Source of the DNA: an uncultured Verrucomicrobiota bacterium
GTDB taxonomy: Bacteria > Verrucomicrobiota > Verrucomicrobiia > Limisphaerales > SXQI01
Assembly: GCA_964566945.1 (NCBI GenBank)
Contig: CAZMKE010000005.1
Span: forward strand, 265,343-329,342
Length of the DNA stretch: 64,000 nucleotides
Reading direction: 5' to 3'
Part shown: positions 1 through 64,000 of the stretch, piece after piece
How positions within the stretch are numbered: the first letter of the stretch is position 1
Layout: every line of letters begins with the position of its first letter
Translations under genes and position numbers: made by a program
The notes under the pieces: model-generated
What the model was told of the DNA's origin: nothing
The model's input: the letters and a program-made list of their open reading frames with translations, nothing else
The model's database searches: none

Positions 1-2428
1 GGGATTTAATGTAGTCCAACTGCTCTTCCTGGGTGGGCGCGGACCGGACCAGCCCCAGCGCCGCTGCAGCCACCTGAGGTGATTGGAGATAGACGAGCAA
101 CTGACAAAGTTCGCTATTCAGAACTCGGTCGCCGGCGGGGAACAACTTCTCCAACCGCGAGGCCAAATGGCTGCGGGCGCTATCGTCGGGAGCGCCAAGG
201 CGGGTGAAGCAGAGGGTCCAGGCCCGGAGCAACGCGATCCGTTCTCGACGGGAGAGAGCCTGCCAATCGAAGCGCTCCAGCGCGCTCAGAACCCGGCCTT
301 GCAGCCCGGGTTCGGGCGCCGAATCGCCCGGGCGGCGATGGAATTGATCGCGGGAGGAGACTCGGACCAGGGCGATCAGAGCGTTCAAGGCCGCGGCGGG
401 CTGCCTTTCCGCCAAGGCCCGCTCCCGCCAGTTTCCTGGATCCTGCCATTCCACCGCGATTCGAGCCGCCGTGCTCAGGAATCGGTCTTCATGCCCCAGA
501 TAAGGCCAGGCGGCGGCGACTGCGGCGGCATCGCGGCGTCCGTGGAATGATTCCAGCTTCCGGCGGAGGGGACGCAGGTCGGAGCCTGCGACTACGCTTG
601 TTTGGGGGGAGGGCGCGTCGTTCGTCACGCTGCCCGGATGGGTGACACGATACAGGCCGGTCTGAATCCGCCAGCCGCCAGTGATAAAATAAAGCGCCCC
701 GTCGACCGGATGAATCACGAGGTCGGCAATAGGCAGCGGCACGCCGGAAATGAAAATCTCTTTTTCCGCCGCGTAACCTGCTCCTTGCGGACGCAAGTGC
801 ACCGCGTAGATGCAGCCAAAAGTCCAGTCAGCCCCGAAGAGAGCTTCCTGGTATTTCAGCGGGAATCGAGCTCCGTAGCCAAAGATCACGCCTGTCGGCG
901 AACCCGGCCCCACATCCAGCACCGCCGGCAGGCTGTCCGGCTGATAGGCCGGCCATTTTCCAGCGCCGTTGCGCCAGCCGAATTCTCCGCCGCTGCTCGC
1001 CAGGCAGATGCGCGTGGGGCGATACCAGGGCGTGCCCATGTCCCATTCCATGTCCGCATCGTAGGTGAACAGGTCTCCATCCCGATGGAACGCCGCGTCG
1101 TAGGTATTGCGGAAGCCGCTCGCCATCATCTCCCAATCCTTGCCGTCCGGACTGACGCGGTAGATCACTCCGCCGGGCGCGAGCACGCCCGTCATGAATC
1201 CGCCGGCATCCGGCAGGCGCGGCAGCAGATGATCCTCGCTCCAGTCGAGAGGAACCCGCGAGCCCGCCAGAGCGGGCGCGATGGTGTTGTTGCCGGCGAC
1301 AGCGTAGAGCGATTGGCCGTCCGGTCCGGGAATGATCCCATGCCAGCCATGGTCTCCGCCCCCTTCCAGCGCGCGAAGGAGTTCGACTCGGTCGAGCTGG
1401 CCGTCGCCGTCGGTGTCCCGCACCCGATAAAGGCCGCTCGGGGTTTTCGCGTTCTTGGTGACCAGGGCGTAAAGGCTGTCGAACGCCCAGCACAAGCCCT
1501 GCGCGCTACTCAGGTCGACCGGGATCTTTTCCACGCGCGTGACGGTTGGATCGCCGCCGATGGGGGGTGGAGTGATGCGGAACAGCCCCTCATCGTACTG
1601 GCCGCTCACGATCAAACGCCCCTGGGGATCGGCACACATGCTCACCCAAGAGCCTTCGTTCTCCTTCGCGGGCGAGTAGAGCAACTCCGCCTTGAAGCCA
1701 GGCAGCACGGTCAATCGCTCCGCCGGAGTGGCGCTGGCGGTCGGCGCGAATTCCTTGAGGCGCAGGTTGCGGAACTGCACTTTCATGGGCGGCCCGGGGT
1801 GCAACTGGAGGCCGAGCAACCCGCGTGCGGCGGCTTTGCCGGTTTGACGATCGACCGTGTGCGCGGTGAGCGTGCCGTTGATGAAGAGCTGGATTTCCGT
1901 CCCACGCGCCACGATGCGATAATCGTTCCAGTCATTGGAGCGAATAACCTTTTGCAAGGCCGCTGCGTCCGCAAAACGCGTCATTTGCTTCGTCCCGTCG
2001 GGAGCAATCACCACCTTCTGGCCGCGCATGGCGATGCCGCCGCGATCATGTTCGAAGAGGGCGCCTGTCCAATCGGGGCCCGCTTCGATATCGGCCTGAT
2101 AACCGCGCATATCCCAGCCCGGAACCTCACGGCTGCGGAACTGCATGCCGGAATTGCCGCCCTGAAGGCGATATTCGAAGCGCAACTCGAAGTCAGCTGG
2201 CTCCCCACCCCGCCAGATCAGGTAGGTGTGCGTGGTGCAAGGTTTCTCGGCGGTGCTCTCGCCGGTGATCGCTCCATCCTCCACCCGCCACCAACCGGGT
2301 TTGCCATCCCAGCCGGCGAGATCCCGGCCGTTGAACAATGAGGTGAACGAATCTCCCGCCCGCGCCTGAATGAGCAGGCCGAGGGTCAGGAGGAAGCAAA
2401 AGAAACCGATTGGGCTGCGGGCTTTCAT
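1..2428 (-). CDS. DUF1080 (3-keto-disaccharide hydrolase-like) + PVC-type membrane-bound dehydrogenase/beta-propeller + HEAT-like region; partial, C-terminus runs off the window start
   Basis: Absent from the ORF track because it has no stop inside the window. Hand translation of the minus strand from ATG 2428-2426 stays open to base 1. It begins MKARSPIGFFCFLLTLGLLIQARAGDSFTSLFNGRDLAGWDGKPGWWRVEDGAITGE. DUF1080 motifs follow: GNSGMQFRS, GYQADIEAGPDW, NDWNDYRIVARGTEIQLFINGTL, LQLHPGPPMKVQFRNLRLKEF. Then come FKAELLYSPAKENEGSWVSMCADPQGRLIVSGQY, DTDGDGQLD and FGWRNGAGKWPAY. A signal peptide is present. The plus-strand ORFs 83..550 and 602..2341 are its antisense shadows. Confidence 0.8.
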   Translation of the reverse strand, partial: MKARSPIGFFCFLLTLGLLIQARAGDSFTSLFNGRDLAGWDGKPGWWRVEDGAITGESTAEKPCTTHTYLIWRGGEPADFELRFEYRLQGGNSGMQFRSREVPGWDMRGYQADIEAGPDWTGALFEHDRGGIAMRGQKVVIAPDGTKQMTRFADAAALQKVIRSNDWNDYRIVARGTEIQLFINGTLTAHTVDRQTGKAAARGLLGLQLHPGPPMKVQFRNLRLKEFAPTASATPAERLTVLPGFKAELLYSPAKENEGSWVSMCADPQGRLIVSGQYDEGLFRITPPPIGGDPTVTRVEKIPVDLSSAQGLCWAFDSLYALVTKNAKTPSGLYRVRDTDGDGQLDRVELLRALEGGGDHGWHGIIPGPDGQSLYAVAGNNTIAPALAGSRVPLDWSEDHLLPRLPDAGGFMTGVLAPGGVIYRVSPDGKDWEMMASGFRNTYDAAFHRDGDLFTYDADMEWDMGTPWYRPTRICLASSGGEFGWRNGAGKWPAYQPDSLPAVLDVGPGSPTGVIFGYGARFPLKYQEALFGADWTFGCIYAVHLRPQGAGYAAEKEIFISGVPLPIADLVIHPVDGALYFITGGWRIQTGLYRVTHPGSVTNDAPSPQTSVVAGSDLRPLRRKLESFHGRRDAAAVAAAWPYLGHEDRFLSTAARIAVEWQDPGNWRERALAERQPAAALNALIALVRVSSRDQFHRRPGDSAPEPGLQGRVLSALERFDWQALSRRERIALLRAWTLCFTRLGAPDDSARSHLASRLEKLFPAGDRVLNSELCQLLVYLQSPQVAAAALGLVRSAPTQEEQLDYIKS

Positions 2429-2531
2429 ATGCGATTTAACGGCCTGGAATGAAACTCCCCTTCATCCTGCCCAACGGAGGGCGCGGTGGCGTTGATCCAA
2501 GTCAATTCCCGCCGAGGACGATGCCAAAAAG

Positions 2532-2972
2532 TCAACCTGGGCCGGACGGGGCCGGTTGCGCAGCCGCCATTACACTCCGCCGTCGCGCGTCCCACCATAG
2601 GTAGGCCGCCCAGGCCGCGATGAGGCCGACGCAAATCGGGGACATGCTCTTGAAGACCGAGCCGAGCTTGAGCACGAACATGTAGGCGACGAGCACGCTG
2701 GTGAGCCCAGTGATGGCGCCGCCCACGGCAAGGCCAGCGCCAAGCGATTGGATGGCGGTGTGCTTCGCGCAGTAGGGAGGCAGGGTGAAGGCCAGGAACA
2801 CGCCGAGGGGCACGGTGTAGACGCTGGTCATGAGCACGCCCATGATCGTGCAGAGGACAGTCGCGAGCAGATCCTTTTGGCCGTCGCACATCTTCAGCAG
2901 ATAAAAGAAGAGCCAAACCCCGGCCCCGGAAAGGGTAAGCGCTACTCCATGCAACAGGTGTCTCAGGCGCAT
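2532..2972 (-). CDS. hypothetical small integral membrane protein (about 4 TM segments)
   Basis: Taken from the 178-aa ORF 2532..3068, starting at the internal Met (MRLRHLLHGVALTLSGAGVWLFFYLL...). It has several hydrophobic stretches (VLCTIMGVLMTSVYTVPLGVFLAF, GAGLAVGGAITGLTSVLVAYMFVL, ICVGLIAAWAAYLWW). It lies upstream of and on the same strand as gene 1..2428. I recognised no family. Confidence 0.5.
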   Translation of the reverse strand: MRLRHLLHGVALTLSGAGVWLFFYLLKMCDGQKDLLATVLCTIMGVLMTSVYTVPLGVFLAFTLPPYCAKHTAIQSLGAGLAVGGAITGLTSVLVAYMFVLKLGSVFKSMSPICVGLIAAWAAYLWWDARRRSVMAAAQPAPSGPG

Positions 2973-3167
2973 GCGGTCTCTCGCGCTGACGGCCGCTCCA
3001 AACGTGGAGCGGGTAGTGATTTGCTGACAGCTGGATTGCAGCAAAGGCGAGCCGCCAGCACGCCCCAAAAGTTGGCGATTTGTTCGTCTTTATTGCTTTT
3101 TGCCGGAGATCCGCGCTTGAGTTTGGCCCCGGTTTGTCTTCAGATAAGCCAAGACCGTTCCACCGCC

Positions 3168-5213
3168 ATGAGACTGTGCTTTTTCCTTGGCCTGCTCGGA
3201 GCGCTGATGCTGGAGGCGCGAGCCTCCGGACTGGCGGAAGGAGCAGAGACGGCGAAAACGGGCACTCGTGAATCGGCCATCCTGCTAAAAGCCAGAAACT
3301 GGTGGGCGTTTCAACCGCTGCGCAAGCCGCCTGTTCCCGCCGCCGGCTGCGACCATCCGATCGATAACTTTCTGGAGCCCGAGATCCGCGCGCAGGGCCT
3401 GATCAAAGCCGCGCCATCCGACCGAGCAGGCTGGTTGCGGCGCGTGACTTTTGACCTGACCGGATTGCCGCCCACTCCGGCCGAGGTTCAGGCCTTTCTG
3501 GACGACCGTTCTACCGAGGCGGCCGAGCGCGTGGTGGACCGGCTCCTGGCCAGTCCGGCCTACGGAGAAAGGTGGGCGCGGCATTGGCTGGATGTGGTGC
3601 GCTACGCGGACTATCACGATGCCGACGAAAAGGCGCGCACGGCGAGTTGCGAACCGCTGGAAGCCTGGCGCTATCGAGACTGGGTCCGGGACTCGTTCAA
3701 CCGGGATCTCCCCTTTGACCAGTTTGTCATTCATCAGATCGCCGGGGATTTGCTGCCAAACCCGAACGGACCGGAGGCGGGAGGGATCTATCCGGCCGGG
3801 TTGATCGCCACTGGCTTTCTGGTGAACGGCGCCTGGGATCGCGGCGACGCGGACAAGGAAAAAATGGTCAGCGACATGGTCGATGACCAGATCGATGCAG
3901 TCGGCAAAGCGTTCCTGGGGCTGACACTCGGCTGCGCGCGCTGCCATGACCACAAGTTCGACCCGATCAGCACGCAAGATTACTACGGCCTCGCGGGAAT
4001 CTTTTATAGCACCCACATCATGGAGAACCTCGGGACGAAGGGAGGCGAGATCACCCTAAAACGTGTTCCCCTGGTGTCCCGGTCCGAAGCGGCGATGCGG
4101 GACGGCCTGGTCCTGCAACTGGAAGCGATCAAGGGAAAGCTGGCCGCGCTGGACAAACTCTCGCCGCCCGTGGCGCCGGATCATCCCGAGCGGCGGGCTC
4201 TGGAGCGGGAACGCGATGCGCTGCAGGCAGGGTTGCCGCCGCCTTACCCGGCAGCTCTGGCCGCGCAGGAGGGAGGGATGCCCGGCGGACTGTTCCCGAA
4301 TATTCAGGACGTGCCGCTGCACATCCGCGGGAGCTACACGCGCCTGGGGGCTCCGGTTCCGCGCCATCTGCCCGCGTTCTTTGCCGGCGGAGAGCAACCC
4401 TCGATCGCCCGCGGCAGCGGACGCCGGGAGCTGGCGGAATGGATCGCCAGCCTCAAAAACCCATTGACCGCGCGGGTGATCGTGAACCGGGTCTGGCAAT
4501 GGCATTTCGGCGAAGGACTGGTGCGCACGCCCAACAACTTCGGCCTGCTCGCGGAACCTCCCACCCATCCCGCCCTGCTGGATTGGCTGGCCACCCAGTT
4601 CATCGAAGATGGCTGGTCGCTGAAAAAGCTGCATCGCCGCATCCTGCTTTCCGCCGCCTATCAGCGCGGCGGCTTTGCATCCGAAGAGCAGGTCGCCCGC
4701 GACCCGGAGAACCGCTGGCTGGCGCGATTTTCCGCCCGTCGCCTGGAAGCCGAAGCGATCCGCGACGCGATGCTGGAGGCGAGCGGCAAGGTGGATCGAA
4801 AGTTGGGCGGCCCGGCGGGAGCAGACCTGGCCGCTCCGCGCCGCTCTCTGTATGTGCAAACGGCCCGCTGGGACCGCAGCAATTTCGCCACGCTCTTTGA
4901 CGCCGCGAATCCCGATGCTTGCGTGGAAAAGCGGATCGTTTCGACCGTGGCGCCGCAAGCGCTCTTTCTCTTGAATCACGACTTTGTGCGGCGGTGTGCG
5001 GCGGAGGTCGCACAGCGATTGTTGCGCGAGAACGGCCCGGATGAACTGGCGGGAATCCAGTCGGCGTACCGCTTGTTGTTCAGCCGGCCCGCCCGGCCGG
5101 AAGAAGTGCAAATCGCGCAGCGGATTTTGCGCGGCGAAAGCGACCGGGCCGCGGGCTGGCGCGATCTGGCGCATGTGCTTTTATGCAGCAATGAATTTGC
5201 CTATGTGGATTGA
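3168..5213 (+). CDS. DUF1549 (PSCyt2) / DUF1553 (PSD1) domain protein, no N-terminal haem motif
   Basis: Part of ORF 2748..5213. An in-frame ATG at 3168 gives the signal peptide MRLCFFLGLLGALMLEARASG. Motifs: [105 protein letters not shown], and C-terminal LLCSNEFAYVD. Confidence 0.9.
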   Translation: MRLCFFLGLLGALMLEARASGLAEGAETAKTGTRESAILLKARNWWAFQPLRKPPVPAAGCDHPIDNFLEPEIRAQGLIKAAPSDRAGWLRRVTFDLTGLPPTPAEVQAFLDDRSTEAAERVVDRLLASPAYGERWARHWLDVVRYADYHDADEKARTASCEPLEAWRYRDWVRDSFNRDLPFDQFVIHQIAGDLLPNPNGPEAGGIYPAGLIATGFLVNGAWDRGDADKEKMVSDMVDDQIDAVGKAFLGLTLGCARCHDHKFDPISTQDYYGLAGIFYSTHIMENLGTKGGEITLKRVPLVSRSEAAMRDGLVLQLEAIKGKLAALDKLSPPVAPDHPERRALERERDALQAGLPPPYPAALAAQEGGMPGGLFPNIQDVPLHIRGSYTRLGAPVPRHLPAFFAGGEQPSIARGSGRRELAEWIASLKNPLTARVIVNRVWQWHFGEGLVRTPNNFGLLAEPPTHPALLDWLATQFIEDGWSLKKLHRRILLSAAYQRGGFASEEQVARDPENRWLARFSARRLEAEAIRDAMLEASGKVDRKLGGPAGADLAAPRRSLYVQTARWDRSNFATLFDAANPDACVEKRIVSTVAPQALFLLNHDFVRRCAAEVAQRLLRENGPDELAGIQSAYRLLFSRPARPEEVQIAQRILRGESDRAAGWRDLAHVLLCSNEFAYVD

Positions 5214-6600
5214 TCCCAGGCGCCTTTCCCGACGTGACTGGCTGGCCCGGACCGGCAGCGGCTTCGGCTTGCTGGCTTTGACGGATCTGCTCGCTGCGGC
5301 CGAGCCTCTGCGGAACGTCGATCCTTTCGCCGTCCGACCGCCGCATTTCACGCCGAGGGCGAAGCGGGTGATCTTTCTCTACATGCCCGGCGGCCCGTCC
5401 CATTTGGACCTGTTCGATCCCAAGCCGCGATTGGTGGCCGATCAGGGAAAGCCCCTGCCCTTCGAGAAGCCGAAATTGGAACGGACAAAAACGGGCAATC
5501 TGCTCGCCTCGCCCTGGAAATTCTCGCGGCACGGCGCCAGCGGCATCGAAGTGAGCGAACTGCTCCCGCAAACGGCGGCGTGCATCGATGACATCTGTGT
5601 CATCCGTTCGATGGTGGCCGACAATATCAATCACAGCGGCGCAGCGCTCCAGATGTGCACAGGGGAGCAGGCGTTCTCGCGGCCGAGCATTGGCTCCTGG
5701 CTGACTTACGGGCTCGGCACGGAGAACCAGAACCTGCCCGGGTTCGTAGTGGTGAGCCCTGCGGCGGTCTTTCAGGGCGCGCAACTCTGGGCGTCGAGTT
5801 TTCTGCCGAGCGCCTATCAAGGCACGTTGATTCGAGATTTGAGCCGGCCGATAGCCAATTTGCAGGACCCAGGCGGAGACCTGAAAACGGAGCGGGCCAA
5901 GCTCGATGCGTTGCGCGAGCTGAACGGCCTCCACAAGAAGGAGCGGGTGAACGAGAGCGAACTGGACGCGCGTATTGCGTCGTTCGAGCTGGCGTTCCGG
6001 ATGCAACAGGAAGCGCCCGAAGCGTTCGACCTCTCCCGGGAAAGCACGGCCGTCCACCGCCTGTACGGGACGGACCATCCGGCCACTCAGCTTTTCGGCC
6101 GCCAATGCCTGCTCGCCCGGCGCCTGGCCGAGCGCGGGGTGCGGTTCATCCAGCTTTTCGACGCGCCGCACAACAACGCCTGGGATCACCACGGCGGCTT
6201 GCGGGAGGAACTGCCCAAGCGCTGCGCGGCGGTGGACCGCCCGATCGCGGCTTTGCTGCGGGATTTAAAAGCGCTCGGACTGTTGGAAGAGACGCTGGTG
6301 CTGTGGGGAGGAGAATTTGGGCGCACGCCCACCGCCGAGGGGACCAACGGCCGCGAGCATCACCCGTTCGGCTTCACCATGTGGATGGCGGGCGGCGGGA
6401 TTCGAGGCGGGTGCGTCCACGGGGCGACGGACGATTTCGGCTGGCACGCGGTGCAGGACAAGGTGCATGTGCACGACCTGCACGCGACCATTCTCCATTT
6501 GATGGGGCTGGATCATACGCGCCTGACCTACCGGTTTGGCGGGCGGGATTATCGTTTGACCGACGTTTATGGGAATGTGGTGCACGAGATTCTCGCCTGA
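5191..6600 (+). CDS. DUF1501 domain protein (sulfatase-fold, Tat signal)
   Basis: Part of ORF 4984..6600. Candidate starts are ATG 5191 or 5203 (MWIDPRRLSRRDWLARTGSGFGLLAL has a twin-arginine-like signal); either overlaps the PSD1 stop at 5211-5213. Motifs: RVIFLYMPGGPSHLDLFDPKP, RSMVADNINHSGA, WDHHG, LVLWGGEFGRTP, GREHHPFGFTMWMAGGG. Confidence 0.9.
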   Translation: MNLPMWIDPRRLSRRDWLARTGSGFGLLALTDLLAAAEPLRNVDPFAVRPPHFTPRAKRVIFLYMPGGPSHLDLFDPKPRLVADQGKPLPFEKPKLERTKTGNLLASPWKFSRHGASGIEVSELLPQTAACIDDICVIRSMVADNINHSGAALQMCTGEQAFSRPSIGSWLTYGLGTENQNLPGFVVVSPAAVFQGAQLWASSFLPSAYQGTLIRDLSRPIANLQDPGGDLKTERAKLDALRELNGLHKKERVNESELDARIASFELAFRMQQEAPEAFDLSRESTAVHRLYGTDHPATQLFGRQCLLARRLAERGVRFIQLFDAPHNNAWDHHGGLREELPKRCAAVDRPIAALLRDLKALGLLEETLVLWGGEFGRTPTAEGTNGREHHPFGFTMWMAGGGIRGGCVHGATDDFGWHAVQDKVHVHDLHATILHLMGLDHTRLTYRFGGRDYRLTDVYGNVVHEILA

Positions 6601-6786
6601 AAAACCCACCTAGGAGCCTGTTGAACTATTGCCACAGGCCGCCTTGAAGCCCTTTTCGGATCCGGCAGCGTCACTCCTCAATCACGTATTCATGGGAATA
6701 TGCTCAATCGTCGTTCCTCGCCGGACTCCAAAAATTGCGTTCAACTCGTCATGGGCCAATATTTCAATAGACTCCTGGCGGCCCGT

Positions 6787-8124
6787 TTAGTCGGCCACTT
6801 CCTCCAGCATCGGATTGGCGGAGGGACGGCCCCGCCCGAACTTGATTTCCGGCAAAAGGAGCGCGCTCGCAACGACGATCAGCCCCGCGCTGACCCAGCC
6901 AAGGGTGGCCAGCGACTGGCTTTGGGCCAATTGAAAGGCGATCAGGGGCGCCACCAACGCCCGCACGCCGGTGAAGAAGACATGGACCGACATGTAATCG
7001 GCCACGCGGTTCTCGGGAGCGAATTTGGTCACCCAAAGGCTCCAGGCGATGTCTCCGCCCGCATTCGAGATTCCGTAAATAATTGCGCCAGTAATCAAGC
7101 CCCGCAGGTCGCTGCTCGTAAAAAAGGTGAGAATGCCAATGGCGAAGCCGAGGTTGAGCACCACGCGCAGCACAAAGAAATTCGCCCGGTCAAAAAGCCA
7201 GCCCCAGATCGGGCTGAGAATGATGCGCGCGACGTTCGGGACGAAGCCGGTGAGAAAAGCGATCTGGCCGACGCCCAGCGCGAGGCCGTATTTGGGATTG
7301 GCGAGCATCTCGACGCGCATCGGAATCATCATCAGGTTCGCGAAGCCCATGAGCATCCAGCAGATCAAGGTCCGCCGGAAGAGCGCGTCCTCCCGGGCGA
7401 AATGCAGGGCGTGGAACGGGTGCGTTCCCGGAATGGAATGAAGCGGGCGCGAGGGAGTGCGCTTCAGGCAAAACGTCGCCAGCGCGAACGCCGCCGCAAA
7501 GATCAGCAGCAGAATCTGGAATTTATCGATGCGGCCCGAAAACGCCTTGCCGGCCGCCTGGCTGAACCCGGCCGCCACCGCGATGCGGATCATGACCGTC
7601 CTGGAAAATAATTTGCCCCGCTCCGGTTCCGGATAGTTCTCGTGAAAAATCTGAGTGAGCAGCGGCAAAGCGGCGGAAGCGGCGGTCATTCCGAGCATGC
7701 TGCCCGCCACGAACACCGGCAAAAAAGGCAGGGCGGCCATGACCAGGAAAACGCAGGTCCCGAACGCCGCGAGCAGCGTCGCTGTTTTCGAACTGCTCCA
7801 GCGGCCGCGAGCGGCAAGCGAGACCACCGCCGGCCCAAGCATCTGGCCGAGCGCCCCGCCGGAAGCCACCAGCCCCTTGGCAATCGGACCCGCCGCAAAA
7901 TATTTCACTGCGATCAGCAGCAGGAAGGTCGAAGCGGCCGTTTCCAGCACGCCGGCCGCAACGGCGCGCCAGCGCTCGTTGCGGTAGGTTATTTTGGTGC
8001 GATGGGGGTGGGCGTCCCGCAAGGGCGCTACTGTGAAGTGAGAGTCTCCCAAGCGCAAATGCGCAAAATGAGTTCCTCGCGTGCTACTTCGCGCCGTGAT
8101 CGAATTCAACCCGCACGGTCGCAC
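6787..8124 (-). CDS. MFS transporter (start uncertain)
   Basis: The 445-aa ORF has about 12 hydrophobic segments and an MFS-like layout. Starting at ATG 8124 would overlap the upstream DUF4230 gene (stop at 8084) by 41 nt. In-frame TTG codons at 8058, 8052 and 8022 are more plausible starts. Confidence 0.7.
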   Translation of the reverse strand: MRPCGLNSITARSSTRGTHFAHLRLGDSHFTVAPLRDAHPHRTKITYRNERWRAVAAGVLETAASTFLLLIAVKYFAAGPIAKGLVASGGALGQMLGPAVVSLAARGRWSSSKTATLLAAFGTCVFLVMAALPFLPVFVAGSMLGMTAASAALPLLTQIFHENYPEPERGKLFSRTVMIRIAVAAGFSQAAGKAFSGRIDKFQILLLIFAAAFALATFCLKRTPSRPLHSIPGTHPFHALHFAREDALFRRTLICWMLMGFANLMMIPMRVEMLANPKYGLALGVGQIAFLTGFVPNVARIILSPIWGWLFDRANFFVLRVVLNLGFAIGILTFFTSSDLRGLITGAIIYGISNAGGDIAWSLWVTKFAPENRVADYMSVHVFFTGVRALVAPLIAFQLAQSQSLATLGWVSAGLIVVASALLLPEIKFGRGRPSANPMLEEVAD

Positions 8125-8803
8125 CGGGACGGAGCGGCTTGATTGAGGCTTCCAGAAGCGCGGTGATTTTTTGCCTCCCGCTCTCCTCCGCCATTTTGAT
8201 GATGCGCGGGTGGCGTGCTTCGGCGATTACCGCCGGACGCAGATCGCGACGCGCCTGTTCTCGCAGGAAATCCCCGGAGAACCGGTCCAACCGAGCCCAG
8301 CCCACGTCGGTTTCCAATTCGTAAAAAGTCGGGTCGGTTTGCACTTCCACGAGCGATTCGTCCACACGCGGCGGCGGAAGGGTGACCGAGAGTTGCTCCG
8401 CCGCTTCGTCATATTTGAAGTCGGCCGAGCTCAGATTTTTCAGCGGAATAATGATCTGGGCTTTGTTGCCCAAGGCGCGCAAGCGAACGGTGGTCGTACC
8501 GAGGTCCACCTTGCCATAGAGCATTTTCTTCTCACTGAACTTGGTCACCATCACCGCCACATCCGCCGTAAAAACCACCAGTTTGGTCTCGTCGCGCAGT
8601 TTCTCGAGGCTGGTTTGAATGACCGTGCTGACGCTGACCTGCGGCTGAATGGCTTTTGCCACGGTTTCAGCCACCTGGGCCGGCTTGTCCGCGCAGGTTT
8701 TGAAAATAAACCCCGCCAGCAGAATCAGACTGATACCGATCGCGGCAATCGCCAGAGGCCAGCGGGAGGGCGCGGTCGGACGGGCAGGTGTTTCGTCAGG
8801 CAT
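8084..8803 (-). CDS. DUF4230-like membrane-anchored protein
   Basis: 239 aa with one N-terminal TM segment (WPLAIAAIGISLILLAGFIF) followed by a soluble domain of the size and pattern I associate with DUF4230 (LRDETKLVVFTADVAVMVTKF...TVRLRALGNKAQIIIPL...LSVTLPPPRV). The family call is from memory. Confidence 0.6.
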   Translation of the reverse strand: MPDETPARPTAPSRWPLAIAAIGISLILLAGFIFKTCADKPAQVAETVAKAIQPQVSVSTVIQTSLEKLRDETKLVVFTADVAVMVTKFSEKKMLYGKVDLGTTTVRLRALGNKAQIIIPLKNLSSADFKYDEAAEQLSVTLPPPRVDESLVEVQTDPTFYELETDVGWARLDRFSGDFLREQARRDLRPAVIAEARHPRIIKMAEESGRQKITALLEASIKPLRPGATVRVEFDHGAK

Positions 8804-8866
8804 GGTCCGTTAGTAAATAACGCGCAACCCGCTTTGGCGCAATGTGCCGCGAATCAAAAAGGCAGC

Positions 8867-8894
8867 CTTTTCGGCTTTGGGGAGAGCCGAAAAG
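8867..8894 (-). terminator. perfect 10-bp hairpin, candidate intrinsic terminator for ORF 8936..9166
   Basis: CTTTTCGGCT (8867-8876), 8-nt loop, AGCCGAAAAG (8885-8894). On the minus strand a T-run (GCTGCCTTTTTGATTCG) follows the stem after a few nt. It lies about 40 nt downstream of the stop of the 76-aa ORF. Confidence 0.35.
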
Positions 8895-8935
8895 AATAGA
8901 ACCTGCTTTTTTCCCCGCTGATCCCGACCGCCGGG

Positions 8936-9166
8936 TCAATTTCCGGTCACTGGCCGCCAACAAAGGACCGGGTTTTCTTCCACTTCCAAGTCGAATGCGG
9001 AACGGTACCAGTTTTCACGTTCCCGCTTTCCAAGAGCTTGATAATCAGCGGTGCAATAAAGCACGTACTGGCTCGAATGGGGAAGCTTCTCAGAACATGG
9101 AATCCATGTCCGATCGGCCGAGCCGTAACCTGACTTTTGTAAACGAGCGTATTGCATAGCAAGCAT
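8936..9166 (-). CDS. small hypothetical protein, possibly DUF551-like (phage-associated family)
   Basis: The 76-aa ORF lies in a locally A/T-richer intergenic islet. The pattern W-I-P-x-x-E-K-L-P...YVLY...W...V-L-C-W-R-P-V resembles the DUF551 hallmark (W...LP...VL......W.P). This is a weak assignment. Confidence 0.3.
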   Translation of the reverse strand: MLAMQYARLQKSGYGSADRTWIPCSEKLPHSSQYVLYCTADYQALGKRERENWYRSAFDLEVEENPVLCWRPVTGN

Positions 9167-9276
9167 TTCCGTAGGAGGCCGAGTCTCAACAGGCTCTGCC
9201 TCGCCTGCTAATGTGGACGCAGAGCCCGAGCGGGAAATTCACAAGAATTCATCCTCGAATCCGGAGCCGGAGCGGA

Positions 9277-11571
9277 CTATTCCTGGGGATATAACAGGAT
9301 GCGATCGTGCACCAAAACCACCAGATCGTTCTTCCCATCCCCGGTCAGGTCGCCGATCAACGCTTCGCGCGGTTCCGGCAGTTCATTCCGGCGATTCCGA
9401 AAGGTGCGCTCCTCGAAAACCTGCCAGCGAGTGGCGGGAACCAAGCGGTGCGGCTGTTCGAACGTCACGAGATCGAGGTAACTCTTCCCGGTTTCCAGAA
9501 AGACCAGATCCTTACGGCCGTCCCCATTGAGATCGCCGGAGACCACATCGTGCAGGAACCCGTCCTTGATCGGCGTTTCGTATCCGTCCAGTTCCGTGAG
9601 TTCCCAAACGTCGCCGCGCAGTTGCAGCCAGCCGATGGCATTCACTCCCATGAGCGAGACCGCTCCCGGCTCCGCTGCGCCGTTCATGATGGGCCGGATC
9701 GTTTGAAAGTCGAGAAACGGCAGGCTGATGCTGCGCGTGATTTGCCAGACACCGCTTTCATTCCGTTCCGAAAGCGAGAGCGATTTGCGTTCTGCGTCCA
9801 GCAGGAAAATGGCTGGGATATCTTTGCCTTGCTGCTTCAGACAATCGGCGGCCGCGATGCGTGAGTTGCTTCCGGCGGCGTTGATCTGCTCCTTCACATC
9901 GAAGTTCCACTGCCCCCCTTCCGAGGCTTTGAGCACCACCGCCCGGAGAAAATTCCGCTGGGGCAGCAGCAGTTCATCTTTGCCGTCGCCATCCACATCC
10001 GCCACGCTGACCCAAGGCTGGTCCGTGTTGCCGCCCGGGGGGGCAACATCCACTTCCTTAAAATCCCCATCACGCACCTGGAGGAAAACCTTGATCTTCT
10101 CGTAGGGAATCAGCGCGATCAGGTCCGGCAAGCCGTCCTGGTCGACATCATGGATCAGCAAAGAGGTGGGGTTGGCCTTGAAGCCTTCGCTCAATTTCTG
10201 GCGGAACGGTTCGCCCTTGGCCGGGCGAATCTGCAGCTCTCTCTTTCCATCCAGATCGACAATCGAGGCCAGCACATTTTGGTCGCCGAACTTGATCTTG
10301 CCGGCGGCGATCACCAACGGACGGCCATCCATAGGGATCAGCTTCGGGAAGCCGAGGCGCCCTTTCTCATCAAGGCTGGTCACTCCCACCTGGCGCTCAT
10401 CATTACTCAGGGCAAAGATCTCCATTTTCCCGTCGCCATCCCAATCCGTCGCCACCAGGTCGGTGATCCCCGTCAAGGTCGGGAAAGTTCGCGGCGCGTC
10501 GAAAGATCCATCCTCGGTCTGCAGGGAGAGCGCCAACTGGCCGCTGTCCGGCTCCGCGACCAGGAAATCGGAGCGTCCGTCCCCGTTCAGATCGGCCCAG
10601 ACCATGCCACGCCGGCTCCGCGAGCTCTTGGCCAGCGGCATGATCTGGAATTGCCCCTGCTTCCAGGCGCCGCTCAGGTCATCCGCGGGTTTCTGGCGGA
10701 AGGTTGAGATTTGCGCCCGGCCCGATTTCTGGGCAATCGTCACAATCTCCGTCCGATGATCCCCATCCAGATCGTCCGCCCAGTAGGAACGAATCGGCGG
10801 CAGAGTGAAATGCATTTCCGGCCCGAGCTTACCGGAGCTGTTTTGGAGGCGGAACCGAAACGGGTTCGGATTGTCCCAGTTCACCAGCAGCAGATCATCC
10901 CGGCCGTCCCCCTGAATATCGAGCACCTGAATCGATTTCACAGCTCCGACATACGGAATCTTTTCGGGTTCAGCCAGGGTGCCGTCACTCTTTTGGGCAA
11001 TGAAATAAATGAAAGACTCCGCCAGCAGCAGCAGGTCGGTCCGGCCGTCGCCGTTCAGGTCGCCGTTCACCAGGGCGTACGGATCGAGCGTGCCGTCTTC
11101 GATGGGGAAGCGCTTGAGCGCGCTCCATTTGTTCTCCCCCTCGTTATACTGCACGATCAGCTCGCGCGGTTCCCCGTAGTAGGCAATGTCCGGCCGACCG
11201 TCATGATTCAGGTCCGCCAGCACCAGGGACGAAATGCGCTTTTCCGAGGCGATCGATTGAATGCGGAACCGGGCGTCGGGCGGCAGATCGTTGATATCGC
11301 GGCGCTCCCGCTCTTTGAGCCGCGCGGGATCGTTCGTTTTGCCGGTTTGATTGTAGAGAATGGTGATCTTTGAGCGGGAATTGTTCACCACCAACAGGTC
11401 GTTCAGCCCGTCCCCATCGATATCCGCGCACTTCATCTGGCTGATCATGTTTTCGACCGGGAAGATTTCCGGGCCGGAAAAGCCGAAGCGGTTCGTCGCC
11501 TCATCCGCCAGGGCATGAAGGCTCAGCAGCAGGGAGAAAACGAAGTTCCGCGCGAGAAACCGGATAGACAT
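9277..11571 (-). CDS. FG-GAP/VCBS repeat (integrin-alpha-like beta-propeller) secreted protein
   Basis: Part of ORF 9277..11715. The internal ATG at 11571 gives the signal peptide MSIRFLARNFVFSLLLSLHALADE. It has many repeats of the D-x-D/N-G-D-G-x-x-D-L type (DIDGDGLNDLLVV, DLNHDGRPDI, DLNGDGRTDLLLL, DIQGDGRDDLLLV, DLDGDHRTEIV, DLNGDGRSDFLV, DWDGDGKMEIF, DVDQDGLPDLI, DVDGDGKDELLL, DLNGDGRKDLVF, DLTGDGKNDLVV). Confidence 0.85.
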   Translation of the reverse strand: MSIRFLARNFVFSLLLSLHALADEATNRFGFSGPEIFPVENMISQMKCADIDGDGLNDLLVVNNSRSKITILYNQTGKTNDPARLKERERRDINDLPPDARFRIQSIASEKRISSLVLADLNHDGRPDIAYYGEPRELIVQYNEGENKWSALKRFPIEDGTLDPYALVNGDLNGDGRTDLLLLAESFIYFIAQKSDGTLAEPEKIPYVGAVKSIQVLDIQGDGRDDLLLVNWDNPNPFRFRLQNSSGKLGPEMHFTLPPIRSYWADDLDGDHRTEIVTIAQKSGRAQISTFRQKPADDLSGAWKQGQFQIMPLAKSSRSRRGMVWADLNGDGRSDFLVAEPDSGQLALSLQTEDGSFDAPRTFPTLTGITDLVATDWDGDGKMEIFALSNDERQVGVTSLDEKGRLGFPKLIPMDGRPLVIAAGKIKFGDQNVLASIVDLDGKRELQIRPAKGEPFRQKLSEGFKANPTSLLIHDVDQDGLPDLIALIPYEKIKVFLQVRDGDFKEVDVAPPGGNTDQPWVSVADVDGDGKDELLLPQRNFLRAVVLKASEGGQWNFDVKEQINAAGSNSRIAAADCLKQQGKDIPAIFLLDAERKSLSLSERNESGVWQITRSISLPFLDFQTIRPIMNGAAEPGAVSLMGVNAIGWLQLRGDVWELTELDGYETPIKDGFLHDVVSGDLNGDGRKDLVFLETGKSYLDLVTFEQPHRLVPATRWQVFEERTFRNRRNELPEPREALIGDLTGDGKNDLVVLVHDRILLYPQE

Positions 11572-11847
11572 CAAAGTCAAACATGCCAATGCGCGCCGGG
11601 ATTTCAATCCCTTTGCGGCACCGGGGTTTTTCCCGCGGGGAAGCGCGGGAGGACGCCGGGAGGAAGGCGGAGGGGGATTTCTCACGCAGAGAGCGCGGAG
11701 TCCGCAGAGGTGCAAGGAAGAAAAGAAAAGCGGCGGAGTTCCGTCCGCCTGCCCCGCCGTTGGCCTCCAGATGCGCCCAATCGAAATAAAGTCTATTCTT
11801 TATTACGGTGGTCGCGTTCTGCTTCTCAGAAAGCAAGGGGCTGGAGC

Positions 11848-12078
11848 GCGGTTCGGAAAATCAGGGTTCGGCAGAGCCTCACCCTCCCAAGGGTGGCAAG
11901 CCGTGCGGCGGTTCGCTGTTTCCCGCAGCGCCCCGGGGCTACGTTCGCATCATCCCTCCGGGACTTCAGTTGGCGCTGGCGCGCGGTTTGGCGGAGCGAA
12001 CTGCGAGGGAGGTCCCGGCGATTTGGAAGATTAGGAATGGACGACATGTCCGGCCGCTTGTTGACGCGCGCGGCCCTG
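11848..12078. repeat. interspersed repeat, copy A (short S element 11848..11896 + long L element about 11908..12078)
   Basis: S_A is GCGCGGTTCGGAAAATCAGGGTTCGGCAGAGCCTCACCCTCCCAAGGGTGG. L_A contains GGCTACGTTCGCATCATCCCTCCGGGA...GGCGATTTGGAAGATTAGGAATGGACGACATGTCCGGCCGCTTGTTGACGCGCGCGG. Both recur in the same orientation at 14108..14402. Confidence 0.65.
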
Positions 12079-12381
12079 TGCGCGCTTGGGCCCGTAACCG
12101 CGGTACACCCACGCGGGCGCAACGAAAGTATTCGTTTCAGCCCGCATCGAGTAACCGTCCGTTTGCTGCGGAACGGCCCGACTGAACGGCGGGCGCCCGG
12201 CATAAAATGCGCACCCCGCCAGTTTCCACCGACGCACGTTGATCGGCCGATTGGCACCGAGGCCTGCCGCAAGCGGTTCATTGGCGGCGAGTTGCAGCTG
12301 CTGGACCGACACGAGGGTGCATCGGTCCTGCTTTGGCTTAACAATTGCTCGCGATGAAGGGAATTAGATCAACCGAACGAA

Positions 12382-13371
12382 ATGAGCAACCGGTCCAGTA
12401 TGAAACCTTCGGAGTGGCTCGCATTAGGGATAGCGATTGTCCTCCTTGGCACGAGTTGCCAGCACCGTTCTGAACGAACGGAGACGAACTCTCTCCGGGC
12501 GCGGCTTTACGCCTCGTCCGAACCAATGATCGATGGCCAAAGGCGAGGAAAAACCCACGAAAGGGGGGCAGCGGATGGTTTGCTCCAGATGACGGCAGAA
12601 GCAATGCGCTTCGCAGACCAAATAAAGGCTGCGGATAGAACCGGGTTCGCGACCCAAGCTTATCTGACGGGGGTAGAAGCGATCCTTTATAATTTGTCGC
12701 AAGCACACACGCCGGGTTTCAAGCGGTGCATCCCGCGATCGACAGCGCTTTTCTACCCGCTTCCAGAAGCGCAAATGGAGGATCTCGTGACTCCCGTAGC
12801 CGAGCCTGCGCTCAGCATCCGTGAAAGATCGGCTCTGCCGGTGCGGGTGCGCGATTTCGCACAGGGGGAACTCGTGCAAACCGGTGAAGCGCTTGATCTG
12901 GCGATTGACGGACAAGGATTTTTTGAAGTGGTACTCTTCGACGGCCGGCGTGCTTACACGCGCTGCGGCTCGATGAAATGTGATCGTTTCCGAACGTTGG
13001 TCATGCAGCAAAACCTTCCTTACACGGGAGGATTCCAGCCGATACCGCTCGAAGCGACCTCAATCGCGGTTGCCCCCGACGGGAACTTCCGGTGCGATGG
13101 CCCGAGTTCGCGCACTTCATTCCGGATTCAGCTTGTTCGTTTCGAACATCCCGAGAGCTTACGAGCGATCGGGGCGAATCTATTCGTGGAGAGCTCCGAG
13201 TCAGGGACGGCTGAGATTTCGATTCCGGGTGAGAATGGCTGCGGGGAACTGCGCCAGGGATTTATCGAAGCCTCGAACGTCCGTCCGGAAGAAGAGCTGA
13301 TGGAACTGGTCGAACTGCAGAAGATCAGCCTCAGCCGGGTCCGGAAAGGCAGCCAAGCGGCGAGGCTTTGA
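12382..13371 (+). CDS. flagellar basal-body rod protein FlgG/FlgF-like, with in-frame N-terminal lipoprotein signal; orphan
   Basis: 329 aa. The N-terminus is MSNRSSMKPSEWLALGIAIVLLGTSC (hydrophobic core plus lipobox-compatible G-T-S-C). Rod signatures appear in the canonical order: AILYNLSQAHTPGFKR; DFAQGELVQTGEALDLAIDGQGFFEVVLFDGRRAYTRCGSMKCD; IQLVRFEHPESLRAIGANLFVESSESG...IPGENGCGELRQGFIEASNV. An alternative internal start at ATG 12604 (MRFADQIK...) would give a canonical-length rod protein without a signal. Confidence 0.7.
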   Translation: MSNRSSMKPSEWLALGIAIVLLGTSCQHRSERTETNSLRARLYASSEPMIDGQRRGKTHERGAADGLLQMTAEAMRFADQIKAADRTGFATQAYLTGVEAILYNLSQAHTPGFKRCIPRSTALFYPLPEAQMEDLVTPVAEPALSIRERSALPVRVRDFAQGELVQTGEALDLAIDGQGFFEVVLFDGRRAYTRCGSMKCDRFRTLVMQQNLPYTGGFQPIPLEATSIAVAPDGNFRCDGPSSRTSFRIQLVRFEHPESLRAIGANLFVESSESGTAEISIPGENGCGELRQGFIEASNVRPEEELMELVELQKISLSRVRKGSQAARL

Positions 13372-13635
13372 GGGTGGTGTAAAAGCGCTTCCCAGTAGAC
13401 GCCCCTTAGCAGAATAGTTGGGGCCGCTTACCCCGGGAAGCCAGCTGTTTCCGGCGGCGACGAACAACAGAAGAGACCTATCGATTGTTCTTCGTGGATC
13501 GAGGTCGCGATAGGACCAATACGGACGAGTGCCATCGATTTGGCGAGGGTGTCCCGGGCTTCGTGTTTTTTAGGCAGCGTGGCCCTCCCACTCCGCCCTT
13601 GCTCTGGTACGGCGGGACAGGCAGCGTGAGGTGTC

Positions 13636-14028
13636 ATGCGAATTGCATTCCTCTTCTTCGTCGTGGCGGGAATTGGGTGCTTCACCCCTGCTGAAAGGTT
13701 GCCAGGGAACATCGAAATTGAGAATGCGCTGGAGAAACGGATCACCGATGACCAAGCGCGAGCAGTTGTGCTTGGTCCATACGACGAGGAGATCGAGCGC
13801 ATCCGAAAGACAGACCAAATGGGCGCCGGATCTCTGCAGGCTTTTTCACGGGCTCGTGAGGAAAGCGCATCCAGATTGGCAGAGTTTCTGTCATTACGCC
13901 GTCCCGAGGACGCCTTATGGACATATCGCACGTTTGCGACAGCGGACCTCCGCGGCGGCACGAGTGGCCTAGCATTGATTCGCCGAGGCCGGACAGCCGC
14001 ACATATGCCGCTCTTTAAATATGCTTGA
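13636..14028 (+). CDS. small hypothetical lipoprotein
   Basis: 130 aa with a signal peptide plus lipobox (MRIAFLFFVVAGIGCFTP). It lies on the same strand as, and 264 nt downstream of, the FlgG-like gene. I recognised no family. Confidence 0.45.
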   Translation: MRIAFLFFVVAGIGCFTPAERLPGNIEIENALEKRITDDQARAVVLGPYDEEIERIRKTDQMGAGSLQAFSRAREESASRLAEFLSLRRPEDALWTYRTFATADLRGGTSGLALIRRGRTAAHMPLFKYA

Positions 14029-14107
14029 GAGCACACTGCATAGCACGACGCTGGATGCAGAATAACAGCCAGGGTGTATCGGCTAGCGCTCCCAAAGCCG
14101 CCTCAAG

Positions 14108-14402
14108 GCGCTTCGTTGTTTCCAGGGGATAACCCGGACTACGTCCGCATCACCCCTCCGGGATTTCGGTTTGGGCGGGACGGGCCGCGGAGGGCGGTCC
14201 GGCGACTTGGAAGATTAGGAATGGGCGAAATGTCCGGCCCCTTGGTGACGCGCGCTCTGTTAGCGTCTGGCGGTTTTGTGGATTTGTTCGGGTCTGGGCG
14301 GGCACTAGGGATCGGTTGCGCCCCAGGACGAATGGAAGCAATTGTCTGGAGGGCGGTTCAGAAAAATCAGGGTTCGGCAGAACCTCACCCTCCCAGGGGT
14401 GG
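14108..14402. repeat. interspersed repeat, copy B (L element about 14108..14258, S element 14352..14402)
   Basis: L_B contains GGACTACGTCCGCATCACCCCTCCGGGA...GGCGACTTGGAAGATTAGGAATGGGCGAAATGTCCGGCCCCTTGGTGACGCGCGC. S_B is GGCGGTTCAGAAAAATCAGGGTTCGGCAGAACCTCACCCTCCCAGGGGTGG. It has the same orientation as copy A, but the S/L order is swapped. Confidence 0.65.
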
Positions 14403-14448
14403 GGAAAAGCTCGGGCGGAGCCTCGCTCCACCGAACGCTGGGCCGATC

Positions 14449-15342
14449 TTAAGACATGGAGCGGGTGTTTTCCTGCTCAAACGCTTCGCGGACTTCCGCC
14501 TCGAAAGCCCAAAGTTCTTTTGGGGATTCGAGGCTGAACAGGCGCAGGACGGGCCGCGGCAGTTCGCTCACGTAAGGAGGGGCCTGGGAGGCGGTCCCAG
14601 CTCGATGAGCGAGAAGGTTGGCGGCATAGACGATCCCAACGATCATGGCGCAGTTTTTGGGAGCGCGCAGCGGGTCGTGGTGGAACGCGACGCATTGGAC
14701 GATGTTCTCTGGAAAATTCCAGCTTTTGAGCAGCTTGCCGCCGACGGTGGCGTGATGGGTGCGGAATTCGGCTTCTTCACAGCGAAACAGCGGCTCTTTG
14801 CGGGCGCGCGCATGGGCCAGCAAGGCGACATACCGGTCACCGATGAGCTGGTAAAAGACGAGTTTGCCCAGGTCGTGGAGGAGTCCGGCGGTGAACGCCA
14901 CTTCGGCATCCTCGCCAAAGCGGCGCGAGAGGATTTGCGCCGCCAGGGCGGTGCGGAGGGCATGCTCCCACAAATCCATGCTGGCCGCACCCGGCTGGGT
15001 AGCCTGGGCGAAGACGGGGGACGCCACAACTTCCAGCACCACCTGGTAAAGCTGGCGGAGGCCCAGGCGGAGCACGGCCGCCAGGAGGTTATCCATCGGC
15101 ACCACGCCGGCATAGGCGGCGCTATTCGCGACCCGCAGGACATCCGCGGTCAGCCCGGCGTCAAGCCGAATGAGATCGGCCAGGGACTCGCCGTCCGCCT
15201 CGGGATCATCGAGAAGCTGGAGCAAGCGGGGTATGATGTCGAAGGCTGGCGGCAGGTAAAGAATGGCCGAGGCCAGGTTTGGATTCCCCCCCAAACCCAG
15301 TTGCGCCGCGGATATCCCCGCGGGTTTCTCTTCGTTCTCCAT
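14449..15342 (-). CDS. HDOD domain signalling protein
   Basis: Part of ORF 14449..15561. The in-frame ATG at 15342 (MENEEKPAG...) lies 2 nt after the DUF1501 stop (15345-15347). HDOD pattern: PRLLQLLDDPEADGESLADLIRLDAGLTADVLRVANSAAYAG...LGLRQLYQVVL...AGLLHDLGKLVF...EAEFRTHHATVGGKLLKSWNFPENIVQCVAFHHDP. Confidence 0.85.
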   Translation of the reverse strand: MENEEKPAGISAAQLGLGGNPNLASAILYLPPAFDIIPRLLQLLDDPEADGESLADLIRLDAGLTADVLRVANSAAYAGVVPMDNLLAAVLRLGLRQLYQVVLEVVASPVFAQATQPGAASMDLWEHALRTALAAQILSRRFGEDAEVAFTAGLLHDLGKLVFYQLIGDRYVALLAHARARKEPLFRCEEAEFRTHHATVGGKLLKSWNFPENIVQCVAFHHDPLRAPKNCAMIVGIVYAANLLAHRAGTASQAPPYVSELPRPVLRLFSLESPKELWAFEAEVREAFEQENTRSMS

Positions 15343-15344
15343 GT

Positions 15345-16784
15345 TCAAGCCAACAGATCCGACACAACCCGGCCGCTCACATTGGTGAGCCGGGCATCGA
15401 GCCCCTGAAATTTCACAGACAACCGGGTATGCTCGATCCCGAGAAGGCGGAGCATGGTGGCATGCAGATCGTGCACGTCGATCGGATTCTCCACGGCGGA
15501 ATAGCCCAGCTCGTCGGTAGCTCCATAAACTCCCGGCTTGATCCCGCCGCCGGCCAGCCAAATGGTAAAGCCGGCGTTGTGGTGGTCCCGGCCATCCCCG
15601 CCCTGGCTCATCGGCGTGCGGCCGAACTCACCCGCCCACACGACCAGAGTATCGTCAAACATCCCGCGCTGCTTCAGGTCGGTGAGGAGAGCCATGCAGG
15701 CGCGATCGATCTCTTCCGCCTTGAGCCGAATGCCTTCCTTCACGCCGCCATGGTGATCCCAATCCTTGTGGTAAAGCTGGATGAACCGCACGCCCCGCTC
15801 GGCGAGCCGCCGGGCCAGGAGGCAGTTCGAGGCAAAAGACCCGTCCCCGGGCTTGCAGCCGTAAAGATCTAGCGTGCTCTGGGGCTCGCTCTTGATATTC
15901 ATGAGCTCGGGAACGCTGGCCTGCATCTTGAAGGCCATCTCGTATTGCGCGATGCGGGTGGCGATCTCCGGATCATCCACAATCGAATCATAGCGCCTGT
16001 TCAGGGCGTTGATCGTCTGGACGATTTCCCCCTGCTGTTCGCGGCTCACGCCGGGCGGGTTGCCCAAGTAAAGGACCGGATCCCCCTTGCCCCGAAGGTG
16101 CACGCCCTGAAAACGGCTGGGCAAAAGGCCCGAGGCCCACTGCCGCGCGGCAATCGGCTGGTTTTGACCTCCGCGCCCCAGAGAGGTGAGAACCACGAAG
16201 CCGGGCAGTTCCTCGGCCTCACTCCCCAAGCCGTAGACCACCCACGAACCCATGCTTGGCCGGCCGGCAATCTGCGCCCCGGTATTCATGAACATGTGCG
16301 CCGGATCGTGATTGATGGCTTCGGTGGTCATCGACCGCACGAGGCAGATGTCATCAATCACCGAGCCGATCTGGGGAAACAACTCGCAAATCTCCGTGCC
16401 GTTCCGGCCAAATTTCTTAAACCCGTGCTGCGGCCCAAAGCAAACCAGCTTCGCGCCCTGCAGCTGGGCGATCTGCTTGCCCCGGGTCATCGATTCCGGC
16501 ATCGGCTGGCCGTGCATTTCGGCGAGCTTGGGCTTGGGATCGAAAGTCTCGAGATGCGAAGGGCCGCCAGCCATGGTCAGCCAGATCACCCGTTTGGCCT
16601 TCGGGGGAAAATGGAAAGGATTGACCACGCCGGTCCATTTGTCGCTCTTCCGAGCCTCGGCGGCAGCCAGAAGAAGCGGGCTGAGCAGGGACGCGAGAGC
16701 AACTTTGCCCACGCCATGAGCCGAACGGCCGAGAAATACGCGGCGGGTCTGCTGCTGGGCTAAAAACTGAGTGAAATCTTTCAT
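15345..16784 (-). CDS. DUF1501 domain protein (Tat signal)
   Basis: Part of ORF 15345..16820. The likely start is ATG 16784 (MKDFTQFLAQQQTRRVFLGRSAHGVG...). Motifs: RVIWLTMAGGPSHLETFDPKP, RSMTTEAINHDPA, WDHHGG, LVVWAGEFGRTP, GRDHHNAGFTIWLAGGG. Confidence 0.9.
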   Translation of the reverse strand: MKDFTQFLAQQQTRRVFLGRSAHGVGKVALASLLSPLLLAAAEARKSDKWTGVVNPFHFPPKAKRVIWLTMAGGPSHLETFDPKPKLAEMHGQPMPESMTRGKQIAQLQGAKLVCFGPQHGFKKFGRNGTEICELFPQIGSVIDDICLVRSMTTEAINHDPAHMFMNTGAQIAGRPSMGSWVVYGLGSEAEELPGFVVLTSLGRGGQNQPIAARQWASGLLPSRFQGVHLRGKGDPVLYLGNPPGVSREQQGEIVQTINALNRRYDSIVDDPEIATRIAQYEMAFKMQASVPELMNIKSEPQSTLDLYGCKPGDGSFASNCLLARRLAERGVRFIQLYHKDWDHHGGVKEGIRLKAEEIDRACMALLTDLKQRGMFDDTLVVWAGEFGRTPMSQGGDGRDHHNAGFTIWLAGGGIKPGVYGATDELGYSAVENPIDVHDLHATMLRLLGIEHTRLSVKFQGLDARLTNVSGRVVSDLLA

Positions 16785-16797
16785 GGGGTTAGGGGAA

Positions 16798-16956
16798 AAT
16801 GACCAAAGACCAAATGCCAAATACCAAGGAAAAGGGGAATGACCAAATACCCAACGCCAAATGCCAAGGGGCGGGTCGGGATTCAGGGCCGAACAAGCCG
16901 AGTCGGGTTGGTCCTTTGGGGCTTAATTGGTTTTTGGCATTTGGCATTTGGTCATT
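16798..16956. repeat. three copies of a roughly 30-nt CCAAATGCCAAA-type element (two direct, one inverted) filling the PSD1-DUF1501 intercistronic spacer
   Basis: U1 at 16798-16829 is AATGACCAAAGACCAAATGCCAAATACCAAGG. U2 at 16838-16869 is AATGACCAAATACCCAACGCCAAATGCCAAGG (28 of 32 identical to U1). U3 at 16927-16956 is TTGGTTTTTGGCATTTGGCATTTGGTCATT. Its reverse complement, AATGACCAAATGCCAAATGCCAAAAACCAA, matches U1 at 27 of 30 positions. Confidence 0.7.
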
Positions 16957-16959
16957 TCG

Positions 16960-19900
16960 CTAGTTTCTCGTAATCGTCTCGTGCAGATTCAGAATCACCC
17001 GGGCCACGTTGGTCCAGGCGGCGAGTTCGGCCTTGTCCAGGCTGGAGGGGGGCGCCTCGAGACCCACGCCCAGGAGTTCTTCGGCGGATTTGGGTTGGGC
17101 GCGGTATTCGGCGAGTTGTTTTTCGAGGAGGCCTTGGGCCAGCTCGATCTCGTCCGGGCGGGGCGCTCTTTGCAGGGCTTGCCGCCAGGCCCAGGAGATT
17201 CGATCTGAGGCGGCGCCGTGGCATTCGCCGAGAATCCGCGCGGCAAACGCTTTGGAGGCTTCGACGAACGAGGGATCGTTCAAGAGGGCCAGGGCCTGCT
17301 GAGGGATGTTGGAGCGGTTCCGGTCCGCCGCGCATTCCTCGCGGGTGGGGGCGTCGAAAGCGAGCATGGCCGGATGAACAAAGCTCCGCTGCCACCAGGT
17401 GTACAGGCCGCGCCGGTACTGTTCCGGACCTTTGCTCGCATCGTAGCTGCGCACCGGGAAATTGAGGTTCTCCCAGTACCCATCGGGCTGGTAGGGCTTG
17501 GCGCTGGGGCCGCCGATTTTTGGAACGAGCAAGCCGGAGATGGCGAGCGCATTGTCGCGCACCAGTTCCGCCTCGATCCGCCAACGGCTTTGCGCGGCCA
17601 GCTCGCGATTGTACGGGTCGCGCGCGCGCAACTCGGGCGAGACGACGGAGGTCTGCTTGTAGGTGCGGCTGGTAACAATGAGGCGCACCATGTGCTTGAT
17701 ATCCCAGCCGCTGTCCATGAACTCGCAGGCGAGCCAATCGAGCAACCGCTGGTTCACGGGCGGCTCGCCCTGGGCTCCAAGGTCATCCAGAATTTTGGAA
17801 AGGCCGATGCCGAAAAACTGTTTCCACAAGCGGTTCATCGTGACGCGGGCGGTGAGGGGCTGATCCCGAGCCACCAGCCAATTCGCAAGATCCAGGCGGG
17901 TGAGAGCGCGATCGGCAGGGGCTTTGAACGATGTTTTTAAAAAGGCGGGGAGCGCCGGCTGGACAATATCGCCGGTCTCGATCAGGAAGTTGCCCCGGGG
18001 CAGGATGCGCACGGTCCGCGGCTGATCCGCCTTCATGGAAACGAGGCAGCGAGGCACGGAGGCCTCGAAGTCCGATCGGGCTTTCCGGGCGGCGTCCAGC
18101 TCCTGGCGGAGGCCCGCCAATTCCGGCGTGACCGATTTAAAATGGGCGAACAGCTTCTCGTTCTCGCTTTCGGAACGGCCGGGCTTGGCCAGCAAGGCGG
18201 CGATTTCCCCGGATGGCCGGGATTCAAAGGGAGCGCGCGCGACATCGTAGCTGCTGCTGGCGGACAGGCGGAAATGGCCCAAAGTATGATTGCCAGCGCC
18301 GTGGTTTTGGATGATCTGGACCCGCAATTCATCCCCCGCCTCGAGCTTGAGCGGTTCGGCCAATTCCAAAACCAGCTGTTGGGGCCGGGTCACGTCCGGC
18401 AGGATGGCCCACCCGAAGGAATTCGTATTGCCATCGATCACCGCCGCAGCCGACCAGCGCTTGTCCGGATTGGCCTCGGCGGCCAGGGCCTGCTCAATGC
18501 TCGCGCGGGCCGAGGCGAACTTGACCGGGATCTCGCTCGAACCGCGCTGGAGTGACGCGAGCACCTCGGTCACGACAAAATTGCCGTTGCCCGCCCGGCC
18601 CGAGCCTTTGGCCGGCAGGGAATCGTGAGGCAACGCCTCCAGCCGCAGGCCGGCGATCGGGTTGGGAGAGTTGGTGAAAGAAAGCTGATACGCGTCCTTT
18701 TCCGGCTTTTTGCCTTTGACGAGAATCGAATTGTCACCCTGGATTTCGAGTTTGGCGCCACCCGCGGATTCCGCCTGAGCGGGTTTGAGCTGCCTCCAAA
18801 ACCGCTCCATCTCCAGGCTTTCCATCTGGGATTTCTCCCAGCGGGCAAAAGCCTCTTTCAGCTCAGCGTGCCCCCCATCGTAATCCTTCTGGAGCCGGTC
18901 GACGGCTGCTTGCAAACGGTCCAATTCCGCCGCCTGCTTTTTGTCCGGAGTCAGCATCCCATCCTCGCGCCGGCCAATGATCGGCTCCTGGATGTCGGCG
19001 AAAAATGCGCCGAGAGAATAAAAATCGCGCTGCGTGGCGGGATCAAACTTGTGGTCGTGGCATTGCGCGCAGCCGATGGTGGCGCCGAGCCAGGCCGTGC
19101 CGATCGCCCGCACACGATCGGTAAGCATGCGAGCCTCGTAATCCTTGGGCTGCGCCCCGCCCTCCTCCGTGGTGAGCAGGAGGCGGTTGAAGGCCGATGC
19201 CACTTTTTGCTCCTGGCTGCTGTTGGGGAGGAGATCCCCGGCGATTTGCTCACGCGTGAACTGATCGAACGGCTTGTTCTCATTGAAAGCCTTGATCACG
19301 TAATCGCGATACGGCCAGATGTTGCGCGGATTGTCCGAGTGATACCCGATCGTATCCGCAAAGCGCACCGCATCGAGCCAGGGAATGGCCATTCGTTCAC
19401 CATAGTGCGGCGAGGAGAGGAGTTCATCCACCAACCGAGCATAGGCGTCCGGCGCGCCATCCTGCTCGAAAGCGGCCGCCTCCGCGGGCGTGGGGGGCAG
19501 GCCGGTCAGATCGAAGTGGAGCCGGCGGATCAGAGTCCGGCGGTCCGCTTCGGCCGATGCTTTCAGCCCGAGCCCTTTCAGGCGCTCGCCCACGAGATAA
19601 TCGACGCCATTGGCTCCGGCGGGAGTAGGCGGCTTCACGGGCGGCAGATAGGCCCAGTGCCCCTCGTAAACGGCTCCCTCCGCCACCCAGCGCTTCAAAA
19701 GATCCCGCTGCTCGCTGGTCAGGACCTTATGCGAATCGGGCGGCGGCATCAGATCGTCCTTGTCCGTCGTGAAAATGCGCTTGATCGCCTCGCTCTCGTC
19801 GGGCTTGCCCGGGAGGAACGCCTTCTTTTCGATCGCCGCCTCGCGCACATCCAGGCGGAGCTTTCCCTTGCGGTTCTTTGCGTCGGGGCCGTGGCAGGCG

Positions 19901-20013
19901 AAACAATTGTCGGACAGGATCGGACGGATGGACTCGTTAAAACCGATCTTATCGACTGCGGACGCGGAACCACAAGCCGCGGCCAGCAGGATGGCGAACG
20001 CCGAACGAATCAT
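16960..20013 (-). CDS. PSCyt1 (haem c) / PSCyt2 (DUF1549) / PSD1 (DUF1553) protein
   Basis: 1017 aa with signal peptide MIRSAFAILLAAACGSASA. Motifs: CxxCH motif [101 protein letters not shown]. Confidence 0.9.
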   Translation of the reverse strand: MIRSAFAILLAAACGSASAVDKIGFNESIRPILSDNCFACHGPDAKNRKGKLRLDVREAAIEKKAFLPGKPDESEAIKRIFTTDKDDLMPPPDSHKVLTSEQRDLLKRWVAEGAVYEGHWAYLPPVKPPTPAGANGVDYLVGERLKGLGLKASAEADRRTLIRRLHFDLTGLPPTPAEAAAFEQDGAPDAYARLVDELLSSPHYGERMAIPWLDAVRFADTIGYHSDNPRNIWPYRDYVIKAFNENKPFDQFTREQIAGDLLPNSSQEQKVASAFNRLLLTTEEGGAQPKDYEARMLTDRVRAIGTAWLGATIGCAQCHDHKFDPATQRDFYSLGAFFADIQEPIIGRREDGMLTPDKKQAAELDRLQAAVDRLQKDYDGGHAELKEAFARWEKSQMESLEMERFWRQLKPAQAESAGGAKLEIQGDNSILVKGKKPEKDAYQLSFTNSPNPIAGLRLEALPHDSLPAKGSGRAGNGNFVVTEVLASLQRGSSEIPVKFASARASIEQALAAEANPDKRWSAAAVIDGNTNSFGWAILPDVTRPQQLVLELAEPLKLEAGDELRVQIIQNHGAGNHTLGHFRLSASSSYDVARAPFESRPSGEIAALLAKPGRSESENEKLFAHFKSVTPELAGLRQELDAARKARSDFEASVPRCLVSMKADQPRTVRILPRGNFLIETGDIVQPALPAFLKTSFKAPADRALTRLDLANWLVARDQPLTARVTMNRLWKQFFGIGLSKILDDLGAQGEPPVNQRLLDWLACEFMDSGWDIKHMVRLIVTSRTYKQTSVVSPELRARDPYNRELAAQSRWRIEAELVRDNALAISGLLVPKIGGPSAKPYQPDGYWENLNFPVRSYDASKGPEQYRRGLYTWWQRSFVHPAMLAFDAPTREECAADRNRSNIPQQALALLNDPSFVEASKAFAARILGECHGAASDRISWAWRQALQRAPRPDEIELAQGLLEKQLAEYRAQPKSAEELLGVGLEAPPSSLDKAELAAWTNVARVILNLHETITRN

Positions 20014-20122
20014 TCCTAAAGTCTACGAAAAGCATGCCACAGAGCAAGGTCCGGAAATGACGGGCTCCGATGAAGACAGCGCCCATCCACGAGGCTCAGC
20101 AGCTTGTCGCCAACAGCCTGAG

Positions 20123-21019
20123 TCAGGCCCAGTTCAATCGCCGGATCTTGCGATCGTCCGGGTGGGGCTTGCCGCCGATCACGCGCAGCGTCAGGTCGAC
20201 ACCGTAGCTGTCGAAAGTCGCATCGACCCAGCCGATGGGATCGGCGTCCTTGAAGTTGTAGCCCACGGCCGGGAGATTCACGAGGTGCAAGCCTGCCCGC
20301 TGCTTGATGTCCCAAACGTGGGAATGACCGTAGAAAATCGCTTTCACCTGCTTGTGAGGCTGGACGATCTCGAATAAGCGGCGGGCATCCAGCAATTCGC
20401 CGTCCTCCTCCCCGAGCGTATGGTGAACGAAAATCACGATGGGCTTTTCGGGAGAGGTGGCGAGATATTCACCAAGCCATTGGCGCTGTTTATGCCCGAG
20501 CAAACCGGCCGTCTTGTTCGTGTAGAGCAGCGAATCGAGCATGACGATCCGCATGAATCCCTCTTCCAACACCAAAACATGGCGCTCGGCCACATTGGCG
20601 CGCAAGTGCTCCAGCGCCGGAAAAGCTTTGCTGAAATTGGCGCGATCGTCGTGGTTTCCGAGTCCAATGTAAATCGGGGCGAAGGCCGCCAGCGGCGCCA
20701 TGACGGACTGCAGCTCCTTGTAATCCGCAGGCAACCCCTCCAATCGAGCGGCATCTCCATTCAGCAGAACCGCCTGAGGACGGGCCTCCCCGGACTCCGC
20801 GACGGCGCGCTTCAGATTATCCCACGGTTTGAAGCCGCGGTTCTCATTTTGGCGGTCCGCAGCCAGATGCGTGTCCGACAGCAGAGCGATATGCAAAGAA
20901 CCGCTGCCGGCGCGCACTTGCGGGCCGCGGCAGGCGGTTACCCCCAAGGCCACACTGCCCAGTGCGGACGCTTTCAGAAAGTGGCGGCGATCAACTGGCT
21001 TGAAGAATATTCCCGGCAT
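20123..21019 (-). CDS. Tat-exported calcineurin-like metallophosphoesterase
   Basis: Part of ORF 20123..21160. The start is placed at ATG 21019 (MPGIFFKPVDRRHFLKASALGSVALGVTAC), which avoids overlap with the helicase stop at 21060. Metallophosphoesterase motifs: LLSDTHL, NGDAARLEG, GLGNHDDR, IFVHHTL, YGHSHVWD. Confidence 0.8.
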   Translation of the reverse strand: MPGIFFKPVDRRHFLKASALGSVALGVTACRGPQVRAGSGSLHIALLSDTHLAADRQNENRGFKPWDNLKRAVAESGEARPQAVLLNGDAARLEGLPADYKELQSVMAPLAAFAPIYIGLGNHDDRANFSKAFPALEHLRANVAERHVLVLEEGFMRIVMLDSLLYTNKTAGLLGHKQRQWLGEYLATSPEKPIVIFVHHTLGEEDGELLDARRLFEIVQPHKQVKAIFYGHSHVWDIKQRAGLHLVNLPAVGYNFKDADPIGWVDATFDSYGVDLTLRVIGGKPHPDDRKIRRLNWA

Positions 21020-21059
21020 AACCCGGCTATTAAAACGAGCGGCCAAAAAAGAGGCGAGG

Positions 21060-23189
21060 TTAAAACGGCTCGTCCGGATCGCCGTCCGCGCCCTCATCAT
21101 AGTCAACTCCGGCCGCCCGCTGCCCCGGCTTGGAACGCGTCCAATCCACTTCGCGGACATCGGAATACGATCCCCACGGATTCGCCGGCTTCAAAATCCA
21201 CTCGTCGAGCAATTCGTTCGGGAGTTCACAGAGAAAGCGCGATTTCTGCTGCATGAAATCGCCGGCGTAAGCCGAAGCCATTCGAACCATCGGATAGGAG
21301 AGGTAAAGCTGTTTGCGAGCGCGAGTGATGCCGACGTAAAAAAGGCGGCGCTCCTCTTCCAGATTGTCCGGGTCCTCCAAAGACCGGCCGGAAGGAAAAA
21401 GGCCGTCGCACAGCATGATCAGGAAGACCACGTCGAACTCCAACCCTTTCGCCTGATGGATCGTCGTGAGCTTGATCGATTCTTCATCCTCGTCGCGCGG
21501 ACGGTCCTGCTCGGCCTCGACATTCGAGAGCAACGCAAGCTGCGTGAGAAACTCGTTCGTATCCGAATACTGGGAAGCGACATTGATCAGTTGATCGATG
21601 TCCTCGAGGCGGACCGCGTAGTTGGCAAAATTCTCCTTTGCATAGTCCTCGTAGACCGCTTCCAGGACGAGGCGGAGGACCTCGGCCGGCTTTTGCCGCA
21701 CCTCATCCGCCTCGATCTGGGAAAAGGTCGCGGCGAATTGGGCCCAGGCGACAGCGGCTTTTTTGGGAACGGCCGCCTTGCAGCTTTGCAGGGCGGTGGC
21801 GATGGGGTGCTTGTCCGGCAGCCCGCCTCGAAAGGCCTGATCGAAGTTCGACCAGAGCTTGTCGGCGCTCTTGCCTCCCACGCCCGGGAGCATCCGCGCC
21901 AGGCGCTTGAACGAGAGTTCATCTGCGGGGTTGTGCAGCAGCTTCAAGTAGGCGGCAATGTCCTTCACGTGCGCCTGCTCGAAAAAGCGGATGCCGCTGG
22001 TGATGGCAAACGGAATATTGCGCCGCGTCAGCTCGATCTGCAGTTCCATGGCGTGAAAATGAGACCGGTAGAGGATCGCCATATCGTCCAGGTTCACTCC
22101 TTCATCCCGCAACTCCAGAGCGCGCTGCGCCACAAAAGCCGCCTGCTGGTGCGCATCTCCGCAGACCACCAGCACCGGTTTGTCCCCGGATTTGCAGGCG
22201 GCGACGAGCTGTTTCGGGTACTGCCGGGTATTGGCGGAGATGGAGGCGTTCGCCAGGGAGAGGATTTCCGGGGTGCTGCGATAGTTGGTCTCGATCTTGT
22301 AGACCTTTGCCTCGGCGTACCGTTTGGGGAATTCGAGGATGTTTTTGAAATTGGCCCCGCGCCAGCTGTAAATGCTCTGAGAATCGTCACCCACGACCAT
22401 GAGGTTGCGATTGCGCTCCGCGAGCAGGTCAATCAAATCGCTCTGGAGCTTGTTCGTGTCCTGATACTCGTCCACGAGGATGAATTGGAAGCGGCGCTGG
22501 TAATGCTCCCGGATATCCGCGTGATCCTGCAACAGCTTGAGCCAGAGCACGAGCAGATCATCGAAATCCATGACGTTGTTCAGCCGCTTGCGCTCCTGAA
22601 AGCTCTCCTGCAGTTGGGCCACGAGCTGCCCCATGCCGGCGAACGACTGATAGCTGCGATCGAGGATTTTATGGATCGGCTGATGGGTGTTCACCGCCAT
22701 CGAGAAAATATCGGCCAGCATGTCCGGCTTCGGCAGACGAACCTGCGTCACATCGATCTTTGCCGCATCAATGCAGGCCTGGACCATGTCTTTCGAATCT
22801 TCCCGATCCAGAATGGTGAAGTCCGGCTTGTAGCCGAGCCGATCCGCGTGCTTCCGCAAGATGCGGTTCCCGATGGAATGGAATGTGCCGCCCCAGAGCG
22901 CTCCCAGGTCAGAGCCGATCAGGTCATTCACCCGCCGCATCATTTCGCGCGCGGCTTTGTTCGTGAAGGTCAGCAGAAGGATGCGTTCCGGCAAAATCCC
23001 CTGCTCCAGCAGGAAAGCCACGCGATAAGTCAGCGTGCGAGTCTTCCCCGAGCCTGCGCCAGCGATCACGAGCGCCGGGCCGGGCAGAGCCGTGACCGCC
23101 GCATGCTGCTGTTCATTCAATTCACGCGCGTAATCGATCTTCAGCTCCACTGAGCCTCGAAACTCCTGCAAAACATACTCGCGCGACAT
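21060..23189 (-). CDS. uvrD: UvrD/PcrA/Rep-family ATP-dependent DNA helicase
   Basis: Part of ORF 21060..23228; the start is at MSREYVLQEF (23189). SF1 motifs: LNEQQHAAV, VIAGAGSGKTRTLTYR, LLLTFTNKAAREM, GTFHSIGNRIL, ILVDEYQDTN, VVGDDSQSIYSWRGA, NYRS, TIHQAKGLEFDVVF, RRLFYVGITRA. Confidence 0.9.
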   Translation of the reverse strand: MSREYVLQEFRGSVELKIDYARELNEQQHAAVTALPGPALVIAGAGSGKTRTLTYRVAFLLEQGILPERILLLTFTNKAAREMMRRVNDLIGSDLGALWGGTFHSIGNRILRKHADRLGYKPDFTILDREDSKDMVQACIDAAKIDVTQVRLPKPDMLADIFSMAVNTHQPIHKILDRSYQSFAGMGQLVAQLQESFQERKRLNNVMDFDDLLVLWLKLLQDHADIREHYQRRFQFILVDEYQDTNKLQSDLIDLLAERNRNLMVVGDDSQSIYSWRGANFKNILEFPKRYAEAKVYKIETNYRSTPEILSLANASISANTRQYPKQLVAACKSGDKPVLVVCGDAHQQAAFVAQRALELRDEGVNLDDMAILYRSHFHAMELQIELTRRNIPFAITSGIRFFEQAHVKDIAAYLKLLHNPADELSFKRLARMLPGVGGKSADKLWSNFDQAFRGGLPDKHPIATALQSCKAAVPKKAAVAWAQFAATFSQIEADEVRQKPAEVLRLVLEAVYEDYAKENFANYAVRLEDIDQLINVASQYSDTNEFLTQLALLSNVEAEQDRPRDEDEESIKLTTIHQAKGLEFDVVFLIMLCDGLFPSGRSLEDPDNLEEERRLFYVGITRARKQLYLSYPMVRMASAYAGDFMQQKSRFLCELPNELLDEWILKPANPWGSYSDVREVDWTRSKPGQRAAGVDYDEGADGDPDEPF

Positions 23190-23341
23190 CGGGCCGAATC
23201 TAGAGCTTTGGCCTGAAGGTGACAACATGGGCGGCGGAAGGAAAGCGAACCGCGGAGGGGACGGACGCCGAAATTCGACGTTCCGGTCTCAATCTCTCCT
23301 TGCCCTGGCAGCGCAGGTTCGACGAAAATCAGCAACATCCC

Positions 23342-25816
23342 ATGGCGGCGCGGACCTCCAAAATATTTCAGGGCCTCGTTCTGGCTCTCTGCCTCGCGCA
23401 GAGAGCTTCGGCGGCCGAGGAAAGCTCAGCGAAGCCGGCGCACTGGGCGTTTCAACCGATTTCCGCGGCGTCCCCGCCCAGAACGAGCGACCCGGCTTGG
23501 CCTCGGGGCGCGATCGATCAGTTCGTTCTCGCCCAATTGGAATCTCAGCAGCTGAACCCCGCGCCCGAGGCGGATCGCCTGACCTGGCTGCGGCGGGTCT
23601 CGTTCGATCTGACGGGGCTCCCACCCTCGCCAGAGCAGACAGAGGCCTACCTTCAGGATCGCGGCAGCGACGCGGAGGAACGCGTGGTCGACAGGCTGCT
23701 GGCCTCGCCTCATTACGGCGAGCGCTGGGCGCAGCATTGGCTGGATGTCGTCCGGTACGCCGACACGCACGGGTTTGAAGTAAACACCGAGCGACCGCAT
23801 GCCTGGCCTTACCGGGACTACGTGATTCGCGCCTTCAACCAGGACACTCCCTACGATCAATTCATTCGCGAGCAAATCGCCGGGGATGCCCTTGGGGCGG
23901 ACACGGCCACCGGTTTTCTGATCACCGCCTCCGTTTTGCTGCCCGGCCAGATCGGCGCGGACGAACCTTCCAAACGGCTGGCCCGGCAGGATGCGCTCGA
24001 TGAGATTGTGGTCAATATCAGCCGGACTTTCCTCGGCTTAAGCGTCGGCTGCGCCCGGTGCCACAATCACAAATTCGATCCGATTTCGCAGCGAGATTAT
24101 TACTCCCTGCAAGCGTTCGTCGCTGGAGTGGAATACGAGGATCGCGAGGTGCGCACCCCCGAAGCGGAGCGGCTCCGCCGGGCGGAGACCCAGGCTAAAG
24201 CCCGACTGGCGGAGGTCGAGCGCCAGTCGGTCCGATTCATCCCGCTCGCCAATTCGGGTGTTGAGCGCCCGGCCGTGAATGCGCGGAGGAACACCGACCG
24301 CTTTGCTCCGGTCCGGGCGCGCAAGCTGCGCTTCACCATTCGCGAGACCAACAATCTCGAACCGTGCATCGACGAACTCGAAGCGTTCAATCGGGCCGGG
24401 ACCAACGTCGCTCTTGCGTCGTTCGGGACCACAGCAACCTCCTCCGGCGACAAGGTCGCGGCTGACCGGCACGAATTGCGCTTCATCAACGACGGTCAAT
24501 ACGGCAACTCGCGGAGTTGGATGTCGAGCGAGCCTGGCAAGGGCTGGGTGGTGCTCGAATTTCCCGAAGAACAGACGATCGACCGCGTCGTCTGGGGCCG
24601 CGATCGAACCGGAGAGTACAGCGACCGCCTGGCGATCAGTTACTTGATCGAAGTGGCTGATGCGTCCGGCCCCTGGCGGACGGTGGCCGATTCGTCGGAC
24701 CGGGCAAAAAAGGGGGAGGACAGCGCGGCCTCGATTCCGCTAGCGGGCCTCGATCCGGAAGCGGCCCGGGAAGCGACGCGCCTCGGCGACGAGAAGAAAT
24801 CTCTCGAACGACAGATTCAGGCCGCCGCGGAAGAACGCCTGGCTTTCGCCGGCAAGTTCCGCGCGCCGGACAAAATCCATCTTCTGAATCGAGGCGATCC
24901 AGAGCAGCCGGGCGAAGAAGTGAATCCGGCCGTGCTTCACGTCCTGGGCGGTTGTCAGCTTGCGCGCGACGCCGGCGAACTGGAACGCCGGCGCGCCCTG
25001 GCGGATTGGATCGCCCGGCCCGAGAACCCGCTCACCGCCCGCGTGATGGCCAACCGCGTCTGGCAGGGGCACTTTGGAACCGGGCTGGTTCAAACCTCGA
25101 GCGATTTTGGCGTCAAAGGCACGCCTCCTTCGCATCCGGAGCTGCTCGACTGGCTGGCGGCCGAGTTCATCCGCTCCGGCTGGTCCGTCAAGCACCTGCA
25201 CCGCCTGATCGTCCTCTCCGCGGCCTACCGCCAATCGGACCGAATCGATCCGCGCGCCCAAGCGATCGACGCGGATGTCCGCTGGCTCTGGCGCTTCCCC
25301 TCGCGCCGGCTCGAAGCCGAATCGATCCGCGACTCGATGCTCGCCGCCAGCGGAACGCTGAACGCATCGATGTATGGCCGGGGCTTCGACCTGTTCGACA
25401 AACGCGGGGGCCTCAGCGGATTTAACCCGGTCGAATCCTACCGTGGCGATGGCCTCCGCCGCATGATTTATGCGCACAAAATTCGACGGGAACGCGAGGC
25501 GGTGTTCGGAGCGTTCGATTGTCCGGACGCCGGCCAGAGCGCCGAGCGCCGACGGGAGAGCACCACGCCCATTCAAGCGCTCAATCTCCTAAACAGCCGT
25601 TTCACGATTGAAGCGGCGGAGGCTCTGGCGGCGCGGAGCCGCCACGACACCGGCGGCGACCCGGCGCGCCAAATTTCCCGCTGCTACCAACTGGCCCTGG
25701 GCCGACCGCCGGCCGCCGAGGAACTGGCCGAAGCTCTGCCCGCAGTGCGCGCGCAAGGCCTCACCGCCTTGTGCCGGGCGCTCTTCAACTCGAACGAATT
25801 CGTCTCCCTCCCATGA
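23342..25816 (+). CDS. DUF1549 / discoidin-like (F5/8 type C) insert / DUF1553 protein
   Basis: Part of ORF 23219..25816; the start is at ATG 23342 ([27 protein letters not shown]). Motifs: [70 protein letters not shown]. The middle segment [27 protein letters not shown]...[24 protein letters not shown] looks like a galactose-binding/discoidin domain. Then come [22 protein letters not shown] and the C-terminal [11 protein letters not shown]. Confidence 0.9.
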
Positions 25817-27267
25817 AGCCGCTCACCCTGCCCGGTCATCATCTGCTGGATCGCCGCCAATTCCTGGCCAACAGCGCCACAGCCCTCGGCAGCATCGCCC
25901 TCGCCAGCCTTTTGCGGCAGGATGGCCTGCTCGCCGCCGCCCCGCCCGATCCGACGCATCCGTTCGCCGCCCGGCCGCCCCATTTTCCGGCCAAAGCCCG
26001 GAACGTGGTCATGATCTTCTGCGCGGGAGCGGTCAGCCAGCTGGAAACGTGGGACTATAAGCCGGAACTAATCAAGCAAGACGGCAAACCCCTCGTTGGC
26101 GGGCCAGCCGTCACTTTCCAGGGACCGGCGGGCGAGCTGGCGCGGCCTCAATATGCGTTCCGGCGGCGCGGCCAAACCGGCAAATGGGTGAGCGACATGC
26201 TCCCGTTCCTGGCCGATCTCACCGACGACATCGCGTTCATCCACTCCCTGACCAGCAAGTCGAATACGCACGGCCCGGCGGAAAACTTTCTCTCGACCGG
26301 ATCCATTCTGGATGGCTTCCCGAGCATGGGGGCGTGGGTGAGCTACGCTCTCGGCTCCGAAAACCAGGATCTCCCGGCCTTCATCGCCATTCCGGATCCA
26401 CGCGGCGTCCCGCAAGCCGGCATGAATAACTGGGGCTCCGGTTTTCTCCCCGCCGTTTTCCAGGGCACCGCCCTCAGCGCCAAAGACCCGGTGCGCCACC
26501 TGGCCCCGCCACCTGGAGTCCTTCCCGCCAGCGACGCCACCGCCCGCTCGCTGCTCCAGCGGATGAACGAACGCCACCTGGCCGAACATCCCGGCGACAC
26601 GAAGCTGGCGGCTCGCATCGCCAGCTACGAACTGGCGGCCCGGATGCAATTGTCCGTCCCGGAAATCACCGACCTATCGACCGAACCGGCGCATATCCTG
26701 AAACTCTACGGCGCGGACGACGGAACCCATCCGCTCAAAGCGAGTTTCGCGCAGAACTGCATCCTGGCCCGCCGCTTGATCGAACGGGGCGTCCGATTCG
26801 TCCAGCTTTTCAATGGCGCCTACGCCAGCGGCGGGGAGCTTAATTGGGACGGCCACAACAAGCTTAAAGAGCAATACGACCGCCACGCGGCGATTCTCGA
26901 TCAGCCCGCGGCGGCCCTGATTCGCGACCTGCGCCAGCGCGGCTTGCTGCAGGACACGCTAGTGGTTTGGTGCACGGAGTTCGGCCGCATGCCGATGTTC
27001 CAAAAAGGAGCCCAAGGCCGGGATCACAACCCGGACGGCTTCACCTGCTGGCTGACGGGGGCCGGCGTGAAACCGGGAGTCAGCCACGGTGTCACCGACG
27101 AACTGGGCCGCCGCGCTGTCGCGGATATCCACCCGCTCTACGATTTCAGCGCCACGATCCTCCAGCTGCTCGGCCTCGACCATGAACGCCTCACGTTCGA
27201 ACACAACGGCGTCCAACGCCGGCTGACCAACGTCGAAGGCTCGGTGATTCAAGAAGTGCTGGCGTAA
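25813..27267 (+). CDS. DUF1501 domain protein (Tat-like signal)
   Basis: Part of ORF 25771..27267. ATG 25813 overlaps the PSD1 stop in an ATGA arrangement (25813-25816). The N-terminus is [34 protein letters not shown]. Motifs: [69 protein letters not shown]. Confidence 0.9.
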
Positions 27268-27547
27268 CCGTGGGTTAGGCCCTTTTCTGGGACCGCGGAA
27301 TTGACGCCGCCCCGTTGACGTCTCCCCGCGCCCCGGACCCGCAAAGCCATTACTTGACGCTCGCGCGCGGGAGCCGATCAGCCGATCGGTTCGGAGACGC
27401 GAGTTCCCTCGAGGCAACGCAATCCATCCGCAAAACCCGAAGGGGCAGCGCAGCCACCGAGCTTTCAACTTTTGCCTGAAATTTTGCAAAATCCGCGTAG
27501 CTCCAGTTGGCTTGTTTTCGGCAATTTTCTCGAAATCGGGAGTCGAA

Positions 27548-30500
27548 ATGAGAAAGAATGTCGGGAGCCGGTCGCGAAAAATGGAGCGCGCGACAACCAG
27601 CCTTGCGGCGCAGAATGAGACCCACGGGGGCAAGCCGAGTTTTATCGTCGGAATCGGGGCATCCGCGGGAGGTTTGGAGGCTTTGGAACGGCTTTTCCGG
27701 GCGATGCCGTCGGATAGCGGAATGGCATTTGTCATCATTCAGCATTTGTCCCCGGATTTTATCAGCCTGATGGATGAACTGCTCGCGCGATTTACCACCA
27801 TGGCCATCTGCCGGGTGGATCAGCCGGTGGAAATGAAGGCAAACACCATCTATCTGCTCCCGCCGCGCAAAGAAATGCTGGTTTCCGGGGAGAAGCTCGT
27901 TACTCATGCCCGGCCCACGGACCATTCGTTGAACATGCCAATCAACGTTTTTTTCCGTTCCCTTGCCCGGGAAATCCGGGATCGAGCGATTGCGATTGTC
28001 CTGTCGGGAACAGGCACAGACGGATCGCTGGGGTTGATGGATGTGCGCGACATGGGGGGCTTCGTGCTGGTGCAAAGCGAGGAGACGGCAAAGTTTGACG
28101 GAATGCCCAGGAGCGCGATCGACACAGGCCTAGCGGACGGGGTCATGGCTCCCGAGGAGATGCCCGAGGCTCTGATCGCCTACGCCAAGAATCCGGATAC
28201 GGCCTTTGTGAACCCGCAGCTGCGGAGGACGGGCGAGGATGCGGCCGCAGGACTGCCGATTGCGTTTCAAAAGCTCCACGAGGCCTACGACATTGATTTC
28301 AGCTTTTATAAACCGGCGACCATATCGCGGAGGCTGGAGCGGCGCATCTCCCTGAACAGCTGTCGCGAGCTTAAGGATTACCTGCTGCTTCTGGACAACC
28401 CCCTGGAACTCGAGGGCCTTTTCAAAGACCTGCTGATCGGGGTGACGCGCTTCTTTCGGGATGACGAGGCTTTTGAATCCCTCAGGACCAAGGTCATCGG
28501 CCCATTATTAGACGCCACGCCGGCAGGAGAGGAAATTCGGGTGTGGGTTCCGGGATGCGCTTCGGGTGAAGAAGCCTATTCCCTTGGCATACTTTTCCTT
28601 GAGGCCTTTGATGAGCGAAAGCGGGAAGCTAACCTGAAAATATTCGCCACAGACGTTCATCGGGACTCGTTGGCGATCGCCAGTGAAGGCGTTTATTCGG
28701 CGTCGAGCCTGGAATGCGTCTCCCCAGAACGGCGTGAGAGATTTTTTCACGAAGAAGGGACGCGCAGCTACCGGGTCCACTCCCGGCTTCGCAAGCTCCT
28801 GGTCTTTTCCCTGCATAATCTGATCAAAGACCCTCCTTTCACACGGATGGACGTGGTCAGTTGCCGGAACCTGCTCATCTATTTCTTGCCGGCGACCCAG
28901 CAGCGCGTCGTGAGCGCGTTCCACTTTGCGTTGAAACGGAAGGGGGTGCTGTTCCTGGGCCCAAGCGAGGGCCCGGCGGAGCTGCACGGTGAATTCGAAA
29001 CGCTCGATCGCTCGTGGAAGATCTACCGCAAGGAGAATGACAGCCGGAGGCCGCTGGACCTGCACCTCAGCCGGACGATCAATCAGACGCGCGCCGAACC
29101 GCGCGGGAGCGCCGCCATTTTCGGCGGAGACATGCGGCTGGCGCGGACCTACGACGCTTTGCTTCACCGGTTTGTCCCGACCGGGGTGCTGATTAATGAA
29201 CGAAGGGAAGTTCTCCATTTCTTTGGCGACGCCGACCGTTTTCTGAGACCGCAACCGGGCCGGGTGGGGAACGATGTCCTGATGCTGGCTCGGGGCGAAC
29301 TGCGCATCGCCCTGGCTTCGGCGATCCAGGGGGCGATCAAACGATCGGACAAAGTCGTCTTCAAAGGCGTCCGTTTCAAAACCGCCAACGGCGAAGTGGC
29401 TGTCGACCTGACGGCCGATCCCATCGTCGACAAAATCAACGGGGCAAAATTCCTGCTGCTCCTCTTTCAACAGGAGAAGCCCCTGCCGGGACTGGCGGAA
29501 AGCCGGGGACAATCCTTCGCGGTCGGCGAGGAGGCCAATGCGCGGATCCAACAGTTGGAAAACGAACTCCAATACACCCGGGAGTCGTTGCAAAGCGCCG
29601 CCGAGGAACTGCAAACCAGCAACGAAGAACTGCAGGCCACGAACGAGGAACTGCAGGCGAGCAATGAAGAACTCCAAAGCACCAATGAGGAACTTCATTC
29701 CGTGAACGAAGAGCTCTATACGGTCAACAGTGAACTCGAGCAGAAGAACCGCGCCTTGATCGAGACTTCGAACGATCTAAAAAACCTCGTTAACGCTTCC
29801 GAGGTTGGAACTATCTTTTTGGACACGAACCATCGCGTGAGGATGTTTACCCCCATGTCGGCAACCGTCTTAAACCTGCTGGATCAGGATGTCGGGCGGG
29901 ATATCAAACATATCACCTCGCGGATCAAGGATGACGACGTGCTGGACTGCATCGAAAAGGCGGCTCAAACCCGGCAGTCGAGTGTGAAGCGGATTCAAAC
30001 CCCCGAGGGACGCTCCTTTCTGCGGAGGATCACTCCTTACCTGGATGGCGATAAGCGAACGATCGGCTTGATCCTGACCTTCTTTGAAGTGACTGCGCTG
30101 GATGCGGCGGAACGGCTGTTCAGTTTGACGTTCGAAGGCGCTCCGGCCGCAATTATCCTGGTCAGCCCCACCGGCTCCGTGAACCTGGTCAACCCCAGGG
30201 CGGAGGCGATGTTCGGCTATAAAAAGGGCGAGATGGTTGGATTATCGCTGGAGGCGCTCGTTCCCGAGCGCTTTCGCCGGCGTCATCACACCCATCGCTC
30301 GGAATTTGCGGCAAGCGAACGAGCCCGTGGCATGGGAGAAAAGCTTGATTTGTTTGGCCTCCGGCGGGACGGGAGCGAGTTCCCGGTGGAGATCGGGCTG
30401 AGCCCCATCGCAGTCGGAGCGGACCGGTGCGTAATGGCGTTCGTGACGGATATCACAGAGCGAATCCGGATGCAAAGCGAGCATAAACGGATAGAGCAGA

Positions 30501-31684
30501 AACTCCAGGAAACCGCGAAACTGGAGAGCCTGGGCGTGCTCGCGGGCGGGATTGCGCATGACTTTAACAATATCCTCGCCGGCATTGTCGGAAACGTGGA
30601 TTTGCTGGAGGAAGACCTGCCGCGGGGGTCCACCCTGCGGAATTTCTGCCACAGTATCCGATCCGCCTCCTTGAGGGCCTCGGAACTCTGCAAGCAAATG
30701 CTCACTTATGCCGGGCGCGGCAAGTTGGTGATGGCTCGGACGGACCTCGTTTCCCTCGTCAAGGACACCCTGCAGCTGATCAAAGCGTCGGTCTCCAAAG
30801 CCGCCACCGTCGAATTCACCAGTGAACGGGATTCGCTCTCGATCAAAATGGATGCCGCGCAAATCCGGCAGGTAACGATGAATCTCGTCATTAACGCCGC
30901 GGAAGCGCTCGCGGGAAGCTCAGGCCTCATCCGAATCAGGCTCGGCGTCACCCGCGGAGGGCCGCAGGAATCGGCTACGGTCAAAATCTCCCCGCCGGAT
31001 TTGGCGGCAGAATTTGCGTTTTTGGAGGTAGCCGACAGCGGAATTGGCATCAGCCCCGAAAATCTTGACCGGATTTTTGATCCCTTCTTTACGACCAAGA
31101 CGGCCGGACGCGGCTTGGGGCTGGCCGCCGTCCGGGGCATTATCCGGGGACATCGGGGCGGACTCGAACTCAGTTCGGAGATCGGCCGCGGCACGGTCTT
31201 TCGCGTATTTCTCCCGCTGGACGGGGGGGAGGGAAAGCCTGGCGCCACCCAGGAGGCTGGCGTCACGTCCCATCCTCCTGAACTGGAATTGGGCGAAGAG
31301 TCGTGGCGCGGCACTGGCGCCGTCCTCGTGGCGGACGACGAGGAACCTGTCCGCCTGGCAGTCGCTCAGACCCTCGAAAGACTCGGGTTTGAGACCGTTC
31401 TGGCTGGGGATGGGCGGCAGGCCATCGAGAAATTCCTCGAAGCGCCTCTCCGGTTTTCGTTCATCATACTGGATCTGACCATGCCGGAGTTGGATGGCAT
31501 TGCCGCCATATCCGAGCTGCAAAAGATCAATCCTGAGATCAAGATTCTCCTGATCAGCGGGTACGCGGAGAAGGACGCCGGCGCACAACTGGCAGCCGGC
31601 AAGGTTGCGGGATTCCTGCAGAAGCCATTCACCAACTCCACGCTCCGGCGCATGGTTCGGCGAATCGTGGAAAAGAGTCGTTAG
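27548..31684 (+). CDS. CheB methylesterase - CheR methyltransferase - coiled coil - PAS x2 - HisKA/HATPase - receiver hybrid sensor kinase
   Basis: Part of ORF 27512..31684; the start is ambiguous (ATG at 27512, 27548 or 27581). CheB-like: FIVGIGASAGGLEALERLF, FVIIQHLSPD. CheR-like: FFRDDEAF, IRVWVPGCASGEEAYSLGILF, VSCRNLLIYF. Heptad block: SNEELQATNEELQASNEELQSTNEELHSVNEELYTVNSELEQKN. PAS regions follow. Kinase: LAGGIAHDFNNILAGIVGN, MNLVINAAEA, DSGIGI, DPFFTTKTAGRGLGLAAV. Receiver: VLVADDEEPVR...LDLTMPELDG...LLISGY. Confidence 0.9.
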   Translation: MRKNVGSRSRKMERATTSLAAQNETHGGKPSFIVGIGASAGGLEALERLFRAMPSDSGMAFVIIQHLSPDFISLMDELLARFTTMAICRVDQPVEMKANTIYLLPPRKEMLVSGEKLVTHARPTDHSLNMPINVFFRSLAREIRDRAIAIVLSGTGTDGSLGLMDVRDMGGFVLVQSEETAKFDGMPRSAIDTGLADGVMAPEEMPEALIAYAKNPDTAFVNPQLRRTGEDAAAGLPIAFQKLHEAYDIDFSFYKPATISRRLERRISLNSCRELKDYLLLLDNPLELEGLFKDLLIGVTRFFRDDEAFESLRTKVIGPLLDATPAGEEIRVWVPGCASGEEAYSLGILFLEAFDERKREANLKIFATDVHRDSLAIASEGVYSASSLECVSPERRERFFHEEGTRSYRVHSRLRKLLVFSLHNLIKDPPFTRMDVVSCRNLLIYFLPATQQRVVSAFHFALKRKGVLFLGPSEGPAELHGEFETLDRSWKIYRKENDSRRPLDLHLSRTINQTRAEPRGSAAIFGGDMRLARTYDALLHRFVPTGVLINERREVLHFFGDADRFLRPQPGRVGNDVLMLARGELRIALASAIQGAIKRSDKVVFKGVRFKTANGEVAVDLTADPIVDKINGAKFLLLLFQQEKPLPGLAESRGQSFAVGEEANARIQQLENELQYTRESLQSAAEELQTSNEELQATNEELQASNEELQSTNEELHSVNEELYTVNSELEQKNRALIETSNDLKNLVNASEVGTIFLDTNHRVRMFTPMSATVLNLLDQDVGRDIKHITSRIKDDDVLDCIEKAAQTRQSSVKRIQTPEGRSFLRRITPYLDGDKRTIGLILTFFEVTALDAAERLFSLTFEGAPAAIILVSPTGSVNLVNPRAEAMFGYKKGEMVGLSLEALVPERFRRRHHTHRSEFAASERARGMGEKLDLFGLRRDGSEFPVEIGLSPIAVGADRCVMAFVTDITERIRMQSEHKRIEQKLQETAKLESLGVLAGGIAHDFNNILAGIVGNVDLLEEDLPRGSTLRNFCHSIRSASLRASELCKQMLTYAGRGKLVMARTDLVSLVKDTLQLIKASVSKAATVEFTSERDSLSIKMDAAQIRQVTMNLVINAAEALAGSSGLIRIRLGVTRGGPQESATVKISPPDLAAEFAFLEVADSGIGISPENLDRIFDPFFTTKTAGRGLGLAAVRGIIRGHRGGLELSSEIGRGTVFRVFLPLDGGEGKPGATQEAGVTSHPPELELGEESWRGTGAVLVADDEEPVRLAVAQTLERLGFETVLAGDGRQAIEKFLEAPLRFSFIILDLTMPELDGIAAISELQKINPEIKILLISGYAEKDAGAQLAAGKVAGFLQKPFTNSTLRRMVRRIVEKSR
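29597..29743 (+). repeat. seven tandem 21-nt (heptad) coding repeats inside the CheB-CheR kinase gene
   Basis: In-frame units of 21 nt encode AAEELQT / SNEELQA / TNEELQA / SNEELQS / TNEELHS / VNEELYT / VNSELEQ. The nucleotide units share the core AAYGARGAACTSCA. Confidence 0.8.
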
Positions 31685-31909
31685 TTAGGAGCGTTTAAAG
31701 CGCTTGCGAGCGGCCACGGCAAGGCCTGAGCAGCCCAGGGCAAACAGAACGTAGCTGGCGCCGTTATCCGGGAGCCGGACGTTGCCTGAATTCAGGGTGT
31801 TAATGTTTCCCCCATTATTTGCACTCACCGACGGCAGGGCGCAGAGGAAACAAATAAGGCCAGCGGCAAGAGCCGACTTCGCCAGCATCTGATGAGAACG
31901 GAGCTTCAT
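31685..31909 (-). CDS. mini-protein: signal peptide + short linker + VPDSG/PEP-CTERM-like sorting tail
   Basis: Part of ORF 31685..31936; the start is placed at MKLRSHQMLAKSALAAGLICFLCALPSVSA. The linker is NNGGNINTLNSGNVR. The tail is LPDNGASYVLFALGCSGLAVAARKRFKRS: a P-D/E-x-G motif, a hydrophobic helix and a basic cluster, which is the architecture of exosortase sorting signals. Confidence 0.5.
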   Translation of the reverse strand: MKLRSHQMLAKSALAAGLICFLCALPSVSANNGGNINTLNSGNVRLPDNGASYVLFALGCSGLAVAARKRFKRS

Positions 31910-32108
31910 AGTTTTCCATTTGAAAGCACGATTCATTCCGAGCCTTTATCGCCGGATCAATCCATCGGATCGAACGCCACAAGCCAAACAAGATCAGCAC
32001 CTAACAGATATCACTCATTTAAATGGCCGGTTATCCATCTCGCCGAAAACCGGAAGAACTGTAAAAACATCTCACGCCACAAAAAGGCCGAGGCACCCGG
32101 ACCGGCGC

Positions 32109-33278
32109 CTATTCGGTGCGGCAGGCCAGATCATCCACCACAACCTGCCAGTAGCCCTCGGAGGAGAATTCAACCCGCGTCACACTCCGATAATCCGCAT
32201 CAAACCAGACCGGACCGGCGGTCGACGCCTTGAACCGGTCGCGATACACTTCCGCCTCGTTTCTCCATGCTTTCACCACCACATCGTGAGGTTCGCCTCC
32301 AGACCAAGCCATCCCCACATACGCGCCGACGAAATCGAACATCTTGGGACTGGAGAAAGTGGCGGGGTGCCCTCCACTGGTGTAGGCCACGTACTCCGAA
32401 GATATCGCCGCGTTGATGTAGCCGTTGCCCTGGTAAAGTTTTTGATGGGTGGCCACCCAATTGCGCCAATTCAAACCCTGGTAGCCATTCGGAATTTCAT
32501 AGAGCGTGTCCGAGGGCGTGAGATCGTCAAACCCGATCACGCGCGCGTTTGGCTTGGGAGGAAACGCGCCGCCTTGGGAGTCCAATCTCGAGACAACCAC
32601 CGGGTAGCGCCCCACCAGCACGCTCCTGGCGACCAATGCACCGTTGCTCGACACGCCTTCCAGCCTCCAGGAGCCGGGCGTGGCCGGCAGGGTGTAAGTG
32701 CCGTCCTTGGAAACCGCAACCGCCGATTCCTTTCCGTCTGGCCCGGTCGCCTTGAGTTTCGGATTTGCCGACGCGAGGGCGGCGTCCAGCGACCCGGAAA
32801 TCTTCAAGCGAGGCGCCACCCCGACCGCGTCGAGCGTCCGGGCCAGGATGAGGCCCACCGCGGAGCCCTCACGCTTCTCGATGTGGAGAGTTTGCACCGT
32901 ATTGCTCGATGTTACTTCCCAGTCCGGCGGCGCGACGACCCGCACGGTGTATTCGCCCGGCAGGTAAACCTCGGCTTTCCGGTTCCCCAGCGACATGTCG
33001 AAGTTGGCAAAGCCGGCGATGTTCCCCTCCTGTTCCACCGGCCCGCCTTTGGGCCTCTCCATCGTGACCTTCAAGCCGGCATAAGGCCGGTCCTCCATGT
33101 CGTACACGCCGTTCCGGTTTACGTCGCGGTAGGCAAAGGAACTCAGGTGCACCGTCGGATGCGGCTGGCGCCATCTCGGCGCAATGAATCGTTGCCAGAC
33201 AAAAAGAGCAATCAGGCCCAAGCTGCCGATCGCCAGCAGTTCAGGCCACTTTGCCTCCAGATACGACCGGATACTCAT
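32109..33278 (-). CDS. hypothetical N-terminally anchored exported protein (SdrD-B/Big-like middle region; C-terminal domain of the type often seen in PEP-CTERM proteins)
   Basis: Part of ORF 32109..33329; the start is at MSIRSYLEAKWPELLAIGSLGLIALFVWQRF (one TM segment). The middle part, YRDVNRNGVYDMEDRPYAGLKVTM...PGEYTVRVVAPPDWEVTS, is SdrD B-like. The C-terminal part reads FDDLTPSDTLYEIPNGYQGLNWRNW...FDFVGAYVGMAW.... Confidence 0.6.
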   Translation of the reverse strand: MSIRSYLEAKWPELLAIGSLGLIALFVWQRFIAPRWRQPHPTVHLSSFAYRDVNRNGVYDMEDRPYAGLKVTMERPKGGPVEQEGNIAGFANFDMSLGNRKAEVYLPGEYTVRVVAPPDWEVTSSNTVQTLHIEKREGSAVGLILARTLDAVGVAPRLKISGSLDAALASANPKLKATGPDGKESAVAVSKDGTYTLPATPGSWRLEGVSSNGALVARSVLVGRYPVVVSRLDSQGGAFPPKPNARVIGFDDLTPSDTLYEIPNGYQGLNWRNWVATHQKLYQGNGYINAAISSEYVAYTSGGHPATFSSPKMFDFVGAYVGMAWSGGEPHDVVVKAWRNEAEVYRDRFKASTAGPVWFDADYRSVTRVEFSSEGYWQVVVDDLACRTE

Positions 33279-33509
33279 CGTCGCGCCGATCTTCCGAAGG
33301 GGCGTTCCCAACATTGAACGGGGCTCCAAAGCCCCGGATTGGCGATGCAGATCATTGGGCCGATGCTAGAGGTCCCGCGCCCGTCAGATCAAGTTCACCC
33401 GCACACAACGCAGGCACTCCCTCCCAGCCCGATTCGAAAACTCCTGCCCCGGATTGAGGGATTGCAGGATTGAATTGGCGGCGCGTTGCCATAGATTCGC
33501 GGGCACGCC

Positions 33510-34604
33510 ATGAAGTCCACCAAAGCCAAAAGCGCGAAGCGCTGGAGAATTGCCGGAATCAATTTCGATCATTTCCACATGGGAGATCTGCTGCGGTTTG
33601 CGGCTGAACATCGGAGTGCTGAAATTGTGGGGATCAGCGATGAAAAGCCCGAGCGGATGGAAGAGGCGGTACGGAAGCGGAACCTCCCGCGGGAGAAAGC
33701 CTTTACCGATTATCGAGCCTGCCTGGAACAGACCCGCCCGGATATTGTGATCCTCTGCCCCGCCGCTTCGAAACATGGCGAATGGGTGAAAAAAGTCGCT
33801 CCCTATGGACCGCACATCATGGTGGAGAAGCCGTTCGCGGCGTCTCTCAAGGAGGCGGACGCCATGGTGGGAGCGATGGGGCCCCGGCAGACCCTCATGA
33901 TCAACTGGCCGTTGCAGTGGGTGGCGTCCCATCGCAAAGCGTATGAACTGGTGGCGGCCGGCCTGATCGGGGAAGTGACGAATGTCTGGCATTTCGGCGG
34001 GAATCGAGGACCGCTCTGGCACGGCGCGGACAAGGACGAAAAAACGGCGGCCCAGGTAGCCCGGGAAAAGCCAAATTCCTGGTTCTACAAGAAGGCGCAC
34101 GGCGGCGGCTCGCTGCTGGACTACCTCGGCTACGGGACCACCCTGAGCACCTGGTATCAAGGCGGGCGCCGGCCGATGGAAGTGACCGCGACGGTGGACG
34201 AACCTGCCGGCCTGGAGGTGGACGAGCATAGCATCGTGGTGGCCCGCTACGCGCACGGGCTCTCCAAATTTGAAACGCGTTGGGGGACCTTCACAGATCC
34301 CTGGACGATTCAGCCGCAGCCGAAGTGCGGCTTCGTCGTAGCCGGGACCGAAGGAACGGTGAGCACCTATGATTACGACTACTATGTCACGGTCCAAACC
34401 CGCAAAAAGCCGGCTCCGCATCGCGTGGCCGCGCCAGCGGTCAAACCGCCCCATCAGAACCCGGTGCAGTATTTGATCCATTGTCTGGAAAAAGGGGCGC
34501 CCCTGGAAGGGCCGGTGTCCCTCCCGATCAGCCGGATCGGGCAGGAGATCGTGGATGCCGCTGTGCAGAGCGCGCGGCTAAAGAAAACGGTGCGGTTGCG
34601 GTAA
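33510..34604 (+). CDS. Gfo/Idh/MocA family NAD(P)-dependent oxidoreductase
   Basis: 364 aa. It has the N-terminal Rossmann pattern WRIAGINFDHFHMGDLLR...AEIVGISDE...PDIVILCPAASKHGEWV...HIMVEKPFA. Confidence 0.85.
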   Translation: MKSTKAKSAKRWRIAGINFDHFHMGDLLRFAAEHRSAEIVGISDEKPERMEEAVRKRNLPREKAFTDYRACLEQTRPDIVILCPAASKHGEWVKKVAPYGPHIMVEKPFAASLKEADAMVGAMGPRQTLMINWPLQWVASHRKAYELVAAGLIGEVTNVWHFGGNRGPLWHGADKDEKTAAQVAREKPNSWFYKKAHGGGSLLDYLGYGTTLSTWYQGGRRPMEVTATVDEPAGLEVDEHSIVVARYAHGLSKFETRWGTFTDPWTIQPQPKCGFVVAGTEGTVSTYDYDYYVTVQTRKKPAPHRVAAPAVKPPHQNPVQYLIHCLEKGAPLEGPVSLPISRIGQEIVDAAVQSARLKKTVRLR

Positions 34605-34681
34605 GCGCGATCCCGGCCATCCAAGGCTTTAAAGATGGGGTTCGAACGAGTAGGCTTTACAGGTGAACCGGCCAAACTGAT

Positions 34682-35611
34682 ATGAAAATACGCTCAGCAT
34701 CCGACTCGGCCCCCTCCATGCCTCGACGAGAATTCGGCCGGAAGATGGCGTCCGGCCTGATCGCGGGGAGCGTGCTGCCGAGCGTGCAGGCGTCGCTGGA
34801 AACAGCGGGCGGCGATGCTCAGTTCCGGATCCGGAACAAGCGGATCCGCCAGTCGATCATGGGGTGGACGTTCGATCCCATGCCCGTGCCCGAACTGGCG
34901 CGAGCCTGCAAAGAGATCGGGCTGACCGCGATGGAGGGGATCGGCGCGGAACATTATCCGCTGATCAAAGATCTCGGCCTGGAGATCTCCCTGGTGGGGA
35001 GCCACGGCTTCAACAAAGGACCCTTCAATCGAGCCAATCACGAGTTCGTGACGCAGAAGCTGCGGGAAGGAATCGATCTGGCGGTGCGGGTGGGCAGCAA
35101 TAAAGTGATCACTTTCACGGGGATGCGCGAAGCGGGAATCAGCGATGAGGCAGGAGCGAAAAACTGCGTCGATTGCTGGAAGCAGGTGATCGCCTACGCC
35201 GAAGAGAAGAAAGTGCTGCTCTGCCTCGAACACTTGAACAGCCGGGACAATACCCATCCGATGAAAGGGCACCCAGGCTACTTCGGCGACAACGTCGACT
35301 TCTGCGTGGAGCTGATCCATCGCGTGGGATCGCCCAACATGAAATTGCTGTTCGACATTTACCATGTGCAAATCATGAACGGCGATGTGATCCGAAGGAT
35401 CCGCCAGTACAAGGATGTGATCGCCCATTACCACACTGCGGGGGTTCCCGGCCGGGGCGAGCTGGTGGAAACGCAGGAAGTAAACTATCCGGCAATCATG
35501 AAAGCGATCCTGGAGACCGGGTACGAAGGCTACGTGGCGCAGGAATTCATTCCCACGTGGCCCGACCGAGTTCTGGCCCTCAGACACGCGGCGCGCGTTT
35601 GCGACGTGTAA
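34682..35611 (+). CDS. xylose-isomerase-like TIM-barrel protein (hydroxypyruvate isomerase / sugar phosphate isomerase-epimerase family) with Tat-like signal
   Basis: 309 aa. The signal is MPRREFGRKMASGLIAGSVLPSVQA. Motifs: LCLEHLNSRDNTHPMKGHPGYFGDN, MKLLFDIYHVQIMNGD, HYHTAGVPGRGE, GYVAQEFIP. Confidence 0.8.
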   Translation: MKIRSASDSAPSMPRREFGRKMASGLIAGSVLPSVQASLETAGGDAQFRIRNKRIRQSIMGWTFDPMPVPELARACKEIGLTAMEGIGAEHYPLIKDLGLEISLVGSHGFNKGPFNRANHEFVTQKLREGIDLAVRVGSNKVITFTGMREAGISDEAGAKNCVDCWKQVIAYAEEKKVLLCLEHLNSRDNTHPMKGHPGYFGDNVDFCVELIHRVGSPNMKLLFDIYHVQIMNGDVIRRIRQYKDVIAHYHTAGVPGRGELVETQEVNYPAIMKAILETGYEGYVAQEFIPTWPDRVLALRHAARVCDV

Positions 35612-35635
35612 AATCGCCGCGCTGCTCCATGGGCT

Positions 35636-37262
35636 CTATCCGGAACTCAGCGCGGCATCGAGAGGAAGGGCCAGCAAGGCGGTTTCGAGCGCCAGAACGA
35701 TCATCGGCACGAGCAGCGCGTCGGGGCCCAGCGCCACATAAAACGCCAGGATGAGAGGGCTGATCAGAAGCAACGCCGGCAAAGCCCCAAAAACCAGCCA
35801 GCACCAGCGCTGCCAGGAACGATCCGGTGATTTGGCTGCCCGCAGGATTCCACCCAGCACAAAGGCCAGCGGCCAAATCGTCACGTAGGAAGCGCCCGGG
35901 AGCCAGACGGCCGTGGCGACGGACAGGATCGCCCACCAAAGCAAGGCGGCAAACGCCAGATCCAAAGGGCGCAGCCACTTCCGCAACACCCGATGTCCGC
36001 CGAGGCCGAGAATCAGAGTCGCGAGGATTCCACATCCGAGGAAAGGCAGGCCAGAACGCCAGCCCGGCAGCTGCGGCCAGACCGCGCTGGCCAAGGGGGG
36101 AAGGCACCGGCAAACCGATCCGATTACGACAAAGATCGGAATCCAAGCCACAAACCCCACCGCCATTCCGCCCCAACTGGCCTGGCGGGTTCCCGCTTTC
36201 ACGCCGATAGCGGCCAGCAACGATAACGCACCGACCAACGCCAGCGGAATCGCCCAAGATCCGGGATACCAGACGAGGGCGCGGCTGAATAAATCGAAGT
36301 AAACGCTGTCCTCATTCTTCTCCTCGTGCGTCTGGCTTAAATCCGTCTGGCCAAACTGGCGCGCGAGTGAGAGCGCGTAGCTGCCCTGATGCTGGAGCGT
36401 AGCCCGGCTGAGGTGTTCCGGCGTATCGCCCGGCGAGTGGTAGATCCACGGCTCAGCGATAAAGGCAAAGTTCAACCCCGGCAACCCGCCCCGGCGAAAG
36501 ATTGTGAGGTCCGTATCGTTGGGCATATGCCGATACACCTCATACATTAGCGAATTGGCCGCTGGACGGGGCGCGGACCTGGCCAGTTGCCGAATCAGCC
36601 AGCGATTGCCCGCGCTGGTCTCGAACATATAGACCGGCCCGCTCGCGCCGCGGGCATCGAAATTCAGCACCACCGCCACCCGCCTGGCCCAAGGTGATTC
36701 AGCGACAAACGCCTGCGCTCCCAGCAGGCCGATTTCCTCTCCATCCGTAAAAACAAAGAAAATGTCATTCTCCAGCCCCGGACCCGCCTTAAGCGCCCGC
36801 GCCGTTTCGATCAACGTCGCCACCGCCGCGCCGTCATCGCCAGCCCCCGGACCGCGTTCGACCGAGTCGTGGTGGCAAACCAGAGCCACGGCGTTGGGCC
36901 CCGCTGTTCGAGTTGGTCCCGGCAGGCGCGCGATCAGGTTGATTCCGCGAACCTCCCGGGTTATTCAGGCGGTTTGTGAACGGCTGAGCCTCCACGCTCA
37001 ACCCGAGCGCCTCCAGTTGCGTGCTGATGTATTGCCGGACGATCCGATTCGCCTCCGAACCGGTGGGGCGCGGCTGCCCGGCAATCGCCCGCACATGGAC
37101 AAAGGCGCGCTCGGCGGAGAAAAGCTGAGGGCCGGCATCCGCCGGCAGCGGACGCGGCGGATGCAGGGAAACGACCGCCAGCCAGCTCAGAGCCAGGAAC
37201 AAGATCAAGAGCAACGCTGCCTGCAGCCGCGTCAACGCCATCGTTTGCGTCGTTTCCTGCAT
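35636..37262 (-). pseudogene. M28-family aminopeptidase with C-terminal polytopic membrane domain, interrupted by a frameshift near 36950-36967
   Basis: The N-terminal part lies in the frame of ORF 36834..37334 (MQETTQTMALTRLQAALLLILFLALSWLAVV...FSAERAFVHVRAIAGQPRPTGSEANRIVRQYISTQLEALGLSVEAQPFTNRLNNPG). The peptidase continues in the frame of ORF 35636..36889, which is open upstream to 36964 (ITREVRGINLIARLPGPTRTAGPNAVALVCHHDSVERGPGAGDDGAAVATLIE...FVFTDGEEIGLLGAQAF). The two frames overlap only at 36834-36964. Confidence 0.7.
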
Positions 37263-37405
37263 CCCGCCACTCTTGTGGGACTTTCGCGCCTGGCAAGCGT
37301 TATCGCGTCCTCTCCCAGCTCCCAAAGCCTGCATTCTCCAACCCCGGACAATTCAGCCTCTCCCGCTTGAAAGTCTCCCGCCCACCGGGCAGTGTCTCCG
37401 CGGGA

Positions 37406-38680
37406 ATGTCTCGTCTGCCGTTTGAACTCCAGCTTGCGCTCCGGTATCTGCGTCCGAAACGGACGTTTGTCTCGGTTATCACCCTCATCTCGATCATCGG
37501 GGTGATGCTGGGCGTGGCGGTGCTGATCATCGTGATCAGCGTCATGACCGGCTTCGACAAGGAATTGCGCGATAAGATTCTCGGGTTTGATCCGCATCTC
37601 CGCCTGACCCACTACACCAATCGACCGCTGAAGAATTACCGGGAGATCGCGCAAGCCGTGGCCACGAACGACAACGTCAAAGCGGTGGCTCCCTACATCT
37701 CGCAGCAGGTCTTTGTGCGCACGCAGCCGGAGTTCGGCGAACCCTCTTATGCTGCCCAGTTCATCCGCGGGATTGACCCTAAAATGGAGGGGGGAATCAG
37801 CGTCATTCCGACCAGCGTGGTCGAGGGGGAATTTAACCTGCGCGGCAATCGCATCCTGGTCGGCCGGGTGTTCGCGCAAAGCATGAACCTGCACGTCGGC
37901 GATCGAGTGGTGCTGATGTCCGGACGCGATCTCGAAGCCCTGGCCAAAGCCCGCAAAGATGAGAAAGCCGACGCGGTGGTGCCGGACGATTTCGAAATCG
38001 CCGGGATCTTTGACGTGGGCCATTACGAATACAACGCGGCCTTTATTGTGATGTCCCTCGTCACCGCCCAGGAATTGTACGGGATGGGCGAAGGCGTGAG
38101 CGGGCTTTCGGTGATGTTGCGCAACCCGGAAGTCGCGGCGGACGTCCAAAAGCAACTGACCAAGCTGATCGGCGCGGACATCGTCGTTTCCACCTGGCTG
38201 GAGGAACATTCCACCTTTCTCGACGCGCTGGTCGTGGAAAAGAACGTCATGTTCTACCTGCTCTTTTTCATCATGATTGTCGCCGCCTTTGGCATCATGA
38301 GCGCGCAAATCACTTTCGTGGTGCAGAAAACCCGAGAGATTGGGATGCTCAAGGCGCTAGGGGCGTCGAGTTTTCAGATCATGTCGGTCTTCCTGAGTCA
38401 AAGCCTGATGGTTGGCCTGATTGGCGTTTCGGTTGGACTTGGGCTGGGCCGCCTGGCGGTCGGCTACCGCAACGAGTTTCTCGGACTGATGCGCCAGCTA
38501 TTCCATTACGAACTCTTCCCGGCGAAGCTCTACATGTTCAGCCAACTGCCGGCGCTGATCGTCCCGCGGGATGTCGCGGTGATCTGCGGGGCATCGTTGA
38601 TCATCTGCGTCCTGGCCGGATTGTTCCCGGCGGTGAACGCCGCCCGGTTGCACCCGGTGGAAGCCCTGCGGCATGAGTGA
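37406..38680 (+). CDS. LolC/LolE-family lipoprotein-release ABC permease (FtsX/MacB type)
   Basis: Part of ORF 37367..38680; the start is at MSRLPFELQLALRYLRPKRTFVSVITLISIIGVMLGVAVLIIVISVMTGF. A large periplasmic loop is followed by the C-terminal FtsX-type TM bundle (IGMLKALGASSFQIMSVFLSQSLMVGLIG). Confidence 0.85.
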   Translation: MSRLPFELQLALRYLRPKRTFVSVITLISIIGVMLGVAVLIIVISVMTGFDKELRDKILGFDPHLRLTHYTNRPLKNYREIAQAVATNDNVKAVAPYISQQVFVRTQPEFGEPSYAAQFIRGIDPKMEGGISVIPTSVVEGEFNLRGNRILVGRVFAQSMNLHVGDRVVLMSGRDLEALAKARKDEKADAVVPDDFEIAGIFDVGHYEYNAAFIVMSLVTAQELYGMGEGVSGLSVMLRNPEVAADVQKQLTKLIGADIVVSTWLEEHSTFLDALVVEKNVMFYLLFFIMIVAAFGIMSAQITFVVQKTREIGMLKALGASSFQIMSVFLSQSLMVGLIGVSVGLGLGRLAVGYRNEFLGLMRQLFHYELFPAKLYMFSQLPALIVPRDVAVICGASLIICVLAGLFPAVNAARLHPVEALRHE

Positions 38681-39353
38681 TCCCCTTTTGATCGCGCGCG
38701 ACCTGCGCAAGCGCTACACGCTTGGCCGGCGGGATGTCGAAGTGCTCCGCGGCGTGAGCGTGGAGATTCACGCTGGCGAGTTCGTGGCCCTCCGGGGGGC
38801 ATCCGGCGCGGGGAAAAGCACGCTGCTCCACCTGCTGGGCGGGCTCGATACTCCGGACTCCGGCGAGATCATTGTGTCCGGCCAAAACCTGGCTCGCATT
38901 TCCAGTGCCGCCCTTTCCCGCTTTCGCACCGAGCGAATCGGCTTCATCTTCCAGGCTTACCATTTGCTGCCGGAATTTGACGCGCTGGAAAACGTCAGCA
39001 TCCCGGGCCGCATCGCCCGCCACTCCGGACAGAATGTCCAGGCCCGTGCGCGCTCGCTGCTGGAACGGGTCGGCCTGGGCGCCCGTCTCGACCATCGGCC
39101 GTACGAACTCTCCGGCGGGGAACAGCAGCGCGTAGCTATCGCGCGCGCCCTAATCAATCAGCCGAGCGTCATTATCGCCGACGAACCGACCGGCAATCTC
39201 GATTCACACACCGGCCAGGAAATCCTGGGCCTGCTGCAGGAAATTCGCGCGGAACTGAACACCACCTTGCTCATTGCCACGCACGACCTGCAGGTGGCCA
39301 ACAGCGCGCCCCGCCTGATTCGGCTGGTAGACGGCCAAATCGAAGCCGCCTGA
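38673..39353 (+). CDS. lolD: lipoprotein-release ABC transporter ATP-binding protein
   Basis: 226 aa, overlapping the permease stop by 8 nt. Walker A is GASGAGKSTLL. Other motifs: Q-loop, signature LSGGEQQRVAIARAL, Walker B VIIADEPTGNLD. Confidence 0.85.
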   Translation: MSDPLLIARDLRKRYTLGRRDVEVLRGVSVEIHAGEFVALRGASGAGKSTLLHLLGGLDTPDSGEIIVSGQNLARISSAALSRFRTERIGFIFQAYHLLPEFDALENVSIPGRIARHSGQNVQARARSLLERVGLGARLDHRPYELSGGEQQRVAIARALINQPSVIIADEPTGNLDSHTGQEILGLLQEIRAELNTTLLIATHDLQVANSAPRLIRLVDGQIEAA

Positions 39354-39379
39354 GTCGAGACTGGGCCCGGCGCGGCGGG

Positions 39380-41662
39380 CTAAGCCGTCTTTCCACGCAG
39401 GATCTTCTCCCGCGCCACAAAGTAGAGAAAGAGGATCAGGAGAATAAAGGGGATCATCGCCAGCGCATCCGAATTCGGCCCTTCGGCAAAGGGATTGTTC
39501 TTGGCCAGGGCTGAGAAATAGGCGTCCACGCTCTCCAGCGCTCCGGCAAGAATGGCAATCACGATGCCGGCAATCGCGCCGCCGGCGATGTAACCTGAAG
39601 CGCAAAGGACGCCGGGGCTGCGATCCGCGTCAGCAGCCAACTCATCCTCGCTGAGCTTGCGCCCCGCCAACTCGCGACGCCGGCGGCGATCCACGATCCA
39701 ACGGACGAGGCCGCCCACAAAGACCGGCGCGGAAGTCGCCAGAGGCAGATAGACCCCGACCGCGAACGCGAGGGAGCCCACACCGCACAACTCCAAAACC
39801 ACGGAGATCATGACGCCGAGCAGCACCAAGCCCCAAGGAAGATGACGATCCAGAATGCCCTTGATGATATACGACATGAGCGTCGCCTTCGGCGCTTCAA
39901 ACTTCCGAACGGCGGTCCCGTCCGGCCGCTTCAGCACCGTGCCGTTGATCCCGGGATCAACGAAGTAAACCGCGTCGCCCGTTTCGTTAACCAGGTATTT
40001 GCCCGCCGGACCGTTGTTCGCGTCCGTCTTATGCCAGACGTAATAGCTGTTCTTGTCACCCACCGCCTGCGGGCCGTGCAGCGACTGGCGTGTCTTATCC
40101 AACCGGGCCGGGTCGACATGCAGCCCCGGCGCCAGATCCTTGGCGGGGACGAATACCGTCGCATTATCGTTCAGCTTGAGCAGGATCGGCCCGAGCATCA
40201 AAGCCGAGGCTAAAACGCCGAAAAGAATGGCGATCTGCTGATATTTCGGAGTTCCCCCCACGAGAAAACCGGTCTTTAAATCCTGCGAAATCGTCCCGCC
40301 ATTGGAGGAGGCGATGCAAACGATCGCCCCGACGGAGAGGGCGGTCACGTAGTAGCGAGCTTCCGTCCACCCCAGCGCCAGGAAGACCAGGCTGGTGAGC
40401 AAGAGAGTGGCGACCGTCATGCCCGAGATCGGGTTGGACGAGGAGCCGATCTCGCCGGTCAACCGGGAGGAAACCGTCACAAAGAGAAAGCCAAACCCCA
40501 CGATCAGGATCGCGCCCAAAGCATTCATGTGGAGCTTGGGCGCGAAGGTGATGGCGAGCACCAATGCGATGATTCCGGCAAACACCAGGTTCATCGGCAG
40601 ATCATGTTGTGTGCGGATGTGCGTCGTCCCCGCGCCTTTGGACCCGCCCACATCCCGGAGCCCCTCGCGAATACCGTGCCAGATCAGCGGCAGGGACCGG
40701 ATCAAACTGATGATGCCGCCGGCCGCCACCGCGCCCGCGCCAATGTAAAGAATGTAGGCGCCGCGGATTTCTCCGGGCCCCATCTGGGCAATCGGGACTT
40801 TGCCGGGCTCCAGCGCCTGAGGAATCGCGTCGCCGAAAAACTTGATCATCGGAATCAGGACGAGGTAGGCGAGCACGCCGCCCGCCGCCATGATGGAAGC
40901 GATTTGCGGCCCGATAATGTAGCCAATGCCGAGCAACTCCGGCGAAATCTCCGCACCGACCGAAGCGCCCTTGAACCAATTCCCGAGCAGCTTCTCTGGC
41001 GTATTCTTCCAGAATTTGAGCGCTTCCATCCCGACCTTGTAGGCCAAGCCCACGCCAAAACCGCCAAAGATCGTCAACGCGCTGGTCCCCCGGTCGGCCA
41101 CCGAACTCTTGCCGGCAGTCTCCCGCCACTCCGGCGATGCCAGGGCTCGGGACTCGGCCGAGGCGCCAGCCTTGAGCACTTCCGCACAAGCCGTTCCCTC
41201 TGGATACTTCAGCAGTCCATGCTGCTGCACGATCAAGGCGCGCCGGAGCGGGATCATCATTAACACCCCAAGCAGCCCCCCCAGAACGGCCACCAGCGCG
41301 ACCCGCGTGGTTTCCAGATCAAACCCGAGGATCATAATCGCCGGCATGGTGACACCCACTCCGAATGCGAGCGATTCCCCGGCCGAGCCGGCCGTCTGCA
41401 CAATGTTATGCTCCAGGATCGTTGCATCCTTGATACCGAACTTTGAGAGCACGCGAAAAAGGGTGATCGAGATCACCGCCACGGGAATCGAAGCACTGAC
41501 GGTAATTCCGACCTTCAGGACCAGATAAAGGGACGAAGCTCCGAAGATCATCCCGAGAATCGTGCCGGTCAGCACCGCTCGGATGGAAAACTCCCGCACC
41601 TTCGCTTCCGGACCGATGTACGGATGATAGTGGGTCGGGTCGCTGCCGCGGTCAGTCACCAT
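39380..41662 (-). CDS. OPT-family oligopeptide transporter
   Basis: 760-aa polytopic membrane protein. The N-terminus ([43 protein letters not shown]), length and overall architecture are typical of the bacterial OPT superfamily. Confidence 0.85.
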
Positions 41663-41779
41663 GCTCGTTCTCTCCCGTGTTGGTTGGCGGACATGCGAGA
41701 AATAGTATCCGCCTCCCCCAAGACGGCAAGCCCGCGCCCAAACGGGAAAACGGTGACGGGTGGCAGCCCCGCAAATTGG

Positions 41780-41805
41780 CCTTTCACCCGCCGAAGGGTG
41801 AAAGG
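41780..41805. other. perfect 10-bp hairpin in the divergent OPT / histidine-kinase intergenic region
   Basis: CCTTTCACCC (41780-41789), loop GCCGAA, GGGTGAAAGG (41796-41805). The flanking genes are divergent, so this is not a terminator for either of them. Confidence 0.3.
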
Positions 41806-42010
41806 AAAATCTCAGGGCATCGTTGCGCGCAAGCTTTGGAGATCGACGCCAGCAGCAGCCTCGGTAGGCTTTGACCCAATTGAACGGCCGAACTCACCAA
41901 CGCACGATGCATCAGGGTGATAGTTCCGGGCGACCGGGGCGCTCCGTCCGTATTCCTTCGCTTCCCGCAGGAAGGAGCGCAGTTCAGCAAAGCTCTAAGG
42001 TCCTGGTGAA

Positions 42011-43180
42011 ATGAAACGAACAATCAGTCTTTTGGCGCGCCGATACGAATCTGCGCTCCGGGTGCATCTAAAGGCCGGGAGATCCTCCCCGCTGCGGAGC
42101 GCGGCGAGTTTGGGGCGGCAGGCGGCGTCGCTCGGCCTAGAGACGCTGGACCTGGCACGAATTCATGAGCGCGCGTTGATCAACAGCTTTGCGTCACAAG
42201 CCGCGACTGGCCGGCAAGCGGCCTTGATCCAAAGGGCCCAGCTATTCTTTATTGAAGTCATCACTCCGATTGAGCAAACCCACCAGGGCGCGCGCGATGC
42301 CGCCGTTCAGTCGAAGCAATTGAATAAAACCCTAAGAAGGCGCACAGCGGAACTGGCGGCCTCAAACGAGGAGCTCCGACACGAGATCGAGCGGCGGGCC
42401 GAAATCGAAACGGCGCTGCGGACAAGCGAACGGCATTATAGCCAATCCTTGAAGGAATCGGCGCGCCTGCAGGAGCAACTGCGCTATCTCTCCCACCAGA
42501 TTCTATCCACGCAAGAGGAGGAGCGAAAGAAGATCAGCCGCGAACTGCATGATCAGATCGCGACGACGCTGGCGGCAATAGACCTTCAGTTAAATGCGCT
42601 AAAGCGGGAGGCCATTGGAAGCAGCACAATTCTGCGGAGGAAAATTGCCCGCACGCAACACCTGGTGAAGAACTCGGTGGAGATCATTCACCGTTTCGCG
42701 CGCGACTTGCGCCCGCCGACTCTGGACGATCTGGGCCTGATCCCGGCGCTTCATTCCCTGGCCAAGGCCTTCTCGAAGAGGACCGGCATCCGCGTTCGGT
42801 TAAACGTGTTCGCAGGAGTGGAGGAACTCAGCAATGCGAAGCGAACCGTCCTCTACCGCGTGGCTCAGGAAGCCCTCGCCAACGTGGCCAAGCATTCCCG
42901 AGCCACCCGAGTGCAGATGAACATTCTTAAACTCAGCGACGCGGTCGCGTTGAGCATCAACGACGATGGCAAGTCATTTTCGGTCCAAAGGGTCTTGTCC
43001 AACCGGAAAAACCGGCGATTGGGATTGCTGGGAATGCGCGAGCGGGTGGAGATGGTCGGAGGTAAATTCGCCCTCGAATCGGAGCCCCGCAAAGGAACCA
43101 CCGTTCATGCCACCATTCCTCTGAGGGATCCCAGCAGCGGAAAGCCGCCCCGGAACCCAACGTCCCACGATTCAATATGA
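42011..43180 (+). CDS. cytoplasmic sensor histidine kinase (HisKA_3 / HATPase_c, NarL-partner type) with RsbU_N-like N-terminal domain
   Basis: 389 aa with no TM segment. The N-terminal part LGRQAASLGLETLDLARIHERAL is followed by a coiled coil. The H-box is EEERKKISRELHDQIATTL. Other motifs: RFARDLRPPTLDDLGLIPAL, QEALANVAKHS, DDGKSF, LGLLGMRERVEMVGG. Confidence 0.85.
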   Translation: MKRTISLLARRYESALRVHLKAGRSSPLRSAASLGRQAASLGLETLDLARIHERALINSFASQAATGRQAALIQRAQLFFIEVITPIEQTHQGARDAAVQSKQLNKTLRRRTAELAASNEELRHEIERRAEIETALRTSERHYSQSLKESARLQEQLRYLSHQILSTQEEERKKISRELHDQIATTLAAIDLQLNALKREAIGSSTILRRKIARTQHLVKNSVEIIHRFARDLRPPTLDDLGLIPALHSLAKAFSKRTGIRVRLNVFAGVEELSNAKRTVLYRVAQEALANVAKHSRATRVQMNILKLSDAVALSINDDGKSFSVQRVLSNRKNRRLGLLGMRERVEMVGGKFALESEPRKGTTVHATIPLRDPSSGKPPRNPTSHDSI

Positions 43181-43848
43181 AGAGAATCACCGTTTTACTG
43201 GCGGAAGATCACGCCATCGTCCGCGAGGGCCTGCGGAACTTGCTGGAAGCGGAGGAGGACTTCGAGGTGGTGGGAGAGGCGGAGAACGGGCGGAGCGCAG
43301 TGGAGTTAGCCCGGAAACTTCGGCCCCGCGTGGTGGTCATGGACATCGCGATGCCTTTGCTAAATGGGGTGGAAGCCACCCGGCAGATCCTCCAGCGGGC
43401 GCCCGAGACGCGGATACTTATCCTCTCGGCGCACAGCGATGACGCCTACATCCAGCATCTGAATACGCTCGGAGTCGCCGGGTTTTTGATCAAACAAACA
43501 TCCTCCCACGTCCTGGCCAAAGCCATTCGGGAGGCAGCGAAAGGGAAAACCTTTTATGGCCCCTCGATTACTCCCCGGCTCGCAGCGCAAAAGACGGAGC
43601 CTCTGGGGAAGACCGGCAAAGCGGCGGTGGCCCGGCTCACGTCGCGCGAGATGGAAGTCCTCCAGTTGATCGCGGAAGGGCAGGCGAACAAACAAATTGG
43701 CCAGGAACTGGGCATCAGCATCAAAACTGTCGAAAAGCACCGGCAGAATGTGATGGACAAACTGCGCATCCACGACACCGCCGGCCTGACCCGCTACGCG
43801 ATTGGCGCCGGGATCATCGAAAGCAGCGTGCAGTTAACCATCGTTTAG
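43177..43848 (+). CDS. NarL/FixJ-family response regulator (REC + LuxR HTH)
   Basis: 223 aa, overlapping the kinase stop by 4 nt. Motifs: VLLAEDHAIVREGL, VVVMDIAMPLLNG, LTSREMEVLQLIAEGQANKQIGQELGISIKTVEKHRQNVMDKL. Confidence 0.9.
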   Translation: MKRITVLLAEDHAIVREGLRNLLEAEEDFEVVGEAENGRSAVELARKLRPRVVVMDIAMPLLNGVEATRQILQRAPETRILILSAHSDDAYIQHLNTLGVAGFLIKQTSSHVLAKAIREAAKGKTFYGPSITPRLAAQKTEPLGKTGKAAVARLTSREMEVLQLIAEGQANKQIGQELGISIKTVEKHRQNVMDKLRIHDTAGLTRYAIGAGIIESSVQLTIV

Positions 43849-44042
43849 CTTCGATCAAGCCGGACCGGTCCGCTGGTGAAAAGGTGGACAGCCTTCCAAC
43901 GCCGCGCGGTTAAGGTTCGTGTTTCGCTCGAGGAGCGTGATCGCAAATCGTCCCGTGGCGAGGGCGTTGTTCAGGGAGATTCAGGACAGTGCCCGGCGGC
44001 GCGGGATTGACGGCGGCTGTTTCTCTTCTAACCTGCGCAGAC

Positions 44043-44579
44043 ATGGAAGCACCGGAAGTTCCCACGGAACATCTTCACGAAGAGATGCAGCATGCGTCGC
44101 ACGGCGTGGGCTGGATGATGAAGGTGGCGCTGAGTTCAGCCTTTACGGCAGCGTTGGCCGCCGTGGCCTCCCTCAAGGCTGGCCACACCGCCAATGAATC
44201 GATGCTGGCGCAGGTGGAAAGCGCCAATCAGTGGAGTTTCTACCAGGCCAAAAGCATCAAAGCCAGCGTCCTTCGCAGCAAGATGGACGTCCTGGCGGCG
44301 CTGGGCAAACCGGTGAGCGAAAAGGACGAATCCAAGGCGCGCGAATACGAGAAGGATCAGGAGGAAATCAAGAAGCACGCCGAATCGCTCGCCGAGGAGT
44401 CACGGGAGCACCTTCATCAGCACAAGCCTCTTTCCCATGCCGTCACTTTTTTCCAGATCTCGATCGCCGTGTCCGCCATGAGCGTGCTGGTGAAAAAGCG
44501 CGGCCTGTGGGGAGTCAGCCTGATCTTCGGCGCCGTCGGCGTGATTTTCCTCGCCATCGGCTACCTGCATCACCATTAG
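44043..44579 (+). CDS. DUF4337 domain protein
   Basis: Part of ORF 43989..44579; the start is at MEAPEVPTEHLHEEMQ. The pattern KVALSSAFTAALAAVASLKAGHTANE...ANQWSFYQAKSIKA is followed by a charged helix and a C-terminal TM pair, as in DUF4337 (family call from memory). Confidence 0.7.
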   Translation: MEAPEVPTEHLHEEMQHASHGVGWMMKVALSSAFTAALAAVASLKAGHTANESMLAQVESANQWSFYQAKSIKASVLRSKMDVLAALGKPVSEKDESKAREYEKDQEEIKKHAESLAEESREHLHQHKPLSHAVTFFQISIAVSAMSVLVKKRGLWGVSLIFGAVGVIFLAIGYLHHH

Positions 44580-44602
44580 GGGCCATCAGGGGCGCTCCCG
44601 GC

Positions 44603-46987
44603 TCAATGAGCGCGCAAGCGGTAGAATCCCCGCAGCGCACCGAAATCCAGATCCCAATTCAACGAGGAAGCGGAGCTGACATTATTGGTCAGGACCGGCG
44701 TCCAATCGCGGAGATTCGACGAGGTTTCCAAAGTCACGAGCTGGCTGGCCGGAATGGACGCCTGCAGGCCGAGTTTGTTCATCCCGGAGCGGTTTACCGC
44801 CGAGAACCGCAATTGCCCCTGATATCCGGTTTGCGCTTTCCAGGCCCGGAGCAGGGTTCGCAGCGCTTCCGGCGGATTGGAGGGGGCGGGATGCCCGGCT
44901 TGATCCTGCCGGTTAACGCCATGACAGGAGGTGCAGCTCCGCACCTCACCCGGCTGAAACGTGAGCCAGTACCGCTCCCGAACGACCGCTTCGGCGTTCG
45001 GATCGGTCAACTGCCAGGTCAAGGCCCGGCGCGCCGGGACAAAGGCGGCCATCGAACCATCCGTGCCGAGGCGGACGCTGCCGATCGGCCCGCTGGAATT
45101 GTTTCCGTTCCAATCGGCCGCCGACCCGTGCAGATTCTGCGCAATGACGCGCCGGCCCGCCCGGCTGCCGCCGAAAACGCCCCGCAACTGGTCGGCCTCG
45201 AAGAGCTGCAAATGTGAGATATCGTAGACCTTCCCGTTGCCCACACTGGTCTGAGTGGACGTGCCCGCGATGCGCAAATTGTAGGGCTGCTGTTTGTCGG
45301 CATGATCCCGCGTGGTGACATTCCGGCTGACGATGAGGGCGAGATTATTCGTGCGCAAGAACTGCTGGAATCCGGCGATATCCACCTGCTCGGCGGCAAA
45401 AATCTGCTGTTCCGGCCCGGGAATTTCCGACTCGACCCGAGCCGGCCGGGTCCGCGGCCGAACTTCGACTGCATCCAATTCCCAGGCCAGTCCGGAGTAG
45501 GTGACGAGGGTGTCCGGGTTATAGTAGCTGACGGAAACATTGATGCCGGGAGTCAGCAGCTGATCGGGCACATAGTAGTTCCCGGCCTTCTTCAGGGTTT
45601 TCAGGCGAAAATCGTAAAGGCTGGCCGGCGCCGCGGTGGAGCCCGAGTTCTTGTCGGCGGTGGCGGTGGCGGTATGCGAAGCAACCAACTGTCCATCGCT
45701 GAGAGGGAGCGGATTCCGGTAGAGCCCGCTGTGATCGGCGGGCGGCGCCTGCCCGGCCGGAACGGCTGACTTGGTGGAAGGGGCCGTGAGGTAGGTGAGC
45801 TGGATCAAATCCGGGTTCAAAGTGGGCGGGCCATCCAGGCTGAGAATCTGGCCGGCGGCGTGCGTCCCGAACTCGGGCGAATCGATCCCCAGATAGCGGC
45901 CCGGATGGAGCGGGTCCTCCGCCATCTCGATGAAGTTCTCGAAATAGTTCGTATCGTAGCGGGCGGCAACATTGTAAAACGTGTCGAGCGCCGGATCGTT
46001 TTTAAAGCTCTGCTGGATGTAACGCGTCAGCTCATGGCGCCCGACATGGTTCAAAGTCTCCTCTTCCGTGCCATCCTCATGCATCTGCCAGGGGAAAAAC
46101 TGGTTGAACGTATGCCCCATCAGGGCAGCCGACTCCAGGCGCGGCTCGGGGAAGATCTCGGTGCGGTCGTTCAGGATGGCAGCGTTCGCCGATTCGTCCG
46201 AGAAATTGAACGTGCCATAGGCAGGCGTTTGCCCCTTGGCCGCCTGGCTGGCATCACTATCCGCCTGTTGATCGCGCTGAAGATGATCCCACCGGGTGAA
46301 CAGCACCCGCCCGAAGCTATCGACCAGCGGGGAAAAGGCGCCCGAAGGGGTGTGATTGAGCATGCGCAGGTCACCGGTCGACGGGTCCAGGCTCCACAAT
46401 CCGGTCACCGTGGGTGCTTCCTCGTACTCGTCCAGTTGCGGATACAGCTGGGCTTCCCCGGTGCGGGGTCGATCGCTCGTGAAGATGACGCGATCATCCG
46501 TCCCGTAGATCGGACTGATATTGTTGAAGTTAGATGGCTGATTCGGCAGTTTCGCAATGACCGGCGTTTCATTCGCTCCCAGGCCGCTGATTTCGTAAAG
46601 CTGCCAAAAGTAAGTCTGAACCTGGTACTGCTTCGCCGGCGCGCCGATCACCATGCTGAACACCGCCTTTTTCCCGCTCCAATGCACACAGGGCTGCCGG
46701 ACGGCGATGCCGTTGCCCGATTGCGACCCGGTTTTCCCATACCCGGCGGCTCGGGTCAGATTCTTAAGGCTGCCATCGGGGTAGAGCATATATAAGTCTC
46801 CGCCCCGCGCGACCGCTTCGAGCGACGCCTGGTGGTTGCCAAAGACGGAACCAATCGTCGTAAAGTCCGCTGGCACTGGCACCTGGGCGACAAAAAGAAC
46901 CGGGTTGGGCAGGGTGGCAGCCTCCTCCTTTGGAGCGAAGGAAACCAACCCGAGCAGAAGATTGAGTATTAGGATGCGCTTTCTCAT
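44603..46987 (-). CDS. large secreted hypothetical protein (TolB/hydrazine-synthase-alpha-like propeller suspected) with one C-terminal CxxCH motif and a terminal FYRL beta-sandwich tail
   Basis: Part of ORF 44603..47059; the start is at MRKRILILNLLLGLVSFAP (46987). Motifs: ISPIYGTDDRVIFTSDRPR, WSLDPSTGDLRMLNHTPSGAFSPLVDSFGRVLFTRWDHLQRDQ, CTSCH at 44921-44935, and the tail LETSSNLRDWTPVL...GFYRLRAH. Confidence 0.65.
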   Translation of the reverse strand: MRKRILILNLLLGLVSFAPKEEAATLPNPVLFVAQVPVPADFTTIGSVFGNHQASLEAVARGGDLYMLYPDGSLKNLTRAAGYGKTGSQSGNGIAVRQPCVHWSGKKAVFSMVIGAPAKQYQVQTYFWQLYEISGLGANETPVIAKLPNQPSNFNNISPIYGTDDRVIFTSDRPRTGEAQLYPQLDEYEEAPTVTGLWSLDPSTGDLRMLNHTPSGAFSPLVDSFGRVLFTRWDHLQRDQQADSDASQAAKGQTPAYGTFNFSDESANAAILNDRTEIFPEPRLESAALMGHTFNQFFPWQMHEDGTEEETLNHVGRHELTRYIQQSFKNDPALDTFYNVAARYDTNYFENFIEMAEDPLHPGRYLGIDSPEFGTHAAGQILSLDGPPTLNPDLIQLTYLTAPSTKSAVPAGQAPPADHSGLYRNPLPLSDGQLVASHTATATADKNSGSTAAPASLYDFRLKTLKKAGNYYVPDQLLTPGINVSVSYYNPDTLVTYSGLAWELDAVEVRPRTRPARVESEIPGPEQQIFAAEQVDIAGFQQFLRTNNLALIVSRNVTTRDHADKQQPYNLRIAGTSTQTSVGNGKVYDISHLQLFEADQLRGVFGGSRAGRRVIAQNLHGSAADWNGNNSSGPIGSVRLGTDGSMAAFVPARRALTWQLTDPNAEAVVRERYWLTFQPGEVRSCTSCHGVNRQDQAGHPAPSNPPEALRTLLRAWKAQTGYQGQLRFSAVNRSGMNKLGLQASIPASQLVTLETSSNLRDWTPVLTNNVSSASSLNWDLDFGALRGFYRLRAH

Positions 46988-47118
46988 TTCCACGACGTGA
47001 CCTGAATCCGGGCAGAAGCAAGCCGAACGCCAAAATCCGAATTTGACGCCCGCAGACAAATCAGTTCATTGACAGCCACCACGCCCGGCCCCATTCTCCC
47101 GCGACCACCCACATCCCG

Positions 47119-48351
47119 ATGCAAACCGCGGAAAAGCCCCCTGTCCCGGCCGGTGTCCAAACTGCAACAAACTCCGCAAGCAGCGTCCGCCCCCGCCTTG
47201 AGTCCGTGGACTTGCTGCGCGGATTGATCATGGTGCTCATGGCGCTGGACCATGCGCGCGATTTCTTCACCAACGTCAAATACGATCCGCTCGATCTTAC
47301 TCAGACCTCCCCGGCGCTTTTCATGACGCGCTGGCTCACGCATTACTGCGCGCCCCTATTTATTTTCCTGGCGGGCGTCGGCGCCTGCCTGGCCAGCCGG
47401 AGGGGAAAATCGACCCAGGAAATCTCGCGCGGCCTGCTCTCGCGCGGACTGTGGCTCGCCTTTCTGGAAGTCAGCTGGGTGTATTGCCTCGGTTGGGCTT
47501 TCAATTTTGATTTTCGCAACGTTGGCGTCGGCGTTCTTTGGGCGATTGGCTGGTCGATGGTCGGCCTGGCCGGGCTGATCTGGCTGCCCAGGACCGCCAT
47601 CGGCGTTTTCGGAGTGGCGGTGATCTTCCTGCACAATTTGTTCGATTCCATCCTGCCGGAAAATGCGGGAGCTTTTGGCTGGCTCGTCACCCTCCTGCAT
47701 GTGCCCGGACCGATTTACGAAGCGCCCGGGTGGAACTTGCGCGTCGGTTACGTGATCGTGCCGTGGATCGGAGTGATGGCGGCTGGCTACGCCTTTGGCC
47801 AGGTTTACACATGGCCTGCGGAACGCCGGCAGAAATTCACGCTGCGCCTGGGCATCGCCGCCACCCTGGCGTTTGTCATCATCCGCGGTTTGAATGGCTA
47901 CGGCAACCCGAAGCCCTGGGCGCCCGAAAGCAGCCTGCTCTACACCGCGTTCTCATTTGTCGATTGCCACAAATATCCGCCGTCGCTGGATTATGTGCTC
48001 ATGACGGTCGGGCCGGGGCTGATTGCGCTCGCGCTCCTCGAGAAACTTTCTCCGAAGATTCTCAGCCCGTTTCTGGTGTTCGGGCGCGTGCCGCTCTTTT
48101 ACTACCTGCTCCACCTGCCCCTGCTCCACGGAATGGCGGTGATCGTAGCGCTGATCCGGCATGGGAGCGCGACCTGGCTTTTTGAAAGCCCCTTCGTGAA
48201 AGTGCCGCTGCCCCGGCCGGACAACGCCGGTTTTGGGTTGCTGGGCGTTTACACGTTCTGGATCTCGGCGATTCTGATTCTTTACCCGATCTGCCGCTGG
48301 TTCTCCGCCCTGAAAATGCGCCGGCGGGATTGGTGGCTCAGCTACCTCTGA
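47119..48351 (+). CDS. DUF1624 / heparan-alpha-glucosaminide N-acetyltransferase-like membrane acyltransferase
   Basis: 410-aa polytopic protein. The N-terminal signature is RLESVDLLRGLIMVLMALDHARDFF. Confidence 0.75.
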   Translation: MQTAEKPPVPAGVQTATNSASSVRPRLESVDLLRGLIMVLMALDHARDFFTNVKYDPLDLTQTSPALFMTRWLTHYCAPLFIFLAGVGACLASRRGKSTQEISRGLLSRGLWLAFLEVSWVYCLGWAFNFDFRNVGVGVLWAIGWSMVGLAGLIWLPRTAIGVFGVAVIFLHNLFDSILPENAGAFGWLVTLLHVPGPIYEAPGWNLRVGYVIVPWIGVMAAGYAFGQVYTWPAERRQKFTLRLGIAATLAFVIIRGLNGYGNPKPWAPESSLLYTAFSFVDCHKYPPSLDYVLMTVGPGLIALALLEKLSPKILSPFLVFGRVPLFYYLLHLPLLHGMAVIVALIRHGSATWLFESPFVKVPLPRPDNAGFGLLGVYTFWISAILILYPICRWFSALKMRRRDWWLSYL

Positions 48352-48374
48352 CGGGCCGCGGAGCCCAGCCAAAC

Positions 48375-50513
48375 TCAGGGCGTTTCCAACCCGCGCCGTT
48401 TCAGGAGAGGGCCAATCTCCGGATCGCGTCCGCGAAACGCGCGAAACAAATCCATCGCTTCGACGCTGCCGCCACGCGAGAGCAGCATGGTCCGAAAGCG
48501 ATCGCCATTTTCGCGGCGCAATCCGCCATGTTCCTTGAACCAGTCCACCGTGTCCGCGTCCAGCACCTCGCTCCAGATATAGGAGTAGTAGCCCGCCGAA
48601 TAGCCGCTGGCGAAAATATGGCTGAAGTAGGTGCTGCGGTAACGCGGCGGCACCGGCGCGAAATCCACTCCGGCCTTCTGCAGCGCCTCCTTTTCGAAGG
48701 CCAGCACGCCCTCCGCCGCGGGGACCTGGTCCGCCCGCAACTGATGCCACGCCTGATCAAGCAACGCCGCCGCCAAGTACTCCGTGGTGGCGAAGCCCTG
48801 GTTGAACTTCGCGGCCGCCAATACCTTCTCCACCAATTCGGGCGGCAGGGCTTCTCCGCTTTGATGATGGCGCGCGTAGTGCTTCAGCACATCCGGCCAG
48901 TGCGCCCACATCTCGTTGACTTGGGACGGAAATTCCACAAAATCCCGCGGCACGCTCGTCCCGGCAAAGCGTGGATACCTCACCGCGGAGAACATGCCAT
49001 GCAGCGCATGGCCGAATTCATGAAAGGCTGTCCGCCCTTCGTCCCAGGTCATGAGCGTCGGCTGGCCCTCCGGCGGCTTCGGGATGTTCAGATGGTTGGC
49101 GATTACCGGCCGATTGCCGAGCAGGTAGCTCTGCCCCACATAGGCGCTGGCCCAGGCCCCGCCGCGCTTGGAGGGGCGCGCATACCAATCGACGATGAAC
49201 AGCGCCAGGGGCGAACCATCTTCATTCGACACCTCGAAAACGCGCGTGTCCGGATGGTAAAGAGGCAGGTCCTGGCGTTCCTTGAACGTGATGCCGTAGA
49301 GGCGGGTCGCGGCATAGAAAACGCCATCGATCAGCACCCGATTCATCTCCATGTACGGGCGAATCTGCGATTCGTCGAAAGAATAGCGCTCCTGGCGCGC
49401 CTTCTCCGAATAGAACGACCAGTCCCAGGCCGCCAGTTGAAAACCACCCTTCTCCCGATCGATCAATCGCTGCAGTTCGGCCGCTTCCTTGCGCGCATTG
49501 GCCACCGCTGCCGGGGCGAGCTGCCCAAGCATTTTGTTCACGGCGGGAACCGTCCGGGCTGTTTGTTCTTCCAATTCGTAAGCGGCGTGATTCTCGTAGC
49601 CGAGCAAGGCCGCGCGTTCCGCCCGCAGTCTGGCGACCTTGGCCACGTTCTCGCGATTATCAAACTCGCCCCCGTGATTATTCCGCGCCAGGGACGCCTG
49701 ATAAATCCGCTCGCGCAACGCCCGATTCTTCAACTCCGCCAGGGGCGGCTGGCCGCTCGTGTTCATCAGAATGATCAGATACTGGCCCTCGTGCCCGGCG
49801 GCTTTGGCGGCGGAAGCAGCGGAGGCGATGGCATTTTCCGACAATCCCTCCAACTCCTCCCGCTTCTCCACCAGCACGGCCGACGCATTGACCTCTTTCA
49901 ACACGTTCTGCGAAAAGGCCGGACGCAACCGGGCCAGCTCCGCATTCAGCGCTCGGAGCTTATCCTTGTCCGCTTCCGAGAGTTTCGCGCCGGCCCGCAC
50001 GAAATCCTGGTAGTAGCGCTCCACCGCCCGTTTGGACTCCGCGTCGAGGCCAAGGCTGTCCCGTTGTTCGTGCAAAGCGGAGATCCTCTGGAACAACGCC
50101 AGATTCAGGCGGATGGCGTCCGAATGAGCCGCGAGTTTGGGGGCGCTTTCCTTCTCCACCTGCTGCAGTTTGGGGTTGGTATGGGTGCCGTTGAGGTTGG
50201 AAAAGATCCGCTGCACCCGTTCGAGGGTCTGCCCGGAACGTTCCAGGGCTACGATGGTATTCTCAAAGGTCGGGCCGGCGGAGTTTTGCGCGATGGCCTG
50301 CACTTCCCGAATCTGTTCGGCCATTCCCGCCTCGAGCGCCGGGGCAAAATGCTCGTCTTTTATCCGGTCAAACGGCGGATAATGATAGGGGAGGTTACTT
50401 TCCTGAAGCAGCGGGTTCTCAGTCATTTCGGCGGCAAAATATGCCGGCGCACCATACAGGAAATTCAAAAGGAGCCAAACGGATACCATCACGGTTCGAG
50501 GGACGATGCGCAT
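48375..50513 (-). CDS. dcp: M3-family peptidyl-dipeptidase
   Basis: 712 aa with a signal peptide. The zinc site is FHEFGHALHG. M3A patterns are present throughout (NESNLPYHYPPFDRIKDEHF, RPYMEMNRV, HLNIPKPPEG, GYSAGYYSYIWSEVL). Confidence 0.85.
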   Translation of the reverse strand: MRIVPRTVMVSVWLLLNFLYGAPAYFAAEMTENPLLQESNLPYHYPPFDRIKDEHFAPALEAGMAEQIREVQAIAQNSAGPTFENTIVALERSGQTLERVQRIFSNLNGTHTNPKLQQVEKESAPKLAAHSDAIRLNLALFQRISALHEQRDSLGLDAESKRAVERYYQDFVRAGAKLSEADKDKLRALNAELARLRPAFSQNVLKEVNASAVLVEKREELEGLSENAIASAASAAKAAGHEGQYLIILMNTSGQPPLAELKNRALRERIYQASLARNNHGGEFDNRENVAKVARLRAERAALLGYENHAAYELEEQTARTVPAVNKMLGQLAPAAVANARKEAAELQRLIDREKGGFQLAAWDWSFYSEKARQERYSFDESQIRPYMEMNRVLIDGVFYAATRLYGITFKERQDLPLYHPDTRVFEVSNEDGSPLALFIVDWYARPSKRGGAWASAYVGQSYLLGNRPVIANHLNIPKPPEGQPTLMTWDEGRTAFHEFGHALHGMFSAVRYPRFAGTSVPRDFVEFPSQVNEMWAHWPDVLKHYARHHQSGEALPPELVEKVLAAAKFNQGFATTEYLAAALLDQAWHQLRADQVPAAEGVLAFEKEALQKAGVDFAPVPPRYRSTYFSHIFASGYSAGYYSYIWSEVLDADTVDWFKEHGGLRRENGDRFRTMLLSRGGSVEAMDLFRAFRGRDPEIGPLLKRRGLETP

Positions 50514-50658
50514 AAATTAAACGCGCCCAAAGGCGCACTTTCCACCGGGCCAGAGTGGGACCGCAAGGCAGGCCGGTCAAGACTGTCGGCGCCCCGCCGA
50601 ACTGTTTTGAAGCGAACGGTTGTGGCGCGCGTCCATTCTGAGGTATTTTGGATGTAAC

Positions 50659-53600
50659 ATGGCTGCCTTGACCCGACTTACATGGCTGAGCCTCTGCAGC
50701 GCCGCCACTCTGATCAGCGCCACCGCGGAGGACAAGCTCGACCCGGCCGGAACCGAGTTTTTCGAAAGCAAGATTCGCCCGGTCCTCGCTGAGCACTGCT
50801 ACTCCTGCCACAGCGACAAAGCGGAGAAACTGAAGGGCGGCCTGCATTTGGAGACCCGCGACGGCCTGCTCAAGGGTGGCGAGAATGGCCCCGCCATCGA
50901 CCCGGGCCATCCGGAAAAAAGCCTCCTCCTCAAAGCGATCCGCTACACGGATGAGAATCTTCAGATGCCGCCGAAGGGCAAAAAACTGAGCGGCGAGCAA
51001 ATCGCCGATTTCGAAGCCTGGATTAAAATGGGCGCTCCGGACCCGCGCAGCGGCGAAAAAGGCGCCCCTCGCGAGTCGGATAAACGCAAGACGCACTGGG
51101 CGTTCCAACCGATCCATCGCCCCAGCCTTCCCCCGGTTTCGGATCCACGGTGGGTCAAAAGCCCGGTCGACGCATTCATCCTCGCGAAACTCGACGCGAA
51201 CGGGCTGTCCCACGCGCAGCGCGCAGACCGCCGCACGCTCATCCGGCGCGCCTCCTTCGATCTCACCGGCCTGCCCCCGACCCCGGAGGAGGTGGAATCG
51301 TTTGTTCAGGACACATCGGACCGCGCCTGGGAAAACGTGATCGACCGCCTCCTGGCCTCGCCGCAATACGGCGAACGCTGGGCTCGCCACTGGCTCGATG
51401 TGGCGCGCTACGCGGATACGAAAGGCTATGTCTTCGAGGAGGAACGCCGCTTTCCCTACTCCTACACCTATCGCGACTACGTCATCCGGTCGTTCAACGA
51501 AGACCTCCCGTTCGATCAATTCATCGTCGAACAGATCGCCGCGGACCTCCTGCCTCTGGGCGAAGACAAGCGGCCCCTCGCCGCCCTGGGATTCCTCACG
51601 CTGGGCCGACGGTTCCTGAATAATCAAACCGACATTATCGACGATCGCATCGACGTCGTTTCGCGCGGCTTGATGGGCCTGACCGTCGGCTGCGCCCGGT
51701 GCCACGACCACAAGTATGACCCGATCCCAACGCGGGACTACTATTCGCTCTACGGGGTGTTTGCGAGTTCATCCGAACCCAAAGACAAACCGCTGCTCGG
51801 CTCCGCCGCCCTGCCCAAAGAATACCCGCAATACGAGGCCGAACGGAAAAAACGGCAGGAGGAGTTGGACACCTTCCGCGAAACTAAGTTCGCCGAGGTG
51901 CTGGCGGATCTGCGGACCAAGGCCGCGGACTACATGCTGGTCGCCCTCGAAGCGGAGAAGCTGGAAGACAAGGGCAAGCTCGACGTCTTCGCCCGCGAAC
52001 GCAAGCTGCACCCGATCGGAGTCACGCGCTGGATGAACTTCCTGGCCGAACGCCGCAAAGCCACCAACGACGCGATCTTCGCGCCCTGGTTCGCTTTCGC
52101 TGCCCTCACCAATTATGAGGCGGAAGCGAAGCCTCTTTTCGAGCAGTTTCGAACGGCCACCAATCTCAACCCCGTCATTTCGCAGAACCTCGGCGAAGCC
52201 CCTCCCGGCTCGATCAAGGACCTGGCCGAAGTGTACCGCAAGGCGTTCGCGCAGGTCGATGCCGCCTGGGCGGATGCCCGAAAACAAACGAACTCAAGCA
52301 ATCGGCTGCCGAACGATTCCCAGGAAATGATCCGGCAGGTGCTTTACGCGGAGGCCGGTCCGGCGCGAGTGCCGGACGGGGAGATTCCCCGCCTGTTCGA
52401 TGTGCCCACAGGCCAAAAGAGCCGCGCGCTCCAGCGCAAGCTGGAAGAACTCGACGCGACTCATCCCGGGTCGCCGCCGCGCGGCATGGTGCTGAATGAA
52501 AACGCCGAGCCTTTCAAGCCTCACGTCTTCATCCGCGGCAATCAATTCAATCAAGGGCCGGAAGTCCCACGCCAATTTTTGGAGCTGATCGCCGGCCCCG
52601 ATCGCAAGCCTTTTCAAAAGGGAGGCGGCCGGCTCGAACTGGCTCAAGCCATCGCCAGCCGCGAAAACCCGCTCACCGCCCGCGTGTTGGTGAACCGCAT
52701 TTGGCTCAATCACTTTGGCGCCGGGCTGGTGCGGACGCCCAGCGATTTCGGGGTTCGCGCCGAACCGCCGACGCATCCCGAGTTATTGGATTACCTCGCG
52801 TCGTGGCTCATGGACAACGGCTGGTCGCTCAAAAAGCTCCACAAGACGATCCTCCTCTCCAACGCCTACCAGCAGAGCAGCGACGAACGCCCCGATTGCG
52901 TGCAAAAAGATCCGGCCAATTCCCTGCTCTGGCGCATGAACCGGCGCCGCCTGGAGTTCGAGCCCTTGCGCGATACGCTCCTCGCGGTCTCCGGCAAGCT
53001 GGATCTTCGCGAGGGCGGCCACCCCGTCGAGATTGCCGCGGAACCTTCAGCCCCGCGCCGCACGATCTATGGCTTCGTCGAACGCCAGAATCTGCCCGGA
53101 ATTTTCCGCACGTTCGATTTTGCCAGCCCGGATACGACCAGCCCGCAGCGGTTCAACACCACCGTGCCGCAGCAGGCGCTTTTCATGATCAATTCGCCGT
53201 TTGTGCAGCAGCAGGCCCGCAGCTTCGCCGCCCGGCCGGAAGTGGCGCAGGCCCGCGAGCCGCGCGAAAAAATCACGGCTCTTTACCTGACCGCGCTGCA
53301 GCGAAAGCCGAGCGCCGAGGAACTCTCCCTGGCCGAGGAGTTCATCCGCGGCCAGGCCGCCGTTCCCGCCCCGGAACCGCCCCCGGAGGTCTGGAAATAC
53401 GGCTTCGGTGAAATCGCCCAATCTCCGCTGCGGCTGGCGGGTTTCACTCCGCTCCCCCACTTCACCGGCAAAGCCTGGCAGGGAAGCGACAAGCTGCCGG
53501 ATGAAAGACTGGGCTGGCTCACCCTGAACGCCACGGGTGGCCATCCAGGGGACGGCCCGAAACACGCCATCGTCCGCCGCTGGGTCGCGCCGCAGGATGG

Positions 53601-53970
53601 CGCCGTCTCGATCTCCGGAACGCTGGAACATCCCTCCGAAGCCGGCGATGGGGTGCGTGGTTACATTTTCTCCAGCCGCCTCGGCGCGCTCGGGTTCTGG
53701 CCCGTGTACCATGGCAAAAGGGAGATGAGCATTCCCCGGGTCGAAGTGAAAAAGGGCGACACGCTGGACTTTGTCGTCGACAGCCACGACAACCTTGACA
53801 GCGATTCTTTCAACTGGGCGCCGGTGGTGCGCACGGTCTCAACCGGCGACGCCACCTGGGCCGCGCGTGAAGACTTCAGCGGGCCCAAAACACCGCCCAC
53901 CCCGCTCAATCCGTGGGAGAAATTTGCCCAGGTCCTGCTCATGTCCAACGAACTGGCGTTCGCGGACTGA
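50659..53970 (+). CDS. PSCyt1 (haem c) / PSCyt2 / PSD1 protein with an extra roughly 200-aa domain near the C-terminus; no adjacent DUF1501 partner
   Basis: Part of ORF 50620..53970; the start is at MAALTRLTWLSLCSAATLISATAED (50659). Motifs: [113 protein letters not shown]. The terminal motif LLMSNELAFAD is preceded by an inserted segment (WKYGFGE...FVVDSHDNLDSDSFNW...). Confidence 0.9.
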   Translation: MAALTRLTWLSLCSAATLISATAEDKLDPAGTEFFESKIRPVLAEHCYSCHSDKAEKLKGGLHLETRDGLLKGGENGPAIDPGHPEKSLLLKAIRYTDENLQMPPKGKKLSGEQIADFEAWIKMGAPDPRSGEKGAPRESDKRKTHWAFQPIHRPSLPPVSDPRWVKSPVDAFILAKLDANGLSHAQRADRRTLIRRASFDLTGLPPTPEEVESFVQDTSDRAWENVIDRLLASPQYGERWARHWLDVARYADTKGYVFEEERRFPYSYTYRDYVIRSFNEDLPFDQFIVEQIAADLLPLGEDKRPLAALGFLTLGRRFLNNQTDIIDDRIDVVSRGLMGLTVGCARCHDHKYDPIPTRDYYSLYGVFASSSEPKDKPLLGSAALPKEYPQYEAERKKRQEELDTFRETKFAEVLADLRTKAADYMLVALEAEKLEDKGKLDVFARERKLHPIGVTRWMNFLAERRKATNDAIFAPWFAFAALTNYEAEAKPLFEQFRTATNLNPVISQNLGEAPPGSIKDLAEVYRKAFAQVDAAWADARKQTNSSNRLPNDSQEMIRQVLYAEAGPARVPDGEIPRLFDVPTGQKSRALQRKLEELDATHPGSPPRGMVLNENAEPFKPHVFIRGNQFNQGPEVPRQFLELIAGPDRKPFQKGGGRLELAQAIASRENPLTARVLVNRIWLNHFGAGLVRTPSDFGVRAEPPTHPELLDYLASWLMDNGWSLKKLHKTILLSNAYQQSSDERPDCVQKDPANSLLWRMNRRRLEFEPLRDTLLAVSGKLDLREGGHPVEIAAEPSAPRRTIYGFVERQNLPGIFRTFDFASPDTTSPQRFNTTVPQQALFMINSPFVQQQARSFAARPEVAQAREPREKITALYLTALQRKPSAEELSLAEEFIRGQAAVPAPEPPPEVWKYGFGEIAQSPLRLAGFTPLPHFTGKAWQGSDKLPDERLGWLTLNATGGHPGDGPKHAIVRRWVAPQDGAVSISGTLEHPSEAGDGVRGYIFSSRLGALGFWPVYHGKREMSIPRVEVKKGDTLDFVVDSHDNLDSDSFNWAPVVRTVSTGDATWAAREDFSGPKTPPTPLNPWEKFAQVLLMSNELAFAD

Positions 53971-53977
53971 CCGGCCA

Positions 53978-55648
53978 TCAACGGGCCGATCCGGCAGCTT
54001 CGGCCGCTCCGAACGACAGTTCCAGGATCCGCCCCGGCAGCGCGAACGACCCGGCGTTGTTCGTCGGGCGGGAATATTCGCAAATGTAGAGTTTCCCCCG
54101 GCCGCTATGGTGCACATCAATCGGGCGCCCGAGCGGCTTCAACACCGTGTAGACATGGGCCTGGTAAACGCCTTGGGCATCCTTCTGCAATTTCACCTGC
54201 AGAATGTCGAACCCAACATTGTCTTTGGGCGTGCGGATGAAATTCCCGAAACGGTTCAGGATGAAACTGCCCCTCCATTCGGGCGGGAAGTCCTCCCCGA
54301 GAAACACGATTCCACCCGGCCCGGAGTGCGGATCAAAGGTGTAGATCGGCTTCCCATCATACCCGCCATCCGGACCGAGATTCGCAATCGGCAAGGTGAA
54401 CTCAAGTCCTGCGGGCGGCTCCGGGGTGTGGTCGTAGGCTTTTTTGGTCCAATCCGCGAACCGGTACGGGAACCCGTAGTGCTTGCCCTTTTGGATAAAG
54501 TTGAGTTCCTCCGGCGCATCCGCATCCGGACCGTTTTCGGTGGCAAACATTTCACCGCGGTCGTTCCAGCAAAAGCCGTAGGGATTTCGCACGCCGCGCA
54601 CAAAAACCTCGATCTCCGGATTTTCAATCGCCGGATCCAATCGCCAGATGCTCGAGGTCACCGGCAGTTCTCCGCCGGAGTAATAGTTCGGATCCGGGTT
54701 GGATTGATTGGCATCGGTCCGCGCTCCATTGCCCGCGTAGAGCATTCCATCCGGCCCGAAAGCGATGTGCTCCATCCCATGCACGTAAGCGCTGTTGCCC
54801 GGATATGATTTCTCAAACCAAACTTTCGGCTCCACCGGATCGCCATCCACCATGGAGGTGGTCCGATAGATGGTCACCCGGTTTTGGAAAGGAGGCTTCA
54901 AGTTGTTCGGCTGATTGGAGGCAATGTAAAGCCGGCCATCCTTGCTCAAGGCCATGCCGAGCACAAACAACGGGGAGGGCGTATCGCCCGGCTTGCGATC
55001 CAGATAATTTTTCGCCCAGAGAATCTGCCGAAACGCGGCGGTCTCCGGCTCCAACCGCCAGACATCCCCGTTCTCGATCAACACGTAAATCACTTTGCCC
55101 GTGCCATCGCTCGCCATCCGCACGCCGTGGCTGGTCATCCGCACCACTTCGCGCAATTTGCAGCCTGCCGGAGCGGGCGGCAGCGGCGCGTAGGCACTGG
55201 CTTCCTGCAGCTTCGCAAATGTTGGGAACTGGGTTTTTGCCCGGGCCGTTTTCACCTCCTCGGCCGTCACTGGCTCGTCCTTGTTCCCCCAGGAATTGCG
55301 GACGAACGTCAGCACATCCGCGGCGTCGCCATCCTCGAGCACCACCGGCGGCATGTTGCCGTCATACTTCCTGCCGTTCACCAGGATCACCCCGCCCTGC
55401 CCTTCGCACAGAATCCGGATGCTCCGTTCGCGATCCGGCATCAGAAAATCGGATTGCGCGAGGGGCGGATAAGTTCCGGGAACGCCCTGGCCATTCAACT
55501 GGTGGCACACCAGGCAATTCCGCGCATAAAGCTCCCGCCCACGGTCCATCTGGGAGGCCGCAGCCCCGTTTTGTCCCGATTCGGCGGCGGACGAAAGGAT
55601 CAAAGCGCCCAGGCCGATGGCAATTCCGGCTATTTTTACTCGCAACAC
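53978..55648 (-). CDS. cytochrome c + PQQ-dependent sugar (glucose/sorbosone) dehydrogenase-like beta-propeller
   Basis: This is the C-terminal 556 codons of ORF 53978..56269. The proposed start is GTG 55648, giving (M)LRVKIAGIAIGLGALILSSAAES. Haem motif: NCLVCHQLNGQGVPGTYPPLAQSDF. GSDH-like motifs: HGMEHIAFGPDGMLYAGNGARTD, FVRGVRNPYGFCWNDRGEMFATENGPD, INFIQKGKHYGFPY. The upstream 207 codons of the track ORF overlap the divergent gene and look non-coding. Confidence 0.75.
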   Translation of the reverse strand: MLRVKIAGIAIGLGALILSSAAESGQNGAAASQMDRGRELYARNCLVCHQLNGQGVPGTYPPLAQSDFLMPDRERSIRILCEGQGGVILVNGRKYDGNMPPVVLEDGDAADVLTFVRNSWGNKDEPVTAEEVKTARAKTQFPTFAKLQEASAYAPLPPAPAGCKLREVVRMTSHGVRMASDGTGKVIYVLIENGDVWRLEPETAAFRQILWAKNYLDRKPGDTPSPLFVLGMALSKDGRLYIASNQPNNLKPPFQNRVTIYRTTSMVDGDPVEPKVWFEKSYPGNSAYVHGMEHIAFGPDGMLYAGNGARTDANQSNPDPNYYSGGELPVTSSIWRLDPAIENPEIEVFVRGVRNPYGFCWNDRGEMFATENGPDADAPEELNFIQKGKHYGFPYRFADWTKKAYDHTPEPPAGLEFTLPIANLGPDGGYDGKPIYTFDPHSGPGGIVFLGEDFPPEWRGSFILNRFGNFIRTPKDNVGFDILQVKLQKDAQGVYQAHVYTVLKPLGRPIDVHHSGRGKLYICEYSRPTNNAGSFALPGRILELSFGAAEAAGSAR

Positions 55649-55792
55649 GGGCGCGATCCTAAGCAGAAGCCCGCTCTGGGCGCGACCGGAAAAAAGAAGG
55701 GCGAGCCCCCCGGTGGAGCGGGGGCAACGCGCAGGGGATTGCAGGAGCGGGCGGCACCTGCCAGATTCCCCGGGCGGGAGCGCCGTTCGACC

Positions 55793-56596
55793 GTGAAAAA
55801 GTACCTCCACGTCATCAACGTCGGAATTCAGAACACCCTGGTTTACCGGGTGAATTTCCTTTTCCGCTCCGCGTTCGCCCTCATCCCGTTGATGGCCACC
55901 ATTTACCTCTGGCGCGCGGTTTACTCGGGCAAAACCGAATCCGACGTCGCGGGCTATTCCCTGGCCGGGATGGTCTCGTATTACCTGCTGGTCACCATTG
56001 TTGATGCCTTGACCGGCGTGACGGAGGACGACTGGCAGATCGCCGCGGACATCAAGGACGGCAACATCAATCAATTCCTCCTCAAGCCGATTGATTACAT
56101 GTTCTACCGGGTTTGCCTGTTCTTTTCCGGCCGGTTGATCTACACCGCCGTCGCCATTTTCCCGGTGGGCCTCTTTCTCTTCGTGCAGCGGGATTATCTG
56201 GTTCCCCCGGCCAGCTGGCCGCTGGTCCCGCTCTTCGCCGCCTCCGTGCTGCTCACCGCTCTGCTCCAATTTTTCATGTCCTACACCATGGCCATGCTCT
56301 CATTTTGGGTGGTGGAGGTGTCGACGTTCATCTTTATCCTGTTCGCCTTCGAATACATCGCTGGAGGGCATCTCTTTCCGATCGATATCCTTCCCAAAGG
56401 TGTCGCCACCGTCCTCCAGTTCACTCCGTTCCCTTACCAGCTCTTTTTCCCCGTCAGCATTTACCTCGGGCGAGTCTCCGGTCCCCGCCTCTGGAGCGGC
56501 CTCGCCCTTCAAATTTTCTGGACCGCGTTTTTCTGCCTGTTTGCCCGGTGGGTCTGGGGCCGGGGCATCCGAAAATACACCGCGGTGGGCGGTTGA
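55793..56596 (+). CDS. ABC-2 family transporter permease (DUF990-like), orphan
   Basis: This is the C-terminal 267 codons of ORF 54884..56596. The proposed start is GTG 55793, giving (M)KKYLHVINVGIQNTLVYRVNFLFRSAFALIPLMATIYLWRAVY. It has 6 hydrophobic segments. The upstream part of the track ORF is the antisense shadow of gene 53978..55648. Confidence 0.7.
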   Translation: MKKYLHVINVGIQNTLVYRVNFLFRSAFALIPLMATIYLWRAVYSGKTESDVAGYSLAGMVSYYLLVTIVDALTGVTEDDWQIAADIKDGNINQFLLKPIDYMFYRVCLFFSGRLIYTAVAIFPVGLFLFVQRDYLVPPASWPLVPLFAASVLLTALLQFFMSYTMAMLSFWVVEVSTFIFILFAFEYIAGGHLFPIDILPKGVATVLQFTPFPYQLFFPVSIYLGRVSGPRLWSGLALQIFWTAFFCLFARWVWGRGIRKYTAVGG

Positions 56597-56668
56597 ACCG
56601 GGGGAATCCGATCGAATCGAGAAACAGTTGCGAGGCGCGAAATCATGGGTATCTTTATCGCCGCGGCT

Positions 56669-56742
56669 TGTCCGATGGTGTAATGGTAGCACAACTCCCT
56701 TTGGAGGAGTTTGTCATGGTTCGAATCCATGTCGGACAGCCA
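56669..56742 (+). tRNA. tRNA-Gln (anticodon UUG), CCA encoded
   Basis: The cloverleaf was folded by hand. Acceptor stem TGTCCGA/TCGGACA (7 bp perfect). D arm GTGT-AATGGTA-GCAC. Anticodon stem ACTCC/GGAGT with loop CTTTGGA (TTG). T arm CATGG-TTCGAAT-CCATG. Discriminator G, then CCA. Total 74 nt. Confidence 0.9.
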
Positions 56743-56847
56743 ATTTCCCCAACTTTCGCGTCCTTCACAGGAGTTCCCATAAGTCCTTCGCCCGCCGTGC
56801 CGTGAACCGTTTGCGCGAATTGAAAGCTCACTCCCGTTCATGCTACT

Positions 56848-57549
56848 TTGACCACGCCCGAAATGTTCCAAAACACCGTTCAAATCGCCGGGGTGAAAGA
56901 CCTCGCGGAGGCGGCGCTACTCGAAAAGCTGGGCGTTGACTTCATCGGCTTTCCTCTTCGGCTCGGCTACCACCGGCCGGACGTCACCGAAGAGATGGCG
57001 CGAACCATCATCGCCGGGCTGCGGGATCCGAAAAAGGCCGTTCTCATTACTTACGAAACGTCACCAGCCGAGATCTCCGCTTTTTGCCGCTTTCTCGGAG
57101 TTTCGATGGTCCAACTCCATGGCGAGATCCCGCCCGAAGCGGTCCTGGAACTCCGGCGTGAGCGCCCAGACCTCGCGATGATCAAGAGCCTGATTGTGCG
57201 CCCGGAGTTTGGGCGGGACGCCCGGCCGCTTCTGGAAATCGCCGGACAGTACGAGCCCTGGGTCGACGCCTTTATCACCGACACCTTTGACCCGCGCACC
57301 ACCGCGTGCGGCGCGACCGGTTTGACGCACGACTGGAGCGTCAGCCGTTTATTAGCACAGCAGTTGGCGAGGCCTCTGATCCTCGCGGGGGGCCTCAATT
57401 CGGGGAATGTTTACGAGGCGATCAAAGCCGTGCGACCAGCGGCCGTAGACTCCCATACTGGAGTCGAAGGACCCGGCGGCGAAAAATCAGCCGAACTGGT
57501 GGAGCGTTTTCTCAGCGAAGCCCGGCGCGCATTCCAGGAATGCACATAA
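56848..57549 (+). CDS. trpF: phosphoribosylanthranilate isomerase-like (TrpF family) TIM-barrel protein
   Basis: 233 aa. Motifs: VQIAGVKDLAEAALLEKLGVDFIGF, VQLHGE, FITDTF...GATGLTHDW, LILAGGLNSGNVYEAI, AVDSHTGVEG. It stands alone with no other trp genes nearby. The symbol is moderately confident. Confidence 0.7.
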   Translation: MTTPEMFQNTVQIAGVKDLAEAALLEKLGVDFIGFPLRLGYHRPDVTEEMARTIIAGLRDPKKAVLITYETSPAEISAFCRFLGVSMVQLHGEIPPEAVLELRRERPDLAMIKSLIVRPEFGRDARPLLEIAGQYEPWVDAFITDTFDPRTTACGATGLTHDWSVSRLLAQQLARPLILAGGLNSGNVYEAIKAVRPAAVDSHTGVEGPGGEKSAELVERFLSEARRAFQECT

Positions 57550-57777
57550 AATCGCACGCCGGGTTGAGCCAACCGTCAACCTTTCGGGTCACCCCTCTCG
57601 ATTTGTGGAGCGGCTGTAGATTCCTCGTTACGGTCCAAGCGGCCGTCGGCGTTCCAGCACTCCTTTGAATCGGCTGGCTGAAACGAGAGTTTTATCCCAC
57701 GTTTGTTTTTGCACGCAGTCGTGGCCTCAATCATTCACCAACGTTTCGTTGCGCGGCTTCCGTCTCTTCAAGAAGAG

Positions 57778-58536
57778 ATGGGGGAGGAACTCTTTGTTTC
57801 GGGTCTGGTTGGACCTTACCGAATTTTCCAGAGGAAACACGGACACCGCCACGGGATCGATGACGCCACTACGGCCTGGTACGCGCTGCAGAAAACGCCG
57901 CCGGTCAAGAAGACCCTCGACCTGGGCACGGGCGTTGGAACGGTCGGCCTGGCGGTCCTTTGGGCTCTCGGACCGGGGGCGGAGTTGACCTGTGTCGAGT
58001 CGCAGGACGTCAGTTACCGGCTGCTGACGGAGAACATCGTGGGAAACGGACAAAGTGGGTCTGTCCGGGCCATTCACGGTGATCTGCGAGACCTCGATTT
58101 GGGCGAACGGTTTCCGTTGATTACGGGAAGTCCTCCCTACTTTCCAATGGGCACAGGCTCGTTGCCCGCCGATTCACAAAAGGCGCACGCGCGCTTCGAA
58201 CTGAAAGGCGATGTGGGCGATTACGCGCGGGCGGCCAAACGGCACATCACCGAGACTGGCTTGTTTGTGTTTTGTTTCCCCTTCCAACAGAAAAGCCGGT
58301 GCATCAAACTGGTGACGGACGCGGGATTCAAGCTCATCACCATCCGCGACGTCGTGCCGATCAGGGGCAAGCCGGCCCTGTTCTCGCTTTATTGCGCTTC
58401 ACTCAGTTTCACCGGCGCACCGACCGAAGAAAATCCCTTGATCGTGGCCTTTGAGGACGGGAAATATACGCCCGAGATGACGGCTCTCCAGGCAACCCGC
58501 GGATTTGGCCCCGAAGGGACCAACGTGATCGGCTGA
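57778..58536 (+). CDS. class I SAM-dependent N6-adenine-type methyltransferase (TrmN6/YfiC-like)
   Basis: Part of ORF 57703..58536; the start is at MGEELFVSG (57778). The SAM motif is TLDLGTGVGTVGLAV. The catalytic motif IV is ITGSPPYF. Confidence 0.75.
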   Translation: MGEELFVSGLVGPYRIFQRKHGHRHGIDDATTAWYALQKTPPVKKTLDLGTGVGTVGLAVLWALGPGAELTCVESQDVSYRLLTENIVGNGQSGSVRAIHGDLRDLDLGERFPLITGSPPYFPMGTGSLPADSQKAHARFELKGDVGDYARAAKRHITETGLFVFCFPFQQKSRCIKLVTDAGFKLITIRDVVPIRGKPALFSLYCASLSFTGAPTEENPLIVAFEDGKYTPEMTALQATRGFGPEGTNVIG

Positions 58537-58742
58537 TCAATCTTGTAAAAAGCGAAAGCGAGCGGGGAATGGACTCTTCAATGGGCCGATCCGTCAACTT
58601 TGTCTAAACCAAGGGGCAGACTCCCTTGTTTATCACCAATCGCGTTGATGCCGTGGCCGGGGCCGGTGTGGTAGAGCATCTGCCAAAGATTTTCCAGTAT
58701 CGCGCCAGAATAAGACCTCGCCGCAGCATTTTGGCAGCGTGG

Positions 58743-59630
58743 CTAAGCAAGCGTGTTTCGGGTGATGAGCGACACCGCCGGATGCGCGATGCGGCGCTCC
58801 GCGGTGAGCGCGTGGAATTGAACGCGGCAACCAGTCGCCTGGCCAATGGTGCGGAATTGATAGCGCGAAACGGCCTCTTTCAACGCCACCGTCGGCACGG
58901 CGATGAATCCGCGGCCCTCGGCGGCCATCACTGTCATCAGGGCGAGGTCTTCAAATTCCGCCACGACGTTCGGCTTGAGGTGGTGTGCGCGGAACCATGA
59001 CTCCAGCGAGCGGCGCAGCGCGGTGTTCTCCGCCGGCAACAGCGTTGGCGCATCGTTGAGGGACTTGGGAAAATTCCGTTTAAACTTTGCCGCCAGCTTT
59101 GCTTCGGCACAGAGCGTCACCCTGCTCTCGCCCAGCGAGTGACTGAACACCTTGAAGTTCGCGCTGCTCGGTGCGGGTTCGTCTGACAGCACGAGGTCGA
59201 GCCGGTGCGCCACGAGTTGCGCGAGCAGATCTTCCATCTTTCCTTCCCGGCAGACGACATGCACCGCTTGCGGCATCGTGAAGACCGGCTTCAGGATTTC
59301 ATTCGTCACCAGCTTGGGGAATGAATCCGCCACGCCGACGTTGAGCCGGAGGGTTCGCGCGCCGGGCCGTTGCTTCACCGCATTCATCAATTCGCGGCCC
59401 AGGAAGAAAATTTCCTCCGCGTAGTTCAACACGACCTGTCCGGCGTCGGTGAGTTTGTTGCTGCGGCCTTCGCGCCGGAAAAGTTTCTCGCCGAGTGCAC
59501 CCTCGAGTTCGCGGATCTGCTCGGAGATGGAGGGCTGCGAGACATGCAGCTTCGCGGCGGCCTGCGCAAGGCTGCCTTCCTTCGCCACGCCGTAAAAGTA
59601 TCGCAGGTGGTGATAATTGAGCCATTCCAT
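58743..59630 (-). CDS. LysR-family transcriptional regulator, NhaR-like
   Basis: 295 aa. The N-terminal wHTH, MEWLNYHHLRYFYGVAKEGSLAQAAAKLHVSQPSISEQIRELEGALGEKLFRREGR, closely parallels the NhaR N-terminus (INYNHLYYFWHV.KEGS...A...L..TPQTITGQIRALEE.L...LF.R.GR, as recalled). Confidence 0.85.
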   Translation of the reverse strand: MEWLNYHHLRYFYGVAKEGSLAQAAAKLHVSQPSISEQIRELEGALGEKLFRREGRSNKLTDAGQVVLNYAEEIFFLGRELMNAVKQRPGARTLRLNVGVADSFPKLVTNEILKPVFTMPQAVHVVCREGKMEDLLAQLVAHRLDLVLSDEPAPSSANFKVFSHSLGESRVTLCAEAKLAAKFKRNFPKSLNDAPTLLPAENTALRRSLESWFRAHHLKPNVVAEFEDLALMTVMAAEGRGFIAVPTVALKEAVSRYQFRTIGQATGCRVQFHALTAERRIAHPAVSLITRNTLA

Positions 59631-59644
59631 GCGGGCACAATTTG

Positions 59645-59661
59645 CTTCGGATTAACCGAAG
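59645..59661. promoter_or_regulatory. candidate LTTR box (T-N11-A with dyad symmetry)
   Basis: CTTCGG-ATTAA-CCGAAG is a perfect 6-5-6 palindrome. Its core TCGGATTAACCGA fits T-N11-A. It lies 15 nt upstream of the LysR start codon, in the divergent intergenic region. Confidence 0.4.
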
Positions 59662-59809
59662 CGTCCATTCGGAAAGGCGTATTAGTCCAGAGCGCACACC
59701 CCGCCTATTGTCCCACCGTCACAGTCGCCGGGACGACGGTTCGCAAAGACGCCCGGCGGCAACCGCTCGCGGGGCTGAAACCAAAACCACAAAAACAACG
59801 ACAACGACC

Positions 59810-60136
59810 ATGAGACTGAACGTGCAACACCTCAACATCCGACCGTTCCACACGCTGGATTCGTGGGTGCAGCGACAAATCCTCTCGCTAGGCCAGCGCC
59901 GGCAAATCGACGAGGCCAATGTCCGGCTAGTGCGGATCGAGAACGCCAGTCCCGCGTTTCAGGTCCACGTCCACCTCGTCACTCCCGGCCCGGACCTCTT
60001 TGCCGAAAGCCGCGATCACACGCTGCGCGCCGCGTTCGCTAAGGCCATGACGCAACTCCGCGAACAGATCACCAGCCGCGCCGCCAGGCGCCTGCAGCGG
60101 CTTAAAAGCAACCTCAAAGCCCGCCGCGGCGGGTGA
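59810..60136 (+). CDS. small HPF/RaiA-like (ribosome-associated S30EA fold) protein
   Basis: Part of ORF 59642..60136; the start is at ATG 59810 (MRLNVQHLNIRPFHTLDSWVQRQILSLGQRRQIDEANVRLVRIENASPAFQVHVHLVTPGPDLFAESRDHTLRAAFAKAMTQLREQI). The length and strand/helix pattern resemble short HPF/RaiA proteins. An A/C-rich leader (CCAAAACCACAAAAACAACGACAACGACC) precedes the ATG. Confidence 0.5.
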   Translation: MRLNVQHLNIRPFHTLDSWVQRQILSLGQRRQIDEANVRLVRIENASPAFQVHVHLVTPGPDLFAESRDHTLRAAFAKAMTQLREQITSRAARRLQRLKSNLKARRGG

Positions 60137-60166
60137 TTCCAATTCGCAACTGACTGTCAACGAACC

Positions 60167-60421
60167 ATGCCCATGAAACCGGAACTCATTCTGAAACCGC
60201 TGGCCGGCATTCCGGCCAGCGCGCTGGCGGTCGCCGCGTCCATGCCGGGACGGGCGGTGAACGCTTCCCAACAAGCCCTTGGCCCGGCCCTGCGCGCGAC
60301 ACAACGCGAGATTCGCGCCGCCCGAATGAATTCAGAGGCCTTCGCCGGCGGCGTCTGCGCCCGCACCTCCGCGCGCTTCCAATCCATCACGCCCTGGCAA
60401 CGCGGCGGACTCAATGAATGA
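60167..60421 (+). CDS. hypothetical small protein
   Basis: The 84-aa ORF fills the gap between the HPF-like gene and the M50 gene on the same strand. I recognised no family, so coding status is uncertain. Confidence 0.3.
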   Translation: MPMKPELILKPLAGIPASALAVAASMPGRAVNASQQALGPALRATQREIRAARMNSEAFAGGVCARTSARFQSITPWQRGGLNE

Positions 60422-60488
60422 AACCGGTGCGGTGGTCACAGACCGCTGTGCCTCCCTAGCCCGAAACAAATCTAATTGAATCGAAAAC

Positions 60489-61715
60489 ATGAAAGCCAAA
60501 ACCAAATCCGGCCTGGCCTGGTCGCTCCATCTGGGGCGCTGGCTCGGCATCGACGTTTATCTGCACTTCACCTTCCTGCTGCTCCTCGCCTTCATCGGCT
60601 TGAGCCAGGGACTCACCAGCCGCAGCCTCGATGCGGCGCTCGGCGGCGTGCTGTTCTTCAGCGGACTCTTCGTTTGCGTGCTCCTCCACGAATACGGCCA
60701 TGCACTGGCCGCCCGGCGTTACGGCGTCGGCACGCGCGACATCACGCTCCTGCCCATCGGCGGCGTGGCGCGGCTCGAACGCATGCCGGAGAAACCGTCG
60801 CAGGAATTCGCCGTGGCGCTCGCCGGCCCGGCGGTAAACGTCATCATCGCGCTCGGCCTGTTCATCGGCTTAAAACTCGCCGGCTGGTGGCAGCCGCTCA
60901 ATTCGTTGACCACCACTGGCGGCGACATCCTTGAGCGGCTGCTCGTCGCGAACGTATTCCTCGTGCTGTTCAACCTGCTGCCGGCATTTCCGATGGACGG
61001 CGGTCGCGTGCTGCGCGCGTTGCTGGCCATGAAATTGAACCACGCCCGCGCCACGCGCATCGCCGTGCGGATCGGCCAGGGCATGGCGTTGCTATTCGGT
61101 TTCGCGGGCTTGTTCGGCAACCCGATGCTGCTGCTCATCGCGCTGTTCGTGTGGGTGGGCGCGGCGCAGGAAGCTGCGGCGTCCGAGATGAAATCCTCAT
61201 TCGGCGGCGCGCTGGTGCGCGAGGCCATGGTCACCGACTTCAAGACACTCGCGCCGGGTGACACCTTGCGCGACGCCACGCGATTGCTGCTCGCCGGTTC
61301 GCAGCGGGATTTCCCCATCGTGAACCGCGACGCGCTCGTGGGCATCCTGACGCATCGCGAACTCTTCGTGGCCTTGCGCGAACGCGGCGAACACGCCCTC
61401 GTCGCGGACGTAACGCGCTGCGAATTCCCCGTGCTCTCCGCCACCGACCCGCTGGAAGCCGCCCTCGCGCCGGAGAACGTCGAGAAAGGCCTCGCCATGC
61501 CGGTGCTTGCGGACGGACGCCTCGTCGGTCTGGTGACCGCGGAGAATGTGGGCGAATTCTTCATGATCCGCTCCGCGCTGCAAAGCCGCGGCGATGCCGG
61601 CCCGCCGCCGTCCGATGCGGTCCCGGCGCCGCCAGTGATCGCCGTGCCGCCGGTCATCCGGCCGGTTGGCGCAGCGAGTGCGGCAGCGTTGTCCCCGCAG
61701 TTCGGGAAAACCTAA
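60489..61715 (+). CDS. M50-family site-2 protease with tandem CBS domains
   Basis: 408 aa. Motifs: HEYGHALAARRYG (HExxH), NLLPAFPMDGGRVLRA. The CBS pair spans VREAMVTDFKTLAPGDTLRDA...FPIVNRDALVGILTHRELF and EFPVLSATDPLE...MPVLADGRLVGLVTAENV. Confidence 0.9.
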   Translation: MKAKTKSGLAWSLHLGRWLGIDVYLHFTFLLLLAFIGLSQGLTSRSLDAALGGVLFFSGLFVCVLLHEYGHALAARRYGVGTRDITLLPIGGVARLERMPEKPSQEFAVALAGPAVNVIIALGLFIGLKLAGWWQPLNSLTTTGGDILERLLVANVFLVLFNLLPAFPMDGGRVLRALLAMKLNHARATRIAVRIGQGMALLFGFAGLFGNPMLLLIALFVWVGAAQEAAASEMKSSFGGALVREAMVTDFKTLAPGDTLRDATRLLLAGSQRDFPIVNRDALVGILTHRELFVALRERGEHALVADVTRCEFPVLSATDPLEAALAPENVEKGLAMPVLADGRLVGLVTAENVGEFFMIRSALQSRGDAGPPPSDAVPAPPVIAVPPVIRPVGAASAAALSPQFGKT

Positions 61716-61784
61716 CGGTTGCTTCTGAACATCCGATTAGTCGCGGCAGGAATGTCGGATAAGGTGGACGGACTTTGGAATATT

Positions 61785-62792
61785 ATGAATGAATCCCTCT
61801 GGCTCTGGGTCGGTTTCAACGTGTTCATCCTCGGGATGCTCGCGCTGGACCTCGGCGTGTTTCATCGCAAGACGCACATCGTCTCGCTGAAGGAATCTCT
61901 CACCTGGACGGGCGTGTGGGTGGCGCTCGCCCTGCTGTTCAACGCAGGCGTGTGGCATTACGGCGGCTCGGCCAGGGCGCTGGAGTTCTTCACCGGTTAT
62001 GTCATCGAGAAATCGCTGAGCGTGGACAACGTGTTTGTTTTCGCGCTGCTGTTCTCGTATTTCGCGGTGCCGCCCCTTTATCAGCACAAGGTGCTGTTCT
62101 GGGGCATCCTCGGCGCGCTCCTTATGCGCGCGATGATGATTGGAGCGGGCACGGTGCTGATCGCGAAGTTCGCGTGGATCATCTATGTCTTCGGCGGCTT
62201 CCTGATTCTCACGGGCATCAAGATGATCGTGAAGCGCGAGGAGGAGATTCATCCAGAGCGCAATCCGGTGGTGCGCTGGTTCAAAAAGCTCATGCCGGTG
62301 ACGCCGGAGTATCGCGGTGACAAATTCTTCGTGCGCGAGAACGGCCTCCGCATGGCGACGCCGCTGTTCGTGGTGCTGTTGCTGGTGGAGTTCACGGACC
62401 TAATTTTCGCCGTGGATTCCATCCCGGCGATTTTTGCGGTAACCAAAGACCCGTTCATCGTCTATACGTCGAACGTGTTCGCGATCCTCGGCCTGCGGTC
62501 GCTCTACTTCGCGCTGGCAGGAGTGATGGACAAGTTCCATTACCTCAAGATCGGGCTTGGCGTGGTGCTCTCGTTCGTGGGCGTGAAGATGATCCTCGCC
62601 CACACCGCTTGGAAGATCGACACGCTGGTCTCACTCGGAGTCATCGTGCTGATTCTCGCGACCAGCGTCGTGTGGTCGCTCGTGAAACCCAAGGCGGTGA
62701 AGATTCCTGCCGATGGGGGAACGGGCGGCCCTCGGTGCGCCAAGGCCGCCCATCCACCCGGCGGCCCGCACGGAGTGCCGCGCCCAGCCTGA
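61785..62792 (+). CDS. TerC/Alx-family integral membrane protein
   Basis: Part of ORF 61719..62792; the start is at MNESLWLWVGFNVFILGMLALDLGVF. The signature is FFTGYVIEKSLSVDNVFVFALLFSYF, with the second repeat FTDLIFAVDSIPAIFAVTKDPFIVYTSNVFAILGLRSLYF. Confidence 0.9.
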   Translation: MNESLWLWVGFNVFILGMLALDLGVFHRKTHIVSLKESLTWTGVWVALALLFNAGVWHYGGSARALEFFTGYVIEKSLSVDNVFVFALLFSYFAVPPLYQHKVLFWGILGALLMRAMMIGAGTVLIAKFAWIIYVFGGFLILTGIKMIVKREEEIHPERNPVVRWFKKLMPVTPEYRGDKFFVRENGLRMATPLFVVLLLVEFTDLIFAVDSIPAIFAVTKDPFIVYTSNVFAILGLRSLYFALAGVMDKFHYLKIGLGVVLSFVGVKMILAHTAWKIDTLVSLGVIVLILATSVVWSLVKPKAVKIPADGGTGGPRCAKAAHPPGGPHGVPRPA

Positions 62793-62795
62793 GCC

Positions 62796-63677
62796 ATGAT
62801 CTGCGCCATCAAACAATTCGTCGGATCGAAGCCGTTCCACCTCTTCATCGTGGCGGCGATCGTGCTGGCGGGCGCGGTGGCCGGGCTGGAAACCAGCCCG
62901 GTTATCATGTCGCAGCACGGCCCGCTGTTGCACGCGCTGGACCGCGTGATCCTCGGCATCTTCGTCGTCGAGGCCTTGCTGAAGATGGCCGCGCATGGTC
63001 GGCGTCCGTGGCTATACTTCGCCGGCGGCTGGAACGTGTTCGACTTCCTCATCATCGCGATCTGCCTGCTGCCGGTGGGTGGACCGTTCGCGGCCGTCTT
63101 GCGGCTCGCGCGGGCGTTGCGCCTGCTCCGGCTCGTGAGCGCCTTGCCCAAACTCCAGCTGCTCGCCGGCGCCCTGCTCAAGAGCTTGTCCGCGATGGGT
63201 TACGTGAGCCTGCTGTTGGCGCTGTTGTTTTACATCTACGCGGTGGCGGGCATCCACCTGTTCGGCGCGCACGACCCAAAGAACTTCGGTTCCCTGCCGG
63301 CGGCGTTCCTCTCGCTGTTTCGGCTGGTGACGCTGGACAACTGGTCGGACCTGTTCAACGGGCAGTTGCCGCACGTGGCGGGCCTTAAGGTGGCGATCTA
63401 CTTCGTCACCTTCATCATCTTCGGCACCATGATCATCCTGAACCTTTTCATCGGCATCATCATGAACAGCATGGCCGAGATGCACGCGGAGATCGCTGAG
63501 GGCGACCGCGCGGAGCAGGAACGCAAGGCCGGTTCAGCCACCCTGGAGGACGAACTGAAGTCGCTCGAACGCGAGCTGAAGGAGATGCACATCCGCCTTG
63601 CCGGCCTGCGCCGGAGATGGAGCGGCGAGCCACGGCGAATGACAGGGGAGCGGAAGCGCGAGGAGTTTGCCGCATGA
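62796..63677 (+). CDS. single-domain voltage-gated cation channel (BacNaV/NaChBac family) with C-terminal coiled coil
   Basis: 293 aa in a 6-TM layout. S4 has Arg at every third position (VLRLARALRLLRLV, 63096-63137). The pore segment is FLSLFRLVTLDNWSDLF (filter TLDNWSD at 63330-63350). S6 is VAIYFVTFIIFGTMIILNLFIGIIMNSM. The tail is charged and helical (LEDELKSLERELKEMHIRL). Confidence 0.85.
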   Translation: MICAIKQFVGSKPFHLFIVAAIVLAGAVAGLETSPVIMSQHGPLLHALDRVILGIFVVEALLKMAAHGRRPWLYFAGGWNVFDFLIIAICLLPVGGPFAAVLRLARALRLLRLVSALPKLQLLAGALLKSLSAMGYVSLLLALLFYIYAVAGIHLFGAHDPKNFGSLPAAFLSLFRLVTLDNWSDLFNGQLPHVAGLKVAIYFVTFIIFGTMIILNLFIGIIMNSMAEMHAEIAEGDRAEQERKAGSATLEDELKSLERELKEMHIRLAGLRRRWSGEPRRMTGERKREEFAA

Positions 63678-63922
63678 AAAGATTCTTCATTGCCCTCCTC
63701 GGCGGCACCGTGTTTTTGATCGGCGTGGCCATGCTGGTGTTGCCCGGGCCGGGCTTGCCCATCCTCGCGGCGGGTTTGACCATTCTGGCGACGGAATTTC
63801 TTTGGGCGCGGCGCGCCATGCGGCGGGCTAAAGGAACATTTGCCAAGGCGCGGCGAAAATTTGGCCTTAAAGACTGGCTGCGCCGCCGCAGGACTTTGAC
63901 GGTCAACAAGCCAACTCCCTGA
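63674..63922 (+). CDS. PGPGW-domain small membrane protein
   Basis: Part of ORF 63617..63922. ATG 63674 overlaps the channel stop (ATGA). The sequence begins MKRFFIALLGGTVFLIGVAMLVLPGPGLPILAAGLTILATEFLWARR, the pattern of the PGPGW putative transmembrane family. Confidence 0.65.
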   Translation: MKRFFIALLGGTVFLIGVAMLVLPGPGLPILAAGLTILATEFLWARRAMRRAKGTFAKARRKFGLKDWLRRRRTLTVNKPTP

Positions 63923-64000
63923 ATGCACGAAATCGTTCACCCTGAAATCCAGCAACACACTCGCACACCCGCCCAAGACTTCGCTCCCGATCATGACTGC
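63923..64000 (+). CDS. possible start of a further gene (partial, runs off the window end)
   Basis: An ATG immediately follows the PGPGW stop (TGAATG), and the frame is open for 26 codons to the window end (MHEIVHPEIQQHTRTPAQDFAPDHDC). It is not in the track because no stop lies inside the window. Confidence 0.25.
   Translation, partial: MHEIVHPEIQQHTRTPAQDFAPDHDC

What the first reader, a model, noticed from the sequence alone, without database searches (positions are those of the whole stretch)
12382..14028. Orphan FlgG/FlgF-like rod protein fused to a lipoprotein signal, paired with a second small lipoprotein
**Seen in the sequence**
- ORF 12382..13371 carries the flagellar rod signatures in canonical order: LYNLSQAHTPGFKR, then GELVQTGEALDLAIDGQGFFEV..DGRRAYTRCGSMKCD, then IQLVRFEHPESLRAIGANLF...PGENGCGELRQGFIEASNV.
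- It has an in-frame N-terminal extension of about 80 aa with a hydrophobic core and a lipobox-compatible LLGTSC.
- Its extreme C-terminus, where rod proteins have the conserved QRAYE helix, is degenerate (LQKISLSRV).
- It contains several extra cysteines.
- The next same-strand ORF (13636..14028) is also lipoprotein-like (FFVVAGIGC).
- No other flagellar, T3SS or motor gene occurs anywhere in the 64 kb.
- Codon third positions look more A/T-rich than in the neighbouring genes.

**Established knowledge**
- Rod proteins are exported by the flagellar type III system and carry no cleavable Sec or lipoprotein signal.

**Inference**
- A rod-protein fold may have been recruited into a Sec/Lol-dependent envelope role unrelated to a flagellum. 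This is my top candidate for an undescribed two-gene module.

**Caveat**
- An internal ATG at 12604 (MRFADQIKAADRTGF...) would give a canonical-length rod protein without a signal.
Basis: partly seen in the sequence, partly recalled or inferred. Interest (0 to 1): 0.75.

Follow-up and report, generated by a model that had tools for sequence, protein, structure and literature searches.

The report
Lipoprotein-signal FlgG-like rod protein paralogue
This gene encodes a copy of the flagellar rod protein FlgG that has lost its flagellar export and assembly ends and gained a lipoprotein secretion signal; over 100 similarly rebuilt, apparently undescribed proteins exist in public data, so it is probably a repurposed periplasmic protein rather than a dead gene.

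Summary
ORF 12382..13371 is a true FlgG homologue. It fails the FlgG equivalog model (137 bits against a 252.75 cutoff), lacks the N-terminal rod motif and has a shortened C-terminus. It carries an upstream signal peptide with a lipobox, has extra cysteines and low GC3, and no other flagellar gene lies in the 64 kb.

It has no orthologue above about 43% identity in 5.8 billion protein clusters. However, a profile search found at least 108 FlgG-derived proteins with the same rebuild:
- an N-terminal lipobox or membrane anchor;
- loss of the LYTAATGM and QRAYE motifs;
- a short new C-terminal helix;
- cysteine enrichment;
- GC3 below neighbouring genes;
- mostly non-flagellar neighbourhoods.

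The window protein scores 38 bits better on a model of that class than on a canonical FlgG model. Simple neutral decay is unlikely: P(no stop) is 0.02-0.04 before indels, and the chance rate of such a lipobox is about 5e-4 per start.

I read it as a divergent, peripheral member of an unnamed class of Sec-exported, membrane-tethered FlgG paralogues. Its function is unknown. The "two-gene module" is not supported: ORF2 has no homologues and no conserved counterpart next to other class members. Whether the role is independent of the flagellum is untested; one member sits inside a flagellar operon.

The parts
12382..13371 (+). ORF1: FlgG-derived protein of 329 aa with an N-terminal lipoprotein-type signal. 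An alternative start at 12400 (M7) gives the same signal. The stop codon is at 13369-13371.
   Evidence: The public gene call (P0001, 198 aa) starts at M132 (12775) and is probably truncated.
12382..12459 (+). Signal peptide with lipobox: MSNRSSMKPSE / WLALGIAIVLLG / TS-C26.
   Evidence: It passes a PROSITE-style lipobox rule plus a hydrophobic-core filter (Kyte-Doolittle 3.09 over 9 residues). The false-positive rate is 4.6e-4 per start. Cleavage and lipidation are inferred, not shown.
12460..12603 (+). Polar linker (residues 27-74), rich in R, E, S, T and G.
   Evidence: pLDDT is below 50 for residues 20-55 and helical from about residue 57. The codon-usage score is -0.21, which is at non-coding level. 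There is no homology to anything. Linkers of variable length and sequence are typical of the class.
12604..12726 (+). Remnant of the N-terminal D0 helix (residues 75-115), ending in LYNLSQAHTPGFKR. The canonical LYTAATGM motif is absent.
   Evidence: Alignments. Pfam PF00460 is not hit.
12727..13281 (+). Dc and D1 core (residues 116-300), with DLAIDGQGFFEV, YTRCGS, IQLVRFEHPESL and IEASNV. It contains Cys116, 195, 201, 238 and 287.
   Evidence: PF22692 hit. pLDDT is 87-98 across residues 151-310, after a low-confidence stretch (50-60) at residues 121-150. Against the FlgG crystal fragment 6JF2 the TM-score is 0.88 and the rmsd 2.0. Cysteine enrichment is shown.
13282..13368 (+). Short replacement C-terminal helix (residues 301-329): RPEEELMELVELQKISLSRVRKGSQAARL. 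QRAYE is absent.
   Evidence: The tail after EASNV is 29 aa. The short lipoprotein forms of the class have 22-34 aa and canonical FlgG has 38-40 aa. The model shows a helix over residues 302-328.
13636..14028 (+). ORF2: 130-aa orphan ORF with a lipobox (MRIAFLFFVVAGIGC). It is not shown to belong functionally to ORF1.
   Evidence: It passes the lipobox rule. It has no families and no homologues. The codon score is -0.06, though this is the best of the six frames. The single-sequence AF2 model has pLDDT 53 and is helical.
11831..12071 (+). Left copy of a direct repeat that brackets the ORF pair (blocks B then A).
14107..14402 (+). Right copy of the direct repeat (block A, about 80 bp, then block B). 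Identity to the left copy is 74-88%.
   Evidence: Only a 28-nt core of block B recurs elsewhere.

Best explanation
**What it is**
ORF1 is a divergent, peripheral member of an unnamed but widespread class of FlgG-derived proteins. These proteins are no longer flagellar type III substrates. They are exported by Sec and tethered to a membrane. In about a third of the class, including this protein, the tether is a lipoprotein signal. In the rest it is an N-terminal signal anchor.

**Shown**
- FlgG homology and fold.
- Loss of the conserved N-terminal and C-terminal D0 signatures that rod subunits use for export and polymerisation.
- A strong lipobox-type signal.
- A short new amphipathic C-terminal helix.
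- Cysteine enrichment.
- The same set of changes in at least 108 other proteins.

**Inferred**
- The protein is cleaved by signal peptidase II and lipidated at Cys26.
- It sits in the periplasm on a flexible linker of roughly 30-50 residues.
- It folds there, with disulfides possible, as a monomer or small oligomer. It exposes the FlgG D1/Dc surface, which in a real rod faces the P and L rings.

**Most likely role (weakly supported)**
It may act as a rod-surface mimic or adaptor that binds periplasmic partners of the distal rod, such as ring or ring-assembly proteins. A flagellum-independent envelope role is not excluded.

**ORF2**
ORF2 is an unrelated orphan ORF, not a conserved partner.
For: **Homology and fold:**

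**The class exists**
- A profile search of 1.84 billion representatives returned, among its best 150, mostly proteins of 275-750 aa. These have an N-terminal hydrophobic signal and lack both LYTAATGM and QRAYE.
- Together with two word-index searches, 108 proteins met my rule-based classification, and 38 of those have a lipobox-like signal.

**The window protein fits the class**
- In cross-validated HMMs it scores 197-204 bits on the class model and 158-166 bits on the canonical FlgG model, a difference of +38. Held-out canonical proteins range from -145 to +3.
- At 22 columns that discriminate the two groups, it has the canonical residue once and the class-majority residue six times.
- Its C-terminal tail is 29 aa, against 22-34 aa in the short lipoprotein forms of the class.
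- It has 4 core cysteines. The class mean is 2.18 and the canonical mean 0.05, p = 2e-23.
- Its low GC3 is typical of the class: class members have GC3 below their neighbours in 5 of 5 loci tested.

**Not simple decay**
- Only 65% of the columns that are at least 95% conserved in FlgG are retained, yet there are 329 open codons.
- In a substitution-only neutral simulation at that divergence, P(no stop) is 0.02-0.04.
- All indels relative to FlgG are in frame.

**The signal is not chance:** 4.6e-4 per start.

**Non-flagellar context:** here; for other members.
Against: - No orthologue exists. The best hits are canonical Verrucomicrobial FlgG at 41-43% identity and the class member P0311 at 36%.
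- Its +38-bit preference for the class model lies below that of every held-out class member (minimum +48.8).
- It shares Verrucomicrobia-type FlgG indels, whereas most class members carry Planctomycete-type indels. Its raw distance is smallest to canonical Verrucomicrobial FlgG.
- Tree placement is unresolved: bootstrap support with the class is at most 40%. It may therefore be a convergent derivative rather than a true clade member.
- Codon-usage support is weak: 0.09 bits per codon in the core and -0.21 in the extension, against 0.34-0.45 in real genes.
- The public gene call omitted the extension.
- There is no expression data, no dedicated signal-peptide predictor was run, and no function has been tested for any member.
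Confidence: 0.6

Rival explanations
1. It is a former member of the Sec-exported FlgG-like class that is now decaying. The gene once made a lipoprotein, has recently lost selection, and is an intact-looking pseudogene or a barely expressed gene.
For: - It is a singleton with no orthologue in 5.8 billion clusters.
- It has the weakest class-model preference of all members.
- It is on a very long branch: 31-39% identity to FlgGs that share 38-100% with each other.
- The codon score in the signal and linker region is at non-coding level.
- The gene caller truncated it.
- It lies between diverged repeats in a region with no synteny to the closest available genome.
Against: - There is no stop or frameshift in 329 codons.
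- The hydrophobic core and lipobox are intact.
- The D1 core is predicted with confidence above 90.
- Low GC3 is a general property of the class, not a sign of decay.
Confidence: 0.2
2. It is a decaying relic of an ordinary flgG left after loss of the flagellum. On this view the upstream open frame, the lipobox and the neighbouring ORF2 are chance products.
For: - No other flagellar gene lies in the 64 kb.
- The FlgG signatures at both ends are lost.
- GC3 is relaxed.
- The nearest relatives are canonical Verrucomicrobial FlgGs found in normal flagellar operons.
Against: - P(no stop) is 0.02-0.04 even without indels, and all indels are in frame.
- The chance of such a signal among 6 starts is about 0.003, and a second such signal lies in the adjacent ORF.
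- The particular changes match those of a 108-member class: loss of both D0 motifs, a 29-aa replacement helix, and 4 cysteines.
- The class HMM beats the FlgG HMM by 38 bits, whereas canonical proteins never exceed +3.3.
Confidence: 0.13
3. It is a working flagellar rod paralogue, translated from the internal ATG at 12604 and exported by the flagellar type III system in a genome that has a flagellar regulon elsewhere.
For: - The ATG at 12604 lies within about 5 residues of the canonical FlgG start.
- F124 may align with the invariant Phe of the gate-recognition motif.
- The rest of the genome is unseen.
Against: - PF00460 is not hit and the LYTAATGM motif is absent.
- The QRAYE helix needed for D0 packing is replaced and shortened.
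- The protein scores 115 bits below the FlgG equivalog cutoff.
- It has four core cysteines, where canonical FlgGs have essentially none.
- The DLL of the motif is changed to PLP.
- Rod subunits need a hydrophobic extreme N-terminus correctly spaced from the gate-recognition motif (PMC8983047).
Confidence: 0.05

Closest known systems
FlgG, the distal rod protein of the bacterial flagellum (NCBIfam TIGR02488; structures 7CBM, 8WKI, 6JF2)
   Same: - The domain order is collinear: N-helix, Dc, D1, C-helix.
- Signature blocks are conserved: TPGFKR, DLAIDGQGFFEV, YTR.GS, EASNV.
- The predicted fold matches (TM-score 0.88 to the 6JF2 D1 fragment).
- It shares the indel states of Verrucomicrobial FlgG.
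   Different: - It has an N-terminal lipoprotein signal plus linker.
- It has no LYTAATGM or PF00460 motif.
- It has no QRAYE motif, and the tail after EASNV is about 10 residues shorter.
- It has 4 core cysteines.
- It retains only 65% of the near-invariant FlgG positions.
- It scores below the equivalog cutoff.
- It has no flagellar neighbours.
Unnamed class of Sec-signal or membrane-anchored FlgG-like proteins. Examples are P0120, P0121, P0246, P0262, P0277 and P0311 (lipoprotein type) and P0143, P0146, P0164 and P0242 (signal-anchor type). Source databases label them only 'FlgG' or 'flagellar hook basal-body protein'.
   Same: - The architecture is the same: signal, variable linker, truncated D0, Dc/D1 core and a short new C-helix.
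- Cysteine enrichment, GC3 below neighbours and mostly non-flagellar contexts are shared.
- The class HMM is preferred over the FlgG HMM.
   Different: - The window protein is at most 36% identical to any member.
- Its class preference (+38 bits) is below the members' range.
- It carries Verrucomicrobia-type rather than Planctomycete-type indels, as does the two-module lipoprotein P0311.
- It may therefore be an independent or early-diverging derivation.
Orphan flagellar gene remnants in non-motile lineages (general phenomenon; from my own knowledge, not tested here)
   Same: It is an isolated flagellar homologue with no flagellar neighbours and with relaxed sequence constraints.
   Different: Remnants are not expected to gain a Sec/lipoprotein signal, to stay open after this much divergence, or to converge on the features of a large protein class.

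Membership tests
FlgG distal rod protein (TIGR02488 equivalog) | Whole-protein score at or above the curated equivalog cutoff (252.75 bits) | tested here: not met
   137.4 bits.
FlgG distal rod protein | N-terminal rod motif (Pfam PF00460; LYTAATGM...ANNLANVNT.GFK) at the extreme N-terminus | tested here: not met
   There is no PF00460 hit at E<=1. Only the NL..A.TPGFKR part remains, and it lies 75-115 residues into the ORF.
FlgG distal rod protein | Full C-terminal D0 helix (Pfam PF06429 with QRAYE.NSK) | tested here: not met
   Only profile positions 1-24 of 46 match, at 23.5 bits against a cutoff of 23. QRAYE is absent, and the tail is 29 aa against 38-40 aa.
FlgG distal rod protein | D1 domain (PF22692) and the FlgG fold | tested here: met
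   41.2 bits. Foldseek matches 7CBM, 8WKI and 6JF2. The AF2 alignment was made of FlgGs, which biases the model.
FlgG distal rod protein | Exported by the flagellar type III system, with no Sec signal | not testable with these tools
   A rule-based lipoprotein signal is present. The state of the gate-recognition motif depends on the alignment. Export was not measured.
FlgG distal rod protein | Encoded among flagellar basal-body genes or in a flagellated genome | tested here: inconclusive
   None are present in the 64-kb window. The rest of the genome is unavailable.
FlgE/F/G hook-basal-body subfamily (TIGR03506) | Score at or above the 70.25-bit cutoff | tested here: met
   125.6 bits.
Bacterial lipoprotein (PROSITE PS51257-type signal) | A K or R near the N-terminus, an uncharged hydrophobic core, and [LIVMFWSTAG]2-[LIVMFYSTAGCQ]-[AGS]-C with the Cys at position 15-35 | tested here: met
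   The rule was implemented in Python. Cys is at position 26 (or 20 from M7) and the hydrophobic core scores Kyte-Doolittle 3.09. SignalP and LipoP were not run, and lipidation is not shown.
Sec-signal or anchored FlgG-like class (defined here) | An N-terminal hydrophobic signal or lipobox followed by a non-conserved linker | tested here: met
Sec-signal or anchored FlgG-like class | Loss of the LYTAATGM and QRAYE motifs, with a short replacement C-helix (22-34 aa after EASNV in the short lipoprotein forms) | tested here: met
   29 aa. At the 22 discriminating columns, 1 is canonical and 6 are class-majority.
Sec-signal or anchored FlgG-like class | Cysteines in the FlgG core | tested here: met
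   4, against a class mean of 2.18 and a canonical mean of 0.05.
Sec-signal or anchored FlgG-like class | Scores better on the class HMM than on the canonical FlgG HMM, within the range of members | tested here: inconclusive
   +38 bits. This is outside the canonical range (maximum +3.3) but below the class minimum (+48.8).
Sec-signal or anchored FlgG-like class | Common descent with the other members | tested here: inconclusive
   Neighbour-joining puts it on the class side of the split, but bootstrap support is at most 40%. Indel states instead match Verrucomicrobial FlgG.

The most novel reading that the evidence does not exclude
Sec-exported, membrane-tethered FlgG mimics may be an undescribed periplasmic component that docks where the distal rod normally sits or passes. 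They could act as a plug or placeholder for the P/L-ring channel after the flagellum is shed, or as an assembly scaffold. Budding PVC bacteria shed their flagellum when swarmer cells settle.

The plug seen in ejected-flagellum relics of gamma-proteobacteria is unidentified. It fills the space of the distal rod and is thought not to be secreted by the flagellar T3SS (PMC6424402).

The window gene would be a Verrucomicrobial example. The class may have arisen more than once from each phylum's own flgG.
Probability: 0.1. Interest if true: 0.85.

Novelty: new variant of a known kind. Interest (0 to 1): 0.62.

Why it matters
Flagellar axial proteins are the textbook case of subunits that must travel unfolded through their own type III channel. 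A large set of FlgG descendants that have switched to Sec export and membrane tethering would be a clear case of a machine part being reused outside its machine.

These proteins are currently labelled "FlgG" or "hook-basal-body protein" in databases. That label can make non-motile genomes look partly flagellated. No dedicated NCBIfam model exists among those searched. Four full-text searches found no paper describing them.

If the class binds ring proteins, it supplies candidates for open questions in flagellar biology, such as what plugs the rings after ejection. If it does not, the FlgG D1 domain becomes a new general periplasmic module.

Tried and rejected
- **Source contig.** The look-up for the public gene call P0001 found no record.
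- **Synteny.** The DUF1501 neighbour is too paralogous to define orthologous loci. The FG-GAP neighbour found a Limisphaerales MAG at 89% aa identity, but nothing beyond that gene is syntenic and no FlgG-like ORF is there.
- **Phylogeny.** Neighbour-joining trees with bootstrap could not place the window protein, probably because of long-branch effects. The first bootstrap script timed out.
- **Taxonomic survey of the class.** A search of GTDB genomes with P0263 was flooded by canonical FlgE and FlgG. It yielded only two usable members by luck, L198 and L147.
- **dN/dS.** The P0311 cluster copies differ by 2 nt, which is too few. No DNA is held for P0120 or P0121.
- **ORF2.** Homologue search, Pfam, NCBIfam and single-sequence AF2 were all uninformative.
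- **Regulatory and RNA signals.** Rfam found nothing in 11000-15000. The promoter and terminator scan gave nothing above shuffled background.
- **Flanking repeats.** The 29-nt block-A motif has no match in metagenome contigs. Only a 24-28-nt core of block B recurs.
- **Relics of flgF, flgA or flgH beside the ORF.** None were found by tblastn at E<1e-4.
- **Gate-recognition motif.** I first read it as lost, but a second alignment keeps the Phe, so I do not rely on it.
Full report
**1. What is in the window**

ORF 12382..13371 (+, 329 aa) and ORF 13636..14028 (+, 130 aa) exist as described.

ORF1 is a real FlgG homologue:
- NCBIfam TIGR02488 (flgG) aligns residues 86-314 to model positions 6-236 of 259. 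The score is 137.4 bits, against a curated cutoff of 252.75.
- The generic FlgE/F/G model TIGR03506 is passed, with 125.6 bits against 70.25.
- Pfam finds the D1 domain PF22692.
- Pfam finds only the first half of the C-terminal motif PF06429 (profile positions 1-24 of 46, 23.5 bits).
- Pfam does not find the N-terminal rod motif PF00460.
- The protein is collinear with FlgG from about M75.
- An AlphaFold2 model has mean pLDDT 78, with the D1 core above 90. Residues 1-7 and 20-55 are below 50. Its best matches are Salmonella FlgG in 7CBM and 8WKI and the 6JF2 fragment (TM-score 0.88). The input alignment consisted of FlgGs, so this result is not independent of the homology.

**2.

*The lipobox.* I implemented the PROSITE PS51257-type rule and added a hydrophobic-core filter. 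In Markov-random sequence the combined rule fires at 4.6e-4 of candidate starts. In the whole window it fires at five places. One is ORF1, where M1 and M7 share the same signal. Another is the adjacent ORF2.

*Composition.* GC3 is 0.62, against about 0.75-0.78 for neighbouring genes. A codon-usage log-odds score gives these values, in bits per codon:

| Region | Score |
|---|---|
| FlgG-like core | 0.09 |
| N-terminal extension | -0.21 |
| ORF2 | -0.06 |
| Neighbouring genes | 0.34-0.45 |

*Other flagellar genes.* tblastn with every ORF from 32 flagellar loci hit only ORF1. Pfam scans of 30 other large ORFs show typical PVC content:
- PSCyt/DUF1553 and DUF1501 pairs;
- FG-GAP, HDOD, MFS and UvrD proteins;
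- peptidases and an ABC/FtsX pair;
- a CheB-CheR-PAS-kinase fusion.

None is a flagellar, T3SS or motor family.

**3. It is a singleton, but not simply a decayed gene**

A search of 5.8 billion protein clusters returned only two kinds of hit:
- the window's own truncated gene call, P0001 (198 aa, starting at M132);
- canonical 260-aa FlgGs of Verrucomicrobia, at about 41% identity.

The best genome hit is a normal flgG at 43% identity. It lies inside a flhF-fliA-motAB-flgF-flgG-flgA-flgH-flgI operon.

Against 115 canonical FlgGs, the window protein is 31-39% identical, while they share 38-100% with each other. It keeps only 33 of the 51 columns that are at least 95% conserved.

I simulated neutral substitution of a flgG gene until 35% of residues had changed. 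The frame stayed open in only 2-4% of runs, before counting any indels. All real indels relative to FlgG are in frame. So most of the divergence accumulated while the reading frame was being kept.

**4. The turning point: a class with the same rebuild**

One weak hit from the first search, P0120 (378 aa), had the same odd architecture: a lipobox, a long linker, a FlgG core and no QRAYE.

Searching with P0120 found more such proteins: P0121, P0125, P0143, P0146 and P0164. I built a profile from these six plus the window protein and searched 1.84 billion representatives. Most of the best 150 hits were proteins of 275-750 aa with an N-terminal hydrophobic segment and neither LYTAATGM nor QRAYE.

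By simple rules, 108 proteins drawn from all three searches fall in this class. Thirty-eight of them have a lipobox-like signal, for example LLFTGC, VLVGC, LAAGC and FLAGC. The rest have a signal anchor.

Properties of the class:
- In the short lipoprotein forms, a 22-34-aa amphipathic tail follows EASNV, where canonical FlgG has 38-40 aa.
- The aligned core is enriched in cysteine: mean 2.18, with 81% of members having at least one. Canonical FlgG has a mean of 0.05 (p = 2e-23).
- GC3 is below that of the neighbouring genes in 5 of 5 loci tested.
- Neighbourhoods are mostly non-flagellar.
- Members score 205-236 bits on TIGR02488 (the two-module P0311 reaches 252.2), so all fall below its 252.75 cutoff, and only generic flagellar NCBIfam models hit them.
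- Source databases name them "FlgG" or "flagellar hook basal-body protein".
- Four full-text searches found no paper on such proteins. The phrases "FlgG-like", "FlgG homolog" and "FlgG paralog" occur in none of the 20 listed papers.

**5. Does the window protein belong to that class?**

*In favour:*
- It has every hallmark: lipobox, linker, both D0 motifs lost, a 29-aa tail and 4 core cysteines.
- At 22 class-discriminating columns it has the canonical residue once and the class-majority residue six times.
- In two-fold cross-validation it scores 197-204 bits on the class HMM and 158-166 bits on the canonical HMM, a difference of +38. Held-out canonical FlgGs range from -145 to +3.3. Held-out class members range from +48.8 to +248.5.
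- Neighbour-joining puts it on the class side of a clean split of 108 class members against 80 canonical proteins.

*Against:*
- The +38 bits lies below every class member.
- Raw distances are smallest to Verrucomicrobial FlgG.
- Bootstrap placement is unresolved.
- It shares two Verrucomicrobia-type indel states (GGFQPIP, and a 3-residue deletion before SFR). Most class members carry Planctomycete-type states.

Its nearest class relative is P0311, at 36% identity. P0311 is a 582-aa lipoprotein with two tandem FlgG modules, and it also carries the Verrucomicrobia-type states and extra cysteines.

I therefore call it a peripheral member or a parallel derivative. Either way, the recurrence of the same changes argues for a shared selective regime rather than for decay.

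**6. How it probably works**

*Shown:* the features listed above.

*Inferred from established knowledge:* rod subunits need a hydrophobic extreme N-terminus, correctly spaced from a gate-recognition motif, to enter the flagellar export gate (PMC8983047). They polymerise through their D0 helices. Here the N-terminus is a Sec/SPII-type signal, and both D0 signatures are altered. I infer the following:
- The protein is exported by Sec and lipidated at Cys26.
- It sits in the periplasm on a flexible tether.
- Cysteine enrichment fits folding in an oxidising compartment.

The state of the gate-recognition motif depends on the alignment. F124 may match the invariant Phe, but DLL has become PLP. I do not rely on it.

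*What it binds is unknown.* Two hints link the class to flagella:
- In a Fuerstiella MAG, a lipobox-bearing tandem FlgG duplicate lies between flgG and flgA-flgH-flgI.
- P0246 directly follows a histidine kinase and a sigma-54 activator.

The D1 surface of FlgG faces the LP ring in real motors; this statement comes from my own knowledge of the 7CBM-type structures. The plug that fills the distal-rod space in ejected-flagellum relics is unidentified and is thought not to use the flagellar T3SS (PMC6424402). A Sec-exported rod mimic is an attractive candidate for such a role, but this is speculation. I put it at about 10%.

**7. ORF2 and the "module"**

- ORF2 has a strong lipobox and its frame is the best of the six by codon score.
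- It has no homologue, no family and no self entry in the protein database, and its model is low-confidence and helical.
- No other class member has a comparable neighbour.

A conserved two-gene module is therefore not supported. ORF2 may be a real orphan lipoprotein gene or a spurious ORF.

**8. Genomic setting**

- The ORF pair lies between two diverged direct repeats, 11831-12071 and 14107-14402, at 74-88% identity.
- Local GC is about 0.57-0.59, against 0.61 for the window as a whole.
- The closest available genome is a Limisphaerales MAG whose FG-GAP neighbour is 89% identical. It is not syntenic here.
- This is compatible with an inserted or rearranged segment, but that is not demonstrated.

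**9. Verdict**

Recruitment of the rod fold to a Sec/lipoprotein context is supported. The two-gene module is not. Independence from flagella is untested.
- The instance in this window is a divergent singleton whose current activity is unproven.
- The wider result is that a large, unnamed class of Sec-exported FlgG paralogues exists. As far as I could check it is undescribed.
- I rate it a new variant of a known kind, with interest 0.62.

Noticed in passing
window 11831-12071 and 14107-14402: Two diverged direct repeats (74-88% identity) bracket the ORF pair. Their blocks are in permuted order: B-A on the left, A then about 80 bp then B on the right. Only a core of about 28 nt from block B (AGGGTTCGGCAGARCCTCACCCTCCC) recurs elsewhere. 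It occurs in 7 metagenome contigs, and in three of them (L202, L203, L204) as nearby inverted pairs, which resembles a REP-like element.
   Followed up: partly
L198 8769-10193 (Fuerstiella sp. MAG, JAPYTO010000035.1): A 474-aa ORF with a lipobox-like N-terminus (FVLCCVAGGC) carries two FlgG-derived modules. The second module is nearly identical to the canonical flgG immediately upstream (7968-8765). It lies between flgG and flgA-flgH-flgI. It could show how such paralogues arise, or it could be an assembly artefact.
   Followed up: partly
proteins P0238 (3219 aa), P0239 (2471 aa), P0240 (1246 aa; 90%-identity cluster of 17 sequences, one member seen on 39 contigs), P0308, P0316, P0321: These are giant proteins with 2-12 repeated matches to the FlgG D1/Dc region. 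Several have N-terminal signals. The D1 domain seems to be used as a repeat module far outside flagella.
   Followed up: no
window 27512-31684 (+): A 1390-aa fusion of CheB methylesterase, CheR methyltransferase, PAS domains, HisKA/HATPase and a receiver domain. These are chemotaxis-type enzymes in a window with no flagellar or motor genes.
   Followed up: no
window 12775-13371: The public gene call for this locus (P0001, 198 aa) starts at M132. It omits the signal, the linker and the N-helix. Comparison with the class suggests the call is truncated.
   Followed up: yes
window 2748-6600, 15345-20013, 23219-27267, 50620-53970: There are four PSCyt/DUF1549-DUF1553 genes in 64 kb. Three of them are paired with DUF1501 genes. 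These are the highly paralogous PVC gene pairs, and they defeated synteny searches.
   Followed up: no
L118 6868-11071 (contig BAEC19-1 scaffold_5473): The lipoprotein-type class member P0246 lies directly downstream of a HAMP-HisKA kinase and a sigma-54-activating response regulator. This arrangement resembles the FlrBC/FleSR control of rod and hook genes.
   Followed up: no
window 44603-47059 (-): An 818-aa protein whose only Pfam hit is the hydrazine synthase alpha middle domain (PF18582, 45 bits).
   Followed up: no
window 602-2341, 31920-33317, 33384-34481: Long ORFs with no Pfam hit and GC3 of only 0.58-0.65. They may be shadow frames of genes on the other strand or unannotated genes. 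I did not resolve this.
   Followed up: no
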